Shown here: positions 1 through 64,000 of the stretch, in pieces
Layout: the number at the start of each line of letters is the position of its first letter
How positions within the stretch are numbered: position 1 is the first letter of the stretch
DNA from: an uncultured delta proteobacterium
GTDB taxonomy: Bacteria > Desulfobacterota > Desulfobacteria > Desulfobacterales > JAHEIW01
Direction of reading: 5' to 3'
Length of the DNA: 64,000 nt
Assembly (NCBI GenBank): GCA_963706575.1
Contig: CAVPNL010000009.1
Coordinates: 24,083 to 88,082 of the forward strand
Made by a program: the position numbers and the translations under genes
The notes under the pieces: model-generated
What the model saw: the letters and a program-made list of their open reading frames with translations, nothing else
Databases searched by the model: none
Told to the model about the DNA's origin: nothing

Positions 1-380
1 GGGGTGTCATGTATGTCAAAATTTTAAGCGATCTTTATAACGGCACCTGGAAACCTGTGGACTATTGGTGGCTGAGCCGTGAAAACGCTGTTATTCTTGG
101 CGGCTCCTTCGATAACATCATCAACCCGAAATTTGCCGGAGACTTGAAAGCGGCGATGGTGGAAACGAAAGATTTCGGCAAGATCTCAGTTTTTGAGCTT
201 ATCACCAAACGTTACGACCAGATGAAAACCGGCGGTCCGGAGCTATTCGATCCGTTTACCGGCCCGATCGACGACAATACCGGCAAGCTTCAGATAAAAG
301 CGGGAGCGAAAGCCTCCAAGGGCGACCTGCTGAGCATCATGTATTACGTCGATAATGTCGTCGGCAGCATCCCGAAATAA
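1..380 (+). CDS. BMP-family (PnrA/Med-like) ABC transporter substrate-binding protein, C-terminal part (5' end outside window)
   Basis: The ORF is open to the window edge. The C-terminal tail ...GDLLSIMYYVDNVVGSIPK resembles BMP lipoprotein C-termini. It lies directly upstream of a duplicated-ATPase ABC protein and two permeases of the matching transporter class. Confidence 0.6.
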   Translation, partial: GVMYVKILSDLYNGTWKPVDYWWLSRENAVILGGSFDNIINPKFAGDLKAAMVETKDFGKISVFELITKRYDQMKTGGPELFDPFTGPIDDNTGKLQIKAGAKASKGDLLSIMYYVDNVVGSIPK

Positions 381-395
381 TGTTACTTGACAACT

Positions 396-437
396 AAAAC
401 GGGGAGTCTGTGCATGCGGCTCCCCGTTTGTTTTTTC
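396..437 (+). terminator. Rho-independent terminator-like hairpin after the binding-protein gene
   Basis: aaaacggggag (396-406) pairs with ctccccgttt (420-429) around a short loop and is followed by a T-run (gtttttt). Confidence 0.6.
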
Positions 438-504
438 ATGGCCGTTCAAGGGTTCAGAGTTTCGGGGTTCAGGGTTCAAAACTTAAAGTTTAGCGGCATA
501 CCAA

Positions 505-2020
505 ATGGAAAAGATCAAAAGCCTTGAAATGGTAAATATTGCTAAATCATTTCAAGGTGTTATTGCCAATTCTGATATCAATATTTCCATCAGAGAAGGG
601 GAAATCCTGGGCCTTCTGGGTGAAAACGGCGCCGGCAAAACCACGCTGATGAATATTTTATACGGCCTTTATCAGCCGGATTCCGGGGCCATCCGCATCA
701 ACGGAAAAAGCATCCGTATCAAATCACCGGTTGATTCCCGGCACTATGGTATCGGCATGGTTCATCAGCATTTTATGCTGATCCAGAATCACTCCGTCGC
801 TGAAAATATTGCCCTGGGCTATGAAATGTCCCCTTTGATGTTTCCCCAGCGAAAAATCAGCGACAGCATTCTCTCTTTTTCTCAGAAATTTAATTTTAAT
901 ATCGATCCTTCCAAAAAGGTCTGGCAATTATCGGCCGGTGAACAGCAGCGGGTCGAAATCATCAAAGCCCTGATCAACGGTGCGGATTTGCTCGATCCTG
1001 GATGAACCCACCTCGGTGCTGACCTCCCAGGAAACCCAGGATCTTTTTCAAAATCTGAAAGAAATGAAAACTCAGGGACATCTGATTATTCTGATCAGCC
1101 ACAAGCTGGACGAAATCCTGGAGATTTGCGATCGGGTTACGGTGTTGCAAAAGGGGCGCATCGTCGGTGAGGCCCAAACCGCAGATGTTGATAAAAAAAG
1201 TCTGGCGCGCATGATGATCGGCAGAGACATCATCTTTCAAATCGAAAAAGAACCCATGGAAAGAAGCGGCAAGGTCATTACCGTTGAGAATATTGTCGTT
1301 CGAGACGATAAAGACCTGGAAGCCGTCAAAGGGATCTCTTTTGATATCTTTCGTAATGAAATTTTCGGCATCGCCGGTGTCTCCGGAAACGGCCAACGGG
1401 AGCTGGTGGAAGCCATCACGGGCTTGCGAGTCGTGGAATCCGGCAAAATCGCCATCGACAGCAACGACATCACCAATGAATCGGTGCGCTGCATCTACAA
1501 CAGCGGGATAGCCCACGTTCCGGAAGAACGCATGAAATTTGGAATCGCCCCCGGCCTGTGCCTGTATGACAACGCCATTTTAAAACAGCACCACAAGCAA
1601 AAGTATTCCAATAAATTATTTCTGGCCTACAGCAAAATCAAGCGGCATGCGCAATCCCTGCTTTCCGATTTTAAGGTGATGGCGCCGTCAATCAATGTTC
1701 AAACAAAGAACCTGTCCGGCGGTAATATCCAAAAACTGATTCTGGGCCGGGAAATCAGTGAAGATCCATACCTGCTGGTGGCCTCCCACCCGACGTACGG
1801 GCTCGACGTCGGCGCAACGGAATATCTTCGCAAACAGCTGTTGCAACGCCGCAGGGAAGGCGGTGCCGTTTTACTCGTTTCTGAGGATCTGGAAGAAATC
1901 TTTGAACTTTGTGATCGTATTGCGGTGATGTTTCAGGGTGAATTCATGGGCATTTTAAACAGTGACGATCCGCGCTTGAATGATATTGGGCTGATGATGG
2001 CTGGTTCATTGCGCCTTTAG
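505..2020 (+). pseudogene. ABC transporter ATP-binding protein with two ATPase domains (nucleoside/simple-sugar type), interrupted by a +1 frameshift
   Basis: ORFs 505-1005 and 980-2020 together make one protein. Walker A is GENGAGKTT and the signature is LSAGEQQRVEI. ...LINGADLL then continues as ILDEPTSVLT (Walker B) only in the shifted frame, with one extra base near 994 (ctc-g-atc). The second half carries LSGGNIQK and LLVSEDLEE. This could be a true pseudogene or a sequencing error. Confidence 0.75.
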
Positions 2021-2043
2021 TGCGCCGGTGTTGGAGTGCAAAC

Positions 2044-3129
2044 ATGTTAAAATTGAAGGTTACCGACCGAATCGACATCCTGCCAAAGCATTCATTCCTG
2101 TCGCTTGTGGGTTCACTGGCAGCCGGACTTCTGGCAATCAGTGCTATCTTTTTATTCTCCGGGGTCAATCCGCTGTACGCCATTTTCAAAATTTTCAGTG
2201 GATCCTTCGGCAGCATGTACGGTATCAAGGAAACCGTCACAAAAGCGATCCCGCTGATTCTGATCGGTGGCGGTCTGGCGGTGGCCTTTCGCGCCAAATT
2301 CTGGAATATCGGAGCCGAGAGTCAGCTGCTGATGGGAGCAATTTTCGGCACCTGGGTGGGACTGAACTGGGGGCCGCATCTCCCGTGGCCCATTATCGTG
2401 CCCCTGATGTTTCTGGCGGGGTTTATCGGCGGCGCCATCTGGGGGTTGATCCCGGCAATTCTGAAGATAAAATTTTCGATTAATGAAGTCATATCAACCC
2501 TGATGTTAAATTACATCTGCAACGAATTTATGAAGCTTCTGATCGTCGGACCCTGGCGGGGCAAAACAAAACACGGCTTTCCCTACACCGATGACCTGCC
2601 GCTTTCCGCAACCCTGTCGGTGCTTCCCGGCTCCCGGATTCATTATGCAACCCTGATCGTCGCCGTTGTCGCCGTAATTTTACTGGGGATTGCGATCTAT
2701 AAGACCCGTTTCGGCTATGAAGTCCGCGTCATCGGCGAAAATCCTGACGCCGCCAGATATTCGGGCATCGATTTTTTTAAAACCACATTGATTATCATGG
2801 TCATCAGCGGCGGAATGGCCGGTCTGGCGGGTGTCGGTGAGGCCGCCGGTATCCACCATTATTTGAGCTATCCGGAGTCCATATCATCCGGCTACGGCTA
2901 CACCGCAATTATCGTTGCCTGGCTGGCAAAGCTAAACCCGCTTTATGTTATCCTGTCTGCTCTTTTCTTCGCCGGTATTCTCGTCGGGGGCGATGCCATT
3001 CAGATTTCCCTGGGATTGCCGGCTGCAACCGTGCAGGTTTTTAACGGTACCCTGCTGGTTTTTTTGATTATGGGCGAATATTTCCTCAAAAACCGGGTAA
3101 CGTTTCACTGGGATCCGAAAAGGAATTAG
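2044..3129 (+). CDS. ABC transporter permease (BMP/nucleoside-type, YufP-like)
   Basis: Polytopic membrane ORF immediately after the ATPase. The ATG at 2044 is preferred (GGAG at 2032-2035) over the overlapping GTG at 2020. Confidence 0.8.
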   Translation: MLKLKVTDRIDILPKHSFLSLVGSLAAGLLAISAIFLFSGVNPLYAIFKIFSGSFGSMYGIKETVTKAIPLILIGGGLAVAFRAKFWNIGAESQLLMGAIFGTWVGLNWGPHLPWPIIVPLMFLAGFIGGAIWGLIPAILKIKFSINEVISTLMLNYICNEFMKLLIVGPWRGKTKHGFPYTDDLPLSATLSVLPGSRIHYATLIVAVVAVILLGIAIYKTRFGYEVRVIGENPDAARYSGIDFFKTTLIIMVISGGMAGLAGVGEAAGIHHYLSYPESISSGYGYTAIIVAWLAKLNPLYVILSALFFAGILVGGDAIQISLGLPAATVQVFNGTLLVFLIMGEYFLKNRVTFHWDPKRN

Positions 3130-3131
3130 CC

Positions 3132-4052
3132 TTGGAAGATATTATTATCTCTGTAGCGCAGCGAACATTGGTGGCCGGCACGCCGCTGCTTTTAGGGACT
3201 ATCGGTGAAGTGATCTGCGAACGTTCGGGAATACTAAATCTGGGGGTTGAAGGCGTCATGTCCATCGGTGCGGTTACCGCATTTATTGTAACCTTTGTAA
3301 CCGGCAATCCGTGGTTGGGGCTGGTGGCGGCCATTATTGCCGCGTCCCTGATTTCTGTTATTCACGCCTTTGCTTCGATTACCCTGCAGGCCAGTCAGGT
3401 CGTATCGGGATTGGCCCTGACCATGCTGGGTCTGGGTATATCCGGGATTGTGGGAAAATCCTATATCGGCAAACCCCTTACCATTAAGATGCAGAATTGG
3501 GCGATACCGGCTTTAGCGGACATACCGATTTTGGGCCCGATATTATTTAATCACAGCCCTTTTTTTTATATGGCGATTGCACTGGCGGTCATCGCCTGGT
3601 TTACGCTGGAATATACCCGGCTCGGGATTACCGTCCGTTCGGCCGGCGAAAATCCAAGGGCAACCGAAGCCCAGGGCGTTAACGTTTATCGGGTGCGCTA
3701 TTGGTGTGTCATCATCGGCGGCGCCTTCTCCGGTATGGCCGGGGCGCATCTTTCCACCTCTTACAGCAAATCATGGATTGAAGGCATGATCGCCGGCAGA
3801 GGATGGATCGTTATCGCGCTGACCATCTTTGCGTTATGGAACCCGATGCGGGCAATGATCGGGGCCTTCTTGTTCGGCGGAATCTTCGTCATTCAGTATT
3901 TGCTTCAACCCTTAGGCATATCCCCGAATTTTCTGGCCATGCTGCCCTATATTTCTACGTTGTTGGTACTTTTCATCGGTGCGCTGCGGGATAGCCGCAA
4001 GATGAACGCGCCGGCCATGCTGGCGGAACCTTACAGGCGCGGGGAACGCTGA
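3132..4052 (+). CDS. ABC transporter permease (BMP/nucleoside-type, YufQ-like)
   Basis: Second polytopic permease ORF, starting 3 nt after the first permease and completing the SBP-ATPase-permease-permease operon. Confidence 0.8.
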   Translation: MEDIIISVAQRTLVAGTPLLLGTIGEVICERSGILNLGVEGVMSIGAVTAFIVTFVTGNPWLGLVAAIIAASLISVIHAFASITLQASQVVSGLALTMLGLGISGIVGKSYIGKPLTIKMQNWAIPALADIPILGPILFNHSPFFYMAIALAVIAWFTLEYTRLGITVRSAGENPRATEAQGVNVYRVRYWCVIIGGAFSGMAGAHLSTSYSKSWIEGMIAGRGWIVIALTIFALWNPMRAMIGAFLFGGIFVIQYLLQPLGISPNFLAMLPYISTLLVLFIGALRDSRKMNAPAMLAEPYRRGER

Positions 4053-4246
4053 TCGAAGAAAGTATTGACTTTTCCAGTGAACTGTGATGGATAAACTCAC
4101 TTAATTTTTGTTTGCGGTTGTATCATTTCCCATATAAATACCACCACTTGTCGCCGCGTCTCTTGATCTGCTGTTTTCTGCATGCATAGCGGCCTTGATT
4201 GCAGCCACCAAAACAGAAACTGGACCATATACCAAGGAGGCATAAA

Positions 4247-4684
4247 TTGATTGGTATTGAGAACATAACCAACAATAACGGATGGGCCATGGCGGCGGTT
4301 GGCGCCACGATCGTATTCTCGGGCCTGGTTGTATTATCTTTTGCTATTTCCCAAATTCACAAATTGCTTAAGCTCTGGGATGACAGAGAAAAACTCATAG
4401 AACGATTCAAAAAAAAGACGCCACCTGTTGTTACCGAAAAAATCGATGCTGCTGCTTACTCGGAACGCCATCTGCCGTCTATTGATGAGCTGGCCAGCGC
4501 TTTCAAACCCCTGGTTGACCAGTTGGAAGAATCCTTTAAGCTTTCACAACTATTTGAAATTGCAAATAAAAACGACATTCCCCACCCGCATCTGTCGATA
4601 CAGCGGCTGCAGGAGGCCGACATATTGGTCGCCCAGGGGGATGGCACGTTTACCTGGAATAAACAAAAGGAAATTAAGGCTTAA
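4247..4684 (+). CDS. OadG-like small membrane anchor (gamma-type subunit of a Na+-translocating decarboxylase) with an extra soluble C-terminal region
   Basis: TTG at 4247 is preceded by AAGGAGG (4234-4240). There is a single N-terminal TM helix (WAMAAVGATIVFSGLVVLSFAI). The stop is 4 nt before the beta-subunit gene. Confidence 0.45.
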   Translation: MIGIENITNNNGWAMAAVGATIVFSGLVVLSFAISQIHKLLKLWDDREKLIERFKKKTPPVVTEKIDAAAYSERHLPSIDELASAFKPLVDQLEESFKLSQLFEIANKNDIPHPHLSIQRLQEADILVAQGDGTFTWNKQKEIKA

Positions 4685-4687
4685 ACA

Positions 4688-5815
4688 ATGCTTGATCTAT
4701 TTTTTCAGTTTTTAACAAATACCGGTTATTATTTAGCAGACTATCGCCATTACATCATGATTGTGGTGGGCAGTACGTTTCTCTATCTCGGCACCGCCAA
4801 AAAATACGAACCCCTGCTACTGGTTCCCATCGGCTTTGGCATTTTAGTGGGTAATATTCCTTTTTTCAAAGGGTTTGGAATCGGCATCTATGAACCCAAC
4901 AGCGTTCTGCACTATCTTTACTTCGGCGTAACGACGGGCGTCTATCCTTCGATTGTGTTTCTGGGTTTAGGGGCCATGACCGATTTTTCATCCCTATTGG
5001 CCCAGCCGAAACTCATGCTCTTGGGTGCAGCAGCCCAGATGGGGATATATTTTACCCTGTTGGGGGCCTTGTTTTTCGGGTTTGCTCCCAGGGAAGCTGC
5101 CTCGATTGCCATTATCGGCGGGGCCGACGGCCCGACATCCATATTTTTAACGGCCAAGCTTGCGCCGCAGCTCATCGGACCGATTGCGATCGCGGCCTAT
5201 TCTTATATGGCATTAATCCCGGTAATTCAGCCACCGATCATGCTCCTGCTAACCACCCGGAAAGAGCGGTTAATCAAAATGCCGCCGACCCGCAAAGTTT
5301 CAAGAAAGGAACTTCTGATATTCCCGGTGGTGGGCGTCTTGCTGTGCTGTTTTTTGGCCCCGACCGCACTGCCGCTGCTGGGAATGCTGTTTTTAGGAAA
5401 CTTTTTAAAAGAATGCGGCGTGGTGAATCGTCTGGCCAATACCGCGCAATCCGCCATCATCGATACCGCCACGATCTTTCTTGGCTTTACAGTCGGCTGC
5501 AGCACCCAGGCCGATGTATTTCTGACACCAAAATCGTTGGGAATATTCTTTCTGGGAGCGGTTGCATTTTCAATTGCCACGGCCTCCGGGGTCATTTTTG
5601 CAAAAATTATGAACCTGTTTATTAAAGATAAAATCAACCCGCTGCTGGGCGCGGCTGGCGTATCCGCCGTGCCCGGTTCCGCCCGGGAAGTTCATTTGAT
5701 GGGTTTGAAAGAGGACCCGACGAACTTTCTGCTGATGCATGGAATGGCGTGTAACTCATCGGGTGTTATCGGCTCGGCGATTTGCGCCGGAATTTTGTGG
5801 AGTTTTTTCATCTAA
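4688..5815 (+). CDS. Sodium ion-translocating decarboxylase beta subunit (OadB/GcdB/MmdB family)
   Basis: 375-aa polytopic protein with the family-typical IIGGADGPTSIF segment and overall OadB-like layout. Confidence 0.82.
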   Translation: MLDLFFQFLTNTGYYLADYRHYIMIVVGSTFLYLGTAKKYEPLLLVPIGFGILVGNIPFFKGFGIGIYEPNSVLHYLYFGVTTGVYPSIVFLGLGAMTDFSSLLAQPKLMLLGAAAQMGIYFTLLGALFFGFAPREAASIAIIGGADGPTSIFLTAKLAPQLIGPIAIAAYSYMALIPVIQPPIMLLLTTRKERLIKMPPTRKVSRKELLIFPVVGVLLCCFLAPTALPLLGMLFLGNFLKECGVVNRLANTAQSAIIDTATIFLGFTVGCSTQADVFLTPKSLGIFFLGAVAFSIATASGVIFAKIMNLFIKDKINPLLGAAGVSAVPGSAREVHLMGLKEDPTNFLLMHGMACNSSGVIGSAICAGILWSFFI

Positions 5816-5881
5816 TTGGGTACTGGGTATCAGGTATTGGGTAAATGCTGGAAGCCAGGTAAAACTAAAAGCCTGGTGCAT

Positions 5882-5968
5882 GAAGCAGAGCGCAGAGCGC
5901 AAAGCGTTGAAACAGGGAATTTCAATGAGACTTTCTTACCCTATGCCCCACGCGCTATGCACTATGCC
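5882..5968. repeat. Word-stutter inverted repeat (GCAGAGCG/GCAAAGCG arm vs CGCTATGC/CACTATGC arm)
   Basis: The left arm gaagcagagcgcagagcgcaaagcg and right arm ctatgccccacgcgctatgcactatgcc are imperfect reverse complements. Both are built from 8-nt words. Confidence 0.6.
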
Positions 5969-5971
5969 ATC

Positions 5972-6724
5972 CTATTGCTGAGTCGGTATTTCTTTGACAC
6001 AGCGAAATCCCATCCAGTGAGCGCCGTTTACAGGGTCTTCCGGGGTCCAGCGACAGGTGATTCTTACGAAAATGGCAGAACCTAAAAAACACCCCCCCCG
6101 CATGGGCAGGCTATCTTCCAACCATCGACCCTCACACATCTCCCAGACGTTACCGCACATTCCATAGCAGCCGTATGGGCTGACTCCCCGGTCGAAGAAT
6201 CCAATTTCAGAGGTGTGCCCGAGTCCGTATTCATTTGAATTACAATGTTCCGGCAAAAAATCCTGACCCCAGGCCCACCAGCGGCCGTCTTCACCGCGGC
6301 CGGCCTTTTCCCATTGCTCTTCGGAAGGAAGGGATTTTCCCGCCCAGGCGGCATATTCGCGGGCATCCTCCCAGCCCACAAATACGACCGGTTTCAGCGG
6401 TTGTCCCCACAGCGAATGATTCAAAAGAATGGGTTCGCGATGGCCGGTAGCGTCGATAAACTTTCGGTACTGGTAATTGGTGACCGGATAGCGGTCGATG
6501 TAAAAATCTTTCAAATATATGGTCCTGGAAGGAACTTCTGAGGCAAAGATGGGGTTCTCATTGTTGTCCAGCAGGTATATCTGGGCCAATTCCTCTTCTG
6601 ATATTCCTTTAATAAAATCCCCGGCGGGCACCAATACCATCTCGGCACCGTCAATGGGGGCGATAATGGTCTCCGGAAAGGGACCGCTGCCCAGCATTTC
6701 GATTATGTTCCACGGGGGGGCCAT
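5972..6724 (-). CDS. Formylglycine-generating enzyme (SUMF1/FGE-sulfatase) domain protein
   Basis: Motifs YPVTNYQYRKF, GWEDAREYAAWAGKSLPSEEQWEKAGRG, CYGMCGNVWEM and RGGCF are seen. No signal peptide is visible. Confidence 0.8.
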   Translation of the reverse strand: MAPPWNIIEMLGSGPFPETIIAPIDGAEMVLVPAGDFIKGISEEELAQIYLLDNNENPIFASEVPSRTIYLKDFYIDRYPVTNYQYRKFIDATGHREPILLNHSLWGQPLKPVVFVGWEDAREYAAWAGKSLPSEEQWEKAGRGEDGRWWAWGQDFLPEHCNSNEYGLGHTSEIGFFDRGVSPYGCYGMCGNVWEMCEGRWLEDSLPMRGGCFLGSAIFVRITCRWTPEDPVNGAHWMGFRCVKEIPTQQ

Positions 6725-6791
6725 GTCACCATTACCGGTCCAACATTCATTTGAATTCTAAGATAAAAACCTGATGGCAAATTACTTACAA

Positions 6792-6895
6792 CATAGAGCA
6801 TAGCGCTAAGGGCATAGCGTAAAAATCTCTGCATTCGGGCAGTCGAAGTCATCTTTTACGCTATGCGCTATGCCCCTTGCGCTTTTCTCTATGCA
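6792..6895. repeat. Word-stutter palindrome built from GCATAGCG words
   Basis: catagagcatagcgctaagggcatagcgtaaaa (left) faces ttttacgctatgcgctatgccccttgcgcttttctctatgc (right). This is predicted to form a long hairpin. Confidence 0.7.
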
Positions 6896-6898
6896 TTT

Positions 6899-7249
6899 TT
6901 ATATATCCGTCCCTTCTTTTTTCAGCAAATCGCGGTACCAGCAGGAAAACTCGTACATTCCTCTAAAATAATCGTCTTCGTTGACGATGCCGAGGGCGAT
7001 TTCAAGTACCCCGCGTCCAAAGGAATTACTGTATTCATCAGAGCTGCGAGATTGTAAAAACTCCCTGACCAGCATCTGGGTGGTCCGTTTGGTTTTATCT
7101 TTGCGGATGTCAATCGGGTCTTTGGGTTCTTCAAACGGGTCCCATTTATCATAGCCCTTTTTTAAAATATGCTTCTGGCGACGGGGGGACATACTATCGA
7201 AAACAGCCTGTTTTCGTTTTTCGGCTTCCTCAGGAGAAAATTCGGTCAT
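6899..7249 (-). CDS. Hypothetical protein (116 aa, charged, no recognisable domain)
   Basis: The ORF overlaps the stop of the upstream Cys-cluster gene by 4 nt (ATGA-type coupling). Codon usage is like that of its neighbours. Confidence 0.5.
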   Translation of the reverse strand: MTEFSPEEAEKRKQAVFDSMSPRRQKHILKKGYDKWDPFEEPKDPIDIRKDKTKRTTQMLVREFLQSRSSDEYSNSFGRGVLEIALGIVNEDDYFRGMYEFSCWYRDLLKKEGTDI

Positions 7250-7947
7250 ACGGTTCTCCTTCGATGTTTTTTAGCAGGAGGCGGCTCGGGGGGCTCTTCC
7301 TCCCCCACTCCAAGATAATCATCATCGTAAGTGGTAAGCAAGGCCATGGATAACGGTACCAACATATCCGACAATTTCAAATACCTGGATTTAAGATCCC
7401 GAATCAATTCTGCCGATATTTGCTGGAGCTGATTGTAGACGGCATCCAGATTCACAGTCGGGTATTGCTCGCCTTTTTCAAAGCCGGATTTTCCACAGGT
7501 ATGGCCCTCGCCACCAATGGCCGTCGGTATGCCATAGAAGCGACAGGTAAGCGGACGGTTGTCGTAAAGATCGCACAAATCCGTCTGGTTTAAAAGAGGA
7601 CAGCGGATCCGCTCCCGGGCCAGATCGGCAAGAATATCGTTTTCGCTTTTGCCGGCCTGTAAATCTTTATAGGCCCGGCGCTTGAGTTTGTGAACCCTGC
7701 GGTCCGCCTCATTTGCTTTTTCCAAAAGTTCGGCTTTTGCGCTTGCCCTAATTTTCTCGTTAAATTTATGGTTGATATAAAGGGCTTCGATCAGCGTTAA
7801 ATCAAACAATGCATAACAGCAGTCCGTACATTTTTCCTTGCACTTCACACATTCCGCATGCGCCTGTTTGACGCGCTCAAATGCGTCATCCGCATTAGAA
7901 ACCAGCGCTTCATATTTCTTAAAATAAGGTGTAAAATCAAAATCCAT
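7246..7947 (-). CDS. YkgJ-family cysteine-cluster protein (UPF0153 / CxxCxxCC Zn/Fe-chelating domain)
   Basis: CVKCKEKCTDCC cluster near the N-terminus and CPLL...LCDLYDNRPLTCRFYG in the second half, the typical layout of this family. Confidence 0.7.
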   Translation of the reverse strand: MDFDFTPYFKKYEALVSNADDAFERVKQAHAECVKCKEKCTDCCYALFDLTLIEALYINHKFNEKIRASAKAELLEKANEADRRVHKLKRRAYKDLQAGKSENDILADLARERIRCPLLNQTDLCDLYDNRPLTCRFYGIPTAIGGEGHTCGKSGFEKGEQYPTVNLDAVYNQLQQISAELIRDLKSRYLKLSDMLVPLSMALLTTYDDDYLGVGEEEPPEPPPAKKHRRRTV

Positions 7948-8022
7948 AGGTCAGTTTTTTCTCCTTGTGTACTTGATAAAAACACTTTGGTTCATAGAGA
8001 CAGGGTTTGCTATTAATTAATA

Positions 8023-8128
8023 AATGACTAAAATTTAAAATGATCTAAAATGTCTAAAATTTAATCAAGAGTTAATTACTTTAAAAATTTTAGGCATTTT
8101 AGCTCATTTTAGTTCATTTTAGGCATTT
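8023..8128. repeat. Word-stutter palindrome built from CTAAAAT words
   Basis: aatgactaaaatttaaaatgatctaaaatgtctaaaattt (left) faces aaattttaggcattttagctcattttagttcattttaggcattt (right). Confidence 0.7.
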
Positions 8129-8133
8129 CAAAT

Positions 8134-8196
8134 TGTTTCACGTGAAACATTAACTTTTCGCCCCTCAAAGCCGGTGCAGGGGTTTCACGTGAAACA
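8134..8196. promoter_or_regulatory. Two copies of a perfect palindrome (T)GTTTCACGTGAAAC(A), candidate operator pair
   Basis: tgtttcacgtgaaaca lies at 8134-8149 and gtttcacgtgaaaca at 8182-8196, with centres about 48 bp apart. They sit between the mnmE stop and the ykgJ-like start. Confidence 0.4.
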
Positions 8197-8205
8197 TCAT
8201 CAGTA

Positions 8206-9642
8206 CTATTTACCGACACAAAACCGGCTGAAAATCTCATTTAGCACATCCACCTTCACATTGTCGCCACTGATCACTCCCAAAGCATCGATGGCCTCCT
8301 GAAGATGGATGGCCACCAGATCACTGGAGGTTCCGTTTCGCAGTTGTTCAATCACAGATTCGGCAGCATCAAGGCTCGTTTCAAGCAGCAGCTTGTGCCT
8401 TAAATTGGGGACAATCACCCCGTTAAAATCAAGCGGATTCTGTCCTCCGGCCATCTTAATAATTTTGTCTTTGAGCTGATCGATCCCCTGGTCATATAAG
8501 GCCGAAATACGCACCTGCTCATCAAAACGCCAGTTGTCCGGAAGGGTGGTTTCATTTCCCTCCTGGATAAGGTCGATTTTATTCAGAACAACGATTAGGG
8601 GCTTCGAATTGATCTGGTCATAAATGAGGTGGTCTTCAGAGCCCAGGGATCGGTTGGCTTCAATCATAAAAAGCACCAGATCAGATCCGTTGACGTGCTC
8701 GAGTGTTTTTTCAATTCCGATCTTTTCTACGGGGTTATCGGTGTAATGAACACCGGCCGTATCACTGATAACAACCGGTATGCCTTCAAGGTTCAGCGTT
8801 TCTTCGATCACATCCCGGGTTGTTCCCGGCACATCCGTCACAATGGCTCGATCCTTTTGAACCAGCTGATTGAGCAGACTGGATTTGCCCACATTGGGCC
8901 GACCGACCACCGCAACTGCAATCCCGTCTCGAAAAACATGAGCGTCCACATAATTTCGGATCAATCCCTTTAGCGGCTCGCGCACTTCTCTTTGAAGCGA
9001 TTCTAGCGTGTCTTCGGTTTGGATGAATTCTGCGACATCATCCGGAAAGTCAATTGCAGCTTCAATCCGGGTTAAGAGGTCGACCAATCCGTCTCTGATG
9101 GAAGTAATCTGCTTGCGCAGCTTTCCGCTCACCTGGGCAGCCGATAGTTGTAAACTCTTACGGGTGCGGGCATTGATGACATCGATGACCGCTTCGGCCT
9201 GGGTAAGATCGATGCGCCCGTTAGCGAATGCCCGCTGGGTAAATTCCCCCGGCTCGGCCAGACGCGCACCCTTTTTTAAAACGAGCTGCAAAATGGCATG
9301 TAAAACCACCGCCCCGCCGTGAGCGTTAATCTCTACGACATCTTCTCGCGTATAGGTCTGCGGGGCCTTCATCGCCGAAAGCAAGACTTCATCCAGCATG
9401 ACGCCGTTTTCCGGGTCAAAGATGTGGCCATAGTAAAGCCGGTGGGACTCAAATTCAAACCTTTTCTTTTTGCCCGGATGGGTCGAAAGGGGAACGGCAT
9501 TTGAATCCTGACGCCTGTCAATCGGTCTGAAAATAGCCTTTGCAACCGCAAAGGCATTTAAGCCGGATATTTTGACGATGCCGATCCCGCCTTTTCCGCC
9601 GGATGTGGCAATGGCTGCAATGGTATCTGAGTTAGGTGTCAT
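8206..9642 (-). CDS. mnmE: tRNA uridine-5-carboxymethylaminomethyl modification GTPase MnmE
   Basis: N-terminus MTPNSDTIAAIATSGGKGGIGIVKISG; G-domain GRPNVGKSSLLN, DTAG and NKID; C-terminal CVGK. The ATG at 9642 is preferred over the GTG at 9678 because it matches usual MnmE N-termini. Confidence 0.9.
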   Translation of the reverse strand: MTPNSDTIAAIATSGGKGGIGIVKISGLNAFAVAKAIFRPIDRRQDSNAVPLSTHPGKKKRFEFESHRLYYGHIFDPENGVMLDEVLLSAMKAPQTYTREDVVEINAHGGAVVLHAILQLVLKKGARLAEPGEFTQRAFANGRIDLTQAEAVIDVINARTRKSLQLSAAQVSGKLRKQITSIRDGLVDLLTRIEAAIDFPDDVAEFIQTEDTLESLQREVREPLKGLIRNYVDAHVFRDGIAVAVVGRPNVGKSSLLNQLVQKDRAIVTDVPGTTRDVIEETLNLEGIPVVISDTAGVHYTDNPVEKIGIEKTLEHVNGSDLVLFMIEANRSLGSEDHLIYDQINSKPLIVVLNKIDLIQEGNETTLPDNWRFDEQVRISALYDQGIDQLKDKIIKMAGGQNPLDFNGVIVPNLRHKLLLETSLDAAESVIEQLRNGTSSDLVAIHLQEAIDALGVISGDNVKVDVLNEIFSRFCVGK

Positions 9643-9823
9643 TTGGTCAAAATATAATATGGCCACCCGGTGGTTCACATGAGGTCGGGCCTTCTAAAAA
9701 CCGTCAATCGTTTTCAGGATTCAGTTTAGCCGCAAGAAGACAATTCAGAGCTGAAGGAACCCGCAACCAGCATCAGGTGAATGAAAATGGTAAATGGTAT
9801 CGGGCACCATGTACAAATAAACG

Positions 9824-10636
9824 TTATCTTTTCGAATAATTTCGTTTTTGGGGAAATATCACAAGCTTTCGCAAACGACCTTCCCCCCGGCTGCGGGTCA
9901 AAACTTCGGGAAAATCCTTGAGTGCAATATGAACGATTCTGCGATCGTAGGCATTCATCTGGCCGAGGGATATGGGTTTTCCGATTTTCTTTGACTTTTC
10001 GGCCATCCGGAGTGCCATGTTTTCAAGATTTTCTTTGCGGCCTTCCAGATAGCCTTCGATATCCACCAGAACCCGAATTCGGTTTTGATTGCGTTTGTTG
10101 ACAACTTTTTCAATAATGCTCTGAATGGCGTCCAGTGTTTGGCCGCGTTTGCCGATCAAAATACCCGCATTGCCACCATTGACATTGAAGCATAGGCGCT
10201 CCGCATTCTCTTCAACCGAAATTTTAGCATCTGCCGTGATGGTGTCTACAATTCGTTGCAAAACCAGCCTGCCAATTTCCACGGCATCATCGGGGAATGA
10301 ATAACGCTGTTGGCCTTCTGAATCTTCTTTAACAGACCCATTTTCGTCGTCTAGAACCATGGTCCCTGTGGCTTCGGATTGGCTGTAAGCATCAGGTGTC
10401 GGCTGTGCAGCGGCGTTCAATTCAGCGGTTTGCGCTTGCCGCTCCCTTACCAGCGTATCCTTAGCTAACTTTACCCGAATTTTCGCCTTTTTGGTACCGG
10501 ACAAACCGAAAATGCCGCTGGATCCGTAGGACAGCACTTCGTATTTTATCTCTTCTTTGGGTATCTTGAGTTCGGCACTGGCCTTCTCGATTGCCTTGTC
10601 AACGTTTTTTGCTTTGAATTCCAGCGAGGCCGACAT
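9824..10636 (-). CDS. jag: Jag/KhpB RNA-binding protein (Jag_N, KH, R3H)
   Basis: N-terminal Jag-like segment (KNVDKAIEKASAELKIPKEEIKYEVL) and C-terminal R3H (MNAYDRRIVHIAL). It holds the conserved position between yidC and mnmE. Confidence 0.8.
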   Translation of the reverse strand: MSASLEFKAKNVDKAIEKASAELKIPKEEIKYEVLSYGSSGIFGLSGTKKAKIRVKLAKDTLVRERQAQTAELNAAAQPTPDAYSQSEATGTMVLDDENGSVKEDSEGQQRYSFPDDAVEIGRLVLQRIVDTITADAKISVEENAERLCFNVNGGNAGILIGKRGQTLDAIQSIIEKVVNKRNQNRIRVLVDIEGYLEGRKENLENMALRMAEKSKKIGKPISLGQMNAYDRRIVHIALKDFPEVLTRSRGEGRLRKLVIFPQKRNYSKR

Positions 10637-10651
10637 GTAAAACCTCCGTAA

Positions 10652-12319
10652 TTACGCGTATTTTTTCTGGGTATAATACTGCTGGGCAATTGATAGAAGG
10701 TTGTTCACCAGCCAGTATAAAACCAGGCCGGATGAAAAATTGATAAAAATAACCGTAAATATAATGGGCATAAACATCATCATCTTCGCCTGGGTGGCGT
10801 CTCCCATGGGGGGTGACATTTTTTGCTGCAGCAGCATGCTTGCACCCATGACGATGGTGAGAACCGGTATTCCGTATGGCGGTTCCATAAAAGGTATCGA
10901 AAAATCAAAGCGCAACAAGCGGTCCGGTGCAGCCAGGTCGTCAATCCACAGGAAAAACGGCGCATGCCGTAGCTCGATGGCTTCATAAAGCATGCGGTAG
11001 AGCGCAAAAAAGACCGGGAGCTGAACCACCATCGGAAGACAGCCGCCCAGCGGATTGATCTTATAGGTGCGATACAGCCCCATGACTTCCTGATTCATCT
11101 TCTGTTTGTCGTCTTTGTGTTTTTCACGAATCTCTTTCATCAGCGGCTGGATTTTTTTCATTTCGCTCATCGATTTATAGCTTTTTTGCCCCAGAGGCCA
11201 TAAAAGGATTTTCGCCAATATCGTTAAAAAGATAATGGCCACCCCATAGTTGGGAATCACACTGTAAAATTTGTTCATCAGCCACAGGCAGGGCTTGGCA
11301 ATAATATCAAACCAGCCGAAATCAACGACTTTTTGCAGATCGTTGCCGACATTTCTGAGTTCCTGTATCCTTTTAGGACCCATGAAAAGCTGGTATTTAT
11401 AAGTGTACTGAGTCCCGGGCTGAATCGCTTTTTCCGGCTGCCGGTATCGGGCGGCTACAAATTTGTCGGACTCCAGGGCCAGATGCAGGCTGGCCTCTTC
11501 GATCTGGTTGGGTATGAGACCGGACATAAAATAACGGCTCTGCAAGGCAACCCATTTGATTGTGCCGTCAAATGTATTCTGATCTTTAAGCTTTTTGGTC
11601 TTGATTTCTTGAAGTTCGTCGTTAATCAGTGCGCTGGGCCCTTCAAAAGCATACATGCGCTTATCACCCGGAGCTTTGCTGTATAAGGCCACAAAGAGTT
11701 TATCCTGGATGCCGCGCCCGGATCCATTTTTTATGATGACCTCCATACCGATCGCATAGGTATCCGGTGCAAATTTATAGGTTTTTTCGATGACAATTCC
11801 ATCCTGTGAGCGCCACAAAAAAGTAAGGTCCTTGGGGCTGTCATTCACCTCCAGCTGCCTGGAAGGCATGTTGGCAGTAAATACCGCTTTATCCAGCCCG
11901 GTAATACTCTTGCCGGTAAATCCCAGTAGGCCGACGCCAAAGGTTTCATCGCCGGTCAGAATTTGTTTAAGGGGTGCATCCTTTTGAACTTTTTCCCGGT
12001 AGTTTTTAAGGAGAAAGCTGTAAAATACGGCTCCATTCTCAGAAATCTTGGCCTGATAAAGCGGGGTATCGACAGTAATGCTCGCGGCTATCTGAAGCGG
12101 GGTCTCTTTAACGGTGGTTTTTACAGCAGGCGCCGGTTTTTCAATCGCTTCTTTATAAGGCTTTTCAGTGTCCTTAACCGCTTGTTTTTCTTCTACCGCA
12201 GGGGATTCAACCTTTTTTGCCTGACGACGCTCGGCTTCATCAGGGCTGAAAAAAAATTGCCATGCCAAAAATATAGCGAGCGAAAGGACGATGGCTATTA
12301 ACAATCGCGATTGTTCCAT
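10652..12319 (-). CDS. yidC: Membrane protein insertase YidC
   Basis: 555 aa with an N-terminal TM, a large periplasmic domain, and a C-terminal core containing LGGCLPMVVQLPVFFALY and a basic tail. Confidence 0.92.
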   Translation of the reverse strand: MEQSRLLIAIVLSLAIFLAWQFFFSPDEAERRQAKKVESPAVEEKQAVKDTEKPYKEAIEKPAPAVKTTVKETPLQIAASITVDTPLYQAKISENGAVFYSFLLKNYREKVQKDAPLKQILTGDETFGVGLLGFTGKSITGLDKAVFTANMPSRQLEVNDSPKDLTFLWRSQDGIVIEKTYKFAPDTYAIGMEVIIKNGSGRGIQDKLFVALYSKAPGDKRMYAFEGPSALINDELQEIKTKKLKDQNTFDGTIKWVALQSRYFMSGLIPNQIEEASLHLALESDKFVAARYRQPEKAIQPGTQYTYKYQLFMGPKRIQELRNVGNDLQKVVDFGWFDIIAKPCLWLMNKFYSVIPNYGVAIIFLTILAKILLWPLGQKSYKSMSEMKKIQPLMKEIREKHKDDKQKMNQEVMGLYRTYKINPLGGCLPMVVQLPVFFALYRMLYEAIELRHAPFFLWIDDLAAPDRLLRFDFSIPFMEPPYGIPVLTIVMGASMLLQQKMSPPMGDATQAKMMMFMPIIFTVIFINFSSGLVLYWLVNNLLSIAQQYYTQKKYA

Positions 12320-12500
12320 TAATTTCTCCTAATATCAGGTTATAAATTACGGTGCCGCACTTTATGCTAAAAAGAAGCCTGTATTTCGAAATTAAACAGG
12401 GTTTTTGTCTGGGGACTTAGCTGGGGGAGCAGTTTCTGCGCCGTTAACCATTTTCCGCTACGCATGATAGACTCGTTAATCTGGTTTTGTTATGCGCAGG

Positions 12501-12746
12501 CTAGGGAACCGGATCAACGCCACCAGGATGAAAGGGATGACATCGCAACAATCGCTTGACGGCCAGAAATAGGCCTTTTAAAGGACCGTGTTGTCTGATT
12601 GCCTGATAGGCATAATTCGAACAGGTTGGATAAAAACGACACGAGCGGCCTAAAATCGGAGATAGTGTATATTGGTAGGCCCGGATCGATGCTAACATCA
12701 ATATCGCTATAATCTTTTTAATCAACACAATTCGAAATCTTTTCAA
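12501..12746 (-). CDS. yidD: Membrane protein insertion efficiency factor YidD
   Basis: [35 protein letters not shown]...[17 protein letters not shown]. The true start may be the internal Met at 12698. An unusual 181-nt gap separates it from yidC. Confidence 0.85.
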
Positions 12747-13071
12747 ACAAATCTTGAAGGAATAAATCTACCTTCGCAGATGAAAGGTCTGTGGCCTTTT
12801 TTTTGGCGACGATGTTAATATCCCAGTTTTGATTTAAATGCTGCCTGTTTAATCGAAAGTATTCGCGTACCAGACGTTTAATTCGGTTTCTTTGTGCAGC
12901 TTTTGCGACCTTTCGTGTAACCGTGATGCCCAGCCTCAGGCTGTCGAATCGGCCAGGTTTAAAAAAAACGATAAAACAGTCGTTTTGCAGCTTGCGTCCG
13001 GATCGCGTGAGTTCGAGAAATTCCGATCGTTTTAAGATTCGATCTTCCTTTTTAAAGGAAAAGCGCATCAT
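12718..13071 (-). CDS. rnpA: Ribonuclease P protein component
   Basis: 117-aa basic protein with the RNR-like motif ([14 protein letters not shown]), located directly downstream of rpmH. Confidence 0.85.
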
Positions 13072-13145
13072 GGCCTATGACCCATGATCTATGACCCATT
13101 AAACATTAGGCTTTACTCATCATCCGGTTCGCTGGCCCGACCGTT

Positions 13146-13280
13146 TCAACCGGCGAGGCGGGCCCTACCCTTTGCCCGGCGCCGATTAATTATCCTGCGA
13201 CCTGCCTTAGACGACATCCGTTTGCGAAATCCATGATTCCTGGCCCGTTTGATTCTGCTGGGCTGAAAAGTGCGTTTCAT
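13146..13280 (-). CDS. rpmH: 50S ribosomal protein L34
   Basis: Not in the ORF track (under 60 aa). Minus-strand translation from the ATG at 13280 gives [44 protein letters not shown]-stop. Confidence 0.9.
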
Positions 13281-13416
13281 CTTATAAGTCCCTTATATTA
13301 TTATATATTTTCCTATGCCTTTTGGACGTTGATTGTTGTGCTATGCGTCCTGAGGGTGCGAAGTCCGAAATTTATGATATAAATCACAAGGTTGAAGTCA
13401 TGTCAAGATGAAATCA

Positions 13417-14961
13417 TTATTCTTTATGAATTTCAAATATATCGAATTCTTCCATATGATAGGTCGTGTTGGGGTATATGACAATTTGCTTGCCGATAAC
13501 CTTTTCCAGAGCCGTTATCAAATGATTTTCTTCACCATGCAACAATTCGGCAATCTGCGGATTAGCTCTTAATGTCAGCCGGATGCCGTTCATATCCTGG
13601 GATTCCCGCAAAATTTCACGGAAAATTGAATAACAAATCGATTGTTTAGAAATAATATAGCCTTCTCCATCGCAATAATAGCATGGCTCGCACAGAATCC
13701 GGGTGAGCGGTTCCCGGGTGCGCTTGCGGGTCATCTGGATGAGCCCCATCTCCGACATCGGCAAAACATGGGTTTTACTCTTGTCTTTTTCCAGTGCTTC
13801 CCGGAGTGCATTGAACACCTTTTCCTGGTTGGACTTTTTATCCATATCAATAAAGTCGATAATGATAAGGCCGCCAAGATCCCGCAGCCGGATTTGATAG
13901 GCAATCTCCTTGACGGCCTCCAAATTGGTTTTTACAATCGTTTCTTCCAGATTGTGTTTGCCGACATAGCGGCCGGTGTTGACATCAATCGCTACCAGGG
14001 CCTCGGTGTGCTCGATGGTAATATATCCGCCGGATTTCAGCCAAACCTTGCGTTTGAGCGCTCTGGAAATATCGCCTTCCAGATTGTAGGCGTCAAAAAC
14101 CGGTTCGGCGCCGTCGTAGAGCACCACGTGATCCTTTAGGCTGGGCATGTAAGTGTCCAGAAATGATAAAACGGCATCATAGGTCGGTTTGGAATCGATA
14201 ACCAGTTTCTCGACTTCATGGATCAGCAAATCCCTCACCGCGCGTAGGCTCACGGAAATCTCCTGATGCAATCTGGATGGGACGGGGGCTTTCTCATATT
14301 TTTTTTGGATGTTGGCCCACAGGTTGTTCACAAAGGACATCTCGGAAGCCAGTTTTTCTTCAGACTCGCCCTCAGCAGCCGTCCGCACAATATAACCATG
14401 GTTATTGGTGCGCAAATTCATAACGCTATTTCGCAGGCGCTCGCGTTCGGCTTCATCTTCAATACGGCGGGAAATGCCGATATGATCGGATTTGGGCATC
14501 AGCACCAGGAAGCGGCCGGGCAAAGAAACGTAAGATGAAATTCGCGCCCCTTTGGTACCGATGGGAGATTTGACGACCTGGGCCAATACCTCCTGGCCCT
14601 CTGAAATAAGCTCTTCAATCTGATACCTGCGCCGGTGTTCGTATCGCGTCGGTTCCGGATTGCTTTCGGGTTCTACCGGCACCTCCTCGGCATCGATTTG
14701 AAACAGGCGTTCATATTCCTCAATATCATTTGTATAAACATCATCCACATACATAAATGCCGCCTGATTAAGACCGACATCCACAAACGCTGCCTGCATC
14801 CCGGGCAATACCCGCAGCACTCTGCCTTTATAGATATTGCCGGCGACATCCGAATCATCTCCGCGATCCACATATAATTCCACGATGGTCCCGTCTTCTA
14901 AAAGTGCCACCCGGGTTTCATGATCTGAAACATTGATGATCAGCTGTTTGTACATTTTCAA
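13417..14961 (-). CDS. rng: Ribonuclease G (Rne/Rng family endoribonuclease)
   Basis: N-terminal S1 domain (GNIYKGRVLRVLPGMQAAFVDVGL) and catalytic core (GGYITIEHTEALVAIDVNTG, GGLIIIDFIDM). The 514-aa size fits RNase G rather than RNase E. Confidence 0.85.
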   Translation of the reverse strand: MKMYKQLIINVSDHETRVALLEDGTIVELYVDRGDDSDVAGNIYKGRVLRVLPGMQAAFVDVGLNQAAFMYVDDVYTNDIEEYERLFQIDAEEVPVEPESNPEPTRYEHRRRYQIEELISEGQEVLAQVVKSPIGTKGARISSYVSLPGRFLVLMPKSDHIGISRRIEDEAERERLRNSVMNLRTNNHGYIVRTAAEGESEEKLASEMSFVNNLWANIQKKYEKAPVPSRLHQEISVSLRAVRDLLIHEVEKLVIDSKPTYDAVLSFLDTYMPSLKDHVVLYDGAEPVFDAYNLEGDISRALKRKVWLKSGGYITIEHTEALVAIDVNTGRYVGKHNLEETIVKTNLEAVKEIAYQIRLRDLGGLIIIDFIDMDKKSNQEKVFNALREALEKDKSKTHVLPMSEMGLIQMTRKRTREPLTRILCEPCYYCDGEGYIISKQSICYSIFREILRESQDMNGIRLTLRANPQIAELLHGEENHLITALEKVIGKQIVIYPNTTYHMEEFDIFEIHKE

Positions 14962-14975
14962 AAGCTCCGCTTTTT

Positions 14976-15068
14976 CGCAAAGCGCAGAGGGCAGAGCGCA
15001 TAGCGAGAAATGCCGCCACTGGTATATGCAAAAAGTAAACGCTTTGCTCTATGCGCTATGCGCTTAGC
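14976..15068. repeat. Word-stutter inverted repeat (GCAGAGCG/GCATAGCG words)
   Basis: cgcaaagcgcagagggcagagcgcatagcgag faces cgctttgctctatgcgctatgcgcttagc. The right arm overlaps the last codons of the radical SAM gene. Confidence 0.65.
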
Positions 15069-17563
15069 TTTATTATCGTTGCCTGTTTGACCTGCTCATC
15101 GCTTAATTTGAATATATGGCGCAGGACATCAAAAGGCCGCACGGTTTTTCCCGGCTCAGATTGAAGGGTCAGTTCCATATGACCCGCGTCGAACAATTCA
15201 CTGCTTACTACAATATCTTTTAAATCTATCTTTTTCAACTTTCCTTTTCGATGAGTGAGCATAATGTAAAAATCCAAACTCTCGTTGAAAGCGTTTAGCC
15301 GGGTTTTATCGAAAAGCGCTTCCTGCAGAGCAACCCGGTAGCGGACGCGTTTGCGGAGGGGTGCCGGCGCCTTTTTGGGGGCTAATTGACAATCGAGGAT
15401 TTCAAGCCCGGCGGGCAATTGATCGTTTAAGGCGGCCTTCGCGTCTTGCGGGCGAATGGTGTCCGCTACGGTTATCATAAAGCGCTCCTGCTGGCTCTCG
15501 ATTCCCACCGGCAGGGGGTCATCAAAGGAGATTTTGGGTTTGGGGTGAAATCCCTCCGAAAACCGAACCGCAATTCCAGCCCGTTTTAAGGCGCGTTGGA
15601 AAATATTGACCAGTTCAAGATGTCCGAAATACCGTGCCCCGTCCAGCTTGCTGTAAAAAACACTGAGTTTTTTAAAGGCCGGCGCTTTCTGAGCATCGGG
15701 TCGATTCAGTCGACCGGCATTGTCTTTTAAGGCGTCGTGGGTTAAGGGCTCGATTTGTTCAAAGTCGCAGACACCGCACTGGTTGCATTCATCAACCCGG
15801 CAATCTGCTGTAAAGGCTTCTCCGGTTGCATTTTCCCATTCATCGGCTAAAAACGCTTTGGTCACCCGGGTGTCAATATGGTCCCAGGGCAACGGCTCAC
15901 AAACATCTCTGGGGCGAAGCGTATAAAAATCAGGATCCAGTCCCTCTTCGGCAAGGGCCGCTGCCCACAGGTCGTAGCGAAATCGATCACTCCAGCCGTC
16001 AAACCGGCAGCCTTTATGATAGGCGGCTACCAATAGCCGGCTCAGTTTTCGATCGCCGCGGGCCCAGACCCCTTCCAGCCAGCTGACTTGCGGATTCTGC
16101 CATTTGATTTGAACGCCGGACAATTTGAGTTTGTCCTTAACCCGCTCTAAGCGGTCTTTGGATTCGGCCAGCGACAGCTGGGAGGCCCATTGAAAAGGGG
16201 TATGCGGTTTGGGAATAAAGGTGGCCACGCTGACATTGATCTTTCCCCGGCGCCCCGCGGGGCTTTTGATTTGCCGCAGGGCTTTGACCAAATCCACCAG
16301 CGCCTTTAAATCTTCAACGGTTTCGGTCGGAAGCCCGATCATAAAATACAGCTTGATGACCCGCCATCCCAGGTCAAAAGCGTCTTTGACCGTTGTCATA
16401 ATCTCTGCTTCACTGATATTTTTATTGATCACGTCCCGCAGCCGCTGACTGCCGGCTTCGGGGGCAATGGTAAACCCGGTTTTGCGCACCGTCTTGATCA
16501 GTTTCATCAGCTCCGGTGTCAGGGTTCCGGCCCTCAACGACGGCAGGGAAACCGCCACATTCTCGGCCGCATAGTCCGACATCAAGCGCGACATCAAAGG
16601 CACGATACAACCGTAGTCGCCGGTGCTTAACGACAGCAAAGAAAGATCTTCGTATCCGGTGGCACCGACGGATTGATCACAAAGGGCCAGCAGCGAATCG
16701 GGCGCGCGTTCCCGCACCGGCCGGTAGATCATGCCGGCCTGGCAGAACCGGCAGCCGCGGGTACAGCCTCTGGCAACCTCCAGTCGCAGCCGATCATGCA
16801 CGGGTTTGCCGAAGGGGATGATGGGTTTATTGGGAAAAGGCACCTGATCCAGATCGGCAACCAGAGTTCGGGTCACCTGTGAGTAATCCGGAACCTGCGG
16901 CTCCAGGATCTGAAAGCCGCACGCATCATACCGCGGCTTAAAAAATGAGGGAATATAAACACCTTCAATCTGTGACCAGCGCTTTAAAAGACCTTCTTTA
17001 TCGTTGCCGGTGTCCTTTTTCCATTCCATCCAGCTTTCGGCCAGTAAAAGGGTGACTTTTTCACCGTCCCCGATGACAATGGCATCAAAAAAATCCGCAA
17101 CCGGCTCCGGGTTGCAGGTGCACGGGCCTCCGGCAATAATCAGTGGAAAAGAGTCGTCCCGTTGGGCGGCATAAAACGGAATGCCGCACAGTTCCAGCAT
17201 GGTTAAGATATTGGTGTAATTCAGTTCATAGAGCAGACTGAATCCGATCATATCAAACCGATCAAGAGGCCGGCGGGATTCCAGAGAAAATAAGGGCAGC
17301 CCGCTGCTCCTGAGATGACGGTCCATATCCATTCCGGGAGCAAAGACACGCTCGGCGGCAATGTCCGGATGGGCGTTGAGAATATGATACAGAATCTGCA
17401 TTCCGAAATGGGAGGTGCCGATTTCATAAAGATCCGGAAAAGCCAGCGCGATTCGCAGTTTAACCCGCTCCAGGTCCTTTTTGATCTGATTGATTTCGCC
17501 CCCCAAATAGCGGCTGGGTTTTTCAACCAGAGGCAAAATATCTTCGATGGTTTTCAAATTCAT
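15056..17563 (-). CDS. B12-binding-domain radical SAM protein fused to a DUF2344-like C-terminal domain (TIGR03960/TIGR03936-type)
   Basis: Radical SAM cluster motif ARGCTRGCRFCQAG, an N-terminal B12-binding-like region, and a C-terminal extension of about 230 aa. Total length 835 aa. Confidence 0.75.
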   Translation of the reverse strand: MNLKTIEDILPLVEKPSRYLGGEINQIKKDLERVKLRIALAFPDLYEIGTSHFGMQILYHILNAHPDIAAERVFAPGMDMDRHLRSSGLPLFSLESRRPLDRFDMIGFSLLYELNYTNILTMLELCGIPFYAAQRDDSFPLIIAGGPCTCNPEPVADFFDAIVIGDGEKVTLLLAESWMEWKKDTGNDKEGLLKRWSQIEGVYIPSFFKPRYDACGFQILEPQVPDYSQVTRTLVADLDQVPFPNKPIIPFGKPVHDRLRLEVARGCTRGCRFCQAGMIYRPVRERAPDSLLALCDQSVGATGYEDLSLLSLSTGDYGCIVPLMSRLMSDYAAENVAVSLPSLRAGTLTPELMKLIKTVRKTGFTIAPEAGSQRLRDVINKNISEAEIMTTVKDAFDLGWRVIKLYFMIGLPTETVEDLKALVDLVKALRQIKSPAGRRGKINVSVATFIPKPHTPFQWASQLSLAESKDRLERVKDKLKLSGVQIKWQNPQVSWLEGVWARGDRKLSRLLVAAYHKGCRFDGWSDRFRYDLWAAALAEEGLDPDFYTLRPRDVCEPLPWDHIDTRVTKAFLADEWENATGEAFTADCRVDECNQCGVCDFEQIEPLTHDALKDNAGRLNRPDAQKAPAFKKLSVFYSKLDGARYFGHLELVNIFQRALKRAGIAVRFSEGFHPKPKISFDDPLPVGIESQQERFMITVADTIRPQDAKAALNDQLPAGLEILDCQLAPKKAPAPLRKRVRYRVALQEALFDKTRLNAFNESLDFYIMLTHRKGKLKKIDLKDIVVSSELFDAGHMELTLQSEPGKTVRPFDVLRHIFKLSDEQVKQATIIKLSA

Positions 17564-17622
17564 AGCATCCGCAGGTGGTATAAGGCACTCATTGCTCGTA
17601 ACCAGCTTAGAAGCGTCTCATA

Positions 17623-17751
17623 AAAGTGACTAAAGTGAACTAAAGTTGGAAGTGACTAAAGTTATGGTGTCGCTACGCTCCGTCTTTTATAAAAATGACA
17701 GAATTCCTAAACTTTAGGCACTTTAGTCATTTTAGGCATTTTAGGCACTTT
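17623..17751. repeat. MITE-like stutter palindrome (CTAAAGT words) with conserved core
   Basis: Arms gtgactaaagtgaactaaagttggaagtgactaaagtt and aactttaggcactttagtcattttaggcattttaggcactttt. The core ggtgtcgctacgctccgtcttttataaaa is shared, in reverse orientation, with the element at 30024-30150. Confidence 0.75.
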
Positions 17752-17920
17752 TCTTTGAAGCCGCATCGGCTGCTTCATCTTAGATTCGGCTTACGTTATC
17801 AGATTAACTTAAAAAATTGAAGCCGCCGTCTTTATTTTCATGGCGCGATGTTTATATTTTAGCAGCCAAATTGCTTTGTGATTTCAAACAACCCGGGACC
17901 CGTTTCCCGTAAGGAGAGAT

Positions 17921-19333
17921 ATGCATAACAATTCAATGCGGATCGAAAATAAAACAGGTATCACCCTTTTTACACTGCTCTTGCTTCTTTTTGTGCTGGT
18001 CTTTGCACCACCCGGCTGGGGCCTGAATAGCGAGCGCGAAAGCCCGGTGGTGCGGGCGGTGCGCAAGGTCAGCCCGGCTGTGGTAAATATAAGCTCCTCA
18101 TACGAGGTTCGCAAGCGTGCCAATCCCTTCTCCGGTTTCGGTATGGATCCGTTTTTCGAAGAGTTTTTCAAAGATTTCTTTGATCCCCGGTTCGAAAGCC
18201 GCCGCAAAAGCACCAGCCTGGGGTCCGGCGTGATCATCGACGGCAAAAGGGGCTTCATTCTGACCAACGCCCATGTCATCGAACGCTCCGGTAATATCAA
18301 AGTGGTGCTCGAGGATGAACGCGAATTTGAGGCCAAGATCGTGGGCGCCGATCCGGATTCCGACCTGGCCGTATTGCAAATCGATTCCACCACCCAGGTG
18401 CCGTCCATCGAAATGGGCAGCAGTGATGACCTGATGATCGGCGAAACCGTAATTGCCATCGGCAATCCCTTCGGCTTTTCACATACGGTGACCACCGGGG
18501 TCATCAGCGCCGTTGACCGCAGTATCCGCACCGACGAGCGGGTATTCCTTGACTTTATCCAGATCGATGCCTCTATCAACCCCGGCAACAGCGGCGGTCC
18601 GTTGTTAAATATCAACGGCGATCTAATCGGCATCAATACCGCCATTTACGCCAAGGCCCAGGGTATTGGTTTTGCCATTCCGATCAACAAGGCCAAAAAA
18701 ATCATCTCCGATCTGATTCAATTCGGCCAAGTAATCCAGACCTGGATCGGCATCAGCGTGCAAAACCTGGATAAAAAGCTGGCCGGCTACCTGAAGGTTC
18801 CCGGCAAAAAAGGCGTGATGGTTAAAGCCCTCGAGCCCGACAGCCCGGCAAGCAACGCCGGTCTGAAAGAAGGCGATATCATTCTGGCGATCGGAAACAA
18901 AAATATCGCATCGGTGCAGGATTACTGGTCGGTGAAAAAAACCTATGCGGCCGGAGACACCCTCAAAACGAAAATATGGCGCAACGGCAAAACCGAAACC
19001 GCACACATTAAATCCCGGGTGTTTCCCATGGAGATGGCCGATGACCTGGCCCTGCGGTTGATGGGAATTCGGGTCGAAGATTTAACCCCGAAAAACCGCG
19101 CAGATTACCGCATTTCGGTGCGCCAGGGTGTAGTCATCTCTGAAATCGACGGCCGCAGCGATCTGGCCAGAGTCGGCGCCCGGCCCGGTGATGTCATCCG
19201 GCAGATCGATGACGCCGCCATTGTAAACAAAGATGACTTTAAAAAGGCGATTGTCAAATACCGCCAGCGGAGATCGGTGGTGATCCTGCTGCAGAGGGGG
19301 GATCAGGGGTATTATATCACATTGAAATTGTAA
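17921..19333 (+). CDS. HtrA/DegP/DegQ-family periplasmic serine protease with two PDZ domains
   Basis: Signal/TM segment, catalytic contexts TNAHVI, DLAVLQI and GNSGGPLL, followed by two PDZ-like regions. AAGGAGAG lies upstream of the ATG. Confidence 0.88.
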   Translation: MHNNSMRIENKTGITLFTLLLLLFVLVFAPPGWGLNSERESPVVRAVRKVSPAVVNISSSYEVRKRANPFSGFGMDPFFEEFFKDFFDPRFESRRKSTSLGSGVIIDGKRGFILTNAHVIERSGNIKVVLEDEREFEAKIVGADPDSDLAVLQIDSTTQVPSIEMGSSDDLMIGETVIAIGNPFGFSHTVTTGVISAVDRSIRTDERVFLDFIQIDASINPGNSGGPLLNINGDLIGINTAIYAKAQGIGFAIPINKAKKIISDLIQFGQVIQTWIGISVQNLDKKLAGYLKVPGKKGVMVKALEPDSPASNAGLKEGDIILAIGNKNIASVQDYWSVKKTYAAGDTLKTKIWRNGKTETAHIKSRVFPMEMADDLALRLMGIRVEDLTPKNRADYRISVRQGVVISEIDGRSDLARVGARPGDVIRQIDDAAIVNKDDFKKAIVKYRQRRSVVILLQRGDQGYYITLKL

Positions 19334-19484
19334 CCATTCATATCAAATTTAGCTAAAGTCCTTTTAGCAAAATACCGATAAGATAATTGAATCAGAATAT
19401 TTTTGCGATATTCGATTTTTTAGTTCTGTTTTTTGAAAATTTGCGGGTTTATTTTCGAAAGAAACAAGACCCGTAATTAAAATC

Positions 19485-19570
19485 GCTCTAGATAATGCCA
19501 AACCCCGAGTAATCGGGGGACGGAAAGCCACGGGTCCGCCGGAGGTGGATGGCCGGGTTGCCTGAGGAGG
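19485..19570 (+). promoter_or_regulatory. c-di-GMP-I (GEMM-I) riboswitch aptamer
   Basis: UGCCAAACC-CCGA-GUAA-UCGGG-GGACGGAAAGCC-ACGGGUC...GGCCGGGUUGCC matches the GEMM-I signature: GGCAAACC, a stem capped by a GNRA tetraloop, GGGACGCAAAGCC, a second stem, and GGGUUACC. Confidence 0.72.
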
Positions 19571-19573
19571 CTT

Positions 19574-19613
19574 AAAAGCTGGGCAGCCCGTGAGTTGGTT
19601 GCTCGGCTTTTTT
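19574..19613 (+). terminator. Intrinsic terminator / riboswitch expression platform
   Basis: aaaagctgggca pairs with tgctcggctttt (including two G-U pairs) around a 14-nt loop, followed by a T-run. It ends 32 nt before the ATG at 19645. Confidence 0.6.
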
Positions 19614-19644
19614 GCTTGGGCCACCGGTTTCAAAAGGAGGAAAA

Positions 19645-21525
19645 ATGCAACTGTTCGGGGGAATCAATCCATACGAGAGTAACCTCTTTGGCTTCGGTTA
19701 CATCGATACCATTCAAAAACAGCGTGACGTCACAGGCTCGTTCAAGGGGCTTCCGGTTTCAAATCAGCGAGATCAGATGGACGACACCACACGCAATGTG
19801 CTGCGGATGCGCAAAGCCATGGAGGCGGTCCGGCAATTGATGCCGGCTTCAGAATCTGCCCAAATTGAAGTCGAGGTAGCTGCCAGCGCCACCTCGGCCA
19901 CCAGTCTTGACTTAAGCTCAAGCGGCACCGCAACGCCCACAACCCTGGAATCGACCGAAGAGGTCAATGCCTCGACGACTGCCTATTCGACGGACCCGCC
20001 CGAATGGACCGGTGCTTCGACCGCTCAGCCCACGATCAGCGGCGAATATGATGGCTCAAGCGGCACCGACACGCTCACTTTTGAAGTTAAAAAGGGGGGT
20101 ACCCTTGGTGGAAATCTGATTCTGATCAATGTTTACGATTCCAGCAACAATCAAATTGATAGTCTCAGTTTCAAAAAAGCAGACGGTGTCGATACGCCAT
20201 TCACCCTGTCCAACGGTTTGACGGTAACCTTCGGCGATGGGGATTTTGTGAAAAATGACAGCTTCACCCTGGAGGTTTATGACAACGTGGACAATGCGGT
20301 GAATCCGGACAATTCCTTCAACGGGACGGGCGCCGATGATCCGAATCTTCAATCGGGTCTCGATGTAACCAGTGGATCCTTTGAAATCAATGGGACCACC
20401 ATCGATGTCGCGGCGGATGATACGATTAACAGCGTGCTCGATAAAATCAATGATTCAGATGCCGGCGTGACAGCCAGCTACGACGCCGCTACCGAAACGG
20501 TATTGCTGACCCAGGACACCGCCGGCTCAACTCCGGATATTGTGCTGGCAAACGACACCTCCGGATTTGTCGCCGCCGTAAAACTGGATAGCGCGGTGGC
20601 CGTCCCCGGAGAAGATGGGACGGTAACCGAAGATCCTGCAACGCCTCTGGCGGAGGTGGATACCTTCTCCGCGGTGCAAAGCGGCAGCATCAGCGTCAAT
20701 GGCGTTTCTATCGACATCAACGTCGATACGGATTCATTAAACGACATCCTTGATAGTATTAGCGCCTCAGCGGCAGATGTCACCGCAAGCTACGACAGCA
20801 ACACCAAGCGGGTCACGCTGAGTGCTAACGACGCTGAAAGTCAACTCATTCTTGACAGCGGCACAACGAATTTTTTCCCGGCCGTGGAAATCACCGACGG
20901 TACCACTGAGCCGGTTAACGAAACCATAGAAGTACAGTCAGGCGGTGTGGATGCTGTAAAATCGTCCGATCTTACGTCTGAATATGCTGAAATCTACACC
21001 ACCGAACTGGACGCTACACTTGGTAAGGACCGGGAAGTCGCGGAAACACCCGTTACACCCTCGGACGCTAAAATGCTGGGCGAGCTGGTCAATATCATTG
21101 CCGATTCCATGAATGCATTGTTCAATGGTTCAGCAATCAGCTCGTCGCAAAGCACCGGAACCGAAGCGTTTCAACTTCAAGATGACGTTCGCAGTGCCGT
21201 CGCGTCATGGTTTGATTCCCAAGGATCTCAATTCAACACCAACTTGGGTATTGATTCCGATTCCGAAGAGTCTGAATTCAACACCGACTTTGGCATTGGT
21301 TTTGATTTTGAAAAGACAGATGGAAAGGTATTCAATTTCTCCCAGGCTAACCGAAGTCGATTTGAGGATGCTCTGGCATCCCCGCAGAGCGCGGCCGCGG
21401 TCCAAAAAGCGCTTTTTGGAATCGAATCCGGCGGGCTGTTCAACCAGCTGCACTCCGCCTTGACGGAAGCCGGCACCGATTTTGAAGTGGATCCGAGCGG
21501 CCTGTTTCTGGATGTAATGATATAG
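19645..21525 (+). CDS. Highly acidic Ser/Thr/Asp-rich protein with two FliD/flagellin 'IN'-motif repeats; no signal peptide
   Basis: The ATG at 19645 is preceded by AAAGGAGG. Repeats are SGSFEINGTTIDVAADDTINSVLDKINDSDAGVTASYDAATETVLLT...DTSGFVAAVKL and SGSISVNGVSIDINVDTDSLNDILDSISASAADVTASYDSNTKRVTLS...GTTNFFPAVEI. Confidence 0.7.
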   Translation: MQLFGGINPYESNLFGFGYIDTIQKQRDVTGSFKGLPVSNQRDQMDDTTRNVLRMRKAMEAVRQLMPASESAQIEVEVAASATSATSLDLSSSGTATPTTLESTEEVNASTTAYSTDPPEWTGASTAQPTISGEYDGSSGTDTLTFEVKKGGTLGGNLILINVYDSSNNQIDSLSFKKADGVDTPFTLSNGLTVTFGDGDFVKNDSFTLEVYDNVDNAVNPDNSFNGTGADDPNLQSGLDVTSGSFEINGTTIDVAADDTINSVLDKINDSDAGVTASYDAATETVLLTQDTAGSTPDIVLANDTSGFVAAVKLDSAVAVPGEDGTVTEDPATPLAEVDTFSAVQSGSISVNGVSIDINVDTDSLNDILDSISASAADVTASYDSNTKRVTLSANDAESQLILDSGTTNFFPAVEITDGTTEPVNETIEVQSGGVDAVKSSDLTSEYAEIYTTELDATLGKDREVAETPVTPSDAKMLGELVNIIADSMNALFNGSAISSSQSTGTEAFQLQDDVRSAVASWFDSQGSQFNTNLGIDSDSEESEFNTDFGIGFDFEKTDGKVFNFSQANRSRFEDALASPQSAAAVQKALFGIESGGLFNQLHSALTEAGTDFEVDPSGLFLDVMI

Positions 21526-21533
21526 TTAGCTAA

Positions 21534-21658
21534 GGTTTCAGTGTTCAGGTGTCAGCAGTTAAATTCAGGAATTTAGGAATTGAAGGTATTCTGTCATTCT
21601 AATTCCTAAATCCCTCAATTCCTCAATCATCGAATCCTGACACCCGAAACCTGAAACC
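21534..21658. repeat. Nested stutter palindrome (GTTCAGG outer words, AATTCCT inner words)
   Basis: Outer arms ggtttcagtgttcaggtgtcag / ctgacacccgaaacctgaaacc; inner arms aattcaggaatttaggaattgaagg / aattcctaaatccctcaattcctc; centre tattctgtcattc. Confidence 0.7.
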
Positions 21659-21837
21659 TATTTCCCCTATATGATAATCAACACTGCGCCTGCCACCATC
21701 AGCGAGGTGCGGACTGTTTTAGTCTTGACATCATAACCCAGCCTATATATTAAAAATCGATGTCATTTTGTCTGACTATCAAGCGCTGGGCCAAAATTTT
21801 CAGGCGTCACCAAGATCAACCGATGCAAGGCTCCATC

Positions 21838-22092
21838 CAGAAGTGGTTTCAAAACCCCATCTAAGGCCCAATGGCTGCGTTGCCCCGCTAAGCGGGATTC
21901 GCATCTGATTTTTTAAATTAAGGTGCAGCACAGGCCTCCGATAAATGCTCACATACCCATATGTCTGCTGAGAACAACGACTTTCTCGATCGGCCTGCGC
22001 CTTGATGCATACCTTAATTTATTAAGATCAGATATGTAATCCCGCTTAGCGGGGCCCTTGAACCTGACCTGCGCTTTTGAAACCACTTCTAA
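21838..22092. repeat. 255-bp imperfect palindrome with 16-bp perfect termini (MITE-like element or structured RNA)
   Basis: agaagtggtttcaaaa (left end) faces ttttgaaaccacttct (right end). Internal matching blocks are gccccgctaagcgggatt / aatcccgcttagcggggc and atctgat...taaattaaggt / accttaattta...atcagat. Confidence 0.6.
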
Positions 22093-22260
22093 GCAATCTC
22101 TAAATATTAGTTTAAATTAGGTCTCGTTTTTAACCAGCCTCATGATCATGGCCCCGATCGACCCGGAATAAAGGCGTTATTCAGAAAACGCAGAACTAAT
22201 CAAAACGAGTTCAGGCAAACGCTTAGCAAAGCGAAAAAAATTGAAAAGGAGAAATTTCCA

Positions 22261-23220
22261 ATGCGAAAAAACAAATTAATGATCTTATGTTTGCTTTTGT
22301 TAACGGTTGTGTTTGGTCTAAATTTGGCCTGGGGTGACGATTATCCCAGCAAACCGATCAATTTTTTGATCCCCTTTGGTGCCGGTGGATCTGCTGATTT
22401 AATGGGAAGGGCTTTGGCCAATGGATCCGAAACACATCTCGGACAGCCGATTGTCCCGATCAATAAACCGGGTGCGGGCGGCGGCATTATGTATACCGCG
22501 CTAAAGGGTGCCAAGCCAGACGGATACACGGTCGGTTGGAATTCTACCTCTATCCTGACATCGACCAACATCGGCAATGTTCCATTTAAATACGATGCCT
22601 TTGATCATGTGTGCCGAATTGGGTTTACCGCCATGCCGATTGCCGTTCGTAAAGATGCGCCCTGGAAAAATTTGAAGGAATTTGTGGATTATGCCAAAAA
22701 AAATCCGGGTAAAATAAAGATCGGAAACGCCGGAACGGGCAGCGGCACCCATCTTACGGCCGTTCTATTAGAAAAAGCGGCGGACATCAAGGTCGTACAT
22801 GTCCCTCTGGGGGCAAAACGTCGGATTCCGAGTCTGCTTGGTGGGGAGGTTGAAGCCATCTGCGTACCCTTGCCCGAAGTTGCCCCGCAGGTCGCAGGCG
22901 GACAGGCCCGGCTGCTGATTATGACCACCGAAAAAAGAGATCCGATGTTTGCCGATATTCCCACCTTAAAAGAAATGGGATATCCGGTAGTCATGGAGCT
23001 TTTCCGGGGCATCAGTATGCCGCAGGGGACACCGGATCCGATCGTAAAAAAGCTTGCCGATGCCTTTAAAAAAGGCGCTGATGACGCCGATTTTAAAAAA
23101 ATCGCCAAACAAAAAGGGTTTAATATCAGTTTCATGGGAAACACAGATTTTGAAGCATACTTAAAAGTGCAAAATGCATATATGGCCGAGGGTATGAAAC
23201 TGGGTGGTTTGGTTAAATAA
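22261..23220 (+). CDS. tctC: Tripartite tricarboxylate transporter substrate-binding protein (TctC/Bug family)
   Basis: Signal peptide followed by DYPSKPINFLIPFGAGGSADLMGRALA, typical of the Bug/TctC family. tctB and tctA follow. Confidence 0.85.
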   Translation: MRKNKLMILCLLLLTVVFGLNLAWGDDYPSKPINFLIPFGAGGSADLMGRALANGSETHLGQPIVPINKPGAGGGIMYTALKGAKPDGYTVGWNSTSILTSTNIGNVPFKYDAFDHVCRIGFTAMPIAVRKDAPWKNLKEFVDYAKKNPGKIKIGNAGTGSGTHLTAVLLEKAADIKVVHVPLGAKRRIPSLLGGEVEAICVPLPEVAPQVAGGQARLLIMTTEKRDPMFADIPTLKEMGYPVVMELFRGISMPQGTPDPIVKKLADAFKKGADDADFKKIAKQKGFNISFMGNTDFEAYLKVQNAYMAEGMKLGGLVK

Positions 23221-23277
23221 TGAGAGAATGGGGGCTGCTCAAATTACTGAAAAGCCCCCATATTTTTTAGGTCTTCA

Positions 23278-23733
23278 ATGAAGAAGGTTAATGTTATATT
23301 AGCTGCACTATTGATTGGTCTAGGAATCTTCTACGCCTATTTAACGGCTCATCTTCCCGATCGAAACCTTCCCAACACCCTCGGCAGTGATTTTATGCCG
23401 TGGGTTCTAGTGGGCTGTCTCTTCTTCCTCTCGTTGCTACTTCTTATCAAGACCGTCTTTGGGAGCTCCCCGGAGCAGTTCGATTTCAGTATTTCACCAA
23501 AAGAAGGCTTTGGGGTGATCGTTCTCACCGTTTGTGTTTTTGCCTATGTAAAATTAATGATTCTGATCGGCTTTGTTTTGGCGACACCTATTTTCCTGGC
23601 CCTATTGATGCTGATCACCGGCTCAAGGAAGTGGAAAGAGATCGTCCTTGTTTCCATCTTCGCCACTTTCAGCATTTACCTTTTATTCCAGAAAATTTTT
23701 CAGGTTATTCTTCCCCGCGGAGAATTATTTTAA
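23278..23733 (+). CDS. tctB: Tripartite tricarboxylate transporter small membrane subunit TctB
   Basis: 151-aa protein with four TM helices, located between tctC and tctA. Confidence 0.75.
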   Translation: MKKVNVILAALLIGLGIFYAYLTAHLPDRNLPNTLGSDFMPWVLVGCLFFLSLLLLIKTVFGSSPEQFDFSISPKEGFGVIVLTVCVFAYVKLMILIGFVLATPIFLALLMLITGSRKWKEIVLVSIFATFSIYLLFQKIFQVILPRGELF

Positions 23734-23744
23734 CAGGTTAGTTC

Positions 23745-25226
23745 ATGAATGGACCTATTTTTGCGGCGTTGGCTGATGTTTTGCAGATTCACAATATCCT
23801 GGCCTCGATGGCCGGTGTTATTTTCGGCCTGTTTATTGGTTCAACCCCCGGACTCACGATTTCACTGGGCATGGTTCTGCTTTTGCCGATCACCTTTAAG
23901 CTTTCCGCCGTGACCGCCGTTTGTTTGCTACTCGGGCTTTACGCCGCAGGCATGACCGGCGGGTCTTTATCCGCCATTCTATTGAACATTCCCGGAACAC
24001 CTTCAGCTTCGGCAACGGCAATCGATGGCTATGAAATGACCAAAAAGGGCCGGGCGGGCGAGGCGCTGGGCGTTGCCGTAAGTTCATCGTTTTTTGGCGG
24101 CATGTTCGGCTTGACCTGCCTGGTGCTGGCCGCGCCTGTGATTGCAAAAGCTGCCTTAAAATTCGGAGCCCCTGAACTTTTTGCCCTTGTGCTATTGGGG
24201 CTGACGCTGATCTGCAGCTTCGGCCAGCATTCCCCGATTAAGGCCCTGATCTCCGGAACCGTGGGGCTGATGATAATGACTGTCGGCCTGGATCCGATGA
24301 TGGGCAGCCCGCGCTTCACATTTGGCATGGTGGAATTACAGGCCGGCATTTCCTTTTTACCGGCCATGATCGGCCTGTTTGCAATTCCCCAGATTTTAGT
24401 TGGAATCGCCGGCAAAACGCGGGTGATTCCAAAATATCGCGAAAAGATTTCCGGTGTATTGCCGAAAATCAAAGATCTTTATAAATTGAAAAAAAGCATG
24501 CTGCTGGGATCCTTATTTGGAACCGGAATTGGTGCGATTCCGGGCGCCGGCGGTCCGATTGCAGTATTTCTCAGCTATGATTATGCCCGAAGATTTTCCA
24601 AAAATTCAGAAAAATTTGGCACCGGCGAGCCGGCCGGGATCGCCGCACCGGAGTCATCAAATAACGCCGTTGCCGGCGGCGCACTCATTCCGATGCTGAC
24701 TTTGGGTATTCCCGGCGATCCCATAACGGCGATTCTGCTGGGGGCGTTGATGATACAGGGATTGATTCCAGGTCCCCTTCTTTTTCAGCAATCCGCTCAA
24801 TTTGTCTACAGTGTTTTTTGGGCTTTCTTTGTGGCAAATATCATGAATTTGTGCCTGACATTCATGACCATCAAACTCTGGGTCAGAGTGCTCAAGGTGC
24901 CTCAACGCGTTTTGCTTCCGATAATTGTTATTCTGTGCATTGTCGGCACTTATGCCTTGAGAAACACGTTTTTTGATACCGCCATCATGTTCGCTTTCGG
25001 ATTGTTGGGTTACTTTATGAAAAAATACGGTTTTCCGGTGGTTCCGATGCTTTTGGCGATTATTCTGGGACCCAACCTTGAGGAACACCTCAGAATGTCT
25101 CTGATCATTTCACAGGGAGATTACATGATTTTTTTTAAACACCCCATCAGCCTTGTCTTTATTGTTGCGGCCATTGCATCTTTTGTCCTACCCCTGCTGC
25201 GTTCGAAAAAAAGCACGGCTCACTAG
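23745..25226 (+). CDS. tctA: Tripartite tricarboxylate transporter large permease TctA
   Basis: 493-aa polytopic protein with family-typical segments (LNIPGTPSASATAIDGY, IPGAGGPIAVFLSYD). Confidence 0.88.
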   Translation: MNGPIFAALADVLQIHNILASMAGVIFGLFIGSTPGLTISLGMVLLLPITFKLSAVTAVCLLLGLYAAGMTGGSLSAILLNIPGTPSASATAIDGYEMTKKGRAGEALGVAVSSSFFGGMFGLTCLVLAAPVIAKAALKFGAPELFALVLLGLTLICSFGQHSPIKALISGTVGLMIMTVGLDPMMGSPRFTFGMVELQAGISFLPAMIGLFAIPQILVGIAGKTRVIPKYREKISGVLPKIKDLYKLKKSMLLGSLFGTGIGAIPGAGGPIAVFLSYDYARRFSKNSEKFGTGEPAGIAAPESSNNAVAGGALIPMLTLGIPGDPITAILLGALMIQGLIPGPLLFQQSAQFVYSVFWAFFVANIMNLCLTFMTIKLWVRVLKVPQRVLLPIIVILCIVGTYALRNTFFDTAIMFAFGLLGYFMKKYGFPVVPMLLAIILGPNLEEHLRMSLIISQGDYMIFFKHPISLVFIVAAIASFVLPLLRSKKSTAH

Positions 25227-25387
25227 TGTTGTGTCCCAGAAATATTGTCTAAAATATTATTAGGTTCTGAGGCGTGGTATCCATCTGTCATTCCCGCGCA
25301 GGCGGGAATCCAGGCGTCTTTGAACTGGACTCCCGCCTGCGCGGGAGTGACAATCATTTTGTAACTTATTTGTAGGACACAATACTA
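25224..25387. repeat. IR-bounded element containing a REP-like pair GTCATTCCCGCGCAGGCGGGAATCC / CTCCCGCCTGCGCGGGAGTGAC
   Basis: Outer inverted repeat tagtgttgtgtcc (25224-25236) / ggacacaatacta (25375-25387), matching at 12 of 13 positions. Inner self-complementary GC-rich units lie at 25287-25311 and 25330-25352. The left end overlaps the tctA stop codon. Confidence 0.6.
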
Positions 25388-25473
25388 AGCAGGCCCGGGT
25401 GATCGGAAAAGTATCTTATTCACATGGGATTTTTAACTTGTTCTGGCTTGCTATCCTATTCAAGCCTTCTGAT

Positions 25474-26541
25474 TCATGGATGCACCACAACTTTTAAGGC
25501 CCCGCCTTTGCGCTCCACATATGTCTGGAAAGCCTCATTGATTTGTTCCAGGGGAAACGTATGCGTAATGAGATCTTTGCCAACCATTTTGCCTTGAGCC
25601 ATTAAGGAAAGTGCGCGATGGACATTCAGGCGTCCTTCGCCTCGAATGGTATATAGGTTGATGCCATTGCGAACCGCCGTGCTGATATCGGCGGTGATCG
25701 GCTTTTTATAAAAAGCCAGGATTGAAATTTTTCCCCCTTTGCGGGTCATCTCAATCGCTTGCTGCAGGGAATTCTCTCCGCCGGCGGCCTCCAAAACCAG
25801 ATCCGCTCCTAATCCATCGGTGAGCTCCAAGACCTTGTCGACGGGATTTTCTCTGTTGGCATTGACAATATGATCGGCACCAAGCTTCTGGCCTAATTCA
25901 AGTCTCTCATCGCGAGTCCCCGTCAATATGACCCTGGCCGCCCCGAGAGCCTTGCAGGCCTGGACGCACATAAGTCCGATCGGTCCGGGGCCGAGCACCG
26001 CCACCGTATCTCCAACGATGTAGCCACCGGCCTGATCAATTCCATAAATGCTTGATCCTGCGGTTGTAATAATGATTGATTCGTCAAAGGAAATGTTGTC
26101 GGGAAGCTTGGCGAGGGTGTTGACGTGGTTGACAGCATATTCGGCAAATCCGCCATTGGCGGTAAAGCCATTTGCCCGATGCCCTTTTTTAAGATTGCCG
26201 TAATTAAGACAGGCCGTATATTCTCCCACCAGGCAGTTCTTGCAGCGCATGCACCCTTTGTGAATCTCGACTGCAATGCGATCACCGATCTTAAATTCAT
26301 CGACCGTGTCGCCAACGGCGGCAACGGTTCCGGCGTACTCATGGCCGATAATGAACTCACCAAAGGGGGGTTGATGCGGCATACCGTGAGTAATAATCTT
26401 AACATCGGTTCCGCAGATTCCGCAGGCCTCAACCCGAATCAAGGCCTCATCGTGCCCGGGAACAGGAACCTCGCACTCAACAACCTGAATGTCATTAAAT
26501 CCAAACAGCACCGCCGCCTTCATTTTTTTGGGAATCTGCAT
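25474..26541 (-). CDS. Zinc-dependent alcohol/polyol dehydrogenase (MDR family), paralogue A
   Basis: GHEYAG catalytic zinc motif, structural zinc cluster CMRCKNCLVGEYTAC, and Rossmann VLGPGPIG. 355 aa. Confidence 0.85.
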   Translation of the reverse strand: MQIPKKMKAAVLFGFNDIQVVECEVPVPGHDEALIRVEACGICGTDVKIITHGMPHQPPFGEFIIGHEYAGTVAAVGDTVDEFKIGDRIAVEIHKGCMRCKNCLVGEYTACLNYGNLKKGHRANGFTANGGFAEYAVNHVNTLAKLPDNISFDESIIITTAGSSIYGIDQAGGYIVGDTVAVLGPGPIGLMCVQACKALGAARVILTGTRDERLELGQKLGADHIVNANRENPVDKVLELTDGLGADLVLEAAGGENSLQQAIEMTRKGGKISILAFYKKPITADISTAVRNGINLYTIRGEGRLNVHRALSLMAQGKMVGKDLITHTFPLEQINEAFQTYVERKGGALKVVVHP

Positions 26542-26805
26542 AATCTATAGCCTCCAGAGCGAATTAAAACCCATCCAAAAATGATATAGTCTCACCGGAT
26601 GGAAACGAATTAGTTAAATGATTTCAAATTCTTGCTTTGTTTTTTGCCGTCAGCCCAACATCAATCTAAATGCTAATAATTCGTCTGGCTTGTCAAGCCA
26701 AAATTTTCAGTCCGGAATCGAATTTTTCAGGTTTTGATTGATTTTTTTGCCGGTTTCCTTGAAAAAAGAAATAACCAGCGTTTAATATTGTTCAGGAGGC
26801 TTAAA

Positions 26806-27873
26806 ATGAATCTACCAGAAAAAATGACGGCGGCGGTGCTTTACGGAATGAATGACGTCAGGGTTGTTGAGCGAAGGGTACCGGTTCCCGGTCCGGAAGA
26901 AGCATTAATCAAGGTTGCGGCCTGCGGCGTTTGCGGAGGAGATATCAAGATAATCACAAAGGGCATGCCGAACCAACCCCCTTTTGGAGAGTTCATTATC
27001 GGCCACGAATACGCCGGAACCATTGTTGCCCTGGGGGACGGGATTGATGAATTCAAAATTGGCGATCGCGTTGCGGTTGAAGTGCACAAAGGCTGCGGCC
27101 GTTGCAAAAATTGCCTGGTGGGAAAATACACAGTATGCCTCAATTACGGCAATTTTGACAAAGGACACCGGGCCAACGGCTTTACGACAAACGGCGGCTT
27201 TGCGGAATTTGCGGTCAATCATGTGAATACGATTTGCAGGATACCCGACCATATATCACTTGATGAAGCCACCTTAATTACCACCGCCGGAACTTCACTG
27301 TATGGCATTGACATGGCCGGGGGATATGTGCCCGGAGATACAATCGCCGTCTTGGGGCCGGGAGCCATTGGCCTGATGAGTGTTCAATGCTGTAAAGCAG
27401 TTGGGGCTGGAACGGTTGTCCTCACCGGAACGCGAGACGATCGACTTGAGCTGGGAAAAAAACTGGGTGCAGACCGGGTAATCAACGTCAAAAATAGCTC
27501 GCCGGTTGAAAAAATTAAAGAAATTACAGGAGGTATCGGGGCGGATCTGGTTCTGATTACCTCCGGCAGTGAAGATAGCCTGGAACAGGCGCTGAAAATG
27601 ACGCGCCGAGGCGGAAATATTACGATCCTTGCCCACTTTGATGAACCGGTAATGACTGATATTGGATGGGCGGTCAAAAATGGGATTAACCTGTATACGG
27701 TGAGGGGCGAAGGTCGAATGAGTGTGCATCGCGCCCTTTCGCTGATGTCTCAGAAAAAAATCGATGGAAACGCCCTTATTACCCACACTTTTCCTTTGAA
27801 AGAAATTAATAAAGCCCTGACGACCTTCACTGAAAGACGTGAAGGGGCAATAAAGGTCGTGGTTCACCCCTGA
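26806..27873 (+). CDS. Zinc-dependent alcohol/polyol dehydrogenase (MDR family), paralogue B
   Basis: The ATG at 26806 is preceded by AGGAGG. The protein is 355 aa, collinear with paralogue A, and about two-thirds identical by eye. Same zinc and Rossmann motifs. Confidence 0.85.
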   Translation: MNLPEKMTAAVLYGMNDVRVVERRVPVPGPEEALIKVAACGVCGGDIKIITKGMPNQPPFGEFIIGHEYAGTIVALGDGIDEFKIGDRVAVEVHKGCGRCKNCLVGKYTVCLNYGNFDKGHRANGFTTNGGFAEFAVNHVNTICRIPDHISLDEATLITTAGTSLYGIDMAGGYVPGDTIAVLGPGAIGLMSVQCCKAVGAGTVVLTGTRDDRLELGKKLGADRVINVKNSSPVEKIKEITGGIGADLVLITSGSEDSLEQALKMTRRGGNITILAHFDEPVMTDIGWAVKNGINLYTVRGEGRMSVHRALSLMSQKKIDGNALITHTFPLKEINKALTTFTERREGAIKVVVHP

Positions 27874-27986
27874 TCTTTTTTATTTAGCTCAGTAAGCCCT
27901 TTTGATATAATCTTTTTTTAGCGGCCTTAACAGGACGAGGCGCTTAATCTGCCCGAGGCGGAATAACCAATTTTAGGAGAGTTCCT

Positions 27987-29369
27987 ATGGAGCGTAGTAA
28001 AATATTTAAACTCTTAAAATCCGATCGCCCTATGGATCAGGTGCTGATAAAAGGATGGGTGCGCACCCGGCGCGATTCCAAGGGGTTTTCCTTCATCGAA
28101 GTCAACGACGGCTCCAGCCTGAAAAACATCCAGGTAGTGGCCGACGAAAAGCTGCCCAATTATGATGACATCAAAAAGCTGACCACCGGCTCGGCACTGG
28201 CTGTTGAGGGACAGCTCGTGAAATCCAAAGGGGGTGGGCAGAAATGGGAGATTCAGGCCGGCGGGGTGGAGGTCATTCACCTGGCCCCGGAAGACTTTCC
28301 GTTGCAGAAAAAACGCCACACCGATGAATTTTTAAGAACCATCGCCCACCTGCGGCCCCGCACCAACAAATACGGTGCGGCCTTTCGCATCCGCTCCGAG
28401 ATGGCCTACGGGGTTCACAAATTCTTCCGGGACCGTGGTTTTCGTTATCTGCATTCACCGATTCTGACCGGTTCGGATTGTGAAGGCGCCGGGGAGCTGT
28501 TTCGGGTAACCACCCTGGATTTGAACCATCCACCCCAAAAAGAAAGCAAAGCGGATTATCAGCAGGATTTTTTCGGCAAAGAAGCCAATCTGACAGTATC
28601 AGGGCAATTGTCGGCTGAGATGTTTGCCCTGGCCCTGGGAGATGTCTACACCTTCGGGCCCACCTTCCGGGCGGAAAATTCTAATACCCGACGCCATGCT
28701 GCCGAGTTCTGGATGGTGGAACCGGAGATGGCCTTCTGTGACCTTGAAGGCAATATGGACCTGGGCGAAGCACTCATTCGAGAGTTGACCACTTATGCCA
28801 TGGACGAGTGCGTCGAAGATCTGGAGCTGTTTGCCAGATGGGTGGATAAAACCCTGATGGCCACGCTGGAAAACATTGCGCAGTCCGACTACATCCGTCT
28901 GCCTTACCGCGAGGCCGTGGATATCTTGAATCAGTCCGGCAAAAAATTTGAGTATCCGGTCAACTTCGGCAATGATTTGCAGACCGAACATGAACGCTTT
29001 CTGACCGAAGATCACTTTAAAAAGCCCGTCATTGTCTATGACTATCCCAAATCCATCAAGCCTTTTTATATGCGGGTTAATGAAGATGAAGAGACGGTTG
29101 CCGCTATGGATGTTCTGGTGCCGCGTATCGGTGAGATTATCGGCGGCAGTCAGCGTGAGGAACGCCTGGATGTACTGGAAGCCCGTATTGACGAAATGAA
29201 AATGGACAGAGCCCCTCTGTGGTGGTATCTGGACGCCCGCCGCTACGGCAGCGTACCCCACAGCGGCTTTGGTTTGGGCTTTGAGCGCTTTTTGATGATG
29301 ATCACCGGCATCCGCAACATCCGGGACGTGATCCCATTTCCGAGGACGCCCAACAACATCGATTTTTAA
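27987..29369 (+). CDS. asnS: Asparagine--tRNA ligase
   Basis: N-terminal OB-fold (VLIKGWVRTRRDSKGFSFIEVNDGS) and class II motifs (FRAENSNTRRHAAEFWMVEPE, GFGLGFERF). 460 aa. Confidence 0.88.
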   Translation: MERSKIFKLLKSDRPMDQVLIKGWVRTRRDSKGFSFIEVNDGSSLKNIQVVADEKLPNYDDIKKLTTGSALAVEGQLVKSKGGGQKWEIQAGGVEVIHLAPEDFPLQKKRHTDEFLRTIAHLRPRTNKYGAAFRIRSEMAYGVHKFFRDRGFRYLHSPILTGSDCEGAGELFRVTTLDLNHPPQKESKADYQQDFFGKEANLTVSGQLSAEMFALALGDVYTFGPTFRAENSNTRRHAAEFWMVEPEMAFCDLEGNMDLGEALIRELTTYAMDECVEDLELFARWVDKTLMATLENIAQSDYIRLPYREAVDILNQSGKKFEYPVNFGNDLQTEHERFLTEDHFKKPVIVYDYPKSIKPFYMRVNEDEETVAAMDVLVPRIGEIIGGSQREERLDVLEARIDEMKMDRAPLWWYLDARRYGSVPHSGFGLGFERFLMMITGIRNIRDVIPFPRTPNNIDF

Positions 29370-29521
29370 TCTGAAGAATTTTTCACACTCAACTCAAATG
29401 GATTAAAATGCAGCACGCGGAATGGTCTCCGGTGTTGAATGTTTTGTAAGCGTTTGACTTCTTTAAAGAAAAAAGGGTAAAATATGATTGGAAACCGAAT
29501 CTTAAAGAAAGGCCCTTTGCA

Positions 29522-30019
29522 ATGAGCAATATAGAGCGTGGAAAACTGATTCTCAAAGAAGTGCCGGCCGGAGAAGTCGAAAAAAAAGTCGTTATGCTGC
29601 TTTCGAAATTTGCAAAAAGTGCTTCCATTGAGGAGTTAACGCAAAAGGTCAGAAATACACCCTACGCGCTCAGCAATGATATTGCGGCTGAAAAGGCCGT
29701 ATTGATCCTGGAAGCATTTCAAAAATTCGGTGCAACGGCCGTGTTTATACCCCATATGACTGAAAAGCCGGCAACCGAACCGGTTACGCCTGTCAAAATG
29801 GAATCAGAGCCCCGCTTTACATTTGACCCTCGACCGGATTTTGAAGAAGAGCCCCCTCCCGTTAAACCGGCAGCTAAAAAGAACGGCAGCCGTCGGTTGA
29901 CAGTTATTTTGGTCACCATTTTGCTGCTGCTGTCATTGGGCTATCTCGCCTGGCAGCTCCGGCCGGTCCTGGAAGATAAGGTCATTGAATTGTGGTCCTA
30001 TCTCAAGCAACTCCTCTAA
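29522..30019 (+). CDS. Hypothetical C-terminally membrane-anchored protein
   Basis: Soluble N-terminal domain of about 75 aa, a Pro/Glu-rich linker, and one C-terminal TM helix (LTVILVTILLLLSLGYLAW). Confidence 0.5.
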   Translation: MSNIERGKLILKEVPAGEVEKKVVMLLSKFAKSASIEELTQKVRNTPYALSNDIAAEKAVLILEAFQKFGATAVFIPHMTEKPATEPVTPVKMESEPRFTFDPRPDFEEEPPPVKPAAKKNGSRRLTVILVTILLLLSLGYLAWQLRPVLEDKVIELWSYLKQLL

Positions 30020-30023
30020 AAGC

Positions 30024-30150
30024 AAGTGAGCTAAAGTTAGAAATGATCTAAAGTGCCTAAAGTTGATGAATCCTATCAATTTTATAAAAGATGGAGCGCA
30101 GCGACACCTTAACTTTAGGCACTTCCAACTTTAGTTCACTTTAGTCACGT
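30024..30150. repeat. MITE-like stutter palindrome (CTAAAGT words), reverse-oriented copy of the 17623-17751 element
   Basis: The core ttttataaaagatggagcgcagcgacacc is the reverse complement of the core at about 17665-17693 apart from two transitions. Arms are built from ctaaagt / actttag words. Confidence 0.75.
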
Positions 30151-30229
30151 TTTTATGGTGCCATTGGAAACGGTCTACGATTTTTGAGGGATTTGTTAAA
30201 ACAAAAGATAGGATACAAGCAATAAGGGA

Positions 30230-30619
30230 TTATTTCTTGTGATGGTTTTCGATTTGCACTAAACCATCTTGCAGATCCGGAACATTAAAATTCACCAACA
30301 GGCCCCGGTTCAGGCCGGATAGTTTCAGGAAAGCCAGAAGCTGCGATTTGTGTATGGATTCAATTTTTTCACAGAATTTTAATTCCACAATCACCGAATC
30401 CTCAACCACCAGATTCATCCTGTAGCCGCAGTCCAGGATGCGGCCTTTATAATTTTGCTGCACCGGCAGCGGTTTCTGCCGTTCAAAGGACAACTCCCGC
30501 TGGTTAAGCTCATAACAGAGGCATTCTTCATATTCAGCTTTATGCAGCCCCGGCCCCGAGGCGCGATGAACCTCTTTGGCAGCGGATATTATTTTCTCGG
30601 TCAATTGATCCGTATTCAT
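30230..30619 (-). CDS. GxxExxY protein (PD-(D/E)XK-like)
   Basis: GPGLHKAEYEECL motif and the later ...VVEDSVIVELK... segment, typical of the GxxExxY family. 129 aa. Confidence 0.8.
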   Translation of the reverse strand: MNTDQLTEKIISAAKEVHRASGPGLHKAEYEECLCYELNQRELSFERQKPLPVQQNYKGRILDCGYRMNLVVEDSVIVELKFCEKIESIHKSQLLAFLKLSGLNRGLLVNFNVPDLQDGLVQIENHHKK

Positions 30620-30857
30620 GGATATGGCTTCTCCGGTAAGGCGGTCAGATGATTCTGCGTTTCAGCTAGTTGATACTAAAACCACATCCAATATTCAAGT
30701 GACAAATACAATTTAGGTAAAAGTTATGTAAAAGGTGCCCGGCCCATCTTGACTGCCGGGTTGGTTCTTTATAAAATTTTAGCATAAACATATTTGAGAT
30801 AGGTTCTACCAAGTTCATACGATTTACATTTCAGCGCATTTTCTGGGAGCACCGTCT

Positions 30858-33800
30858 ATGAAATTAAAAAATTTTATTTTTCTAATCGCCGCAATCTTAC
30901 TGCTGACCGCATCTGCCGGGGCTGAAGATGCTGCCCACCTTCAAATTCGCGGGCAGGCGCAAAAGGCTTACACCAATGGCAACTGGAAAGATGCGTTTGA
31001 CCTGTATCGCCAGCTGAGCCTGGAAATACAAAACGACCCCAAAAGAATCGGTAAAGATTTTACCCAGGCCTGGCAATGTCTGCGCCAGCTAAATCGATTA
31101 AGTGAACTGGACGCATTCCGCGAAAACGTCATTCAGCGCCACGCCGACAACTGGCGCCTGATGCAGGATGCCGCCCGCAGCTACAGCCAGAACGACCACG
31201 GGGGATATATGGTGGCCGGTGAATTCCACCGCGGCCATCACCGCGGCGGCGGCAAATATGTCAACGCCATTGCCCGTGATCGCGTTCGCGCCCTGCAGCT
31301 GGTGAAGCAGTCCATGGAACCGGCGGAAAAAGATCCGGCAAAATCAGAGGTCGCTCAATTTTACCTGCAGTTTGCCGGCCTTATTCAGCAGCACCGCGGC
31401 GCCAACCAAGCCTGGCGGCTGCAGTATCTGACCGATCTCACCCGGCTGCCGGACTATGAGCCCGGATACGGCTATGAATATGACCAGCGCACCCAGGGGG
31501 CACCGGTGGATGATGCGGGCCAACCCGTGTATCATGAACTTCCAGAAAGCTTTGAAACCGCTGCTTCAGACGGGGAACGCTGGCGCTGGCTGCTGGCAAG
31601 AGCCGCACAACTTAATTCAGGGCTGAATTCTTATGTGGACTATACCTGGGCTGCCTTTTTGCATCAGCAATTTGGTGTCCAGACGCTGGTCAATTATGGC
31701 GCCCTATACGGCCGCAGGCGTCCGCTGGATAAAGAAGATAAAGAAAAAGATCAAAGCAGCCCCTATGAAGTGCACACCTTAACCGATCAAGAAACTATCG
31801 CCAAACTGGCGGTGGGGGTACGGCGCTTTGATCTGCCCCGGGAATATAACTTTATTCAGATGTTCAAAGCCATGCTTGAGGACACCATCGGCGGTTATGC
31901 CGGTAATGCCGCTCAAACGCTGGCGCAAATTTATGAAAACCGCAGACAATATGACCGGGCCGTCAACTACTGGAAAATTTATGAAACGTATAACCGGTCC
32001 GTCGCCCGGCAGCGTATCGACCAGATCACCAAAAACTGGGGAGTATTTGAACCCGCCGGTATTCAGCCGGCGGGCACAGCCCCCGGCGTTGAATACCGAT
32101 TCCGCAACGCCCGTCAGGTGGAATTTGTCGCCTACCGCATCCGGGTCAACCGCCTTCTTGCGGATGTCAAAGCTTATATCCGCTCCCAACCCCGCAGACT
32201 GGACTGGCAAAAAGTAAACCTGAACAATATCGGCTGGCGCATCGTGCACGAAAATCAAACCCGCTATGTCGGCCAGCAGGTCGCATCCTGGCAAATGGCG
32301 CTTGACCCCGACAAGCACCACTGGGATCGCCACGTGACGGTCAAATTCCCCGATGCCCTCAAAGCTGCCGGGTCTTATCTGGTGGTGGCCAGGATGCCGC
32401 AAGGCAACAGCGCCCGCATCGTCATCTGGGTGGCCGACACGGTAATCGTTAAAAAACCACTTAAACAAAAAATGCTCTACTACGTGGCCGATGCGGTCAG
32501 CGGCAGAGCCCTTTCGGGGGTGGAAATTGATTTTTTCGGCTACCGCACCGAGCGCATTAAAGGAACCCAGCGTCATCGCGTGATTCACAAGCATTTAAAG
32601 AAGCAAACCGGTTCAGACGGCCTGGTGGTGATCAATCCGGCCGATATGTCCCAGCAAATGTCCTGGCTGGCCACCGTGGCCGATGGTGAAGGCCGTCTGG
32701 CCTTTCTGGGTTTTACCAATGTCTGGTATCCCAATTACTACGACACCGAATACAATCAGACCAAAACCCTGATTATGACCGACCGCCCTGTTTATCGACC
32801 GGCTCAGACCGTCAAGTTTAAGGCCTGGGTGCGCCATGCCAAATACGACCAAGAAGACACCTCAAGCTTTGCCGGCCGGCGTTTTACAGTACACATCCAC
32901 AACCCCAAAAATGAACAGATTTATTCCCAAACACTGACGGCCGATGCTTACGGCGGTATCGAAGGCGAATTTAAGCTGGTTGCCGAAGCCGCTCTGGGCG
33001 TCTACCGCATCTCCCATGGAGGCGGCAGCGTTTACGGCGGCCAGACCTTCCGGGTGGAAGAGTACAAAAAACCCGAATTTGAAGTCCTCGTGGAAGCCCC
33101 GGCGGAGCCGGTCATGCTGGGCGAAAAGATCACGGCTAAGATCAAAGCCGCCTATTACTTCGGCTCTGCGGTAACTGAAGCCACGGTGACGTATAAAGTG
33201 CTGCGCAGCGAGCACGACAGTCGCTGGTATCCGTCCTTTTACTGGGACTGGTTTTACGGTCCCGGTTACTGGTGGTATGCCTATGACTATCCCTGGTACC
33301 CGGGATGGGAAAACTGGGGCTGCCTGCGGCCCGTCTGGTCCTGGTGGCAGCACTGGCCGCGCCAGCAGCCCGAAATTGTGGCCGACGGCGAAGTTAAAAT
33401 CGGCAAAGACGGCACGGTTAACATTACTATCGATACCGCACTGGCCAAACTCATCCATGGCGACAGTGATCACCGCTATACCATCAAAGCCGAAGTCCGC
33501 GATCAGTCCCGGCGCACGATTGTCGGGCAGGGAGACGTGCTGGCAGCCCGCAAGCCTTTTAAAGTGTATGCCTGGCTGGAGGGCGGCCATTACCGGGTCG
33601 GCCATACCATTAAGGCCAGTTTCAAAGCCCAGACATTGGATCAAAAACCGGTCCGCGGTCAGGGTCAACTGAAATTGATGCGCATCACCTATCAAAACAA
33701 CAAACCGCAAGAAACGCAGGTTGCTCGATGGCCTTTAAATACCGACGCCGAAGGCCACGCCGCTCTGCAAATCCAGGCCTCCCGCCCAGGACAATACCGG

Positions 33801-36800
33801 CTCTCCTACACCGTCACCGATGCCAAAAATCATTCCATTGAAGGCGGCTATATTTTTACCGTGCGCGGCCAAGGCGATGACGGTGCCGCATACCGTTTTG
33901 CCAGAATCGAGCTGATCACCGATAAGGCCGAATATGCGCCCGGAGACACCGTGCGGCTGCAGGTCAATACCGACCGCCAGGGCGCTGCAGTGTTGCTGTT
34001 CGTGCGCCCGGTCAACGGAGTTTACCTGCCGCCCAAAGTACTGCCCATGAGCGGAAAGAGCGCTCTGGAAGAAATACGGATTTCAAAAAGAGATATGCCC
34101 AATTTTTTTGTGGAAGCGGTCACGGTGTACGACGGCAAGGTGCACAGTGACATCCGTGAAGTTGTGGTCCCGCCTGAAAAGCGGGTCCTCAACGTTAAGG
34201 TCACCCCTTCCAAAACAGACTATCGTCCCGGACAAAAAGCCAGGCTCAACCTGGAGCTGACGGATTTTTACGGCGAACCCTTTCAGGGATCCACCGTGAT
34301 CAGTGTCTATGACCGTGCGGTGGAATATATTTCCGGCGGTTCCAACGTTCCGGAAATCAGAAGCTTTTTCTGGAAGTGGCGGCGGCATCATCGACTAAAC
34401 CAGCAGTCCAATCTGGCACGCTGGTTTTATAACCTCTTAAAGAAAAACGAAATTCCCATGAAAAATATCGGGGCCTTCGGGCATCTGATGGTGCCGACGG
34501 CCCCCGGCAAGGGGCAGTCGCTGGAAGCGAAAAAAGCCCGGCCCCAGGTTGCGGCCGAAGCCGGTGCGGCCAGGGCCCCGTCACCGGCCGAGGCCGATGA
34601 ATCCAGCCCGGCTGTTCAGCTCAAAAAAGATGCTGTCGACCTGTTTGGCGACAAGGAACGCCAGGCCGGAAAACCTGAAGATCTGGTCCAGCCCAGCGTA
34701 CGCACGCAATTTGCCGACACAGCCTTCTGGTCGGGAAGTATAACCACAGACTCGGAAGGTAAAGCTGTGGTGGAATTCAGCATGCCCGAAAACCTGACCG
34801 GCTGGAAGGTGAACGTCTGGGCCATGGGCCATGGAACCAAGGTCGGCGAGGGTCGTGCCGATGTGGTCACGCGCAAGGATCTGATCGTGCGCCTGCAGGC
34901 ACCCCGGTTTTTTGTGGAAACCGATGAGGTCGTGCTTTCGGCCAACGTTCATAATTACTTAAAAAACCGCAAGACCGCTAAAGTCCTGCTGGAGCTTGAC
35001 GGTGGCTGTCTGGCACTGATCAAAGGCCAGAAACAAACACGAACGGTCTCGGTTGACGCGAACGGCGAAAAGCGGGTGGACTGGCGCGTTAAGGTACTAA
35101 AAGAAGGTGAAGCGGTGGTTCGCATGAAAGCCTTGACCGATGAAGAATCCGATGCCATGCAGATGCGCTTTCCGGTTTACGTGCACGGGATGGTTAAGCA
35201 GGTGCCTAAATCCGGCGTTATCCGCGCCAACCAGACCCGGGCCCGGATCAAATTTAAAGTCCCGGCAGCACGGCGGGTGGCGCAATCCCGTCTGGAGCTG
35301 CGGTATTCACCGACGCTGGCCGGCGCCATGGTGGATGCCCTGCCATACCTGGTCAGCTACCCTTACGGCTGCACCGAGCAGACCTTAAATCGTTTCCTGC
35401 CGACGGTAATCACCCAGCAAACATTAAAGCGCATGGGTGTCAATTTGGCAGATATTGAAAACAAGCGGTCCAATCTCAATGCGCAGGAAATCGGTGACGA
35501 TCAACAGCGCGCCGCACAATGGCGCCGCTATGATCACAGCCCGGTATTTGACGAAGACGAGGTGGCGGCCATGGTCAGCGCCGGCGTCAAACGTCTGGCC
35601 GCCATGCAGCTCTCCGACGGCGGCTGGGGCTGGTTCAGCGGTTATGGTGAACATTCCTATCCCCATACCACCGCTGTGGTCATCCATGGGCTGCAGATTG
35701 CCCGTGAAAACAAGGCAGCGATACCCGGCGGTGTGATCGAACGGGGCGTGCAGTGGCTCAAGGATTATCAGGCCAAAGAAATTGAGCGCCTGATTCTGTG
35801 GGACCGCACCAAAAAGAAAGGCAAATCCCGGGCCGATAACCTGGATGCCTTTGTCTACATGGTTTTGACCGATGAAGCCTTTGAAAATAAAAAAATGCGC
35901 GACTATCTATACCGCGATCGTAATTCGCTGGCGGTCTATGCCAAGGCCATGTTCGGCATGGCCCTGGTCAAAGCCGAAGACAGCCCGAAACTTGCCATGA
36001 TCATCAAAAACATCGAGCAATTTCTGGTGCGCGATGCTGAAAACCAGACCGCTTATCTGAATCTTCCCAACTCCAATTACTGGTGGTACTGGTACGGCTC
36101 CGAGTATGAAGCCCACGCTTACTATCTGAAGCTGTTGTCGCAAACGGATCCATCGGGTGAAACGGCATCCGGTCTGGTCAAGTATCTGCTCAACAACCGC
36201 AAGCACGCCACCTACTGGAACAGCACCCGCGATACAGCTGTGATCGTAGAAGCCTTTGCCGATTACCTGGCCGCCAGCGGCGAGGCCGCACCGGATCTGA
36301 CCCTGGATATCTTTTTTAACAATCAAAAAATGAAAACGGTTCGGATCACCGCCGAAAACCTGTTTACCTTTGACAACATATTCGTGCTCGAAGGCAAACA
36401 AATTCCTACCGGCAGCCACACGATTACGCTTAAAAAATCCGGCAGGGGCCCTGTCTACTTTAATGCCTACCTGGATTATTTTACCCTGGAAGACTTTATC
36501 ACCAAAGCGGGTCTGGAGATCAAAGTGCAGCGCCGGGTTTTTCGTCTAAAGGAAATCGAAAAAAAGATTAAAGATGCCGGTTCCCACGGGCAGGTGGTAG
36601 ACCGCAAGGTCGAAAGGTACGAGCGCGAACTCCTTGAAAATATGGCGGTTTTAAAAAGCGGCGATCAGGTTGAAGTGGAGCTGGTGATTGAAAGCAAAAA
36701 CGATTACGAATACCTGGTTTTTGAGGACATGAAAGCCGCCGGTTTCGAGCCGGTGGAGGTGCGCAGCGGTTATACCGGCAATGAAATGGGAGCGTACGTG

Positions 36801-36986
36801 GAGTTTCGCGACCAGAAGGTGGCCTTCTTTGTTCGCCGGCTGGCAAGGGGCAAACACAGCGTCAGCTACCGTTTGCGGGCGGAGATCCCGGGTAAATTCA
36901 GCGCGCTTCCCACCAGAGCATACGCCATGTACGCACCGGAACTCAAAGCCAATTCGGATGAGATTAAATTCATCATTAATGATTAG
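30858..36986 (+). CDS. Alpha-2-macroglobulin family protein with thioester motif (2042 aa)
   Basis: Signal peptide without a lipobox. An N-terminal region of about 400 aa is probably helical-repeat. Macroglobulin-like beta domains follow. Thioester YPYGCTEQTLNRF has CTEQ at 35371-35382. A C-terminal receptor-binding-like domain closes the protein. Confidence 0.88.
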   Translation: MKLKNFIFLIAAILLLTASAGAEDAAHLQIRGQAQKAYTNGNWKDAFDLYRQLSLEIQNDPKRIGKDFTQAWQCLRQLNRLSELDAFRENVIQRHADNWRLMQDAARSYSQNDHGGYMVAGEFHRGHHRGGGKYVNAIARDRVRALQLVKQSMEPAEKDPAKSEVAQFYLQFAGLIQQHRGANQAWRLQYLTDLTRLPDYEPGYGYEYDQRTQGAPVDDAGQPVYHELPESFETAASDGERWRWLLARAAQLNSGLNSYVDYTWAAFLHQQFGVQTLVNYGALYGRRRPLDKEDKEKDQSSPYEVHTLTDQETIAKLAVGVRRFDLPREYNFIQMFKAMLEDTIGGYAGNAAQTLAQIYENRRQYDRAVNYWKIYETYNRSVARQRIDQITKNWGVFEPAGIQPAGTAPGVEYRFRNARQVEFVAYRIRVNRLLADVKAYIRSQPRRLDWQKVNLNNIGWRIVHENQTRYVGQQVASWQMALDPDKHHWDRHVTVKFPDALKAAGSYLVVARMPQGNSARIVIWVADTVIVKKPLKQKMLYYVADAVSGRALSGVEIDFFGYRTERIKGTQRHRVIHKHLKKQTGSDGLVVINPADMSQQMSWLATVADGEGRLAFLGFTNVWYPNYYDTEYNQTKTLIMTDRPVYRPAQTVKFKAWVRHAKYDQEDTSSFAGRRFTVHIHNPKNEQIYSQTLTADAYGGIEGEFKLVAEAALGVYRISHGGGSVYGGQTFRVEEYKKPEFEVLVEAPAEPVMLGEKITAKIKAAYYFGSAVTEATVTYKVLRSEHDSRWYPSFYWDWFYGPGYWWYAYDYPWYPGWENWGCLRPVWSWWQHWPRQQPEIVADGEVKIGKDGTVNITIDTALAKLIHGDSDHRYTIKAEVRDQSRRTIVGQGDVLAARKPFKVYAWLEGGHYRVGHTIKASFKAQTLDQKPVRGQGQLKLMRITYQNNKPQETQVARWPLNTDAEGHAALQIQASRPGQYRLSYTVTDAKNHSIEGGYIFTVRGQGDDGAAYRFARIELITDKAEYAPGDTVRLQVNTDRQGAAVLLFVRPVNGVYLPPKVLPMSGKSALEEIRISKRDMPNFFVEAVTVYDGKVHSDIREVVVPPEKRVLNVKVTPSKTDYRPGQKARLNLELTDFYGEPFQGSTVISVYDRAVEYISGGSNVPEIRSFFWKWRRHHRLNQQSNLARWFYNLLKKNEIPMKNIGAFGHLMVPTAPGKGQSLEAKKARPQVAAEAGAARAPSPAEADESSPAVQLKKDAVDLFGDKERQAGKPEDLVQPSVRTQFADTAFWSGSITTDSEGKAVVEFSMPENLTGWKVNVWAMGHGTKVGEGRADVVTRKDLIVRLQAPRFFVETDEVVLSANVHNYLKNRKTAKVLLELDGGCLALIKGQKQTRTVSVDANGEKRVDWRVKVLKEGEAVVRMKALTDEESDAMQMRFPVYVHGMVKQVPKSGVIRANQTRARIKFKVPAARRVAQSRLELRYSPTLAGAMVDALPYLVSYPYGCTEQTLNRFLPTVITQQTLKRMGVNLADIENKRSNLNAQEIGDDQQRAAQWRRYDHSPVFDEDEVAAMVSAGVKRLAAMQLSDGGWGWFSGYGEHSYPHTTAVVIHGLQIARENKAAIPGGVIERGVQWLKDYQAKEIERLILWDRTKKKGKSRADNLDAFVYMVLTDEAFENKKMRDYLYRDRNSLAVYAKAMFGMALVKAEDSPKLAMIIKNIEQFLVRDAENQTAYLNLPNSNYWWYWYGSEYEAHAYYLKLLSQTDPSGETASGLVKYLLNNRKHATYWNSTRDTAVIVEAFADYLAASGEAAPDLTLDIFFNNQKMKTVRITAENLFTFDNIFVLEGKQIPTGSHTITLKKSGRGPVYFNAYLDYFTLEDFITKAGLEIKVQRRVFRLKEIEKKIKDAGSHGQVVDRKVERYERELLENMAVLKSGDQVEVELVIESKNDYEYLVFEDMKAAGFEPVEVRSGYTGNEMGAYVEFRDQKVAFFVRRLARGKHSVSYRLRAEIPGKFSALPTRAYAMYAPELKANSDEIKFIIND

Positions 36987-37321
36987 AAGCGAGGCAGGTG
37001 CAGTTCATCTATATGGTGCTTATTTTGCTTGACAAAGTGATGCACATACGGCGGAACCGCACTTTGGTTTAAATAGTTCTTAAAATCCGCATCGATTTTT
37101 TCTTTGGAAACGGTGGCAACCGGCCAGTCCTCGGCAGATTTGCAAAAGACATCATATTCGCTGTGCCCGGTTACACGCGAGATTTTGTAAAGATAAAATT
37201 CCATTGAGTCCTGGTGTTTGCGTATCTGTCGGTTGTTTAATTTATGCAGGCCCACAATTGCCAAACCCACCAGGATAGCGATACACACGTTGCCGATTCC
37301 ATTAACAAATTGATCAAACAT
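36983..37321 (-). CDS. Hypothetical small membrane protein
   Basis: The ATG at 37321 is preceded by AGGAG. One TM helix (GNVCIAILVGLAIVGL). The ORF is convergent with the A2M gene and overlaps it by 4 nt. Confidence 0.45.
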   Translation of the reverse strand: MFDQFVNGIGNVCIAILVGLAIVGLHKLNNRQIRKHQDSMEFYLYKISRVTGHSEYDVFCKSAEDWPVATVSKEKIDADFKNYLNQSAVPPYVHHFVKQNKHHIDELHLPRF

Positions 37322-37914
37322 GGTATTTACTCCTAAAACGCTCTCCTCCATAGTATATATCGGCACTTTCGCTCATACTCTTTAAATTTTTGACAGGCAT
37401 AATTCCGGTAGACAGCCGGATTATCGATTACAGGACGGGCGGCAGCGAAAATCTCAAAATTAAACAGTAATCACTAAATTAAGAATGGCGTTTTTTTGTG
37501 AATAATTGCGGATTTTCAGGATGGAAAAATCACAGGTTGGCAGGATTAGATAAAGGTCTAAAAAGAGCGGACGCCCATATTTTTTAGGCTGTTTAAACAA
37601 CAGCATAATCGTATGCGCGTATGGGCGTTTGTTAGGGGGGGGGTTGCATCGTTTTTGAAAAGGAGGGAGATAAACTTTCCACAATAAGGTGACAAAAGCA
37701 GAAATATAAAAGAACCCAAAATAAAATACAAGGCGTCGGCTTCCAATTATAACCTTTCCTCTAACAGGAAAGTTTATCCCCCTGTCAACATGCCGCCTCG
37801 CACCTTAATAACCTGCTTTTAAGAGAAAATTCGCTTTGCTAAAATAAAATGCAGGCCAGCATGATATGACATTGTCTAACAGAAAAAAAGGTCCGATACA
37901 ATAAAAATATTATG

Positions 37915-37964
37915 GTATTTTCCAATATTTACAATATTTTACAGCATTTTACAGCATTTTACAG
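37915..37964 (+). repeat. Phased tandem array of ATTTTACA-type decamers (about 5 units)
   Basis: gtattttccaa-tatttacaa-tattttacagc-attttacagc-attttacag, with a 9-11 nt period. Confidence 0.7.
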
Positions 37965-38022
37965 TTGCGGGGTGAAAAACTGCAAAAAAAAGAAAACTTG
38001 TCAATAACAGAAAAATCACAAA

Positions 38023-38058
38023 GGGACATCCGGCATGGATGCCCCTTTTGGGTTTTTT
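38023..38058 (+). terminator. Intrinsic terminator-like hairpin inside the large intergenic region
   Basis: gggacatcc / ggatgcccc stem (one mismatch), loop ggcat, followed by ttttgggtttttt. Confidence 0.55.
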
Positions 38059-38175
38059 GTTGTCGGGCAATCTCAGCGCAAGGCGATTGCTATCGATTTA
38101 GATTGCCTGAACCATTAAATAATAGCAGATCAAAATCTTTTGCAACAGACTGATAAATTCAGTTCAATTTTGACT

Positions 38176-38216
38176 GTATTTTACAACATTTTACTCGATT
38201 TTACAGTATTTTACAC
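38176..38216 (+). repeat. Second phased array of ATTTTACA-type decamers (4 units, same orientation as the first)
   Basis: gtattttacaac-attttactcg-attttacag-tattttacac. Confidence 0.7.
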
Positions 38217-38388
38217 TTGTTAAGAGATTTTTAAAAAAATGCTTTTCTTCACCTCATTTATCATTTAAAGCTTAAATATCCCACCCAGGCCAAAAATATT
38301 TAAAGAAAAACCGATGATTTGCCGATACTAGTAGAGAATTAAAAGCCAAGAGAATTTTTCGATATTCGAAAAACATCAGGTGGTATTT

Positions 38389-38670
38389 ATGATAAATGAT
38401 CACATCGTGCAGCGCAGAAGCGGCGAGGATCGCCGCAAAAAATCCGACCGGCGCAGCGGGTTTGACCGGCGCAACGGGGTCTATCCCAATGGATTCGATG
38501 AAAACGGCCAGGAGATCGTTTATACCACCAAAGAGGCCTGTGAATACCTAAAGATTTCGCGGCCCACCTACCTTAAATACATTGCCGAAGGCCGCATCAA
38601 AGCCATCAAAGTCGGCCGCGGCTGGCGCACCCTGAAAACCGAGCTGGATCGGTTTTTAAGGGGAGATTAA
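38389..38670 (+). CDS. Excisionase-family (MerR-superfamily HTH_17) DNA-binding protein with an Arg-rich N-terminal repeat
   Basis: C-terminal YTTKEACEYLKISRPTYLKYIAEGRIKAIKVGRGWR is a typical Xis-type HTH. The N-terminus RRSGEDRRKKSDRRSGFDRRNG repeats an xDRR unit. Confidence 0.7.
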   Translation: MINDHIVQRRSGEDRRKKSDRRSGFDRRNGVYPNGFDENGQEIVYTTKEACEYLKISRPTYLKYIAEGRIKAIKVGRGWRTLKTELDRFLRGD

Positions 38671-38697
38671 ACCACTAGTCCTTTGTTCCTTTGTTCC

Positions 38698-39102
38698 TTA
38701 TTTCATAAAGCCGCTACCGCCTGAAATATCACTTTCCTGTACCTTTCTGACGATACCGTTTTTTTCAAAATAAACATACAGGTTACAATTTTTTTTATCT
38801 ATTTGGACCAGACCCGAACCGCCCTTGTCTCTGCTTTCTGTCTTAAAACCAGACCCGGTGGGCATTGTGACTTGATAGGAATACTTCCATAATTCGCCCT
38901 GCTTTAAAGCTCCTTCGACCTTGTCGGGTTCGCCGATGAGTTGTTTGACATCTTCTTTGGTTGACTCCCCCTTTTTAATCTGGCCAATAATCTCTGGATC
39001 ACATACATCGGCGTTACCTCGGCTTGAGCCACTAAAACCGGGCAAAGCGATTGCGATTATAAACAGAAAAACTGTCAGGCTGGTTGTATATTTAAAATTC
39101 AT
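38698..39102 (-). CDS. Secreted small protein, SmpA/OmlA (BamE)-like
   Basis: Signal peptide, then IKKGESTKEDVKQLIGEPD and ...LYVYFEKNGIVRKV, which resemble the BamE-like fold signature. Confidence 0.45.
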   Translation of the reverse strand: MNFKYTTSLTVFLFIIAIALPGFSGSSRGNADVCDPEIIGQIKKGESTKEDVKQLIGEPDKVEGALKQGELWKYSYQVTMPTGSGFKTESRDKGGSGLVQIDKKNCNLYVYFEKNGIVRKVQESDISGGSGFMK

Positions 39103-39287
39103 AGTTTATCCTCCTTCCGAATGAATGGTGAAGTGTGCATATACTGAGGCGATCCTTTTTCTATTTCAAAACATAATCTCATAAGTTTGATTGACAACCC
39201 CTACGCCGAAAACGGCGCTAACAGGCTTCATTAAAATACTTGACTTTTCGAGCGATACCCGTGACATAGAACCAACCGGAGATTAAA

Positions 39288-40196
39288 ATGAAAAAAATAA
39301 AACTGCCGACCATGGATTGCAAACAGGTCTGCGGGGAAATCTGTGATTTTGTCATCAAAGCGGTGTTGGAGACCGCTTCCAGCGGGTGCGTCATCGGATT
39401 ATCGGGTGGCGTGGATTCAAGCACGGCAGCAGCGTTGATCAAAACAGGCTTTGATCACTATAATGCCGGACTTGTAAAGGGGGATCAGGCGTTTGAGCTG
39501 GTCGGCTATATTTTACCTTCGCGTTTCAACCCGACCCAAGACGAAGTCGACGCCGAAGCTGTCGCTGGATATCTGGGCATCCGCTACGAAATCCATCATA
39601 TTGAAAACCTGGTGGAATCTTTCCAATTAACCAATCCAGAGGCGCTTGAAAGCAAATTCCATAAAGGCAATATGATTTCCAGAATCCGGGCCAACGTCCT
39701 GTCAACCAAAGCAGCGACGGAGAATAAAATTTTAGCGGGCACCGGCAACCGGGATGAAGATTTCGGTATCGGTTATTATACCCTTTTCGGGGACGGAGCC
39801 GTACATCTCAGCCCCATCGCCGGTTTGCCCAAGCGGCTCGTGCGTGAAATGGCCGCCTTTTTGGGTCTGGATAAAAAAATCATCCACCGCGAACCAACTG
39901 CCGGATTGGAACCGGACCAGAGCGACTTTAAAGACCTGGGATATGATTATGATGTGGTTGAAATCATCACTGAGAGCCTTAATCAGGGATTTTCCAGAGG
40001 TGAACTGGCAAAACACGCCCAAATCATCCCGCTGATCGAACAACAAATCAAGCAATATAAATCCACTTACGGGGATGAAAAATTCCAATCAGTGGAAGCT
40101 GTAGTGGCCGATGTACTTAAACGCCATCAACTGGCCAAAGGAAAAATGAAAATTATCCATCCGCCCACCCCTCAAATTACCCTGACATACGAATAA
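39288..40196 (+). CDS. nadE: NAD+ synthase (ammonia-dependent type)
   Basis: PP-loop GLSGGVDSS, GTGNRDE and PIAGLPKRLV motifs. Confidence 0.85.
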   Translation: MKKIKLPTMDCKQVCGEICDFVIKAVLETASSGCVIGLSGGVDSSTAAALIKTGFDHYNAGLVKGDQAFELVGYILPSRFNPTQDEVDAEAVAGYLGIRYEIHHIENLVESFQLTNPEALESKFHKGNMISRIRANVLSTKAATENKILAGTGNRDEDFGIGYYTLFGDGAVHLSPIAGLPKRLVREMAAFLGLDKKIIHREPTAGLEPDQSDFKDLGYDYDVVEIITESLNQGFSRGELAKHAQIIPLIEQQIKQYKSTYGDEKFQSVEAVVADVLKRHQLAKGKMKIIHPPTPQITLTYE

Positions 40197-40271
40197 AATT
40201 CCCCCACCAAAAAACAATAACGAGGACCCGTCGTCCTCGTTATCTAACGCGATATAGTCCGCCAAAAAACA

Positions 40272-40481
40272 TCAAACGGGTTTTTCAATCACAAATCGGG
40301 GGGCAACTTGATCAAAAAAATGATACCCGGACCCCCCGGCGGCCAGGACATCCAGTAATTCATCCGGTTTTTTAACCCGGACACCCCCCACCACACGAAC
40401 GCCACGCGCAAACAGGGCATCGGGCAGCAGGCTGGCTGTCGGTCCAATTACCGCATTTGAGTGTTTCAAATTTATTGCCAT
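40272..40481 (-). pseudogene. C-terminal remnant of a DUF364-type (Rossmann-like) protein
   Basis: The 69-aa ORF (…VIGPTASLLPDALFARGVRVVGGVRVKKPDELLDVLAAGGSG…) looks like only the last third of a DUF364 protein. No upstream continuation is present. Confidence 0.35.
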
Positions 40482-40656
40482 TAAGAAAATTAAAAAAAGC
40501 TAAAGTTTATTGAATAATGGCGGATAATAATTTTGGGGAAACTCCGGCCGAATTTGGGCAAGATCAACCCTGAAAGGCCATTGTTTACCCTCTGGGAAAA
40601 CGATCGCTTTTTTTCTTTTCATCCCGCTAATCTTTTTCAAGCCTGGGGGGGCTTTG

Positions 40657-41022
40657 ATGGGCAAATATTTTTACCGACTCACATTAATTTTGTTTCTGGT
40701 GGGTTTCACCGGTCTGATTGTTGGTTGCAATACGATCCCGGTGCCGAAAGAAAAAAGAGCATATGTTGGAACATGGGAAGGTGTCGGATTTCACTTAACC
40801 ATCCATGAAGACGGCGGAATTGATTATAGACGCGTCAAGGGAAAATCTACAACCACCGTAACCGGTCCCCTGAAAAGTTTTATTGGAGATGATTTTGTGG
40901 TCGGTGTGCTGTTTGTCACCACAACTTTTGAAGTCCAGCACCCGCCATACCTGGATGGTGACGACTGGTTCATGGTGATAGACGGGGTTGAATTGAAAAA
41001 GGTTGCCGGACCTGTCACCTGA
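40657..41022 (+). CDS. Hypothetical lipoprotein
   Basis: Signal peptide with lipobox LIVGC. No recognisable domain. Confidence 0.55.
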   Translation: MGKYFYRLTLILFLVGFTGLIVGCNTIPVPKEKRAYVGTWEGVGFHLTIHEDGGIDYRRVKGKSTTTVTGPLKSFIGDDFVVGVLFVTTTFEVQHPPYLDGDDWFMVIDGVELKKVAGPVT

Positions 41023-41224
41023 GCATTGATCGGATTGTCATCTGCGAATCAAACGCCCTTTATTGCAGCCACGGATATCTCAATTCCGTAATTCACAACA
41101 TTATAATTAACGGGCAAACTGGACAAGGCGGTAACGGGCCCAACGGGTTAAACTTTTCTTAATCAGCTTTCCCAGTACGCCCACAGTTGCTGCAATCGCC
41201 GCTTCGCCAGACTGCGAGTAGGAG

Positions 41225-42016
41225 TTAAGTTCTTAAACATCGCAGCTTGGCCAGGTCTTCCGCATAGCCGTATAGGTGCAGTCCTTTGCTTTCGACAATC
41301 ATTTGACCGTCTTCGACGGCAATTTCTCCCGCCATGTATTCCTTTAGATTTTGAATGGCAGCCAGGTTGGCCGGAAACCCGTTCCACAAATCCCAGGACC
41401 TGAAATAAACAAAAAAATTAAGGGTATTATCCTGGATGCGGGTATCAATCGACCGCAGGCAGGGCGGATCCAGCAAGGTGAGATCAGAAGGATGCGCGAT
41501 TTGAAGTACCAATTGGTTGTTACGCTCGCCGAATTTTTTGTAAGTGTCAATCACCCACTCGATCTGGTTTAAATACAGCTGGCCGTCTTCTTCAAAAACA
41601 ACCGTTCCGTCGACTTCACGCTTATCGATAATTTCAGTATTGTCCGTTTGCCACCAATCGAGTTTATCGCCGGACAGCGGAACCTTTGTCAATCGTTCAC
41701 CATACGTATACGATTCACCGGGTTCCTTGCGTGCCGACATTAAGTATTCGATATAGGCGCGGTCATAGCCGGGCCCGCCGTAAATATAATCGTGTTCCAC
41801 CGGATTGGGAATGCCGCATGCCGGCGGAATGTCCGGAATCAGCGGATCGGTGCCGGGATGTTTTACATGACCCGTAAAATAATCATACTCCAATCGAGTT
41901 TGCCCCTCGTAGGATCCGCGATCAATAACAAAGCGCCGGCCGTGATCAAGGATATCATGAACCGCCTGAAACCATAAATCCGGTAAATCTCTTGCGTAAA
42001 TGTTATGAATGTCCAT
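41225..42016 (-). CDS. Divergent thymidylate synthase (ThyA-fold) family protein
   Basis: The active-site-like segment LDPPCLRSIDTRIQDNTLNFFVYFRSWDLWNGFPANLAAIQNL parallels ThyA PCH...QRS.D...G.PFNIASY. The N-terminal half carries large insertions relative to bacterial ThyA. Confidence 0.6.
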   Translation of the reverse strand: MDIHNIYARDLPDLWFQAVHDILDHGRRFVIDRGSYEGQTRLEYDYFTGHVKHPGTDPLIPDIPPACGIPNPVEHDYIYGGPGYDRAYIEYLMSARKEPGESYTYGERLTKVPLSGDKLDWWQTDNTEIIDKREVDGTVVFEEDGQLYLNQIEWVIDTYKKFGERNNQLVLQIAHPSDLTLLDPPCLRSIDTRIQDNTLNFFVYFRSWDLWNGFPANLAAIQNLKEYMAGEIAVEDGQMIVESKGLHLYGYAEDLAKLRCLRT

Positions 42017-42029
42017 TATTAATTATTCC

Positions 42030-42126
42030 CCACCACAGAGTGCACAGAGCCCACGGAGATATTTTTTTTATCAAAAAATTTAAACTCTTTGGATTTTTCT
42101 CTGTGATCTCTGGGGTCTCTGTGGTT
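42030..42126. repeat. Word-stutter palindrome built from CACAGAG words
   Basis: ccaccacagagtgcacagagcccacggagat faces ttctctgtgatctctggggtctctgtggtt. Confidence 0.7.
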
Positions 42127-42134
42127 AAAAAAAA

Positions 42135-45706
<3,572 letters not shown>

Positions 45707-45996
45707 ATCCTATTCCTTAATATTATATATAATAAAAAGATAATAATAAATAAGGGCTGTTCATAAAACCAATAACTCTGTAAAATTCTTAAATCATATA
45801 TAAATAGTTAAAAAAAAATGATCAAAAGATAACCGTTTCAATGGTGATAAGTGGGTAGATATCTACAGTAAAAATTAAATGTTGATAACATTGAATTTAT
45901 AAACACTGTATTAATAAAGTGTTGTTGAAAAAGAATATCCGGCTTATCTTTAATTTAAATATTTTATTTTAAATAGTTATAAAAAATAACACCCGT
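45707..45996. other. Strongly AT-rich intergenic region upstream of dnaN (candidate replication-origin/DUE or promoter region)
   Basis: Visibly AT-rich runs. Only degenerate DnaA-box-like 9-mers are present (tgttgataa at 45878-45886, tgttgaaaa near 45921). No perfect TTATCCACA was seen. Confidence 0.3.
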
Positions 45997-46527
45997 TTAG
46001 GATTTCGCATTGAGCCATTTTTTTATCAAGTATATTTCATGGCTTTGCCAGCGGTTCGATGTTCTTAATTTAATAAAGGTTTTATATAATTTTTCTAAAA
46101 ATTGCAAGATCTTATCATAAAGAAAGATTTTTTCTAAAACGCTTGCTTCCACGTCATCCGGGTTCTCGGGTGGTGCGATTTTCGGTGTTTTTAAACTGCT
46201 CAGATTTAAACTTTCACCCTTTAAAGTGAACTGCCATTTTTGCTGGGAAGATCGGTAAACCAGATTGAGTTCCGCCACCAGGGCACCATTTTGTAAGGCC
46301 ACCTTGGCTTCCTCAAGGCCGGCATCTTCACCTTTGATCGTAATTCGCTCAAACGCTTTTTTATGTTTTTTTTCAAGGACAACCCGGTTGCCGATTTCAA
46401 ATGAAGTTAAATCCGGATCTGCATTTCTCAAGATAGACGGGTCCTGTTCTATGACAAACCACAACCAGGTTAAAAACTCATCACCTAAAAATTTAAATCG
46501 GTTATAGGCTACCGCAATATCTAACAT
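45997..46527 (-). CDS. RdgC-like protein, C-terminal-half equivalent
   Basis: [12 protein letters not shown]..., [30 protein letters not shown]...[17 protein letters not shown] parallels the C-terminal third of E. coli RdgC (LTEWV..., [30 protein letters not shown]...IQFVMCDDGSLKRLKF). Confidence 0.5.
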   Translation of the reverse strand: [176 protein letters not shown]

Positions 46528-46539
46528 TTAATTCTTCGC

Positions 46540-47154
46540 TTATTCCGCAAAATTTGTCGGAGAAAGTTTAAGGAGGAGATCTTTTTCAGTATCCGTCAAA
46601 CCTGAATCCAAATGGGCAGCGGTATAGGGAATCACCCGAATCAGACTTAAGTCGAACGATCTTAAAAACAATGTTTCCAATTCTTCATTTGGCCCCTTGA
46701 GGTTGGAAAAAAACCACAAAACCGAATCCTCATAATTCCAGATGATGTCATATACATTTGGGGTTGCCGGAACCTTTAGGTTTAACCGATCGATCACAAG
46801 ATCTTTTATGGTCTGCTTTTCGTTGCGGGACAGATATTGTCTACCGCTGTCAGCCAGGCGCTGGGCTGATTCGATCATAAAATGTTTTTTGATCACTTTG
46901 GACGGTATGGTTTTTTTATCAATTCGCAGGGCAAAAACCAGATAGGTCCCATAAGCATAAGTCGACCCGCCAAAATCAGGCTGGTACGGCTTTTCAAAAG
47001 ATGTCCAGCCAACCGCTTTTTCTGAAGCGTGATCATCTATTTCAGAAATCACATTTTTTTTAAGCCCGGCGGCAACCGTTTCAAGAACCGGCCTTTTAAG
47101 CCGGCCCTTAACCGTATAGCGTGTGATTGAATTTGAGGCAGACAACAAACCCAT
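46540..47154 (-). CDS. RdgC-like recombination-associated protein, N-terminal two-thirds equivalent
   Basis: GWTSFEKPY, LVFALRIDKKTIPSKVIKKHF and SRNEKQTIKDLVIDRL align by eye with RdgC segments [28 protein letters not shown] and KKTEKDSLKDEVLHSL. Confidence 0.55.
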   Translation of the reverse strand: MGLLSASNSITRYTVKGRLKRPVLETVAAGLKKNVISEIDDHASEKAVGWTSFEKPYQPDFGGSTYAYGTYLVFALRIDKKTIPSKVIKKHFMIESAQRLADSGRQYLSRNEKQTIKDLVIDRLNLKVPATPNVYDIIWNYEDSVLWFFSNLKGPNEELETLFLRSFDLSLIRVIPYTAAHLDSGLTDTEKDLLLKLSPTNFAE

Positions 47155-47324
47155 TGTTATGATGATTAACCTGTTTTGTATGAGAAATCCGTTTTGTTTA
47201 AAACTACTATATATAGTATATTATACAAATTAATATAAGTATATAGCGTGTTTATTAATATCTGACAAGCGAAATTTCCAAGAGACGATGTTGACTAAAT
47301 TGACCTGTTTCGGTAGGTGTGTTG

Positions 47325-50300
47325 ATGATGAAATTTATCGCTGACCTGCATGTTCATTCGAAATATTCAAGAGCCACCGCCAGGAACCTGGACCTTGAAA
47401 ACCTGTATATCGCCGCCCAGCTAAAAGGTGTTACCGTGGTGGGAACCGGCGATTTTACGTATCCGGCTTGGTCTGAAGAAATTTCGGAAAAACTGGTTGA
47501 GACCGAACCCGGGCTGTTTAAATTAAAAGCGGAATTGGCTCGGCAGTGCGACGCCCAGGTGCCGGAGTCCTGCCGAGGGCCGGTTCGCTTTATGCTGGTC
47601 ACTGAAATCAGCAACATTTACAAGAAAAACGGTCGAACCCGCAAGAATCACAATCTCGTTTTTGCACCGGACATAGAAGTGGCGCGCCAATTCAGCAACC
47701 GGCTGGATAAAATCGGCAATATTAAATCCGACGGCCGACCGATTCTGGGGTTGGATGCCCGCGACCTGCTCGAGACCTTGCTTGAAACCTCCCCAGATGC
47801 TTTTTTGATTCCGGCCCACATCTGGACTCCCTGGTTTTCAGTCTTGGGCTCCAAATCCGGGTTTGACTCCATTGAAGAATGCTTTGAAGATCTAACAGCC
47901 CATATTTTTGCGGTCGAAACCGGGCTCTCCTCGGACCCGGCCATGAATTGGCGGGTATCCTCACTGGACGGGTTTACCCTGGTGTCCAATTCGGATGCGC
48001 ATTCCCCTCTTAATCTGGGACGTGAAGCCAATTTATTCGATACCGAGCTTTCCTATCCGGCCATAAAATCAGCTCTGCAAACCGGCGACCCCGATCAATT
48101 TCTGGGGACTTTCGAGTTTTATCCCGAAGAGGGAAAATATCATATCGACGGACATCGGGCCTGCGACATTTCTTTCTGGCCAGCAACCACCCTAAAACAT
48201 GACGGAGTGTGCCCGGTATGTGGCAAGCCACTGACACTGGGCGTTTTATATCGTGTTGAAGAATTAGCCGACCGTAAAAAAGGCCAAAAACCGTCCCGCA
48301 GCGCCCCTTACTTCAGTATCATCCAGTTAAAGGATATCTTATCTGAAATATTTCGGGTGGGTCCCAATTCAAAAAGGGTCCAACAGGCCTATCAGGTTGT
48401 TTTGGATAGACTGGGTTCCGAATTCAACATTTTACAAAACCTGGATACCATTGCTATTGAACAGGCCGGCATTTCATTGCTTCCGGAAGCCGTTGAACGC
48501 ATGCGCCGCCAGGAAATCAATGTTGTTCCCGGATATGACGGACAATACGGCCGGGTCCAAATTTTTAAAGACCATGAGCGTTCCAGGTTGATGGGGCAGC
48601 AATCACTTTTTAAGGTCTCCATATCGCAGCCCCCCGAACCTGAAAACGACATTGCCCGCGAAGTCGGTCACAGTTTGCCCCCAAAACCTCCCGATACCGG
48701 GAACGACAAATTAACTAAAAATAAAGCCAAAGAGTTGAAGGCCGGGCCGGATATCCTTTTCAACCAGCTAAATGACCGCCAGCACCGGGCAGTGGAACAT
48801 CCCGATGGGCGCCTGTTGATCGTTGCCGGACCCGGCACCGGTAAAACCCGCACACTGACGATGCGTATCGCCCATTTAATGATCCGAAAAGATGTCTCTC
48901 CCGACAATATTCTGGCAGTGACCTTTACCCGTAAAGCCGCCCGGGAAATGCAGCAACGGCTGCGCGCGATTTTAGGCGATGCCCGCAAACGCCCGCTGGT
49001 GGCTACGTTTCATTCTCTGTGCTTTAAAATATTAAACGATCTAAAAAAAGAGGGAATGCAAGCGATCGTTGACGAGGATGAACGCAAAATCTTGCTACGC
49101 GAGGCCATTAAACAGGCCAAGGACCACGGGATTGCGGTTTCTCAAAAACCACAAAAGCTGCTGGACCGGATCATTGCGGCCAAGCAGCAGATTTTGAGTC
49201 CGGATGACTTAACCCAACCGGAAAATGTCACGGTTGATGCCCGCATGCTGGCCGAGGTGTATCATAGCTACCAGAATCTGTTATCCATTCAAGGATTAAA
49301 CGATTATGAAGATTTGATTTTTAAAGTCGTGCGACTGCTGGAAACCGATTCGATGGTCTGCAAAAGATACCGCAATCAATTTCAGCATATTTTTGTCGAT
49401 GAATATCAGGATCTAAACTACGGTCAGTATCGCATTATCAAGGCACTGGCGCCCCCCAACGCGTCAAATCGGAATCTATGCGTCATCGGCGATCCGGACC
49501 AGGCCATTTACGGTTTCAGGGGATCCGATGTGCGTTACTTTACCCGCTTTGTCGATGATTATCCCGATACCGCTGTTATTCAACTGACCCGCAATTATCG
49601 ATCGACGGAAACCATTTTAGATGCGTCGTTTCAGGTGATCCAGGACCATCGGCTGCATGCCGCTGATGCCCGTACTTATTCTGAGAAAGCTGGTGTTAAA
49701 ACCATCCGCATTCTCGAGCTTGCCAGCCCAAAGGCCGAGGCCCAAGCTATTGTCAGGATCATTGCGCAATTGGTGGGCGGCACCGGCTATCATTCCATCG
49801 ATACCGGTCTGGTAGATGATGCCAATCTGGCTTCCGCCCGCAGCTATGTGGATTTTGCCGTGCTGGTTCGGACCCATCAGCAGATAAAGAGGATTGGCGA
49901 GGTGTTCGATCAGGCCGGCGTACCCTTTCAGATTGCCAGCCGGCAAAATTCCCTGAAAAGCTGGGGGCTGCCGGAACTGATTTCCATCTTAAAAGTCGTG
50001 CAAAGCTGCGGCAGTGACGTTGATTTGCACAACAGCCTGCAACTGTTTTCAGTCGGCATCAATAAAACGGCCGCCGAGCATTTTAAATCCTGGTGCTATT
50101 CCAAAAAGTTTTCACAGCAACAGGGTCTGATCAAAGCCAAACGTTTTCCAATTCCGGGCTTAAGCCGTGCCCAACAGCAAAAGCTCATTGATTTTGGCGA
50201 ACAGTTGACGGGTATCGAAAACAGGATCGGCGATATGACGGTTGCCGAACAGCTACGGTATCTGTCACAGATTCCACAGCTCAGCGCCATTGTGAATAGC

Positions 50301-50768
50301 GAGCCCCGAGCCCGCGAGGCCTTTAACAGTCTGTTAACCCTGTCAGCGGATTACGGCGATAATATTGCTGAATTTTTAGCGAGTGCAGCTTTAGACACCG
50401 ATACCGATGCCTATTTGCCCCAGGCGGAGAAGGTGTCTTTGATGACCATGCATGCGTCCAAGGGATTAGAATTTCCGGTAGTGTTTATCGCCGGCTGTGA
50501 AAAGGATTTGATGCCGTTAAACCGCCAAGGCGCCGAACCGGCCGATCCGGCCGAAGAGCGCCGCCTTTTTTATGTGGCCATGACCCGGGCCATGGAGCGG
50601 TTGTACCTGACCCGGGCCAAAAAGCGCAGCGTTTACGGCGAACTCCTGCCCCGATCCCTATCCCCCTTTGTAGCCGACATTGAAAACCGCCTAAAAAAAG
50701 ATGATTCTCCAAAGCGCCAAAAGAAAAAAAAGAAGGAAGACAACCAAAAGCAGCTCAAGCTTTTTTGA
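47325..50768 (+). CDS. Fusion protein: endonuclease Q-like PHP nuclease (N-terminal ~430 aa) + UvrD/PcrA-type SF1 helicase
   Basis: EndoQ-like motifs: DLHVHSKYSRA, GTGDFTYPAW, SDGRP, IPAHIWTPW, VSNSDAHSPLNLGREANLF, EGKYH, CPVCGKPLTLGVLYRVEELAD, PGYDGQYGRVQIF. Helicase motifs: AGPGTGKT, VDEYQDLN, IGDPDQAIYGFRGS, TRNYRST, TMHASKGLEFPVVF, FYVAMTRA. The tail is Lys-rich. Confidence 0.8.
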   Translation: MMKFIADLHVHSKYSRATARNLDLENLYIAAQLKGVTVVGTGDFTYPAWSEEISEKLVETEPGLFKLKAELARQCDAQVPESCRGPVRFMLVTEISNIYKKNGRTRKNHNLVFAPDIEVARQFSNRLDKIGNIKSDGRPILGLDARDLLETLLETSPDAFLIPAHIWTPWFSVLGSKSGFDSIEECFEDLTAHIFAVETGLSSDPAMNWRVSSLDGFTLVSNSDAHSPLNLGREANLFDTELSYPAIKSALQTGDPDQFLGTFEFYPEEGKYHIDGHRACDISFWPATTLKHDGVCPVCGKPLTLGVLYRVEELADRKKGQKPSRSAPYFSIIQLKDILSEIFRVGPNSKRVQQAYQVVLDRLGSEFNILQNLDTIAIEQAGISLLPEAVERMRRQEINVVPGYDGQYGRVQIFKDHERSRLMGQQSLFKVSISQPPEPENDIAREVGHSLPPKPPDTGNDKLTKNKAKELKAGPDILFNQLNDRQHRAVEHPDGRLLIVAGPGTGKTRTLTMRIAHLMIRKDVSPDNILAVTFTRKAAREMQQRLRAILGDARKRPLVATFHSLCFKILNDLKKEGMQAIVDEDERKILLREAIKQAKDHGIAVSQKPQKLLDRIIAAKQQILSPDDLTQPENVTVDARMLAEVYHSYQNLLSIQGLNDYEDLIFKVVRLLETDSMVCKRYRNQFQHIFVDEYQDLNYGQYRIIKALAPPNASNRNLCVIGDPDQAIYGFRGSDVRYFTRFVDDYPDTAVIQLTRNYRSTETILDASFQVIQDHRLHAADARTYSEKAGVKTIRILELASPKAEAQAIVRIIAQLVGGTGYHSIDTGLVDDANLASARSYVDFAVLVRTHQQIKRIGEVFDQAGVPFQIASRQNSLKSWGLPELISILKVVQSCGSDVDLHNSLQLFSVGINKTAAEHFKSWCYSKKFSQQQGLIKAKRFPIPGLSRAQQQKLIDFGEQLTGIENRIGDMTVAEQLRYLSQIPQLSAIVNSEPRAREAFNSLLTLSADYGDNIAEFLASAALDTDTDAYLPQAEKVSLMTMHASKGLEFPVVFIAGCEKDLMPLNRQGAEPADPAEERRLFYVAMTRAMERLYLTRAKKRSVYGELLPRSLSPFVADIENRLKKDDSPKRQKKKKKEDNQKQLKLF

Positions 50769-51091
50769 TATGCATGGCGCATAGCGTCAGTAGAAATTTA
50801 TTAAAAAAGATTTTCATTAAAGATCTTGTTTCATTTTGTCGATATTTACTATTAGAATAATAATCGGCCGGCTTAGATGTACTCCCCCTTGGGCCAGGCA
50901 GTTTTGGTACACACAAGATATGGTGGGGGGGTAACTGAACATACTATAATCATTATATATTATTATAATTTTCTTGAGTTTCGACCCGAAGTATTGTAAA
51001 ATTTAAGATATCCGGTGTCGGGCGAACAATCCAAGGGGGCCCTTGCTTTTGGGGGGCGGCGCAATAGGATTTGAATGGGTTTCGAGGTATA

Positions 51092-51691
51092 ATGAACGGA
51101 CGCGGAATTAAATTTTTTCAAATCGTTCTTTTCGGCATACTTTTCACTTTGATTGCAGCTGTTTCGTCGGTGAATGCAGATATTTTTATGTATATCGATG
51201 AAAACGGAGTGATGCATTTTACCAACGCACCGACATCCAATGAATACGATTACAAGGTCTATATCAAAGAAAAAACCGCCGTTTCCAGAAACTTTCACTC
51301 CACCAACAAGTACGACCACTTCATTTCGAACGCCGCCGAGCAAACCGGTGTCGACTCTCGCCTCTTGAAAGCCATGATTAAAGCCGAATCAGACTTTGAC
51401 CCGCGGGCCGTTTCCCGCAAAGGCGCCATGGGCCTGATGCAAATCATGCCGGAAAACTTCAAAATGCTGAATTTAGAAAATCCCTTTGATCCCTGGCAAA
51501 ACATCAGAGCCGGCGCGCAATACTTTCAAAAAATGTATGAACGCTTTAACGGCAAGCTGGCACTGTCCCTGGCGGCTTACAACGCCGGACCCACTGCAGT
51601 CGACCGTTACAAAAGAATTCCGCCTTACCAGGAAACCGAAGAATATGTGCGCCGGGTTCTGAGGTATTATCGAACCTTCAAACAACTCTAG
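51092..51691 (+). CDS. Lytic transglycosylase (SLT domain) with DUF4124-like N-terminal region
   Basis: Signal/TM segment, IFMYIDENGVMHFTN (DUF4124-like), then AESDFDPRAVSRKGAMGLMQIMP and AAYNAG. Confidence 0.8.
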   Translation: MNGRGIKFFQIVLFGILFTLIAAVSSVNADIFMYIDENGVMHFTNAPTSNEYDYKVYIKEKTAVSRNFHSTNKYDHFISNAAEQTGVDSRLLKAMIKAESDFDPRAVSRKGAMGLMQIMPENFKMLNLENPFDPWQNIRAGAQYFQKMYERFNGKLALSLAAYNAGPTAVDRYKRIPPYQETEEYVRRVLRYYRTFKQL

Positions 51692-51713
51692 AACCCATCT
51701 CAAAAATACCAAC

Positions 51714-52835
51714 TTAATTTTTAATCTTCTTTTGCAACAGCAGTTCGATGAGGGTCCGGCCAACTTGGGCATTGTCCTGAATACCGCTGAAGCGAGTACT
51801 TCCTACACCATAGGCAAATAGCGGCACCATCGAGGCGGTATGTCCGGTGGTGGTAAAAGCGGTTGCGTCGACCCGCATGTTTTGAACTGATCCGTCGTGC
51901 ACGGCCAGGCCGCCGGTTTCATGATCGGCAGTTACCACAATCAGCGTGCGGCCGCTTTTCTGAGCAAATTCGAGCCCTGCGCCTACAGCGTCATCAAAAT
52001 CGATCAATTCAGCAATGAGGTATTGCGGATCATGATCATGGGCGGCCGTGTCGATCTGGGAGCCTTCCACCACAAGTACAAATCCATCGCGGTTTTTTGA
52101 AAGGATACGAATGGCAATCTGGGTCAGCCGGGACAGGGAATAATCACGATCGACGGCTTTTGGCAGGCTACCGGGTGCTAGCAGTGCGGCCAGTTTTTGG
52201 GTGTCGATGTGTTTGGATAACGTATCATAGGTGAGTATCACCGGCATGCGGGTTTCAAGCGTGGACAGCAGGTTTTTTTGATCTTTGCGCTTGCTTCCGT
52301 AGTTATTGGCGGGCACAAAATACGCCCAGCCCCCGCCGAAGAGAACATCAATGTCGCTGTTTACGATTTGTTCGGCGATATCGGTCTGCTGGCGGCGGTC
52401 GTCAGCGTGGGCCAGAAATGCGGCCGGTGTGGCATGGGTAACCGATTTGGTTGCCACCACCCCGATTGATTTGCCCTGCTCCTTTGCATATTCAAAAAGC
52501 GTTTTTAATGGTTCCTTCTCCACTGAAACAGAGATGGCGCGGTTGTTGGTTTTATAACCGGTTGCCAGCGCAGTGGCCGCAGCGGCTGATTCGGTTATCA
52601 GCCGGTTGGCGGAATGCGTGGTCACCAGGCCCACGGTAGAAAATCGTTCCAGGTTAATGTTGCCACGGGCGATTTTTCCGGCGGTGATGTGTGACACACC
52701 CATGCCGTCGCCGATAAACAAAATAATGTTTTCAGGGTAATCGTTGTCTGCGGCACAGCCCAACAGCAGAAACACGCAAAACAGGCTCATGTGCAAAAGA
52801 CGGCGTGGCTTTTTTAAGTTCAACGGGGATGTCAA
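51714..52835 (-). CDS. Alkaline phosphatase (PhoA family)
   Basis: FIGDGMGVSH, TKSVTHATPAAF, IDTAAHDHD and VTADHETGG motifs, plus a signal peptide. Confidence 0.88.
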   Translation of the reverse strand: MTSPLNLKKPRRLLHMSLFCVFLLLGCAADNDYPENIILFIGDGMGVSHITAGKIARGNINLERFSTVGLVTTHSANRLITESAAAATALATGYKTNNRAISVSVEKEPLKTLFEYAKEQGKSIGVVATKSVTHATPAAFLAHADDRRQQTDIAEQIVNSDIDVLFGGGWAYFVPANNYGSKRKDQKNLLSTLETRMPVILTYDTLSKHIDTQKLAALLAPGSLPKAVDRDYSLSRLTQIAIRILSKNRDGFVLVVEGSQIDTAAHDHDPQYLIAELIDFDDAVGAGLEFAQKSGRTLIVVTADHETGGLAVHDGSVQNMRVDATAFTTTGHTASMVPLFAYGVGSTRFSGIQDNAQVGRTLIELLLQKKIKN

Positions 52836-52837
52836 TT

Positions 52838-53266
52838 TTATTTTCCCCTTGGCGCGACCCTGACCTGCATCATGACCTCACCGTATCCGAGGCATTCAAC
52901 ACCAGCATCAAGACATCTGACATGGCGCATGAAATGGAAATCATTGGGATCAAGAGCTTCACTTAATCTCTCATTGATTAAGGCCACCGGAATTGCCAAT
53001 TGTGATATCAGATAGACGCACATTTTCTTAGGACATAATTTTGTTATAAAGTTACCATCCACATCCAGAATAAATTTTTGTCCGACCTGGTGTCCGGAGT
53101 TGCAGTGTTGGGCGCCGACAACCTCTGCTTCAATGGTGTAATGTGGGGCCGCCAGAGAGAGACGTTCGACCTGCCTAATCCGGTGCCCGCCCTTATGGAA
53201 TGAATCCAGCTGTGATTGGGTATAACCCACCCGTTGTCCATATTTTTCAATGATGTCTTTTACCAT
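52838..53266 (-). CDS. Hypothetical Cys/His-containing protein (possibly TIGR04076-like)
   Basis: 142-aa ORF ending 3 nt before the phosphatase gene. The C/H spacing (HCNSGH, LCPKKMC, RCLDAGVEC) resembles small TIGR04076 proteins. This is recognition from memory only. Confidence 0.4.
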   Translation of the reverse strand: MVKDIIEKYGQRVGYTQSQLDSFHKGGHRIRQVERLSLAAPHYTIEAEVVGAQHCNSGHQVGQKFILDVDGNFITKLCPKKMCVYLISQLAIPVALINERLSEALDPNDFHFMRHVRCLDAGVECLGYGEVMMQVRVAPRGK

Positions 53267-53285
53267 TCTTTCGCTATTCTCTCCT

Positions 53286-53921
53286 TCAATAAGTTAAGAG
53301 GGGTGTTTTTGATAAATACGCCTTCTCTTTGATTTCGTTTAAAATAAAATGGGCCACATCGGCACGTGATATTTTTCCGGCTTTGACACCTTCAAGATCG
53401 ACTAGCACCCGGTAGTTTTCTGTAAGCGGCCCGTTGGTGAGAAATCCCGGGCGAACAATGACCCACTCCAGATTAGAATTACGCACCAGTGCCTCCTGGC
53501 GCGCTTTATCTTCATATATGGTTTTTAGCAAAAGTGGATTAAAGATTCGGTCGTAAAAAAAGCCGCCGTGATTTTTGCTGTCGCCGGCGCCGATACCGGT
53601 GACACATATCAGCTGATTTGCATCTGAATTCGCCAGGGCTTCGATAACGGTTTTAGCACCTTCTGAAAATACGGTAACGGGCTTGCGGGTCGGATTGATA
53701 CCGATAGTGATGCACACCGCGTCCTGATCTTCAACCGCGCGGTTGACAGCCTCGCTGTCGCGGATATCGCCTTTAATCACGCTCAGCCGGTCTTGGCTAA
53801 CCGGCAGCCGTCCGGGATCGCGAACCAATGCCCTAACCGTATGGCCCTCATCAAGGGCCAGTTCAACAAGGCGGCGGCCGATTCCGCGAGTTGCGCCAAT
53901 AACCAAAAGCTTCATATGCAT
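53286..53921 (-). CDS. NAD(P)H-binding (NmrA/BVR-B-like atypical SDR) protein
   Basis: N-terminal Rossmann LVIGATRGIGRRLV. 211 aa, the typical size of this family. Confidence 0.78.
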   Translation of the reverse strand: MHMKLLVIGATRGIGRRLVELALDEGHTVRALVRDPGRLPVSQDRLSVIKGDIRDSEAVNRAVEDQDAVCITIGINPTRKPVTVFSEGAKTVIEALANSDANQLICVTGIGAGDSKNHGGFFYDRIFNPLLLKTIYEDKARQEALVRNSNLEWVIVRPGFLTNGPLTENYRVLVDLEGVKAGKISRADVAHFILNEIKEKAYLSKTPLLTY

Positions 53922-53933
53922 GCCTTCCTTCGC

Positions 53934-54605
53934 TTAGTTCAGTTTTTGGGGGAGCTGTTCCAGGAGAACCCATTTTACCGTAACGCGGCGAATCAGCTCC
54001 GGCCAGAGTTCGGATGGATTTTGTGAAAAAACCGATTCCGCGTCCGCCTTTATAACATGCCAATCTCCGCGGGTTCTCTCAAAATCGAGTTGACTGGGTG
54101 CCCAGCCGGCATAACCGGCAAACAGCCGAAAGCGCTGCTCTTTGGTTGCCTTTTTTTTCATCAGGTGCTCGAGCACTTTCCAGCTGGAGCTGATGTAGAC
54201 ATCGGGAGCGACGGCGGTCGCATCTTCAGGCACTTTGGATGATCGGATAAGCAACAGCATCTGGTTTACGGCCACCGGCCCGCCAACGTAAATGGTATCT
54301 TTGAGCTGTTTTAGCTCCTTGATATCCGGAAATACCGTCGCCAGTTTTACCGTTGAAGGGCGGTTGATTACCAGCCCCATGGCACCGTCCAGTCCGTACT
54401 CGATCAGAAGCACCACGGTTTCCCGAAAATTTGGATCCTGGAGCTGGCGACTGGCCACCAGAAATTTTCCTTTCGCCAATTCTTCCCTGGATTCCGGCCT
54501 GCCGGGTCTTTCTTTGGGAATAGCGGCATTGAATCCCGGGCGCGCGGGATGGGGTTCGGTGGATTCCGCTGCTAAATGTGGGATTAAAAAAGGTGTTGCC
54601 TGCAA
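53934..54605 (-). CDS. YqgE/AlgH-family protein (UPF0301)
   Basis: GKFLVASRQLQDPNFRETVVLLIEYGLDGAMGLVINRPS, VGGPV, FAGYAGWAPSQLDFE. The reading frame stays open upstream through a signal-peptide-like segment, so a CTG at 54680 preceded by AGGGGGGG is an alternative start. Confidence 0.78.
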   Translation of the reverse strand: MQATPFLIPHLAAESTEPHPARPGFNAAIPKERPGRPESREELAKGKFLVASRQLQDPNFRETVVLLIEYGLDGAMGLVINRPSTVKLATVFPDIKELKQLKDTIYVGGPVAVNQMLLLIRSSKVPEDATAVAPDVYISSSWKVLEHLMKKKATKEQRFRLFAGYAGWAPSQLDFERTRGDWHVIKADAESVFSQNPSELWPELIRRVTVKWVLLEQLPQKLN

Positions 54606-54800
54606 GATCAGGATCGCCAGCAGGAAATGGAATACCAGCAGTTGTGTCAGACGTTTGTTTCGGTATCTGGCGGGATTCAGTCTTACCCCCCCTTTCTATC
54701 TTAATAACTTGGGGATGACAGTGGAGATATCAAGGTTCGGTTTTAACAGGAAATGAATCGGCGCGTCAAGATGGCAGAAGCGGTAGGGTGTGGCCCTGTT

Positions 54801-55329
54801 TTATTCGCTGAATCCCAGACCTTTAAAGCCCTCTAAATGCGCCTGCTTGACCCGCCACGTGCCGTCTTTTTTCAGCAGCTGAAGCTTAATCTGGAATAGA
54901 TCCGCATTTTCCCCCACCGTTTCAAGCCAGCGCCGGGGTTCTTCGTAGAGATCTTTTACGTCGGGAATCGTGCGATCCTTTTTGACGATCAGCAAATAGA
55001 TCATGCAGGTAGCGCTGTTGTCTGTGGCTGAAATATCAACGGAGGGCTTCGGATACAGGACCTTCAGTTTGCCATAGTGCATTAGGGCCGCGAAGATGAA
55101 TGCGCTTGATTTCTAACCGATTGTGATGGCCCGGAAGGGCCACAACATCTTCGGTGGTCAGCTCCATAATTCCACTGATATTGTGGTCTTCGGCCAGTTT
55201 GGCACCTTCTTTAATCAATGCGCGGATGACCTGCACATCATCTTTTTGCGAGCAGGCCGCCGCCAAAAAAAAGAAGAAAAATACCATCCAGAGTATCATC
55301 ATTTGTGTCAGGGTTTTTCTATCCATCAT
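54801..55329 (-). pseudogene. Lipoprotein (NTF2/SnoaL-like?) split by a frameshift
   Basis: ORF 55036-55356 carries a signal peptide and the lipobox FLAAAC. ORF 54801-55082 continues in the adjacent frame. The downstream frame is open from 55113, so a 1-nt indel between about 55085 and 55113 would join the two. Confidence 0.5.
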
Positions 55330-55346
55330 CTTATCCCCTTTAAAAT

Positions 55347-55712
55347 TCATATCCAAACGTTATCTTCCGCGGTTAAATCACCACCTGTATCGCCGGTGTT
55401 TATCGTACCTGTTGGTTCAACCAGCATTATTTCACATTGTTTTTCAGCATATGGTTTATGCTCAACCCCCTTGGGAACAATAAATAATTCTCCGTGTTTC
55501 AATTCGATTTTTCCATCACGGAAATCAATAGACATCTTGCCGTCAAGTACGATAAAAACTTCATCGGTGTCATCATGGCGATGCCAGATGAAGTCGCCTT
55601 GAAATTTCACAAGCTTGAAATGATAGTCATTCATCTGGGCAATGATTTTAGGTGACCAGTGGTCGGAGAATTTGGCGAGTTTTTCGCGAAGATTGATGGG
55701 CTTAAACTCCAT
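55347..55712 (-). CDS. Cupin domain protein
   Basis: Cupin motifs [17 protein letters not shown] and [14 protein letters not shown]. Confidence 0.8.
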
Positions 55713-56009
55713 TTTTCCTCCATATCGTTGCTAGGTAACGTCAGGCTTAAGATGCCGTGCATTTAGAATATGTTACCGAACAATAGGACCAAAAGTGTAT
55801 ACTTGGCAAGAGGGATTTCGTTGATGTGGCGAAGAACAATCCACGGGAATCAAATTTTTTGCTACTGATTGATGATGGATCCGACGCTACAGCGTAGGTG
55901 GCTGTCAGATTCCTACCGACATGAAAGTGATATTCACTACCGCTTCTTCGCTAAACTCCTGAATGGCGACAGATATCATCCCGTTCTTCTTTTCTGCTTA
56001 GCGAATCAG

Positions 56010-57254
56010 CTATTTAAACAGACGAAGTGTCATCGGATACCGAAAGTCCTCACCCTCATTGGCCTTGATACCACCGATGATGATCATAATCAGGCCGAAT
56101 ATCACCAGCGCAAAAATGAGGAAAAACCCGATGATGATGATACACAAAAGAAACGAAATCAAAGAGTAGATCATCAAGGTGATCTGAAAGTTAAGGGATT
56201 CCTTGGCCTGTTCGACGACAAAGTCGGATTCGTGTTTCTTTATTTGCCAGATAACGATGGGGGCGATGATATTGCCCAGGGGCACAAACATGGAAGAAAA
56301 GGTGCCGATGTGGGCAAACATGGCCCACTGGCGCTCCTCTTTTTCGGTAATGGGTTCGCCTCGATGGATTTGCTTATAGTTTTGACGTTTGACCAGAACC
56401 ACCAGCGCCATTACCGGACCGGCGATAAAACCCAGAAAAAACAACCCCAATACCCAAACCATGCTTTTTATCAACTCAGCTATATCAAACTGTCGAATCA
56501 GCAGCCCATCGCCGCTCGGAATTTCACCGTCAACGATGGCGCTGTAGGTACCGAGGGTGTCGAATTGAACCTTTGCGATCGCCTGCCGTACGGTTGTGCC
56601 GAAATTCTCTGTTCCTGAAAATTCAGGCCGCTTTAATGCTAATTCATATCCGGTGACAAGATCCATAATGGTGACACCGAAATTCCGGCCCAATTGATTG
56701 TTGGCCATATTGAAAGCGGTAAAGGCGTTTGTTTCGTAATAAATTAAATAAGTACCGGGTTTGTTGATCTGAAGGTCTGTTTCACCCGGCACCATCAACC
56801 GCGTTCCGCCGGAAAGATATGATTGAAAGACGCTGTACATGCTGATCACACCGGCAATCATGGGAACTGTAAAAACCAAAATGGCAGCTATATACCAAAA
56901 CCTTTTGGGGCGAATGTCTGCCGGTGCTATCTCGGGTTTAGCCTTCGCAGGCGGCGCCTGAACCGTATGGCCCGGCTCTGATTTAGGCGGCAGCGGCGGC
57001 GGCGTCTTGGCACTGCAATCATCCACCTGCGTGATTGTGCAATCCGCACCGGCTTCTTTTAAGGCATTATTGATTTTAATGACGGTCTGGTGATCGACAT
57101 TTTTTTTAATTAAAAAGCGGTCGCCTGAAAAAAGTTTGTATATTTTTTCTTCGTTTGCTTTCAGCAGTTTGGCCAGGTTCGCTTTGACCTCATCGATATC
57201 CCATCCCGGGATGATTTGTCCTGTGAATTCGAGATTATATAGCTTTTCTACCAT
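56010..57254 (-). CDS. Membrane protein with C-terminal DUF4870 domain
   Basis: C-terminal EKEERQWAMFAHIGTFSSMFVPLGNIIAPIVIWQIKK...ESLNFQITL is typical DUF4870. A small soluble N-terminal domain, a Pro-rich linker and a central domain flanked by TM helices precede it. Confidence 0.65.
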   Translation of the reverse strand: MVEKLYNLEFTGQIIPGWDIDEVKANLAKLLKANEEKIYKLFSGDRFLIKKNVDHQTVIKINNALKEAGADCTITQVDDCSAKTPPPLPPKSEPGHTVQAPPAKAKPEIAPADIRPKRFWYIAAILVFTVPMIAGVISMYSVFQSYLSGGTRLMVPGETDLQINKPGTYLIYYETNAFTAFNMANNQLGRNFGVTIMDLVTGYELALKRPEFSGTENFGTTVRQAIAKVQFDTLGTYSAIVDGEIPSGDGLLIRQFDIAELIKSMVWVLGLFFLGFIAGPVMALVVLVKRQNYKQIHRGEPITEKEERQWAMFAHIGTFSSMFVPLGNIIAPIVIWQIKKHESDFVVEQAKESLNFQITLMIYSLISFLLCIIIIGFFLIFALVIFGLIMIIIGGIKANEGEDFRYPMTLRLFK

Positions 57255-57440
57255 TTTGGGTCCTTTATGTCCGCAGTGATTATGCCCCTGTGCGGGCAGG
57301 GGCGGGACCTGTGGGCTCCAATTTTATCTTCGGTCGAAAAGAGGAAATTGTTTAGGCCTTTTTCAATTTTGACGTGTTTGAGCACATCTGTTATATTTTC
57401 CAGCTGTTATTCATCTATTTGATAAAGAGGAGGTCATCTC

Positions 57441-57845
57441 TTGGCGTTACAGCTGGTAAAAGACAGGCGTTGCTTTGTCTGTGGTGTGGAAAACCCTCAC
57501 GGGCTAAAAGTAAAGATTGTGTATGATGGTGTCGATCGGGTCGAGGCGGAATTTATAGCCGAAGATCGCTATCGGGGCTGGTCCGACTATCTTCATGGCG
57601 GGGTTTTAACTCTCATTTTTGATGAAATGCTGGGATGGCTGTCACGCTATATGGGGCATGATGCCATGACCGCCAGACTGGAGGTGCGTTACCGCAAGCC
57701 AGTACCGTTGGGCAGCCGGCTGACATTTAACGGTGTTTTGGAAAGAGAGATAAAAGGGCTGCTGGATATCAAGCTGGAAGCCAAACTGGATGATGGATCC
57801 GTGGTGGCGGAAGGAAAAGGCCGGATGATGATCATTGAAGATTAA
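57441..57845 (+). CDS. PaaI-family (hotdog-fold) thioesterase
   Basis: TTG start preceded by AGGAGG. N-terminal CFVCG...NPHGL and HGGVLTLIFDEMLG, typical of PaaI-like hotdog proteins. Confidence 0.72.
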   Translation: MALQLVKDRRCFVCGVENPHGLKVKIVYDGVDRVEAEFIAEDRYRGWSDYLHGGVLTLIFDEMLGWLSRYMGHDAMTARLEVRYRKPVPLGSRLTFNGVLEREIKGLLDIKLEAKLDDGSVVAEGKGRMMIIED

Positions 57846-57878
57846 CTGGACGACTGCCTGCCTGAATTCCGATCCAAT

Positions 57879-58005
57879 TAGAACCCATCTCAAAAATAGG
57901 ATTTTGGTTCAAGATTCCGTCTTCGCCTAAAGGCTTCGCAGGGACACGCGCGTTGAGGCACCAACAAAGATATTAGGCCAAAAGACATTTTTGAGATGGG
58001 TTCTA
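57879..58005. repeat. Inverted-repeat element with 19-20 bp termini TAGAACCCATCTCAAAAAT
   Basis: tagaacccatctcaaaaata lies at 57879-57898, with its reverse complement atttttgagatgggttcta at 57987-58005. A solo copy of the same 20-mer lies at 51689-51708. Confidence 0.7.
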
Positions 58006-58176
58006 TTGAATATCATCTACCGTGTAGGTTCCCCATTGGCCGATCTTGACGATGCCGTCTTCCTCCAGGCCCTCTTGAATCGATTGAAAAACCGCATCGA
58101 CGGCTTTGGCGGCAGTCTTTTTGGGGAGATCGCCCAGTTTTTCGGCGACTCTTTTCACCAATTCTGTTTTATTCAT
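58003..58176 (-). pseudogene. HU/IHF-family DNA-binding protein truncated after ~53 residues
   Basis: Not in the ORF track. The minus-strand translation is MNKTELVKRVAEKLGDLPKKTAAKAVDAVFQSIQEGLEEDGIVKIGQWGTYTVDDIQ-stop. It matches the HU N-terminal helices and first strand. The DNA-binding arm is absent, and the stop codon lies inside the inverted-repeat terminus. Confidence 0.55.
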
Positions 58177-58188
58177 TCCTACCCTCTT

Positions 58189-58617
58189 TTATTTCCATCC
58201 AATGACTTTGTACCCCTTATCCCGCAGGCACTGCTCCACAAAACGGCGCTCGATCTCATCGGGATCGCCCGATTTCATGGCGCCGCGTGCCAGGCCTCCC
58301 GCACCGCCGCCGGCTGCTCCGGCGGCTAATCCGCGACCGGGGCGTCCGGTGACCAGCCCCACAGCGCCTCCAACCGCAGCACCCACTGCAGCGCCTTTTG
58401 CAGTTGAACCGGCCACCTTTTTGCCTTGATCGGTCGCATGGCCGTAGTCGGCAGCCAGCTGGATGCAGTCATTAATATCGGCCTCCGCCGCAGATTTGCC
58501 CACAGCCTGGTAGGTTGGATTGGGGTAGAGAACCGGGCGCTTTTTGGCACAGGCCGACATCAAAACCGCGGTGCCAAGCAGGAATATGACGATTGCATAT
58601 CTTTTTTTCATGATCAA
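58189..58617 (-). CDS. Glycine-zipper lipoprotein
   Basis: Lipobox LMSAC and a Gly/Ala zipper (GAAVGAAVGGAVGLVTG...AAGAAGGGAGG). Confidence 0.6.
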   Translation of the reverse strand: MIMKKRYAIVIFLLGTAVLMSACAKKRPVLYPNPTYQAVGKSAAEADINDCIQLAADYGHATDQGKKVAGSTAKGAAVGAAVGGAVGLVTGRPGRGLAAGAAGGGAGGLARGAMKSGDPDEIERRFVEQCLRDKGYKVIGWK

Positions 58618-58785
58618 TTACCTTGATTATCATACCTAAAAAAAGCGTTTGGCGATAGTTAATTTTTTATAAACATCATCTCGGGTGGGAACCGGATCAT
58701 TTGCTGTCATTGGATGCATTTATTCTTACAGACGCGTCACAATGTTACTTTTGTCTACAAATTTTTATGACTTACTGAATGTATA

Positions 58786-59154
58786 TCAGGCATTTGGCCG
58801 GGGCCCGGCTTCATCATTCTGTTCAAGCCCCGAGCTTTCGGGATCGGGTTTGCCTGTGGACGCATCCCGTACGGAAGGATCAACGAACACGTCCCACAGC
58901 TGCTGGTGGCGAGATCCCTGGCGGATTCTTTCATGGATGAAGTAAAAGAGATAAGCCAGAAACAGTCCGAGAAAAATAAAAAAAGAGACAATCAAAAGGG
59001 ATTCGACTAGGGTTGCCATTGCAGTGCTGAAATTTTCGCTTTTGGCCATGCGGTAGACCACCGTGAAAATAAACACCAGCAACGCCGAGACAAATAGAAT
59101 TGTGTGCAAGGGGTTAATTATGCGCCCCTGCCGGTTTTGAACCTGCCGCGTCAT
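58786..59154 (-). CDS. Hypothetical membrane protein (two TM helices)
   Basis: The ATG at 59154 is preceded by a purine-rich GGGGAAAAGGGG. Two hydrophobic helices are followed by an acidic tail. Confidence 0.45.
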   Translation of the reverse strand: MTRQVQNRQGRIINPLHTILFVSALLVFIFTVVYRMAKSENFSTAMATLVESLLIVSFFIFLGLFLAYLFYFIHERIRQGSRHQQLWDVFVDPSVRDASTGKPDPESSGLEQNDEAGPRPNA

Positions 59155-59314
59155 TTTTTTCCCCTTTTCCCCCTCTGGCCTTAGATTAAAGTATATCGAA
59201 AATCGGCTCAAATGGCAATTTTTTCTGCTAAGCATTCATCAGAATTATCTTGACAAATATGGCAATAAGGTTCAAACATAAGCATATTAATAGTCATATT
59301 ATAGATATATATAA

Positions 59315-59977
59315 ATGATTTCAATAGGTTCAAGAAATAATTTGCTTTACGTCGATATTTTCGAAACCATCCGGGACCGAATCGTGTTTGGTCATTATCC
59401 GCCTGGAATGAATCTGTCGGAGAAGGATCTTTGCCGGGAGTTCAATGTCAGTCGCACCCCGTTGAGAGAGGCCATTCAAAAACTGGTAGACTTGAAGCTG
59501 GTTACCGTTATCCCGCGCTTCGGTACCCATGTGACACCGATTGATATCCAGGAAATTCGCAGTGCGTTTGAGGTCAAAATAAAGCTCGAAGGGCTGGCCG
59601 GCGAGCTGGCAGCCGTGCGCATCGGGCCCGATCAGCTGGAAGTGCTGGATGGGCTCATAAAAGAAGCTGCTCGTGGTAATCAAAAGAGCGAAGACCGCCG
59701 GCACCATCGCCTGATCGAAATTGATAGCCGCTTTCATACCATCATTCATCAGGCGACCCGGAATCCGATTCTGCAGGAATTTCTGAATAATCTTCATTAC
59801 CGCTGTGCCAGACTCTGGAATTCGTCTTTGAATGATGTGGTCCCCAATGAGGAAATTATTGACCAGCTGCAAAGCGTTTGCAATGCGCTCAGGCGAAAGG
59901 ACCCGGAAAGTGCCCGCAAGCATATGGAGCGGCATGTTCAATATTTTATTGACGAAATTAAAATGCGACTTTTGTAA
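59315..59977 (+). CDS. GntR-family transcriptional regulator (FadR/FCD subfamily)
   Basis: wHTH EKDLCREFNVSRTPLREAIQKLVDLKLV followed by an all-helical FCD-type C-terminal domain. Confidence 0.85.
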   Translation: MISIGSRNNLLYVDIFETIRDRIVFGHYPPGMNLSEKDLCREFNVSRTPLREAIQKLVDLKLVTVIPRFGTHVTPIDIQEIRSAFEVKIKLEGLAGELAAVRIGPDQLEVLDGLIKEAARGNQKSEDRRHHRLIEIDSRFHTIIHQATRNPILQEFLNNLHYRCARLWNSSLNDVVPNEEIIDQLQSVCNALRRKDPESARKHMERHVQYFIDEIKMRLL

Positions 59978-60008
59978 TTCAAGCCAAGACAATTTTTAGG
60001 AGGAAATC

Positions 60009-60419
60009 ATGGAAGTTTTAAACTGGAAAGATAAAGAAGACGTTGAAATCAAGACATTCCCTTACCGGGGCCAGCAACACGATGTCAAAGGCATCAGCAT
60101 TCGCTGGCTCTCACAACACGGTGATGATGGCACGGGCTATCCCGAGTACGGTCTGCGGTTTTTCACAGCTCAGCCCGGCGGTGAAATCCCGATTCACAAT
60201 CATTTTTATTACCAGACCATGTACATCTTGAGCGGCCAGTTCGAATGCTATCAGTATGATCCGCAAACTGATGAAGTGGTTAAAAAAGTGGTGTGCGGGC
60301 CCGGGGATTTCATTTATGTTCCCAGCCTGGAACCCCACGGCATGAAAAACATCAGCGACACGGAAACGGCAACCTTTTTGTGCTGTATCGCCAACGTCTA
60401 TGATCAGGAAGACGTATAA
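60009..60419 (+). CDS. Cupin domain protein
   Basis: GGEIPIHNH...Y and GDFIYVPSLEPHGMKN cupin motifs. Confidence 0.75.
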   Translation: MEVLNWKDKEDVEIKTFPYRGQQHDVKGISIRWLSQHGDDGTGYPEYGLRFFTAQPGGEIPIHNHFYYQTMYILSGQFECYQYDPQTDEVVKKVVCGPGDFIYVPSLEPHGMKNISDTETATFLCCIANVYDQEDV

Positions 60420-60431
60420 CCGGAGGATATC

Positions 60432-61595
60432 ATGAAAATTGCGAAGAGATTGGAAACATTCGAAGCCTATCTGGGCACCGCAATGAATGTGATCCTTACG
60501 CGCATGAAAGACGAGGGCAAGGATGTGATTAACCTGGGGCTGGGAGATCCCGACGTCCAGCCGCCGGACGAACAGCGCCAGGCCCTGGCAGATGCCTGTA
60601 TGGATGTGGATCATCACCATTATCCCAGCTTTTATTCACCGATGCCTTTTAAGGAAGCTATCGCCGGATGGTACCAGCGACACTTTGAGGTCCAGTGTGA
60701 TCCGGAAACCGAGGTGCTGGCACTACTGGGCTCAGCCGATGGTCTTTTTCACATTCACACCTGTCTGCTTGATCATGGCGACATCGCCCTGGTGCCGGAT
60801 CCATGTTATCCGGCCTATGTCGCCGGGGTAAAAATTGCCGGAGGTGTTATTGAAACGGTGCCGCTTAAAAAGGAAAACGGGTTCATGCCGGATCTGGCTG
60901 CCATCAGGCCGGAAGTGGCCCATAAAGCCAAAATGATATGGGTGAATTACCCCAACAATCCCACCACGGCCGTGGCAACCGAAGAATTTTATCAAAACCT
61001 GATCGATTGGGCCCACAAGTACGATGTGGCCGTCATTTCCGATAATCCCTATTCGGAGGTGTGTTTCGAGGATTACCGCGCCCCCAGTTTTTTGCAATTT
61101 GACGGTGCCAAGGAGGTCGGAATTGAATTCAATTCATTGTCCAAGGCGTATAATGCCTGTGGTTGGCGCACCGGTATGATGCTGGGAAACCAAGACATCA
61201 TCGCGGGCATGGCCAAAATCAAATCCCATTCCGACCGGGGCATGTTTTATCCGCTTCAGGTGGCCGCTACCGAAGCGCTAAACGGTCCCACCGATTTTAT
61301 GGCTGAGCGCAATCGCATGTACCGGAAACGGCGGGACGTGGTTGTCAATGGCCTGCTCGACATGGGACTGGATTTGCAGATTCCTCAGGCCACTTTTTAT
61401 GTCTGGGCCGATATTCCCAAAGGCTTCAAAGATTCAAAGGAATTTTGTTTTAAGGTGCTGGATGAAATTGCGGTCTGGATGATTCCCGGCTCGATGTACG
61501 GTACATACGGCGAAGGTTTTTTCCGTATTGCCCTGACCCATCCGGCCGAGCGGCTGGCCGAAGCCATGGAGCGGTTGGGGAAGTTTCTTACTTAA
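60432..61595 (+). CDS. Class I/II pyridoxal-phosphate-dependent aminotransferase
   Basis: VNYPNNPT, the PLP-lysine context FNSLSKAYNACGWRTG, and C-terminal FFRIAL. Confidence 0.85.
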   Translation: MKIAKRLETFEAYLGTAMNVILTRMKDEGKDVINLGLGDPDVQPPDEQRQALADACMDVDHHHYPSFYSPMPFKEAIAGWYQRHFEVQCDPETEVLALLGSADGLFHIHTCLLDHGDIALVPDPCYPAYVAGVKIAGGVIETVPLKKENGFMPDLAAIRPEVAHKAKMIWVNYPNNPTTAVATEEFYQNLIDWAHKYDVAVISDNPYSEVCFEDYRAPSFLQFDGAKEVGIEFNSLSKAYNACGWRTGMMLGNQDIIAGMAKIKSHSDRGMFYPLQVAATEALNGPTDFMAERNRMYRKRRDVVVNGLLDMGLDLQIPQATFYVWADIPKGFKDSKEFCFKVLDEIAVWMIPGSMYGTYGEGFFRIALTHPAERLAEAMERLGKFLT

Positions 61596-61706
61596 TAAGG
61601 AATTACATCCATTTTAATTTATTACGCACGCAAAGGCGCAAAGCTGCTAAGGCGCAAAGAATTTTGATTTACGGTTATGCAGAAAGCCCAAGTTAAGCTC
61701 TTTCAA

Positions 61707-61778
61707 CCACGAAGAGCACGAAGGACACGAAAAGGGATTTTAAATTTATTCTATCCTACCTTCGTGATCTTCGTGGTG
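61707..61778. repeat. Word-stutter palindrome built from CACGAAG words (with a one-armed GGCGCAAAG stutter at 61624-61659)
   Basis: ccacgaagagcacgaaggacacgaaaag faces ccttcgtgatcttcgtggtg. Confidence 0.65.
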
Positions 61779-61808
61779 AGATAACTATCGGAGGTATTCA
61801 ACTGGAGA

Positions 61809-63857
61809 TCAAGCCATGTGCTGCAATACAATCGCAGTTCGGTTGGGAAGATACAGGCTTAAGTGATGTTGGTCGGGATGACCGTTTTTTTCAGGCAAGG
61901 TTAGATGCTTCTGATCGGCCGTGAGGCGGTCGTGGCCACCGTATCGAGCAGCGTCGCTGGTCAGCAGCATGCGATAGGTTCCCGGCGGGGCTTCAAAGCG
62001 ATAATCGTTGTAAGATTGTGCAGGGTGGAAATTAAAGGCAAACAACAGACCGGCGCGTGCAAACACGATCAGCTTGTTATCGGAATGCTCATACACAAGG
62101 TGCAGGTCGGTGGTATCCAGCAGGCGGTGTGTTTTGGCCATGGCAATCATTTCCCGATCAAAGCGGGCCAGAAACTGATATTTTAAGTTGTCATCGTCGA
62201 CCAGGTGCCACTGCCGGCGGGCATAATGATAGGACCAGTTGTTGCCCTCCCGCGGAAAATCGATCCATTCCGGGTGCCCGAATTCATTCCCCATAAAATT
62301 CAAGTAACCGTTACCGGCGCTTGCCAGGGTGATCAGCCGGATCATTTTCTGCAGGGCCAGGCCGCGGTCCACTTTGATATTTTGCGAATCAATATGCATA
62401 TGGTCATACATATCGGCGCCGATCAATCGGAAAATAATGGATTGATCCCCCACCAGCGCCTGGTCATGGGATTCGGCATAACTGATGGTTTTTTCATCAT
62501 GGCGCCGATTGGTAAGCTCATGCCGCAGCTGGTCGAGGGGCCAATGTTCATCGGCCACATCCTTGGTCAGCTTGATCCAGAAATCCGGAACTCCCATGGC
62601 AAAGCGGAAATCAAATCCGAAGCCGCCGTTATCAGCCGCCACCGCCAACCCCGGCATGCCGCTGACATCTTCGGCGATGGTCAGCGCATCCGGTCGCACG
62701 GCATGGATGACTTCGTTGGCCAGCGCCAGATAGGTTAAGGCCTCCTCGTCCACGCTGGCATCAAAATAATCGTCATAAGAGGTAAACGCCTTGTCAAAAC
62801 CGTGGTGCCGGTAGAGCATGCTGGTGATGCCGTCGAAGCGAAAGCCGTCCAGTTGATATTCGTCGAGCCAGAAGCGGCAGTTGGAAAGTAAAAAATGCAG
62901 GACCTGATACTTGCCGTAATCAAAACAGCGCGAATCCCACAGTTCATGGCGCCCGCGGGTCCCGTCGTGAAAATACTGATACAGGGTGCCGTCAAACCGG
63001 CTGAGGCCTTCAACCTCGTTTGAGACCGCATGGGAGTGAATCAGATCGATAATGACGGCCAGTCCGGCGTTGTGGGCTTCATCGATTAACGCTTTTAGAT
63101 CTTGCGGTGTGCCGAAGCGGGATGAAGCCGCAAAAAAACTGGACACCTGATAACCGAAGGATCCGTAATAGGGATGTTCCGGGATGGCCATGATCTGCAG
63201 GGTATTGTAGCCGGAAGCTTTCACCCGGGGAAGAATGTTGGCCCTAAACTCCTGATAGGAACCGATTTTGCCCTCCTGCTGGGCCATGCCGATGTGAACC
63301 TCATAAATAAGGGGCGCCTCGACCGGCCGCTGAAAAGTTTTACACTGCCAGCGATACGGAGAATCCGGCCGCCAGACCTGGGCATTGAATATCAGCGATT
63401 CCGGATCCTGCACCACGCGCCGCGCATAGGCCGGGATGCGATCGCCCATGCCGCCGGGCCAGTGGATGCGCAGGCGGTAAAGATCCCTGTGATCAAGGGT
63501 GTCTGCCGCAAGACGTAGTTCCCAGATGCCGTCTTCAAGCGCTTTTAAGGCAAAGGCATCTTTTTCCCGCCAGCCGGTCATATCGCCAATCAGAAAAATC
63601 GCCGTTGCGTTAGGTGCCCACTCGCGAAAAACCCATTGATCGTTTTCAAAATGCAAGCCAAAATACTCATGTCCGGACGCAAAGTCCGCCAGGGATTCGA
63701 ATTGCCGGGTCAGCCGCTGTCGGGTTTCAGCAATTTTCAACAGGCGTCGGCCGATAATGTCTTTATAAGGCGCTAAATACGGGTCGCTTTTCATCAGACG
63801 CTGAAGCGCCAGATTAATCTGATTTTGCGGGATACCATCTGATTTATTCGATGTCAT
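61809..63857 (-). CDS. glgB: 1,4-alpha-glucan branching enzyme, eukaryote-like GH13 subfamily 8 type
   Basis: YQLDGFRFDGITSMLY and GNEFGHPEWIDFPREGNNWSYHYARRQWHLVDD are nearly identical to eukaryotic GBE1 signature blocks. The ATG at 63857 overlaps the upstream gene stop (ATGACATCGAATAA). Confidence 0.85.
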   Translation of the reverse strand: MTSNKSDGIPQNQINLALQRLMKSDPYLAPYKDIIGRRLLKIAETRQRLTRQFESLADFASGHEYFGLHFENDQWVFREWAPNATAIFLIGDMTGWREKDAFALKALEDGIWELRLAADTLDHRDLYRLRIHWPGGMGDRIPAYARRVVQDPESLIFNAQVWRPDSPYRWQCKTFQRPVEAPLIYEVHIGMAQQEGKIGSYQEFRANILPRVKASGYNTLQIMAIPEHPYYGSFGYQVSSFFAASSRFGTPQDLKALIDEAHNAGLAVIIDLIHSHAVSNEVEGLSRFDGTLYQYFHDGTRGRHELWDSRCFDYGKYQVLHFLLSNCRFWLDEYQLDGFRFDGITSMLYRHHGFDKAFTSYDDYFDASVDEEALTYLALANEVIHAVRPDALTIAEDVSGMPGLAVAADNGGFGFDFRFAMGVPDFWIKLTKDVADEHWPLDQLRHELTNRRHDEKTISYAESHDQALVGDQSIIFRLIGADMYDHMHIDSQNIKVDRGLALQKMIRLITLASAGNGYLNFMGNEFGHPEWIDFPREGNNWSYHYARRQWHLVDDDNLKYQFLARFDREMIAMAKTHRLLDTTDLHLVYEHSDNKLIVFARAGLLFAFNFHPAQSYNDYRFEAPPGTYRMLLTSDAARYGGHDRLTADQKHLTLPEKNGHPDQHHLSLYLPNRTAIVLQHMA

Positions 63858-64000
63858 TTTCTTCAATCGGGCGGGTCGGTTGTCCGGCCTTCGCTTTTGC
63901 TTCTGGATTGGGTATATTTTCAACGATCAACCGGCGTTTGAGCATCCGTTCGTAAAGCGCAATATATTGGCGCGCAGTATTGGCGTGGGTAAAGGTTTCG
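63844..64000 (-). CDS. C-terminal end of an upstream gene (possibly a glycosyltransferase/glycogen-metabolism gene), 5' part outside window
   Basis: An open minus-strand frame from the window edge reads ...TFTHANTARQYIALYERMLKRRLIVENIPNPEAKAKAGQPTRPIEENDIE-stop. It is translationally coupled to glgB. Confidence 0.35.
   Translation of the reverse strand, partial: ETFTHANTARQYIALYERMLKRRLIVENIPNPEAKAKAGQPTRPIEENDIE

Follow-up and report, generated by a model that had tools for sequence, protein, structure and literature searches.

The gene at positions 47325-50768 of the 64,000-nucleotide window (the whole stretch of DNA that was analysed, from an uncultured delta proteobacterium) raised the question of whether a base-lesion nuclease and a DNA helicase are genuinely joined in one protein and, if so, what such a protein would do. 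The initial annotation had read this region as a single open reading frame (ORF), in which an endonuclease Q (EndoQ)-like nuclease is followed by a UvrD/PcrA-type helicase.

An uninterrupted frame encodes both modules

The ORF list bore out the reading of a single frame. The forward strand carries one uninterrupted ORF encoding 1147 aa plus a stop codon, and the frame is open from either a GTG at 47319 or an ATG at 47325 up to 50768 (1149 or 1147 aa, respectively). The longest antisense ORFs across the gene did not exceed 127 aa. The likeliest start, judged by comparison of protein sequences, is the second ATG (47328), because most homologs begin with MKF (MKFIADLH in most). A Shine-Dalgarno-like GGTAGG, resembling a ribosome-binding site, lies 5' of the gene start. 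In the divergent intergenic region, promoter-like matches were not above the chance level and no SOS box was recognised on inspection by eye.

47325..50768, forward strand: complete coding sequence of the EndoQ-helicase fusion (single ORF; alternative starts GTG 47319 and ATG 47328)
47155..47324, no strand assigned: AT-rich divergent intergenic region, the presumed promoter region, separating the fusion gene from the rdgC-like pair (from sequence)

All of the motifs listed in the initial annotation (DLHVHSKYS, GTGD, SDGRP, PAHIWTPW, SNSDAHSP, LGREANLF, GKYH, CPVCGKPLTLGVLYRVEELAD and PGYDGQYGRVQIF) were found in the translation, as were the linker rich in Pro and Glu and the Lys-rich tail. The EndoQ module (residues 1-424) and the helicase (residues 476-1126) reside on the same polypeptide, and their fusion was thus confirmed as a real observation. 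The anatomy of the protein, as shown by the alignments and the predicted structure, is given below module by module.

The N-terminal half aligns with EndoQ along its full length

The proposal that the first ~430 residues represent a full-length EndoQ was supported by matches far beyond chance. A profile search with TIGR00375 returned 154.8 bits (E 4e-45) over model positions 2-374 of 374, and phmmer aligned residues 6-420 with residues 5-389 of 400 of the PfuEndoQ structure 5zb8 (E 3.6e-44). The structure prediction that the initial annotation had called for gave an EndoQ fold, with a Foldseek target TM of 0.82 against 5zb8 (~431 columns) and 0.79 against 7k30. The following domains were assigned.

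47325..48119, forward strand: EndoQ PHP catalytic domain, approximately residues 1-265 (residue-by-residue PfuEndoQ alignment)
48120..48323, forward strand: EndoQ Zn-binding domain, approximately residues 266-333 (alignment to Pfu C249/C252/C268/C271)
48324..48596, forward strand: EndoQ C-terminal helical domain, approximately residues 334-424, ending in the PGYDGQYGRVQIF strand (phmmer, Foldseek, AF2)

The PHP metal ligands expected from the initial annotation were all present: Pfu His8, His10, Glu76, His84, His139, Asp193 and His195 (PMC5961232) correspond to H9, H11, E94, H109, H165, D224 and H226, and these seven residues were invariant across 121 diverse sequences. The lesion pocket and wedge, defined with their residue roles in PMC5961232 and PMC8307549, were likewise retained, as Pfu His139, Thr142, Trp144, Glu167, Gly169, Ser171 and Asn191 were identical in the query (T168, W170, E198, G200, S202 and N222 besides the metal ligand). 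T168, E198, G200 and S202 were invariant in the 121 sequences, while W170 was conserved in 108 and N222 in 106. The predicted Zn ligands H277, C280, C296 and C299, which include the CPVCG motif, make up an H-C-C-C site, a variation on the C4 site of archaea. The first position was His in 119/121 sequences and the other three Cys were invariant; the GHRxC form was also seen in stand-alone bacterial EndoQ relatives, so that, at the sequence level, the His-first site is a clade variant. In the helical domain, the phmmer alignment reached Pfu residue 389/400, and the AF2 pLDDT was 84-96 over residues 331-400. By alignment and in the predicted model, residues 1 to ~425 are therefore an EndoQ-family module with PHP ligands, Zn site and helical domain intact.

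The characterised enzymes (PfuEndoQ PF1551, TkoEndoQ TK0887 and Bacillus EndoQ; TIGR00375/COG1379) share with the fusion the full-length alignment, the PHP, Zn-binding and helical domains, and a sliding-clamp docking motif placed directly after the fold. In contrast to archaeal EndoQ, to which it is ~28% identical, the fusion has His instead of Cys as its first Zn ligand and a docking motif of the bacterial QxxLF type instead of a PIP box. It also differs from EndoQ in continuing covalently into a linker, helicase and tail of ~720 aa, and its activity is predicted from sequence. The TIGR00375 score, obtained over the full model length, fell short of the curated cutoff of 326.6 bits, which places the N-terminal half in a divergent bacterial EndoQ branch whose equivalog status is not established.

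The C-terminal half belongs to the PcrA/UvrD/Rep family

The initial annotation had also described a complete SF1A helicase, and the C-terminal half matched PF00580 (E 8e-74) and PF13361 (E 7e-43), both covered over their full length and likewise far beyond chance. PcrA (1pjr) aligned with residues 478-1126 at E 4e-89, and the PcrA, UvrD and Rep structures together gave E values of 1e-61 to 4e-89. In the predicted structure, the half matched UvrD, PcrA and Rep with Foldseek target TM values of 0.72-0.81 over ~670 columns and displayed the four-subdomain 1A/1B/2A/2B architecture.

48750..50702, forward strand: SF1A (PcrA/UvrD-like) helicase core with subdomains 1A, 1B, 2A and 2B, residues 476-1126 (Pfam, structures, Foldseek)
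50703..50750, forward strand: Lys-rich disordered spacer, residues 1127-1142, in place of the PcrA/UvrD C-terminal domain (pLDDT <50)

The residue-level check covered motifs I, II, III, IV and VI, and identified the Walker A GPGTGKT (K507), motif II DEYQD (692-696), motif III GDPDQAIYGFRG (722-733), motif IV YRS (758-760) and motif VI VAMTRA (R1088). K507, D692/E693, G722/Q726, R759 and R1088 were invariant or nearly so in the 121 sequences. With the full set of helicase motifs and all four subdomains in place, as in PcrA, UvrD and Rep, the helicase would be expected by analogy to move 3'-5' and to start unwinding at a nick together with a partner protein.

The equivalog models scored 453.7 bits (PcrA), 334/321 bits (UvrD) and 337.8 bits (Rep), approximately half of the respective cutoffs (911, 965/1144 and 951 bits), none of which was reached. 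Judging by sequence, this half belongs among the PcrA/UvrD/Rep helicases but is not orthologous to the housekeeping members of that family. Because both the TIGR00375 and the PcrA/UvrD equivalog cutoffs were missed, orthology to the characterised EndoQ, PcrA and UvrD is not established. The PcrA alignment ended at residue 648/724 and that of D. radiodurans UvrD at 652/745, with 21 query residues remaining; these were predicted to be disordered. The C-terminal domain of PcrA/UvrD is thus absent, its place being taken by the Lys-rich tail with a terminal QLKLF, and basic tails were conserved among the homologs. In PcrA and UvrD this domain, of ~70-90 aa, is Tudor-like and binds RNA polymerase, UvrB or MutL.

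Two clamp-binding-type motifs in disordered segments

The tail had been described as poly-Lys only, which overlooked its end: the last five residues, QLKLF, fit the beta-clamp consensus QL[SD]LF/QLxLF (PMC4549789; PMC4858679 Suppl. S1). An internal QQSLF had been missed as well. Both motifs lie in disordered segments.

48597..48611, forward strand: internal clamp-binding-type motif QQSLF (CBM1), residues 425-429 (conservation, disorder)
48612..48749, forward strand: flexible Pro/Glu/Lys-rich linker, residues 430-475 (pLDDT, alignment)
50751..50765, forward strand: C-terminal clamp-binding-type motif QLKLF (CBM2), residues 1143-1147 (beta-clamp consensus match)

Residue conservation was evaluated over 120 representatives, each from a different 50%-identity cluster. 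In CBM1 the Q, L and F were retained in 97, 95 and 98 of 121 sequences, with the two middle positions free, and Q425 and F429 were invariant in A1. The position of CBM1 corresponds to the end of the stand-alone bacterial EndoQs, which finish in QLTLF or QLALF. A clamp-type motif was found at the C-terminus of essentially all full-length homologs; it fell within the last 12 aa in 106/120 diverse representatives (1.8% expected) and took the strict form in 72/120 (0.06% expected). Both motifs are conserved far more often than chance would allow, and it is these short sequences that predict binding to the clamp. Archaeal EndoQ binds PCNA through a C-terminal PIP box, which PCNA also requires to stimulate nicking (PMC4858679).

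The pLDDT was below 50 over residues 425-472 and over the Lys-rich spacer. The linker region was gap-rich and hypervariable, measuring 21-115 aa among homologs. AlphaFold did not place the two modules against each other with confidence (pTM 0.51), so nothing structural dictates a hand-off at the nick.

Distribution and genomic setting

The phylogenetic survey showed that the fusion is not rare; within this bacterial branch of EndoQ, it is the form that predominates. Over 200 fused relatives of full length were recovered from independent assemblies in at least seven phyla, and the fusion was carried by ~58 of 80 species loci (seven or more phyla). Complete genomes, such as the Desulfonema magnum and Caldilineaceae chromosomes, were among the fused forms. 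At two loci (L066 and L076) the EndoQ and helicase genes were adjacent and separate, each product bearing its own clamp-type motif at or near the C-terminus, and in other lineages EndoQ occurred alone, with no helicase. The coexistence of fused, adjacent-split and solo forms independently supports a functional link between the halves. Placing incision and unwinding in one protein, as the initial annotation did, is an interpretation that these split-gene (Rosetta-stone) forms strengthen. Catalytic residues of both EndoQ and helicase were invariant or nearly so, and therefore both activities are under selection. The helicase half evolves much faster (35-52% identity, versus 57-73% for the EndoQ half), and several Desulfobacterales orthologs have lost the helicase with EndoQ intact; some EndoQ function, at least, can therefore do without the helicase.

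The neighbours of the fusion gene were the rdgC-like ORFs, dnaN, SLT and alkaline phosphatase. As the initial annotation had placed it, dnaN begins 1.6 kb upstream, with two rdgC-like ORFs in between (ORF list).

44588..45706, reverse strand: dnaN (beta sliding clamp), predicted docking partner; context outside the fusion gene (translation recognised by eye)

An upstream dnaN on the opposite strand was found at 27/80 related loci, and the gyrB-dnaN synteny with the fusion gene at 25-27 loci (Desulfobacterales). No partner subunit was conserved beside the gene at the related loci. No match was obtained among 50,697 phage records and a single one among 72,556 plasmid records; the gene is located on the core chromosome.

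Discussion

We consider it probable that this protein is a single-chain enzyme for nick-then-unwind repair, comprising EndoQ, an internal clamp motif, a linker, a 3'-5' PcrA/UvrD-type helicase, a basic tail and a C-terminal clamp motif. We infer the following pathway. One or both QxxLF motifs would hold the protein on the beta sliding clamp, in analogy to the PIP box and PCNA of archaeal EndoQ. The EndoQ module, given its conserved ligands and base pocket, would flip out the lesion (uracil, hypoxanthine, xanthine or an AP site) and nick the strand directly on its 5' side, producing 3'-OH and 5'-phosphate ends; such nicking activity is known only for the archaeal and Bacillus enzymes. The tethered helicase, with the polarity of SF1A enzymes, would then load at the nick on the intact strand and move 3'-5', and the lesion-bearing 5' strand may be peeled off ahead of a clamp-bound polymerase extending the 3'-OH. 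Finally, a 5' flap nuclease or 5'-3' exonuclease would remove the displaced strand and ligase would seal the nick.

The same nick-then-unwind logic may be recognised in plasmid rolling-circle initiation (RepD-PcrA) and mismatch repair (MutH/MutL-UvrD). There, a site-specific nick is the entry point of the SF1A helicase, the nicked strand is displaced and a clamp-bound polymerase resynthesises it. In those systems, however, nickase and helicase are separate, non-covalently associated proteins, and an origin sequence or hemimethylation, instead of a damaged base, determines where the nick is made; here the two enzymes form one chain. A nuclease and an SF1A motor on one polypeptide have a precedent in RecB, AddA and AdnB, which were more distant Foldseek matches. 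Their nucleases are C-terminal PD-(D/E)XK domains acting in double-strand-break resection at DNA ends, within heteromeric complexes, whereas the fusion nuclease is N-terminal, PHP-fold and predicted to be of the lesion-specific nicking type; no RecB/AddA-type PD-(D/E)XK domain follows the motor, only the 21-aa tail. An N-terminal nuclease of this putative specificity also sets the fusion apart from PcrA, UvrD and Rep.

Among the alternatives, the protein might be primarily a PcrA/UvrD-type helicase of the replication fork or of housekeeping, carried on the beta clamp and dealing, for example, with roadblocks or stalled forks; EndoQ would then serve as an accessory end-cleaning or AP-site nuclease and would not initiate a dedicated excision pathway. 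PcrA is indeed the best profile match of the helicase half (453 bits), the strongest consensus clamp motif sits at the helicase end, the separate helicase genes of split operons carry their own clamp motif, and the gene adjoins dnaN and gyrB. PMC6616362 ascribes 3'-5' exonuclease, AP endonuclease and 3'-phosphoesterase activities to the PHP domains of PolX, which would suit an accessory role. We nevertheless regard this explanation as unlikely, as the N-terminal half goes beyond a generic PHP domain and is a full EndoQ, with Zn and helical domains and a conserved uracil/hypoxanthine-discriminating pocket. Moreover, EndoQ is the more conserved half, and the helicase lacks the PcrA/UvrD C-terminal domain, attains about half of the equivalog cutoffs and is the part lost in some lineages.

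The helicase could instead be a lesion-search motor and not a strand remover, whose ATP-driven, clamp-anchored scan of newly replicated DNA feeds the EndoQ site, with ordinary nick translation by Pol I completing the repair after the nick. Tethered scanning would fit a linker that is flexible and modules that share no fixed interface, as well as the stimulation of archaeal EndoQ nicking by PCNA and the sufficiency of stand-alone EndoQ in many lineages. SF1A enzymes such as PcrA and UvrD, however, translocate on single-stranded DNA and load at a nick, gap or end, and scanning of intact duplex is not a known mode for them. The predicted model also best resembles DNA-bound, unwinding-competent conformations (Foldseek), which is weak evidence, and on balance a search motor seems improbable to us.

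We find it harder still to credit a role against phage or other foreign DNA, in which the protein would destroy invaders whose DNA contains uracil or is deaminated, along the lines of the paired nucleases and UvrD-like helicases of defence systems. Nuclease-helicase fusions are common in defence, the PADLOC models of the UvrD-like Gabija GajB match the helicase half (up to 310 bits), and an antiviral role of Bacillus EndoQ has been suggested, as relayed by a review (PMC8307549). The GajB matches, however, are generic, confined to the helicase half and weaker than that of PcrA. Neither a GajA-like ATPase-TOPRIM partner nor another defence partner lies nearby, so that the GajA-GajB adjacency characteristic of Gabija was not found at the locus. 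The gene occupies a conserved core-chromosome site beside gyrB-dnaN across an order, not a variable island, and is virtually absent from the phage and plasmid records; its clamp-binding motifs speak for a place in the replication and repair of the host.

An assembly or annotation artefact, in which a chimeric join or a sequencing frameshift had run two neighbouring genes together, was effectively refuted: the halves are truly separate neighbours in a few lineages, but the fused proteins come from hundreds of independent assemblies, complete genomes included, and the linker is in frame and varies in length by multiples of codons.

Each testable part of the initial interpretation was thus supported. 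No characterisation, functional study, or biochemical or genetic data for any fused member was found in the literature searched. The initial annotation nevertheless overstated the novelty, as a 2016 table had already listed long "bacterial EndoQ homologs" of ~1000-1240 aa carrying clamp motifs at the C-terminus, the helicase unnamed (PMC4858679 Suppl. S1). A 2015 model of the EndoQ pathway had already assigned removal of the nicked strand to a helicase yet to be identified (PMC4357722), an open slot that the fusion helicase would fill. The fusion of EndoQ and helicase is real and common in bacteria, and it probably marks an unstudied repair pathway for deaminated DNA bases.

The fusion protein joins an EndoQ nuclease to a PcrA/UvrD-type helicase

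In the six-frame ORF list, the fusion gene formed a single unbroken plus-strand frame running from 47319 (GTG) or 47325 (ATG) to 50768 and encoding 1149 or 1147 aa, and the antisense ORFs inside it were all short (≤127 aa). Most homologs begin with MKFIADLH, which makes the second ATG (47328) the most probable start; a Shine-Dalgarno-like GGTAGG lies immediately upstream of the gene start.

47325-50768 (+): fusion gene; EndoQ module (residues 1-424), linker (430-475) and helicase (476-1126)

The NCBIfam profile TIGR00375 aligned along its entire length (2-374 of 374) with residues 6-411 (154.8 bits, E = 4e-45), and the score was below its curated equivalog cutoff of 326.6. The PDB matches obtained with phmmer for residues 1-480 were to EndoQ alone (5zb8, 7k30 and 7k31; E about 4e-44, 5-389 of 400 covered). 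No Pfam family in our local copy was assigned to the N-terminal half at E ≤ 0.01; PF27218 is listed as a precomputed annotation in the tables of homologs. The residues His8, His10, Glu76, His84, His139 and Asp193, together with His195, of PfuEndoQ, whose metal ligands were defined and mutagenized previously (PMC5961232), aligned with H9, H11, E94, H109, H165, D224 and H226 of the fusion protein. The pocket and wedge residues T142, W144, E167, G169, S171 and N191 of PfuEndoQ were identical, and Gly169, Ser171 and His139 have been reported to exclude thymine and adenine (PMC8307549). The predicted Zn site consisted of H277-x2-C280 and C296-x2-C299, with His replacing the first Cys of the archaeal C4 arrangement. 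Because the same GHRxC is present in stand-alone bacterial relatives, the His ligand is a trait of the clade and not a consequence of the fusion. Among 120 full-length sequences, each representing a different 50%-identity cluster, the metal ligands and the pocket T, E, G and S were invariant; the Zn ligands were likewise invariant save for the first position, which was His in 119 of 121 sequences.

The helicase half matched PF00580 at residues 482-747 (E = 8e-74) and PF13361 at residues 752-1099 (E = 7e-43). Its closest solved relative was PcrA (1pjr, E = 4e-89, residues 478-1126), with M. tuberculosis UvrD1, D. radiodurans UvrD, E. coli UvrD and Rep among the other best matches. The scores did not reach the equivalog cutoffs for PcrA (453.7 versus 911) or UvrD (321-334 versus 965-1144). 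The alignments ended approximately 70-90 residues short of the PcrA and UvrD C-termini while only 21 residues remained in the fusion protein; the C-terminal partner-binding domain of these helicases, which we take to be the Tudor-like domain that binds RNA polymerase and repair partners, is therefore absent. K507, D692, E693, G722, Q726, R759 and R1088 were invariant or nearly so in the same 120 representatives. Judged from residue conservation, selection acts on both the EndoQ and the helicase activities.

A full-length AlphaFold2 model built from an alignment of 111 sequences (43-89% identity to the query) had a mean pLDDT of 76.4 and a pTM of 0.51. It contained two well-folded modules, and pLDDT fell below 50 at residues 425-472 and 1127-1147. 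Foldseek comparison with the PDB gave a target TM of 0.82 for the N-terminal half against PfuEndoQ and 0.72-0.81 for the helicase half against UvrD, PcrA and Rep, the higher values coming from DNA-bound closed forms. No solved chain in the PDB spanned both halves. As the pTM was low, a fixed geometry between the two confidently predicted modules cannot be claimed.

The initial annotation had described one polypeptide whose first ~430 residues are EndoQ along their whole length, followed after a linker by a complete SF1A helicase. This interpretation is correct by profile, alignment and fold evidence: TIGR00375, phmmer and Foldseek agree on the first half, PF00580, PF13361 and the PcrA structure match on the second, and the uninterrupted ORF and many independent fused relatives on their union. 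All of the motifs it quoted were found in the translation. Two clamp-binding-type motifs had gone unnoticed.

Both halves carry clamp-binding-type motifs

The fusion protein terminates in ...KRQKKKKKEDNQKQLKLF, and QLxLF formed the extreme C-terminus of essentially all full-length homologs. The accepted beta-clamp-binding consensus is QLxLF or QL[SD]LF (PMC4549789). The pattern Qxx[LMIF][FLMWY] occurred within the last 12 residues of 106 of 120 representatives, where the background frequency in these proteins predicts 1.8%, and the strict form Q[LM]x[LM]F in 72 of 120 (0.06% expected). The second motif, QQSLF (residues 425-429), is internal: it sits precisely where the EndoQ fold ends, and the linker that comes next is hypervariable (21-115 aa). 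Its Q, L and F were present in 97, 95 and 98 of 121 sequences, respectively, and the two positions in the middle were unconstrained; in the 111-sequence alignment, Q425 and F429 were invariant. Both motifs fell in predicted disordered segments (pLDDT < 50), as expected of short linear motifs.

Stand-alone bacterial EndoQs finish at the position of the internal motif with QxxLF-COOH (QLTLF in locus L066 and QLALF in L072), and the separate helicases of split EndoQ-helicase operons carry their own clamp-type motif at or near the C-terminus (QLKLFLQ and QMKLF). Hence the two halves each contributed a clamp motif, and neither was lost in the fusion. The counterpart of the predicted clamp motif in archaeal EndoQ is a C-terminal PIP box, which binds PCNA with a KD of 55 nM and is needed for PCNA-stimulated nicking (PMC4858679).

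Fused, split and solo forms are widespread

In a collection of 5.8 billion proteins, more than 120 full-length relatives (about 1135-1190 aa, 60-100% identity) were found on independent contigs, mostly of Desulfobacterales, under the names "UvrD-helicase domain-containing protein", "TIGR00375 family" or "PcrA". When a Caldilineaceae sequence served as the seed, at least 120 more relatives were recovered, several on complete chromosomes. Six homologs from this search (P0343, P0355, P0358, P0359, P0361 and P0365) were 1280-1527 aa long, and their best local alignments covered 37-57% of the Caldilineaceae query, which points to large insertions or additional domains in the linker or helicase region. 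An exhaustive HMMER search with residues 1-440 matched 1072 protein clusters (50% identity, E ≤ 1e-30), and almost every one of the 150 top-ranking clusters had a length of 1000-1270 aa. When one genome per GTDB species was scanned, at least 587 genomes encoded a relative of the EndoQ module. Approximately 58 of the best 80 loci held complete fusions (1058-1194 aa), distributed over Desulfobacterota, Chloroflexota (Caldilineae), Planctomycetota, Spirochaetota, KSB1, Gemmatimonadota and Rhodothermaceae. The fusion, present in hundreds of species and at least seven phyla, is thus neither an assembly artefact nor rare. Across phyla, identity to the query was 57-73% for the EndoQ half and 35-52% for the helicase half.

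Other loci carried the two halves separately. In L066 (Ca. Aceula) and L076 (Planctomycetales), an EndoQ gene of 429-433 aa was followed directly by a separate helicase gene of the same family (483-554 aa), with a 10-nt gap in one case and an overlap in the other; L080 had the same gene order with a degraded helicase. The helicases of the split operons (L066:6001-8965 and L076:4731-7462) are 554 and 483 aa long, respectively, far shorter than the helicase half of the fusion (~670 aa), and may lack part of the accessory subdomains. In four Desulfobacterales loci at the syntenic position (L005, L036, L049 and L063), EndoQ stood alone (426-460 aa), with no helicase within 6 kb. The EndoQ gene of these four lies at locus position ~3647-7400 and has lost the helicase half; the QxxLF motif is also gone in L036, L063 and L016. 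Since these solo orthologs keep every catalytic, pocket and Zn residue, EndoQ is a module in its own right. The helicase joins it repeatedly but not obligatorily, a classic Rosetta-stone pattern for a functional link.

The fusion gene resides in the core chromosome

The Desulfobacterales loci shared a layout in which gyrB, dnaN and two rdgC-like ORFs lie on one strand, and the EndoQ-helicase gene and then an SLT transglycosylase gene diverge on the other. Among the 80 loci, dnaN was a neighbour in 27, gyrB in 25, the rdgC-like pair in 23 and SLT in 20-24. ORF clustering of these loci yielded this Desulfobacterales synteny only, with no partner gene recurring across phyla. The placement of the fusion gene about 1.6 kb from dnaN, with the two rdgC-like ORFs between them, matched the ORF list as initially annotated. 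The features at the locus were as follows.

41225-42016 (-): 263-aa ORF beside gyrB; weak partial thymidylate-synthase match (38.7 bits, model 101-213 of 266)
42135-45706 (-): gyrB and dnaN (the latter at 44588-45706), overlapping by 4 nt; recF not between them, dnaA not upstream of dnaN
45707-45996: 290-nt spacer upstream of dnaN, very AT-rich (GC 0.26 in 45600-45999)
46540-47154 (-) and 45997-46527 (-): rdgC-like pair, separate ORFs of ~204 and 175 aa
47190-47260: divergent intergenic region with AT-rich palindromic elements, e.g. CTATATATAG within ...ACTACTATATATAGTATATTATAC...

In 23 related Desulfobacterales loci the rdgC-like pair was kept as two ORFs and invariably lay between dnaN and the EndoQ gene; it is therefore a genuine two-gene arrangement, not a frameshifted rdgC. 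The first ORF gave a weak Pfam RdgC match (28.6 bits, N-terminal third of the model) and the second no Pfam match. The 263-aa ORF, of which a relative was conserved next to gyrB in 15 related loci, may encode a divergent enzyme of ThyA-like or nucleotide-modifying type. The palindromic elements could be an operator. The promoter and terminator scan at the fusion locus gave counts no higher than the shuffled expectation, and no LexA/SOS-type box was recognised by eye in 47155-47324. DnaA boxes in the window (17 versus 14.3 expected) clustered neither in the AT-rich spacer upstream of dnaN nor elsewhere and gave no sign of a nearby origin, of which the GC skew was only weakly suggestive. Rfam and repeat scans around the fusion gene returned nothing relevant.

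The remainder of the window was ordinary core chromosome. Two features elsewhere in it were recorded.

19488-19566 (+): c-di-GMP-I-GGC riboswitch aptamer (RF03167; 67.8 bits, above the gathering score), just upstream of a 637-aa ORF (19612-21525)
30858-36986 (+): 2042-aa bacterial alpha-2-macroglobulin with MG2, bait region, A2M, TED and MG10 domains

A mobile-element origin of the fusion gene was rejected: the EndoQ module was absent from 50,697 phage records, and among 72,556 plasmids it occurred on a single 733-kb replicon, where the protein stands alone under the name "endonuclease Q family protein". A role in defence found no support, as PADLOC gave generic GajB/UvrD matches confined to the helicase half and weaker than the PcrA match; no GajA-type neighbour lay near the fusion gene. 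The core synteny, the absence from phages and near-absence from plasmids, and the generic PADLOC matches together argue for a housekeeping role in repair or replication and speak against one in defence or mobile elements.

Discussion

EndoQ has been described as a stand-alone enzyme with homologs in "Bacillus and Desulfovibrio", without discussion of a helicase; the 2015 model nevertheless has the damaged segment removed "by helicase activity", the helicase being unnamed (PMC4357722). The 2016 table of homologs (Shiraishi et al., Supplementary Fig. S1; PMC4858679) lists ten bacterial proteins of 405-464 aa and about 34 with a clamp motif at residues 941-1244, including those of Desulfobacterium autotrophicum (QLDLF, 1152-1156), Caldilinea aerophila, Sorangium, Geobacter metallireducens, Zymomonas mobilis, Desulfovibrio vulgaris and Rhodothermus marinus. 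Long proteins with a C-terminal clamp motif had thus already been seen. The text of that paper leaves the extra ~700 residues unnamed, and the internal motif and split operons do not feature there. We found no functional study or description of an EndoQ-helicase fusion in the literature covered, which did not extend to the 2017 Bacillus pumilus EndoQ and 2021 PNAS EndoQ-DNA structure papers. The initial remark that no characterised example was known stands in this respect; the novelty is more modest than it implied, as the family occurs widely and part of it appeared in the 2016 table. The new elements are the recognition that the extra part is a PcrA/UvrD-type motor without the C-terminal domain typical of these helicases, the additional clamp motif inside the chain (QQSLF), the split-operon and solo forms, and the dnaN synteny. 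That one protein combines incision with unwinding is a reasonable reading of these sequences, better supported than when it was first put forward.

The anatomy of the protein, its conserved active sites, both motifs, the fusion and fission pattern and the core-genome context are direct observations. By analogy, we propose that the clamp would recruit the fusion protein and may also stimulate it, as PCNA does archaeal EndoQ. EndoQ would cut 5' of dU, dI, dX or AP sites and so expose a 3'-OH. At this nick the SF1A motor, held by its tether, would engage the intact strand, move 3'-5' toward and past the lesion and displace the lesion-bearing strand with its 5'-phosphate. A polymerase on the same clamp could extend the 3'-OH immediately behind the helicase, and a flap nuclease or 5'-3' exonuclease with ligase would finish the repair. 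In its geometry the proposed arrangement would match two established systems, PcrA with RepD at plasmid origins and UvrD with MutL at a 5' nick in mismatch repair. We consider this route from clamp recruitment to resynthesis probable as a whole. Most of the remaining probability falls to a helicase that is the main actor at forks or serves as a search motor. A more specific version of the proposed route, a bivalent clamp-anchored 'nick-and-peel' machine whose two QxxLF motifs fill both beta2 clefts or hand the protein over between them, is tentative and on balance doubtful.

The covalent fusion, and in some lineages the operon pairing, provides genomic evidence for the helicase that acts after EndoQ nicking, at least in bacteria. 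As the fusion occurs in hundreds of species, at least seven phyla and tractable organisms (G. metallireducens, Z. mobilis, D. vulgaris and R. marinus in the 2016 table), the hypothesis is directly testable. Two clamp-docking motifs per chain would offer a useful model of how repair enzymes and polymerases share the beta-clamp, and thousands of "UvrD-helicase domain-containing protein" or "TIGR00375 family" entries are open to more precise annotation. If the nick-and-peel version is true, lesion-specific EndoQ incision would be coupled to strand displacement directly ahead of a clamp-bound polymerase. This would constitute a complete, widespread and previously unrecognised bacterial pathway for the replication-coupled removal of uracil, hypoxanthine and AP sites, and a UvrD-type helicase would be the long-missing step after EndoQ incision in general.
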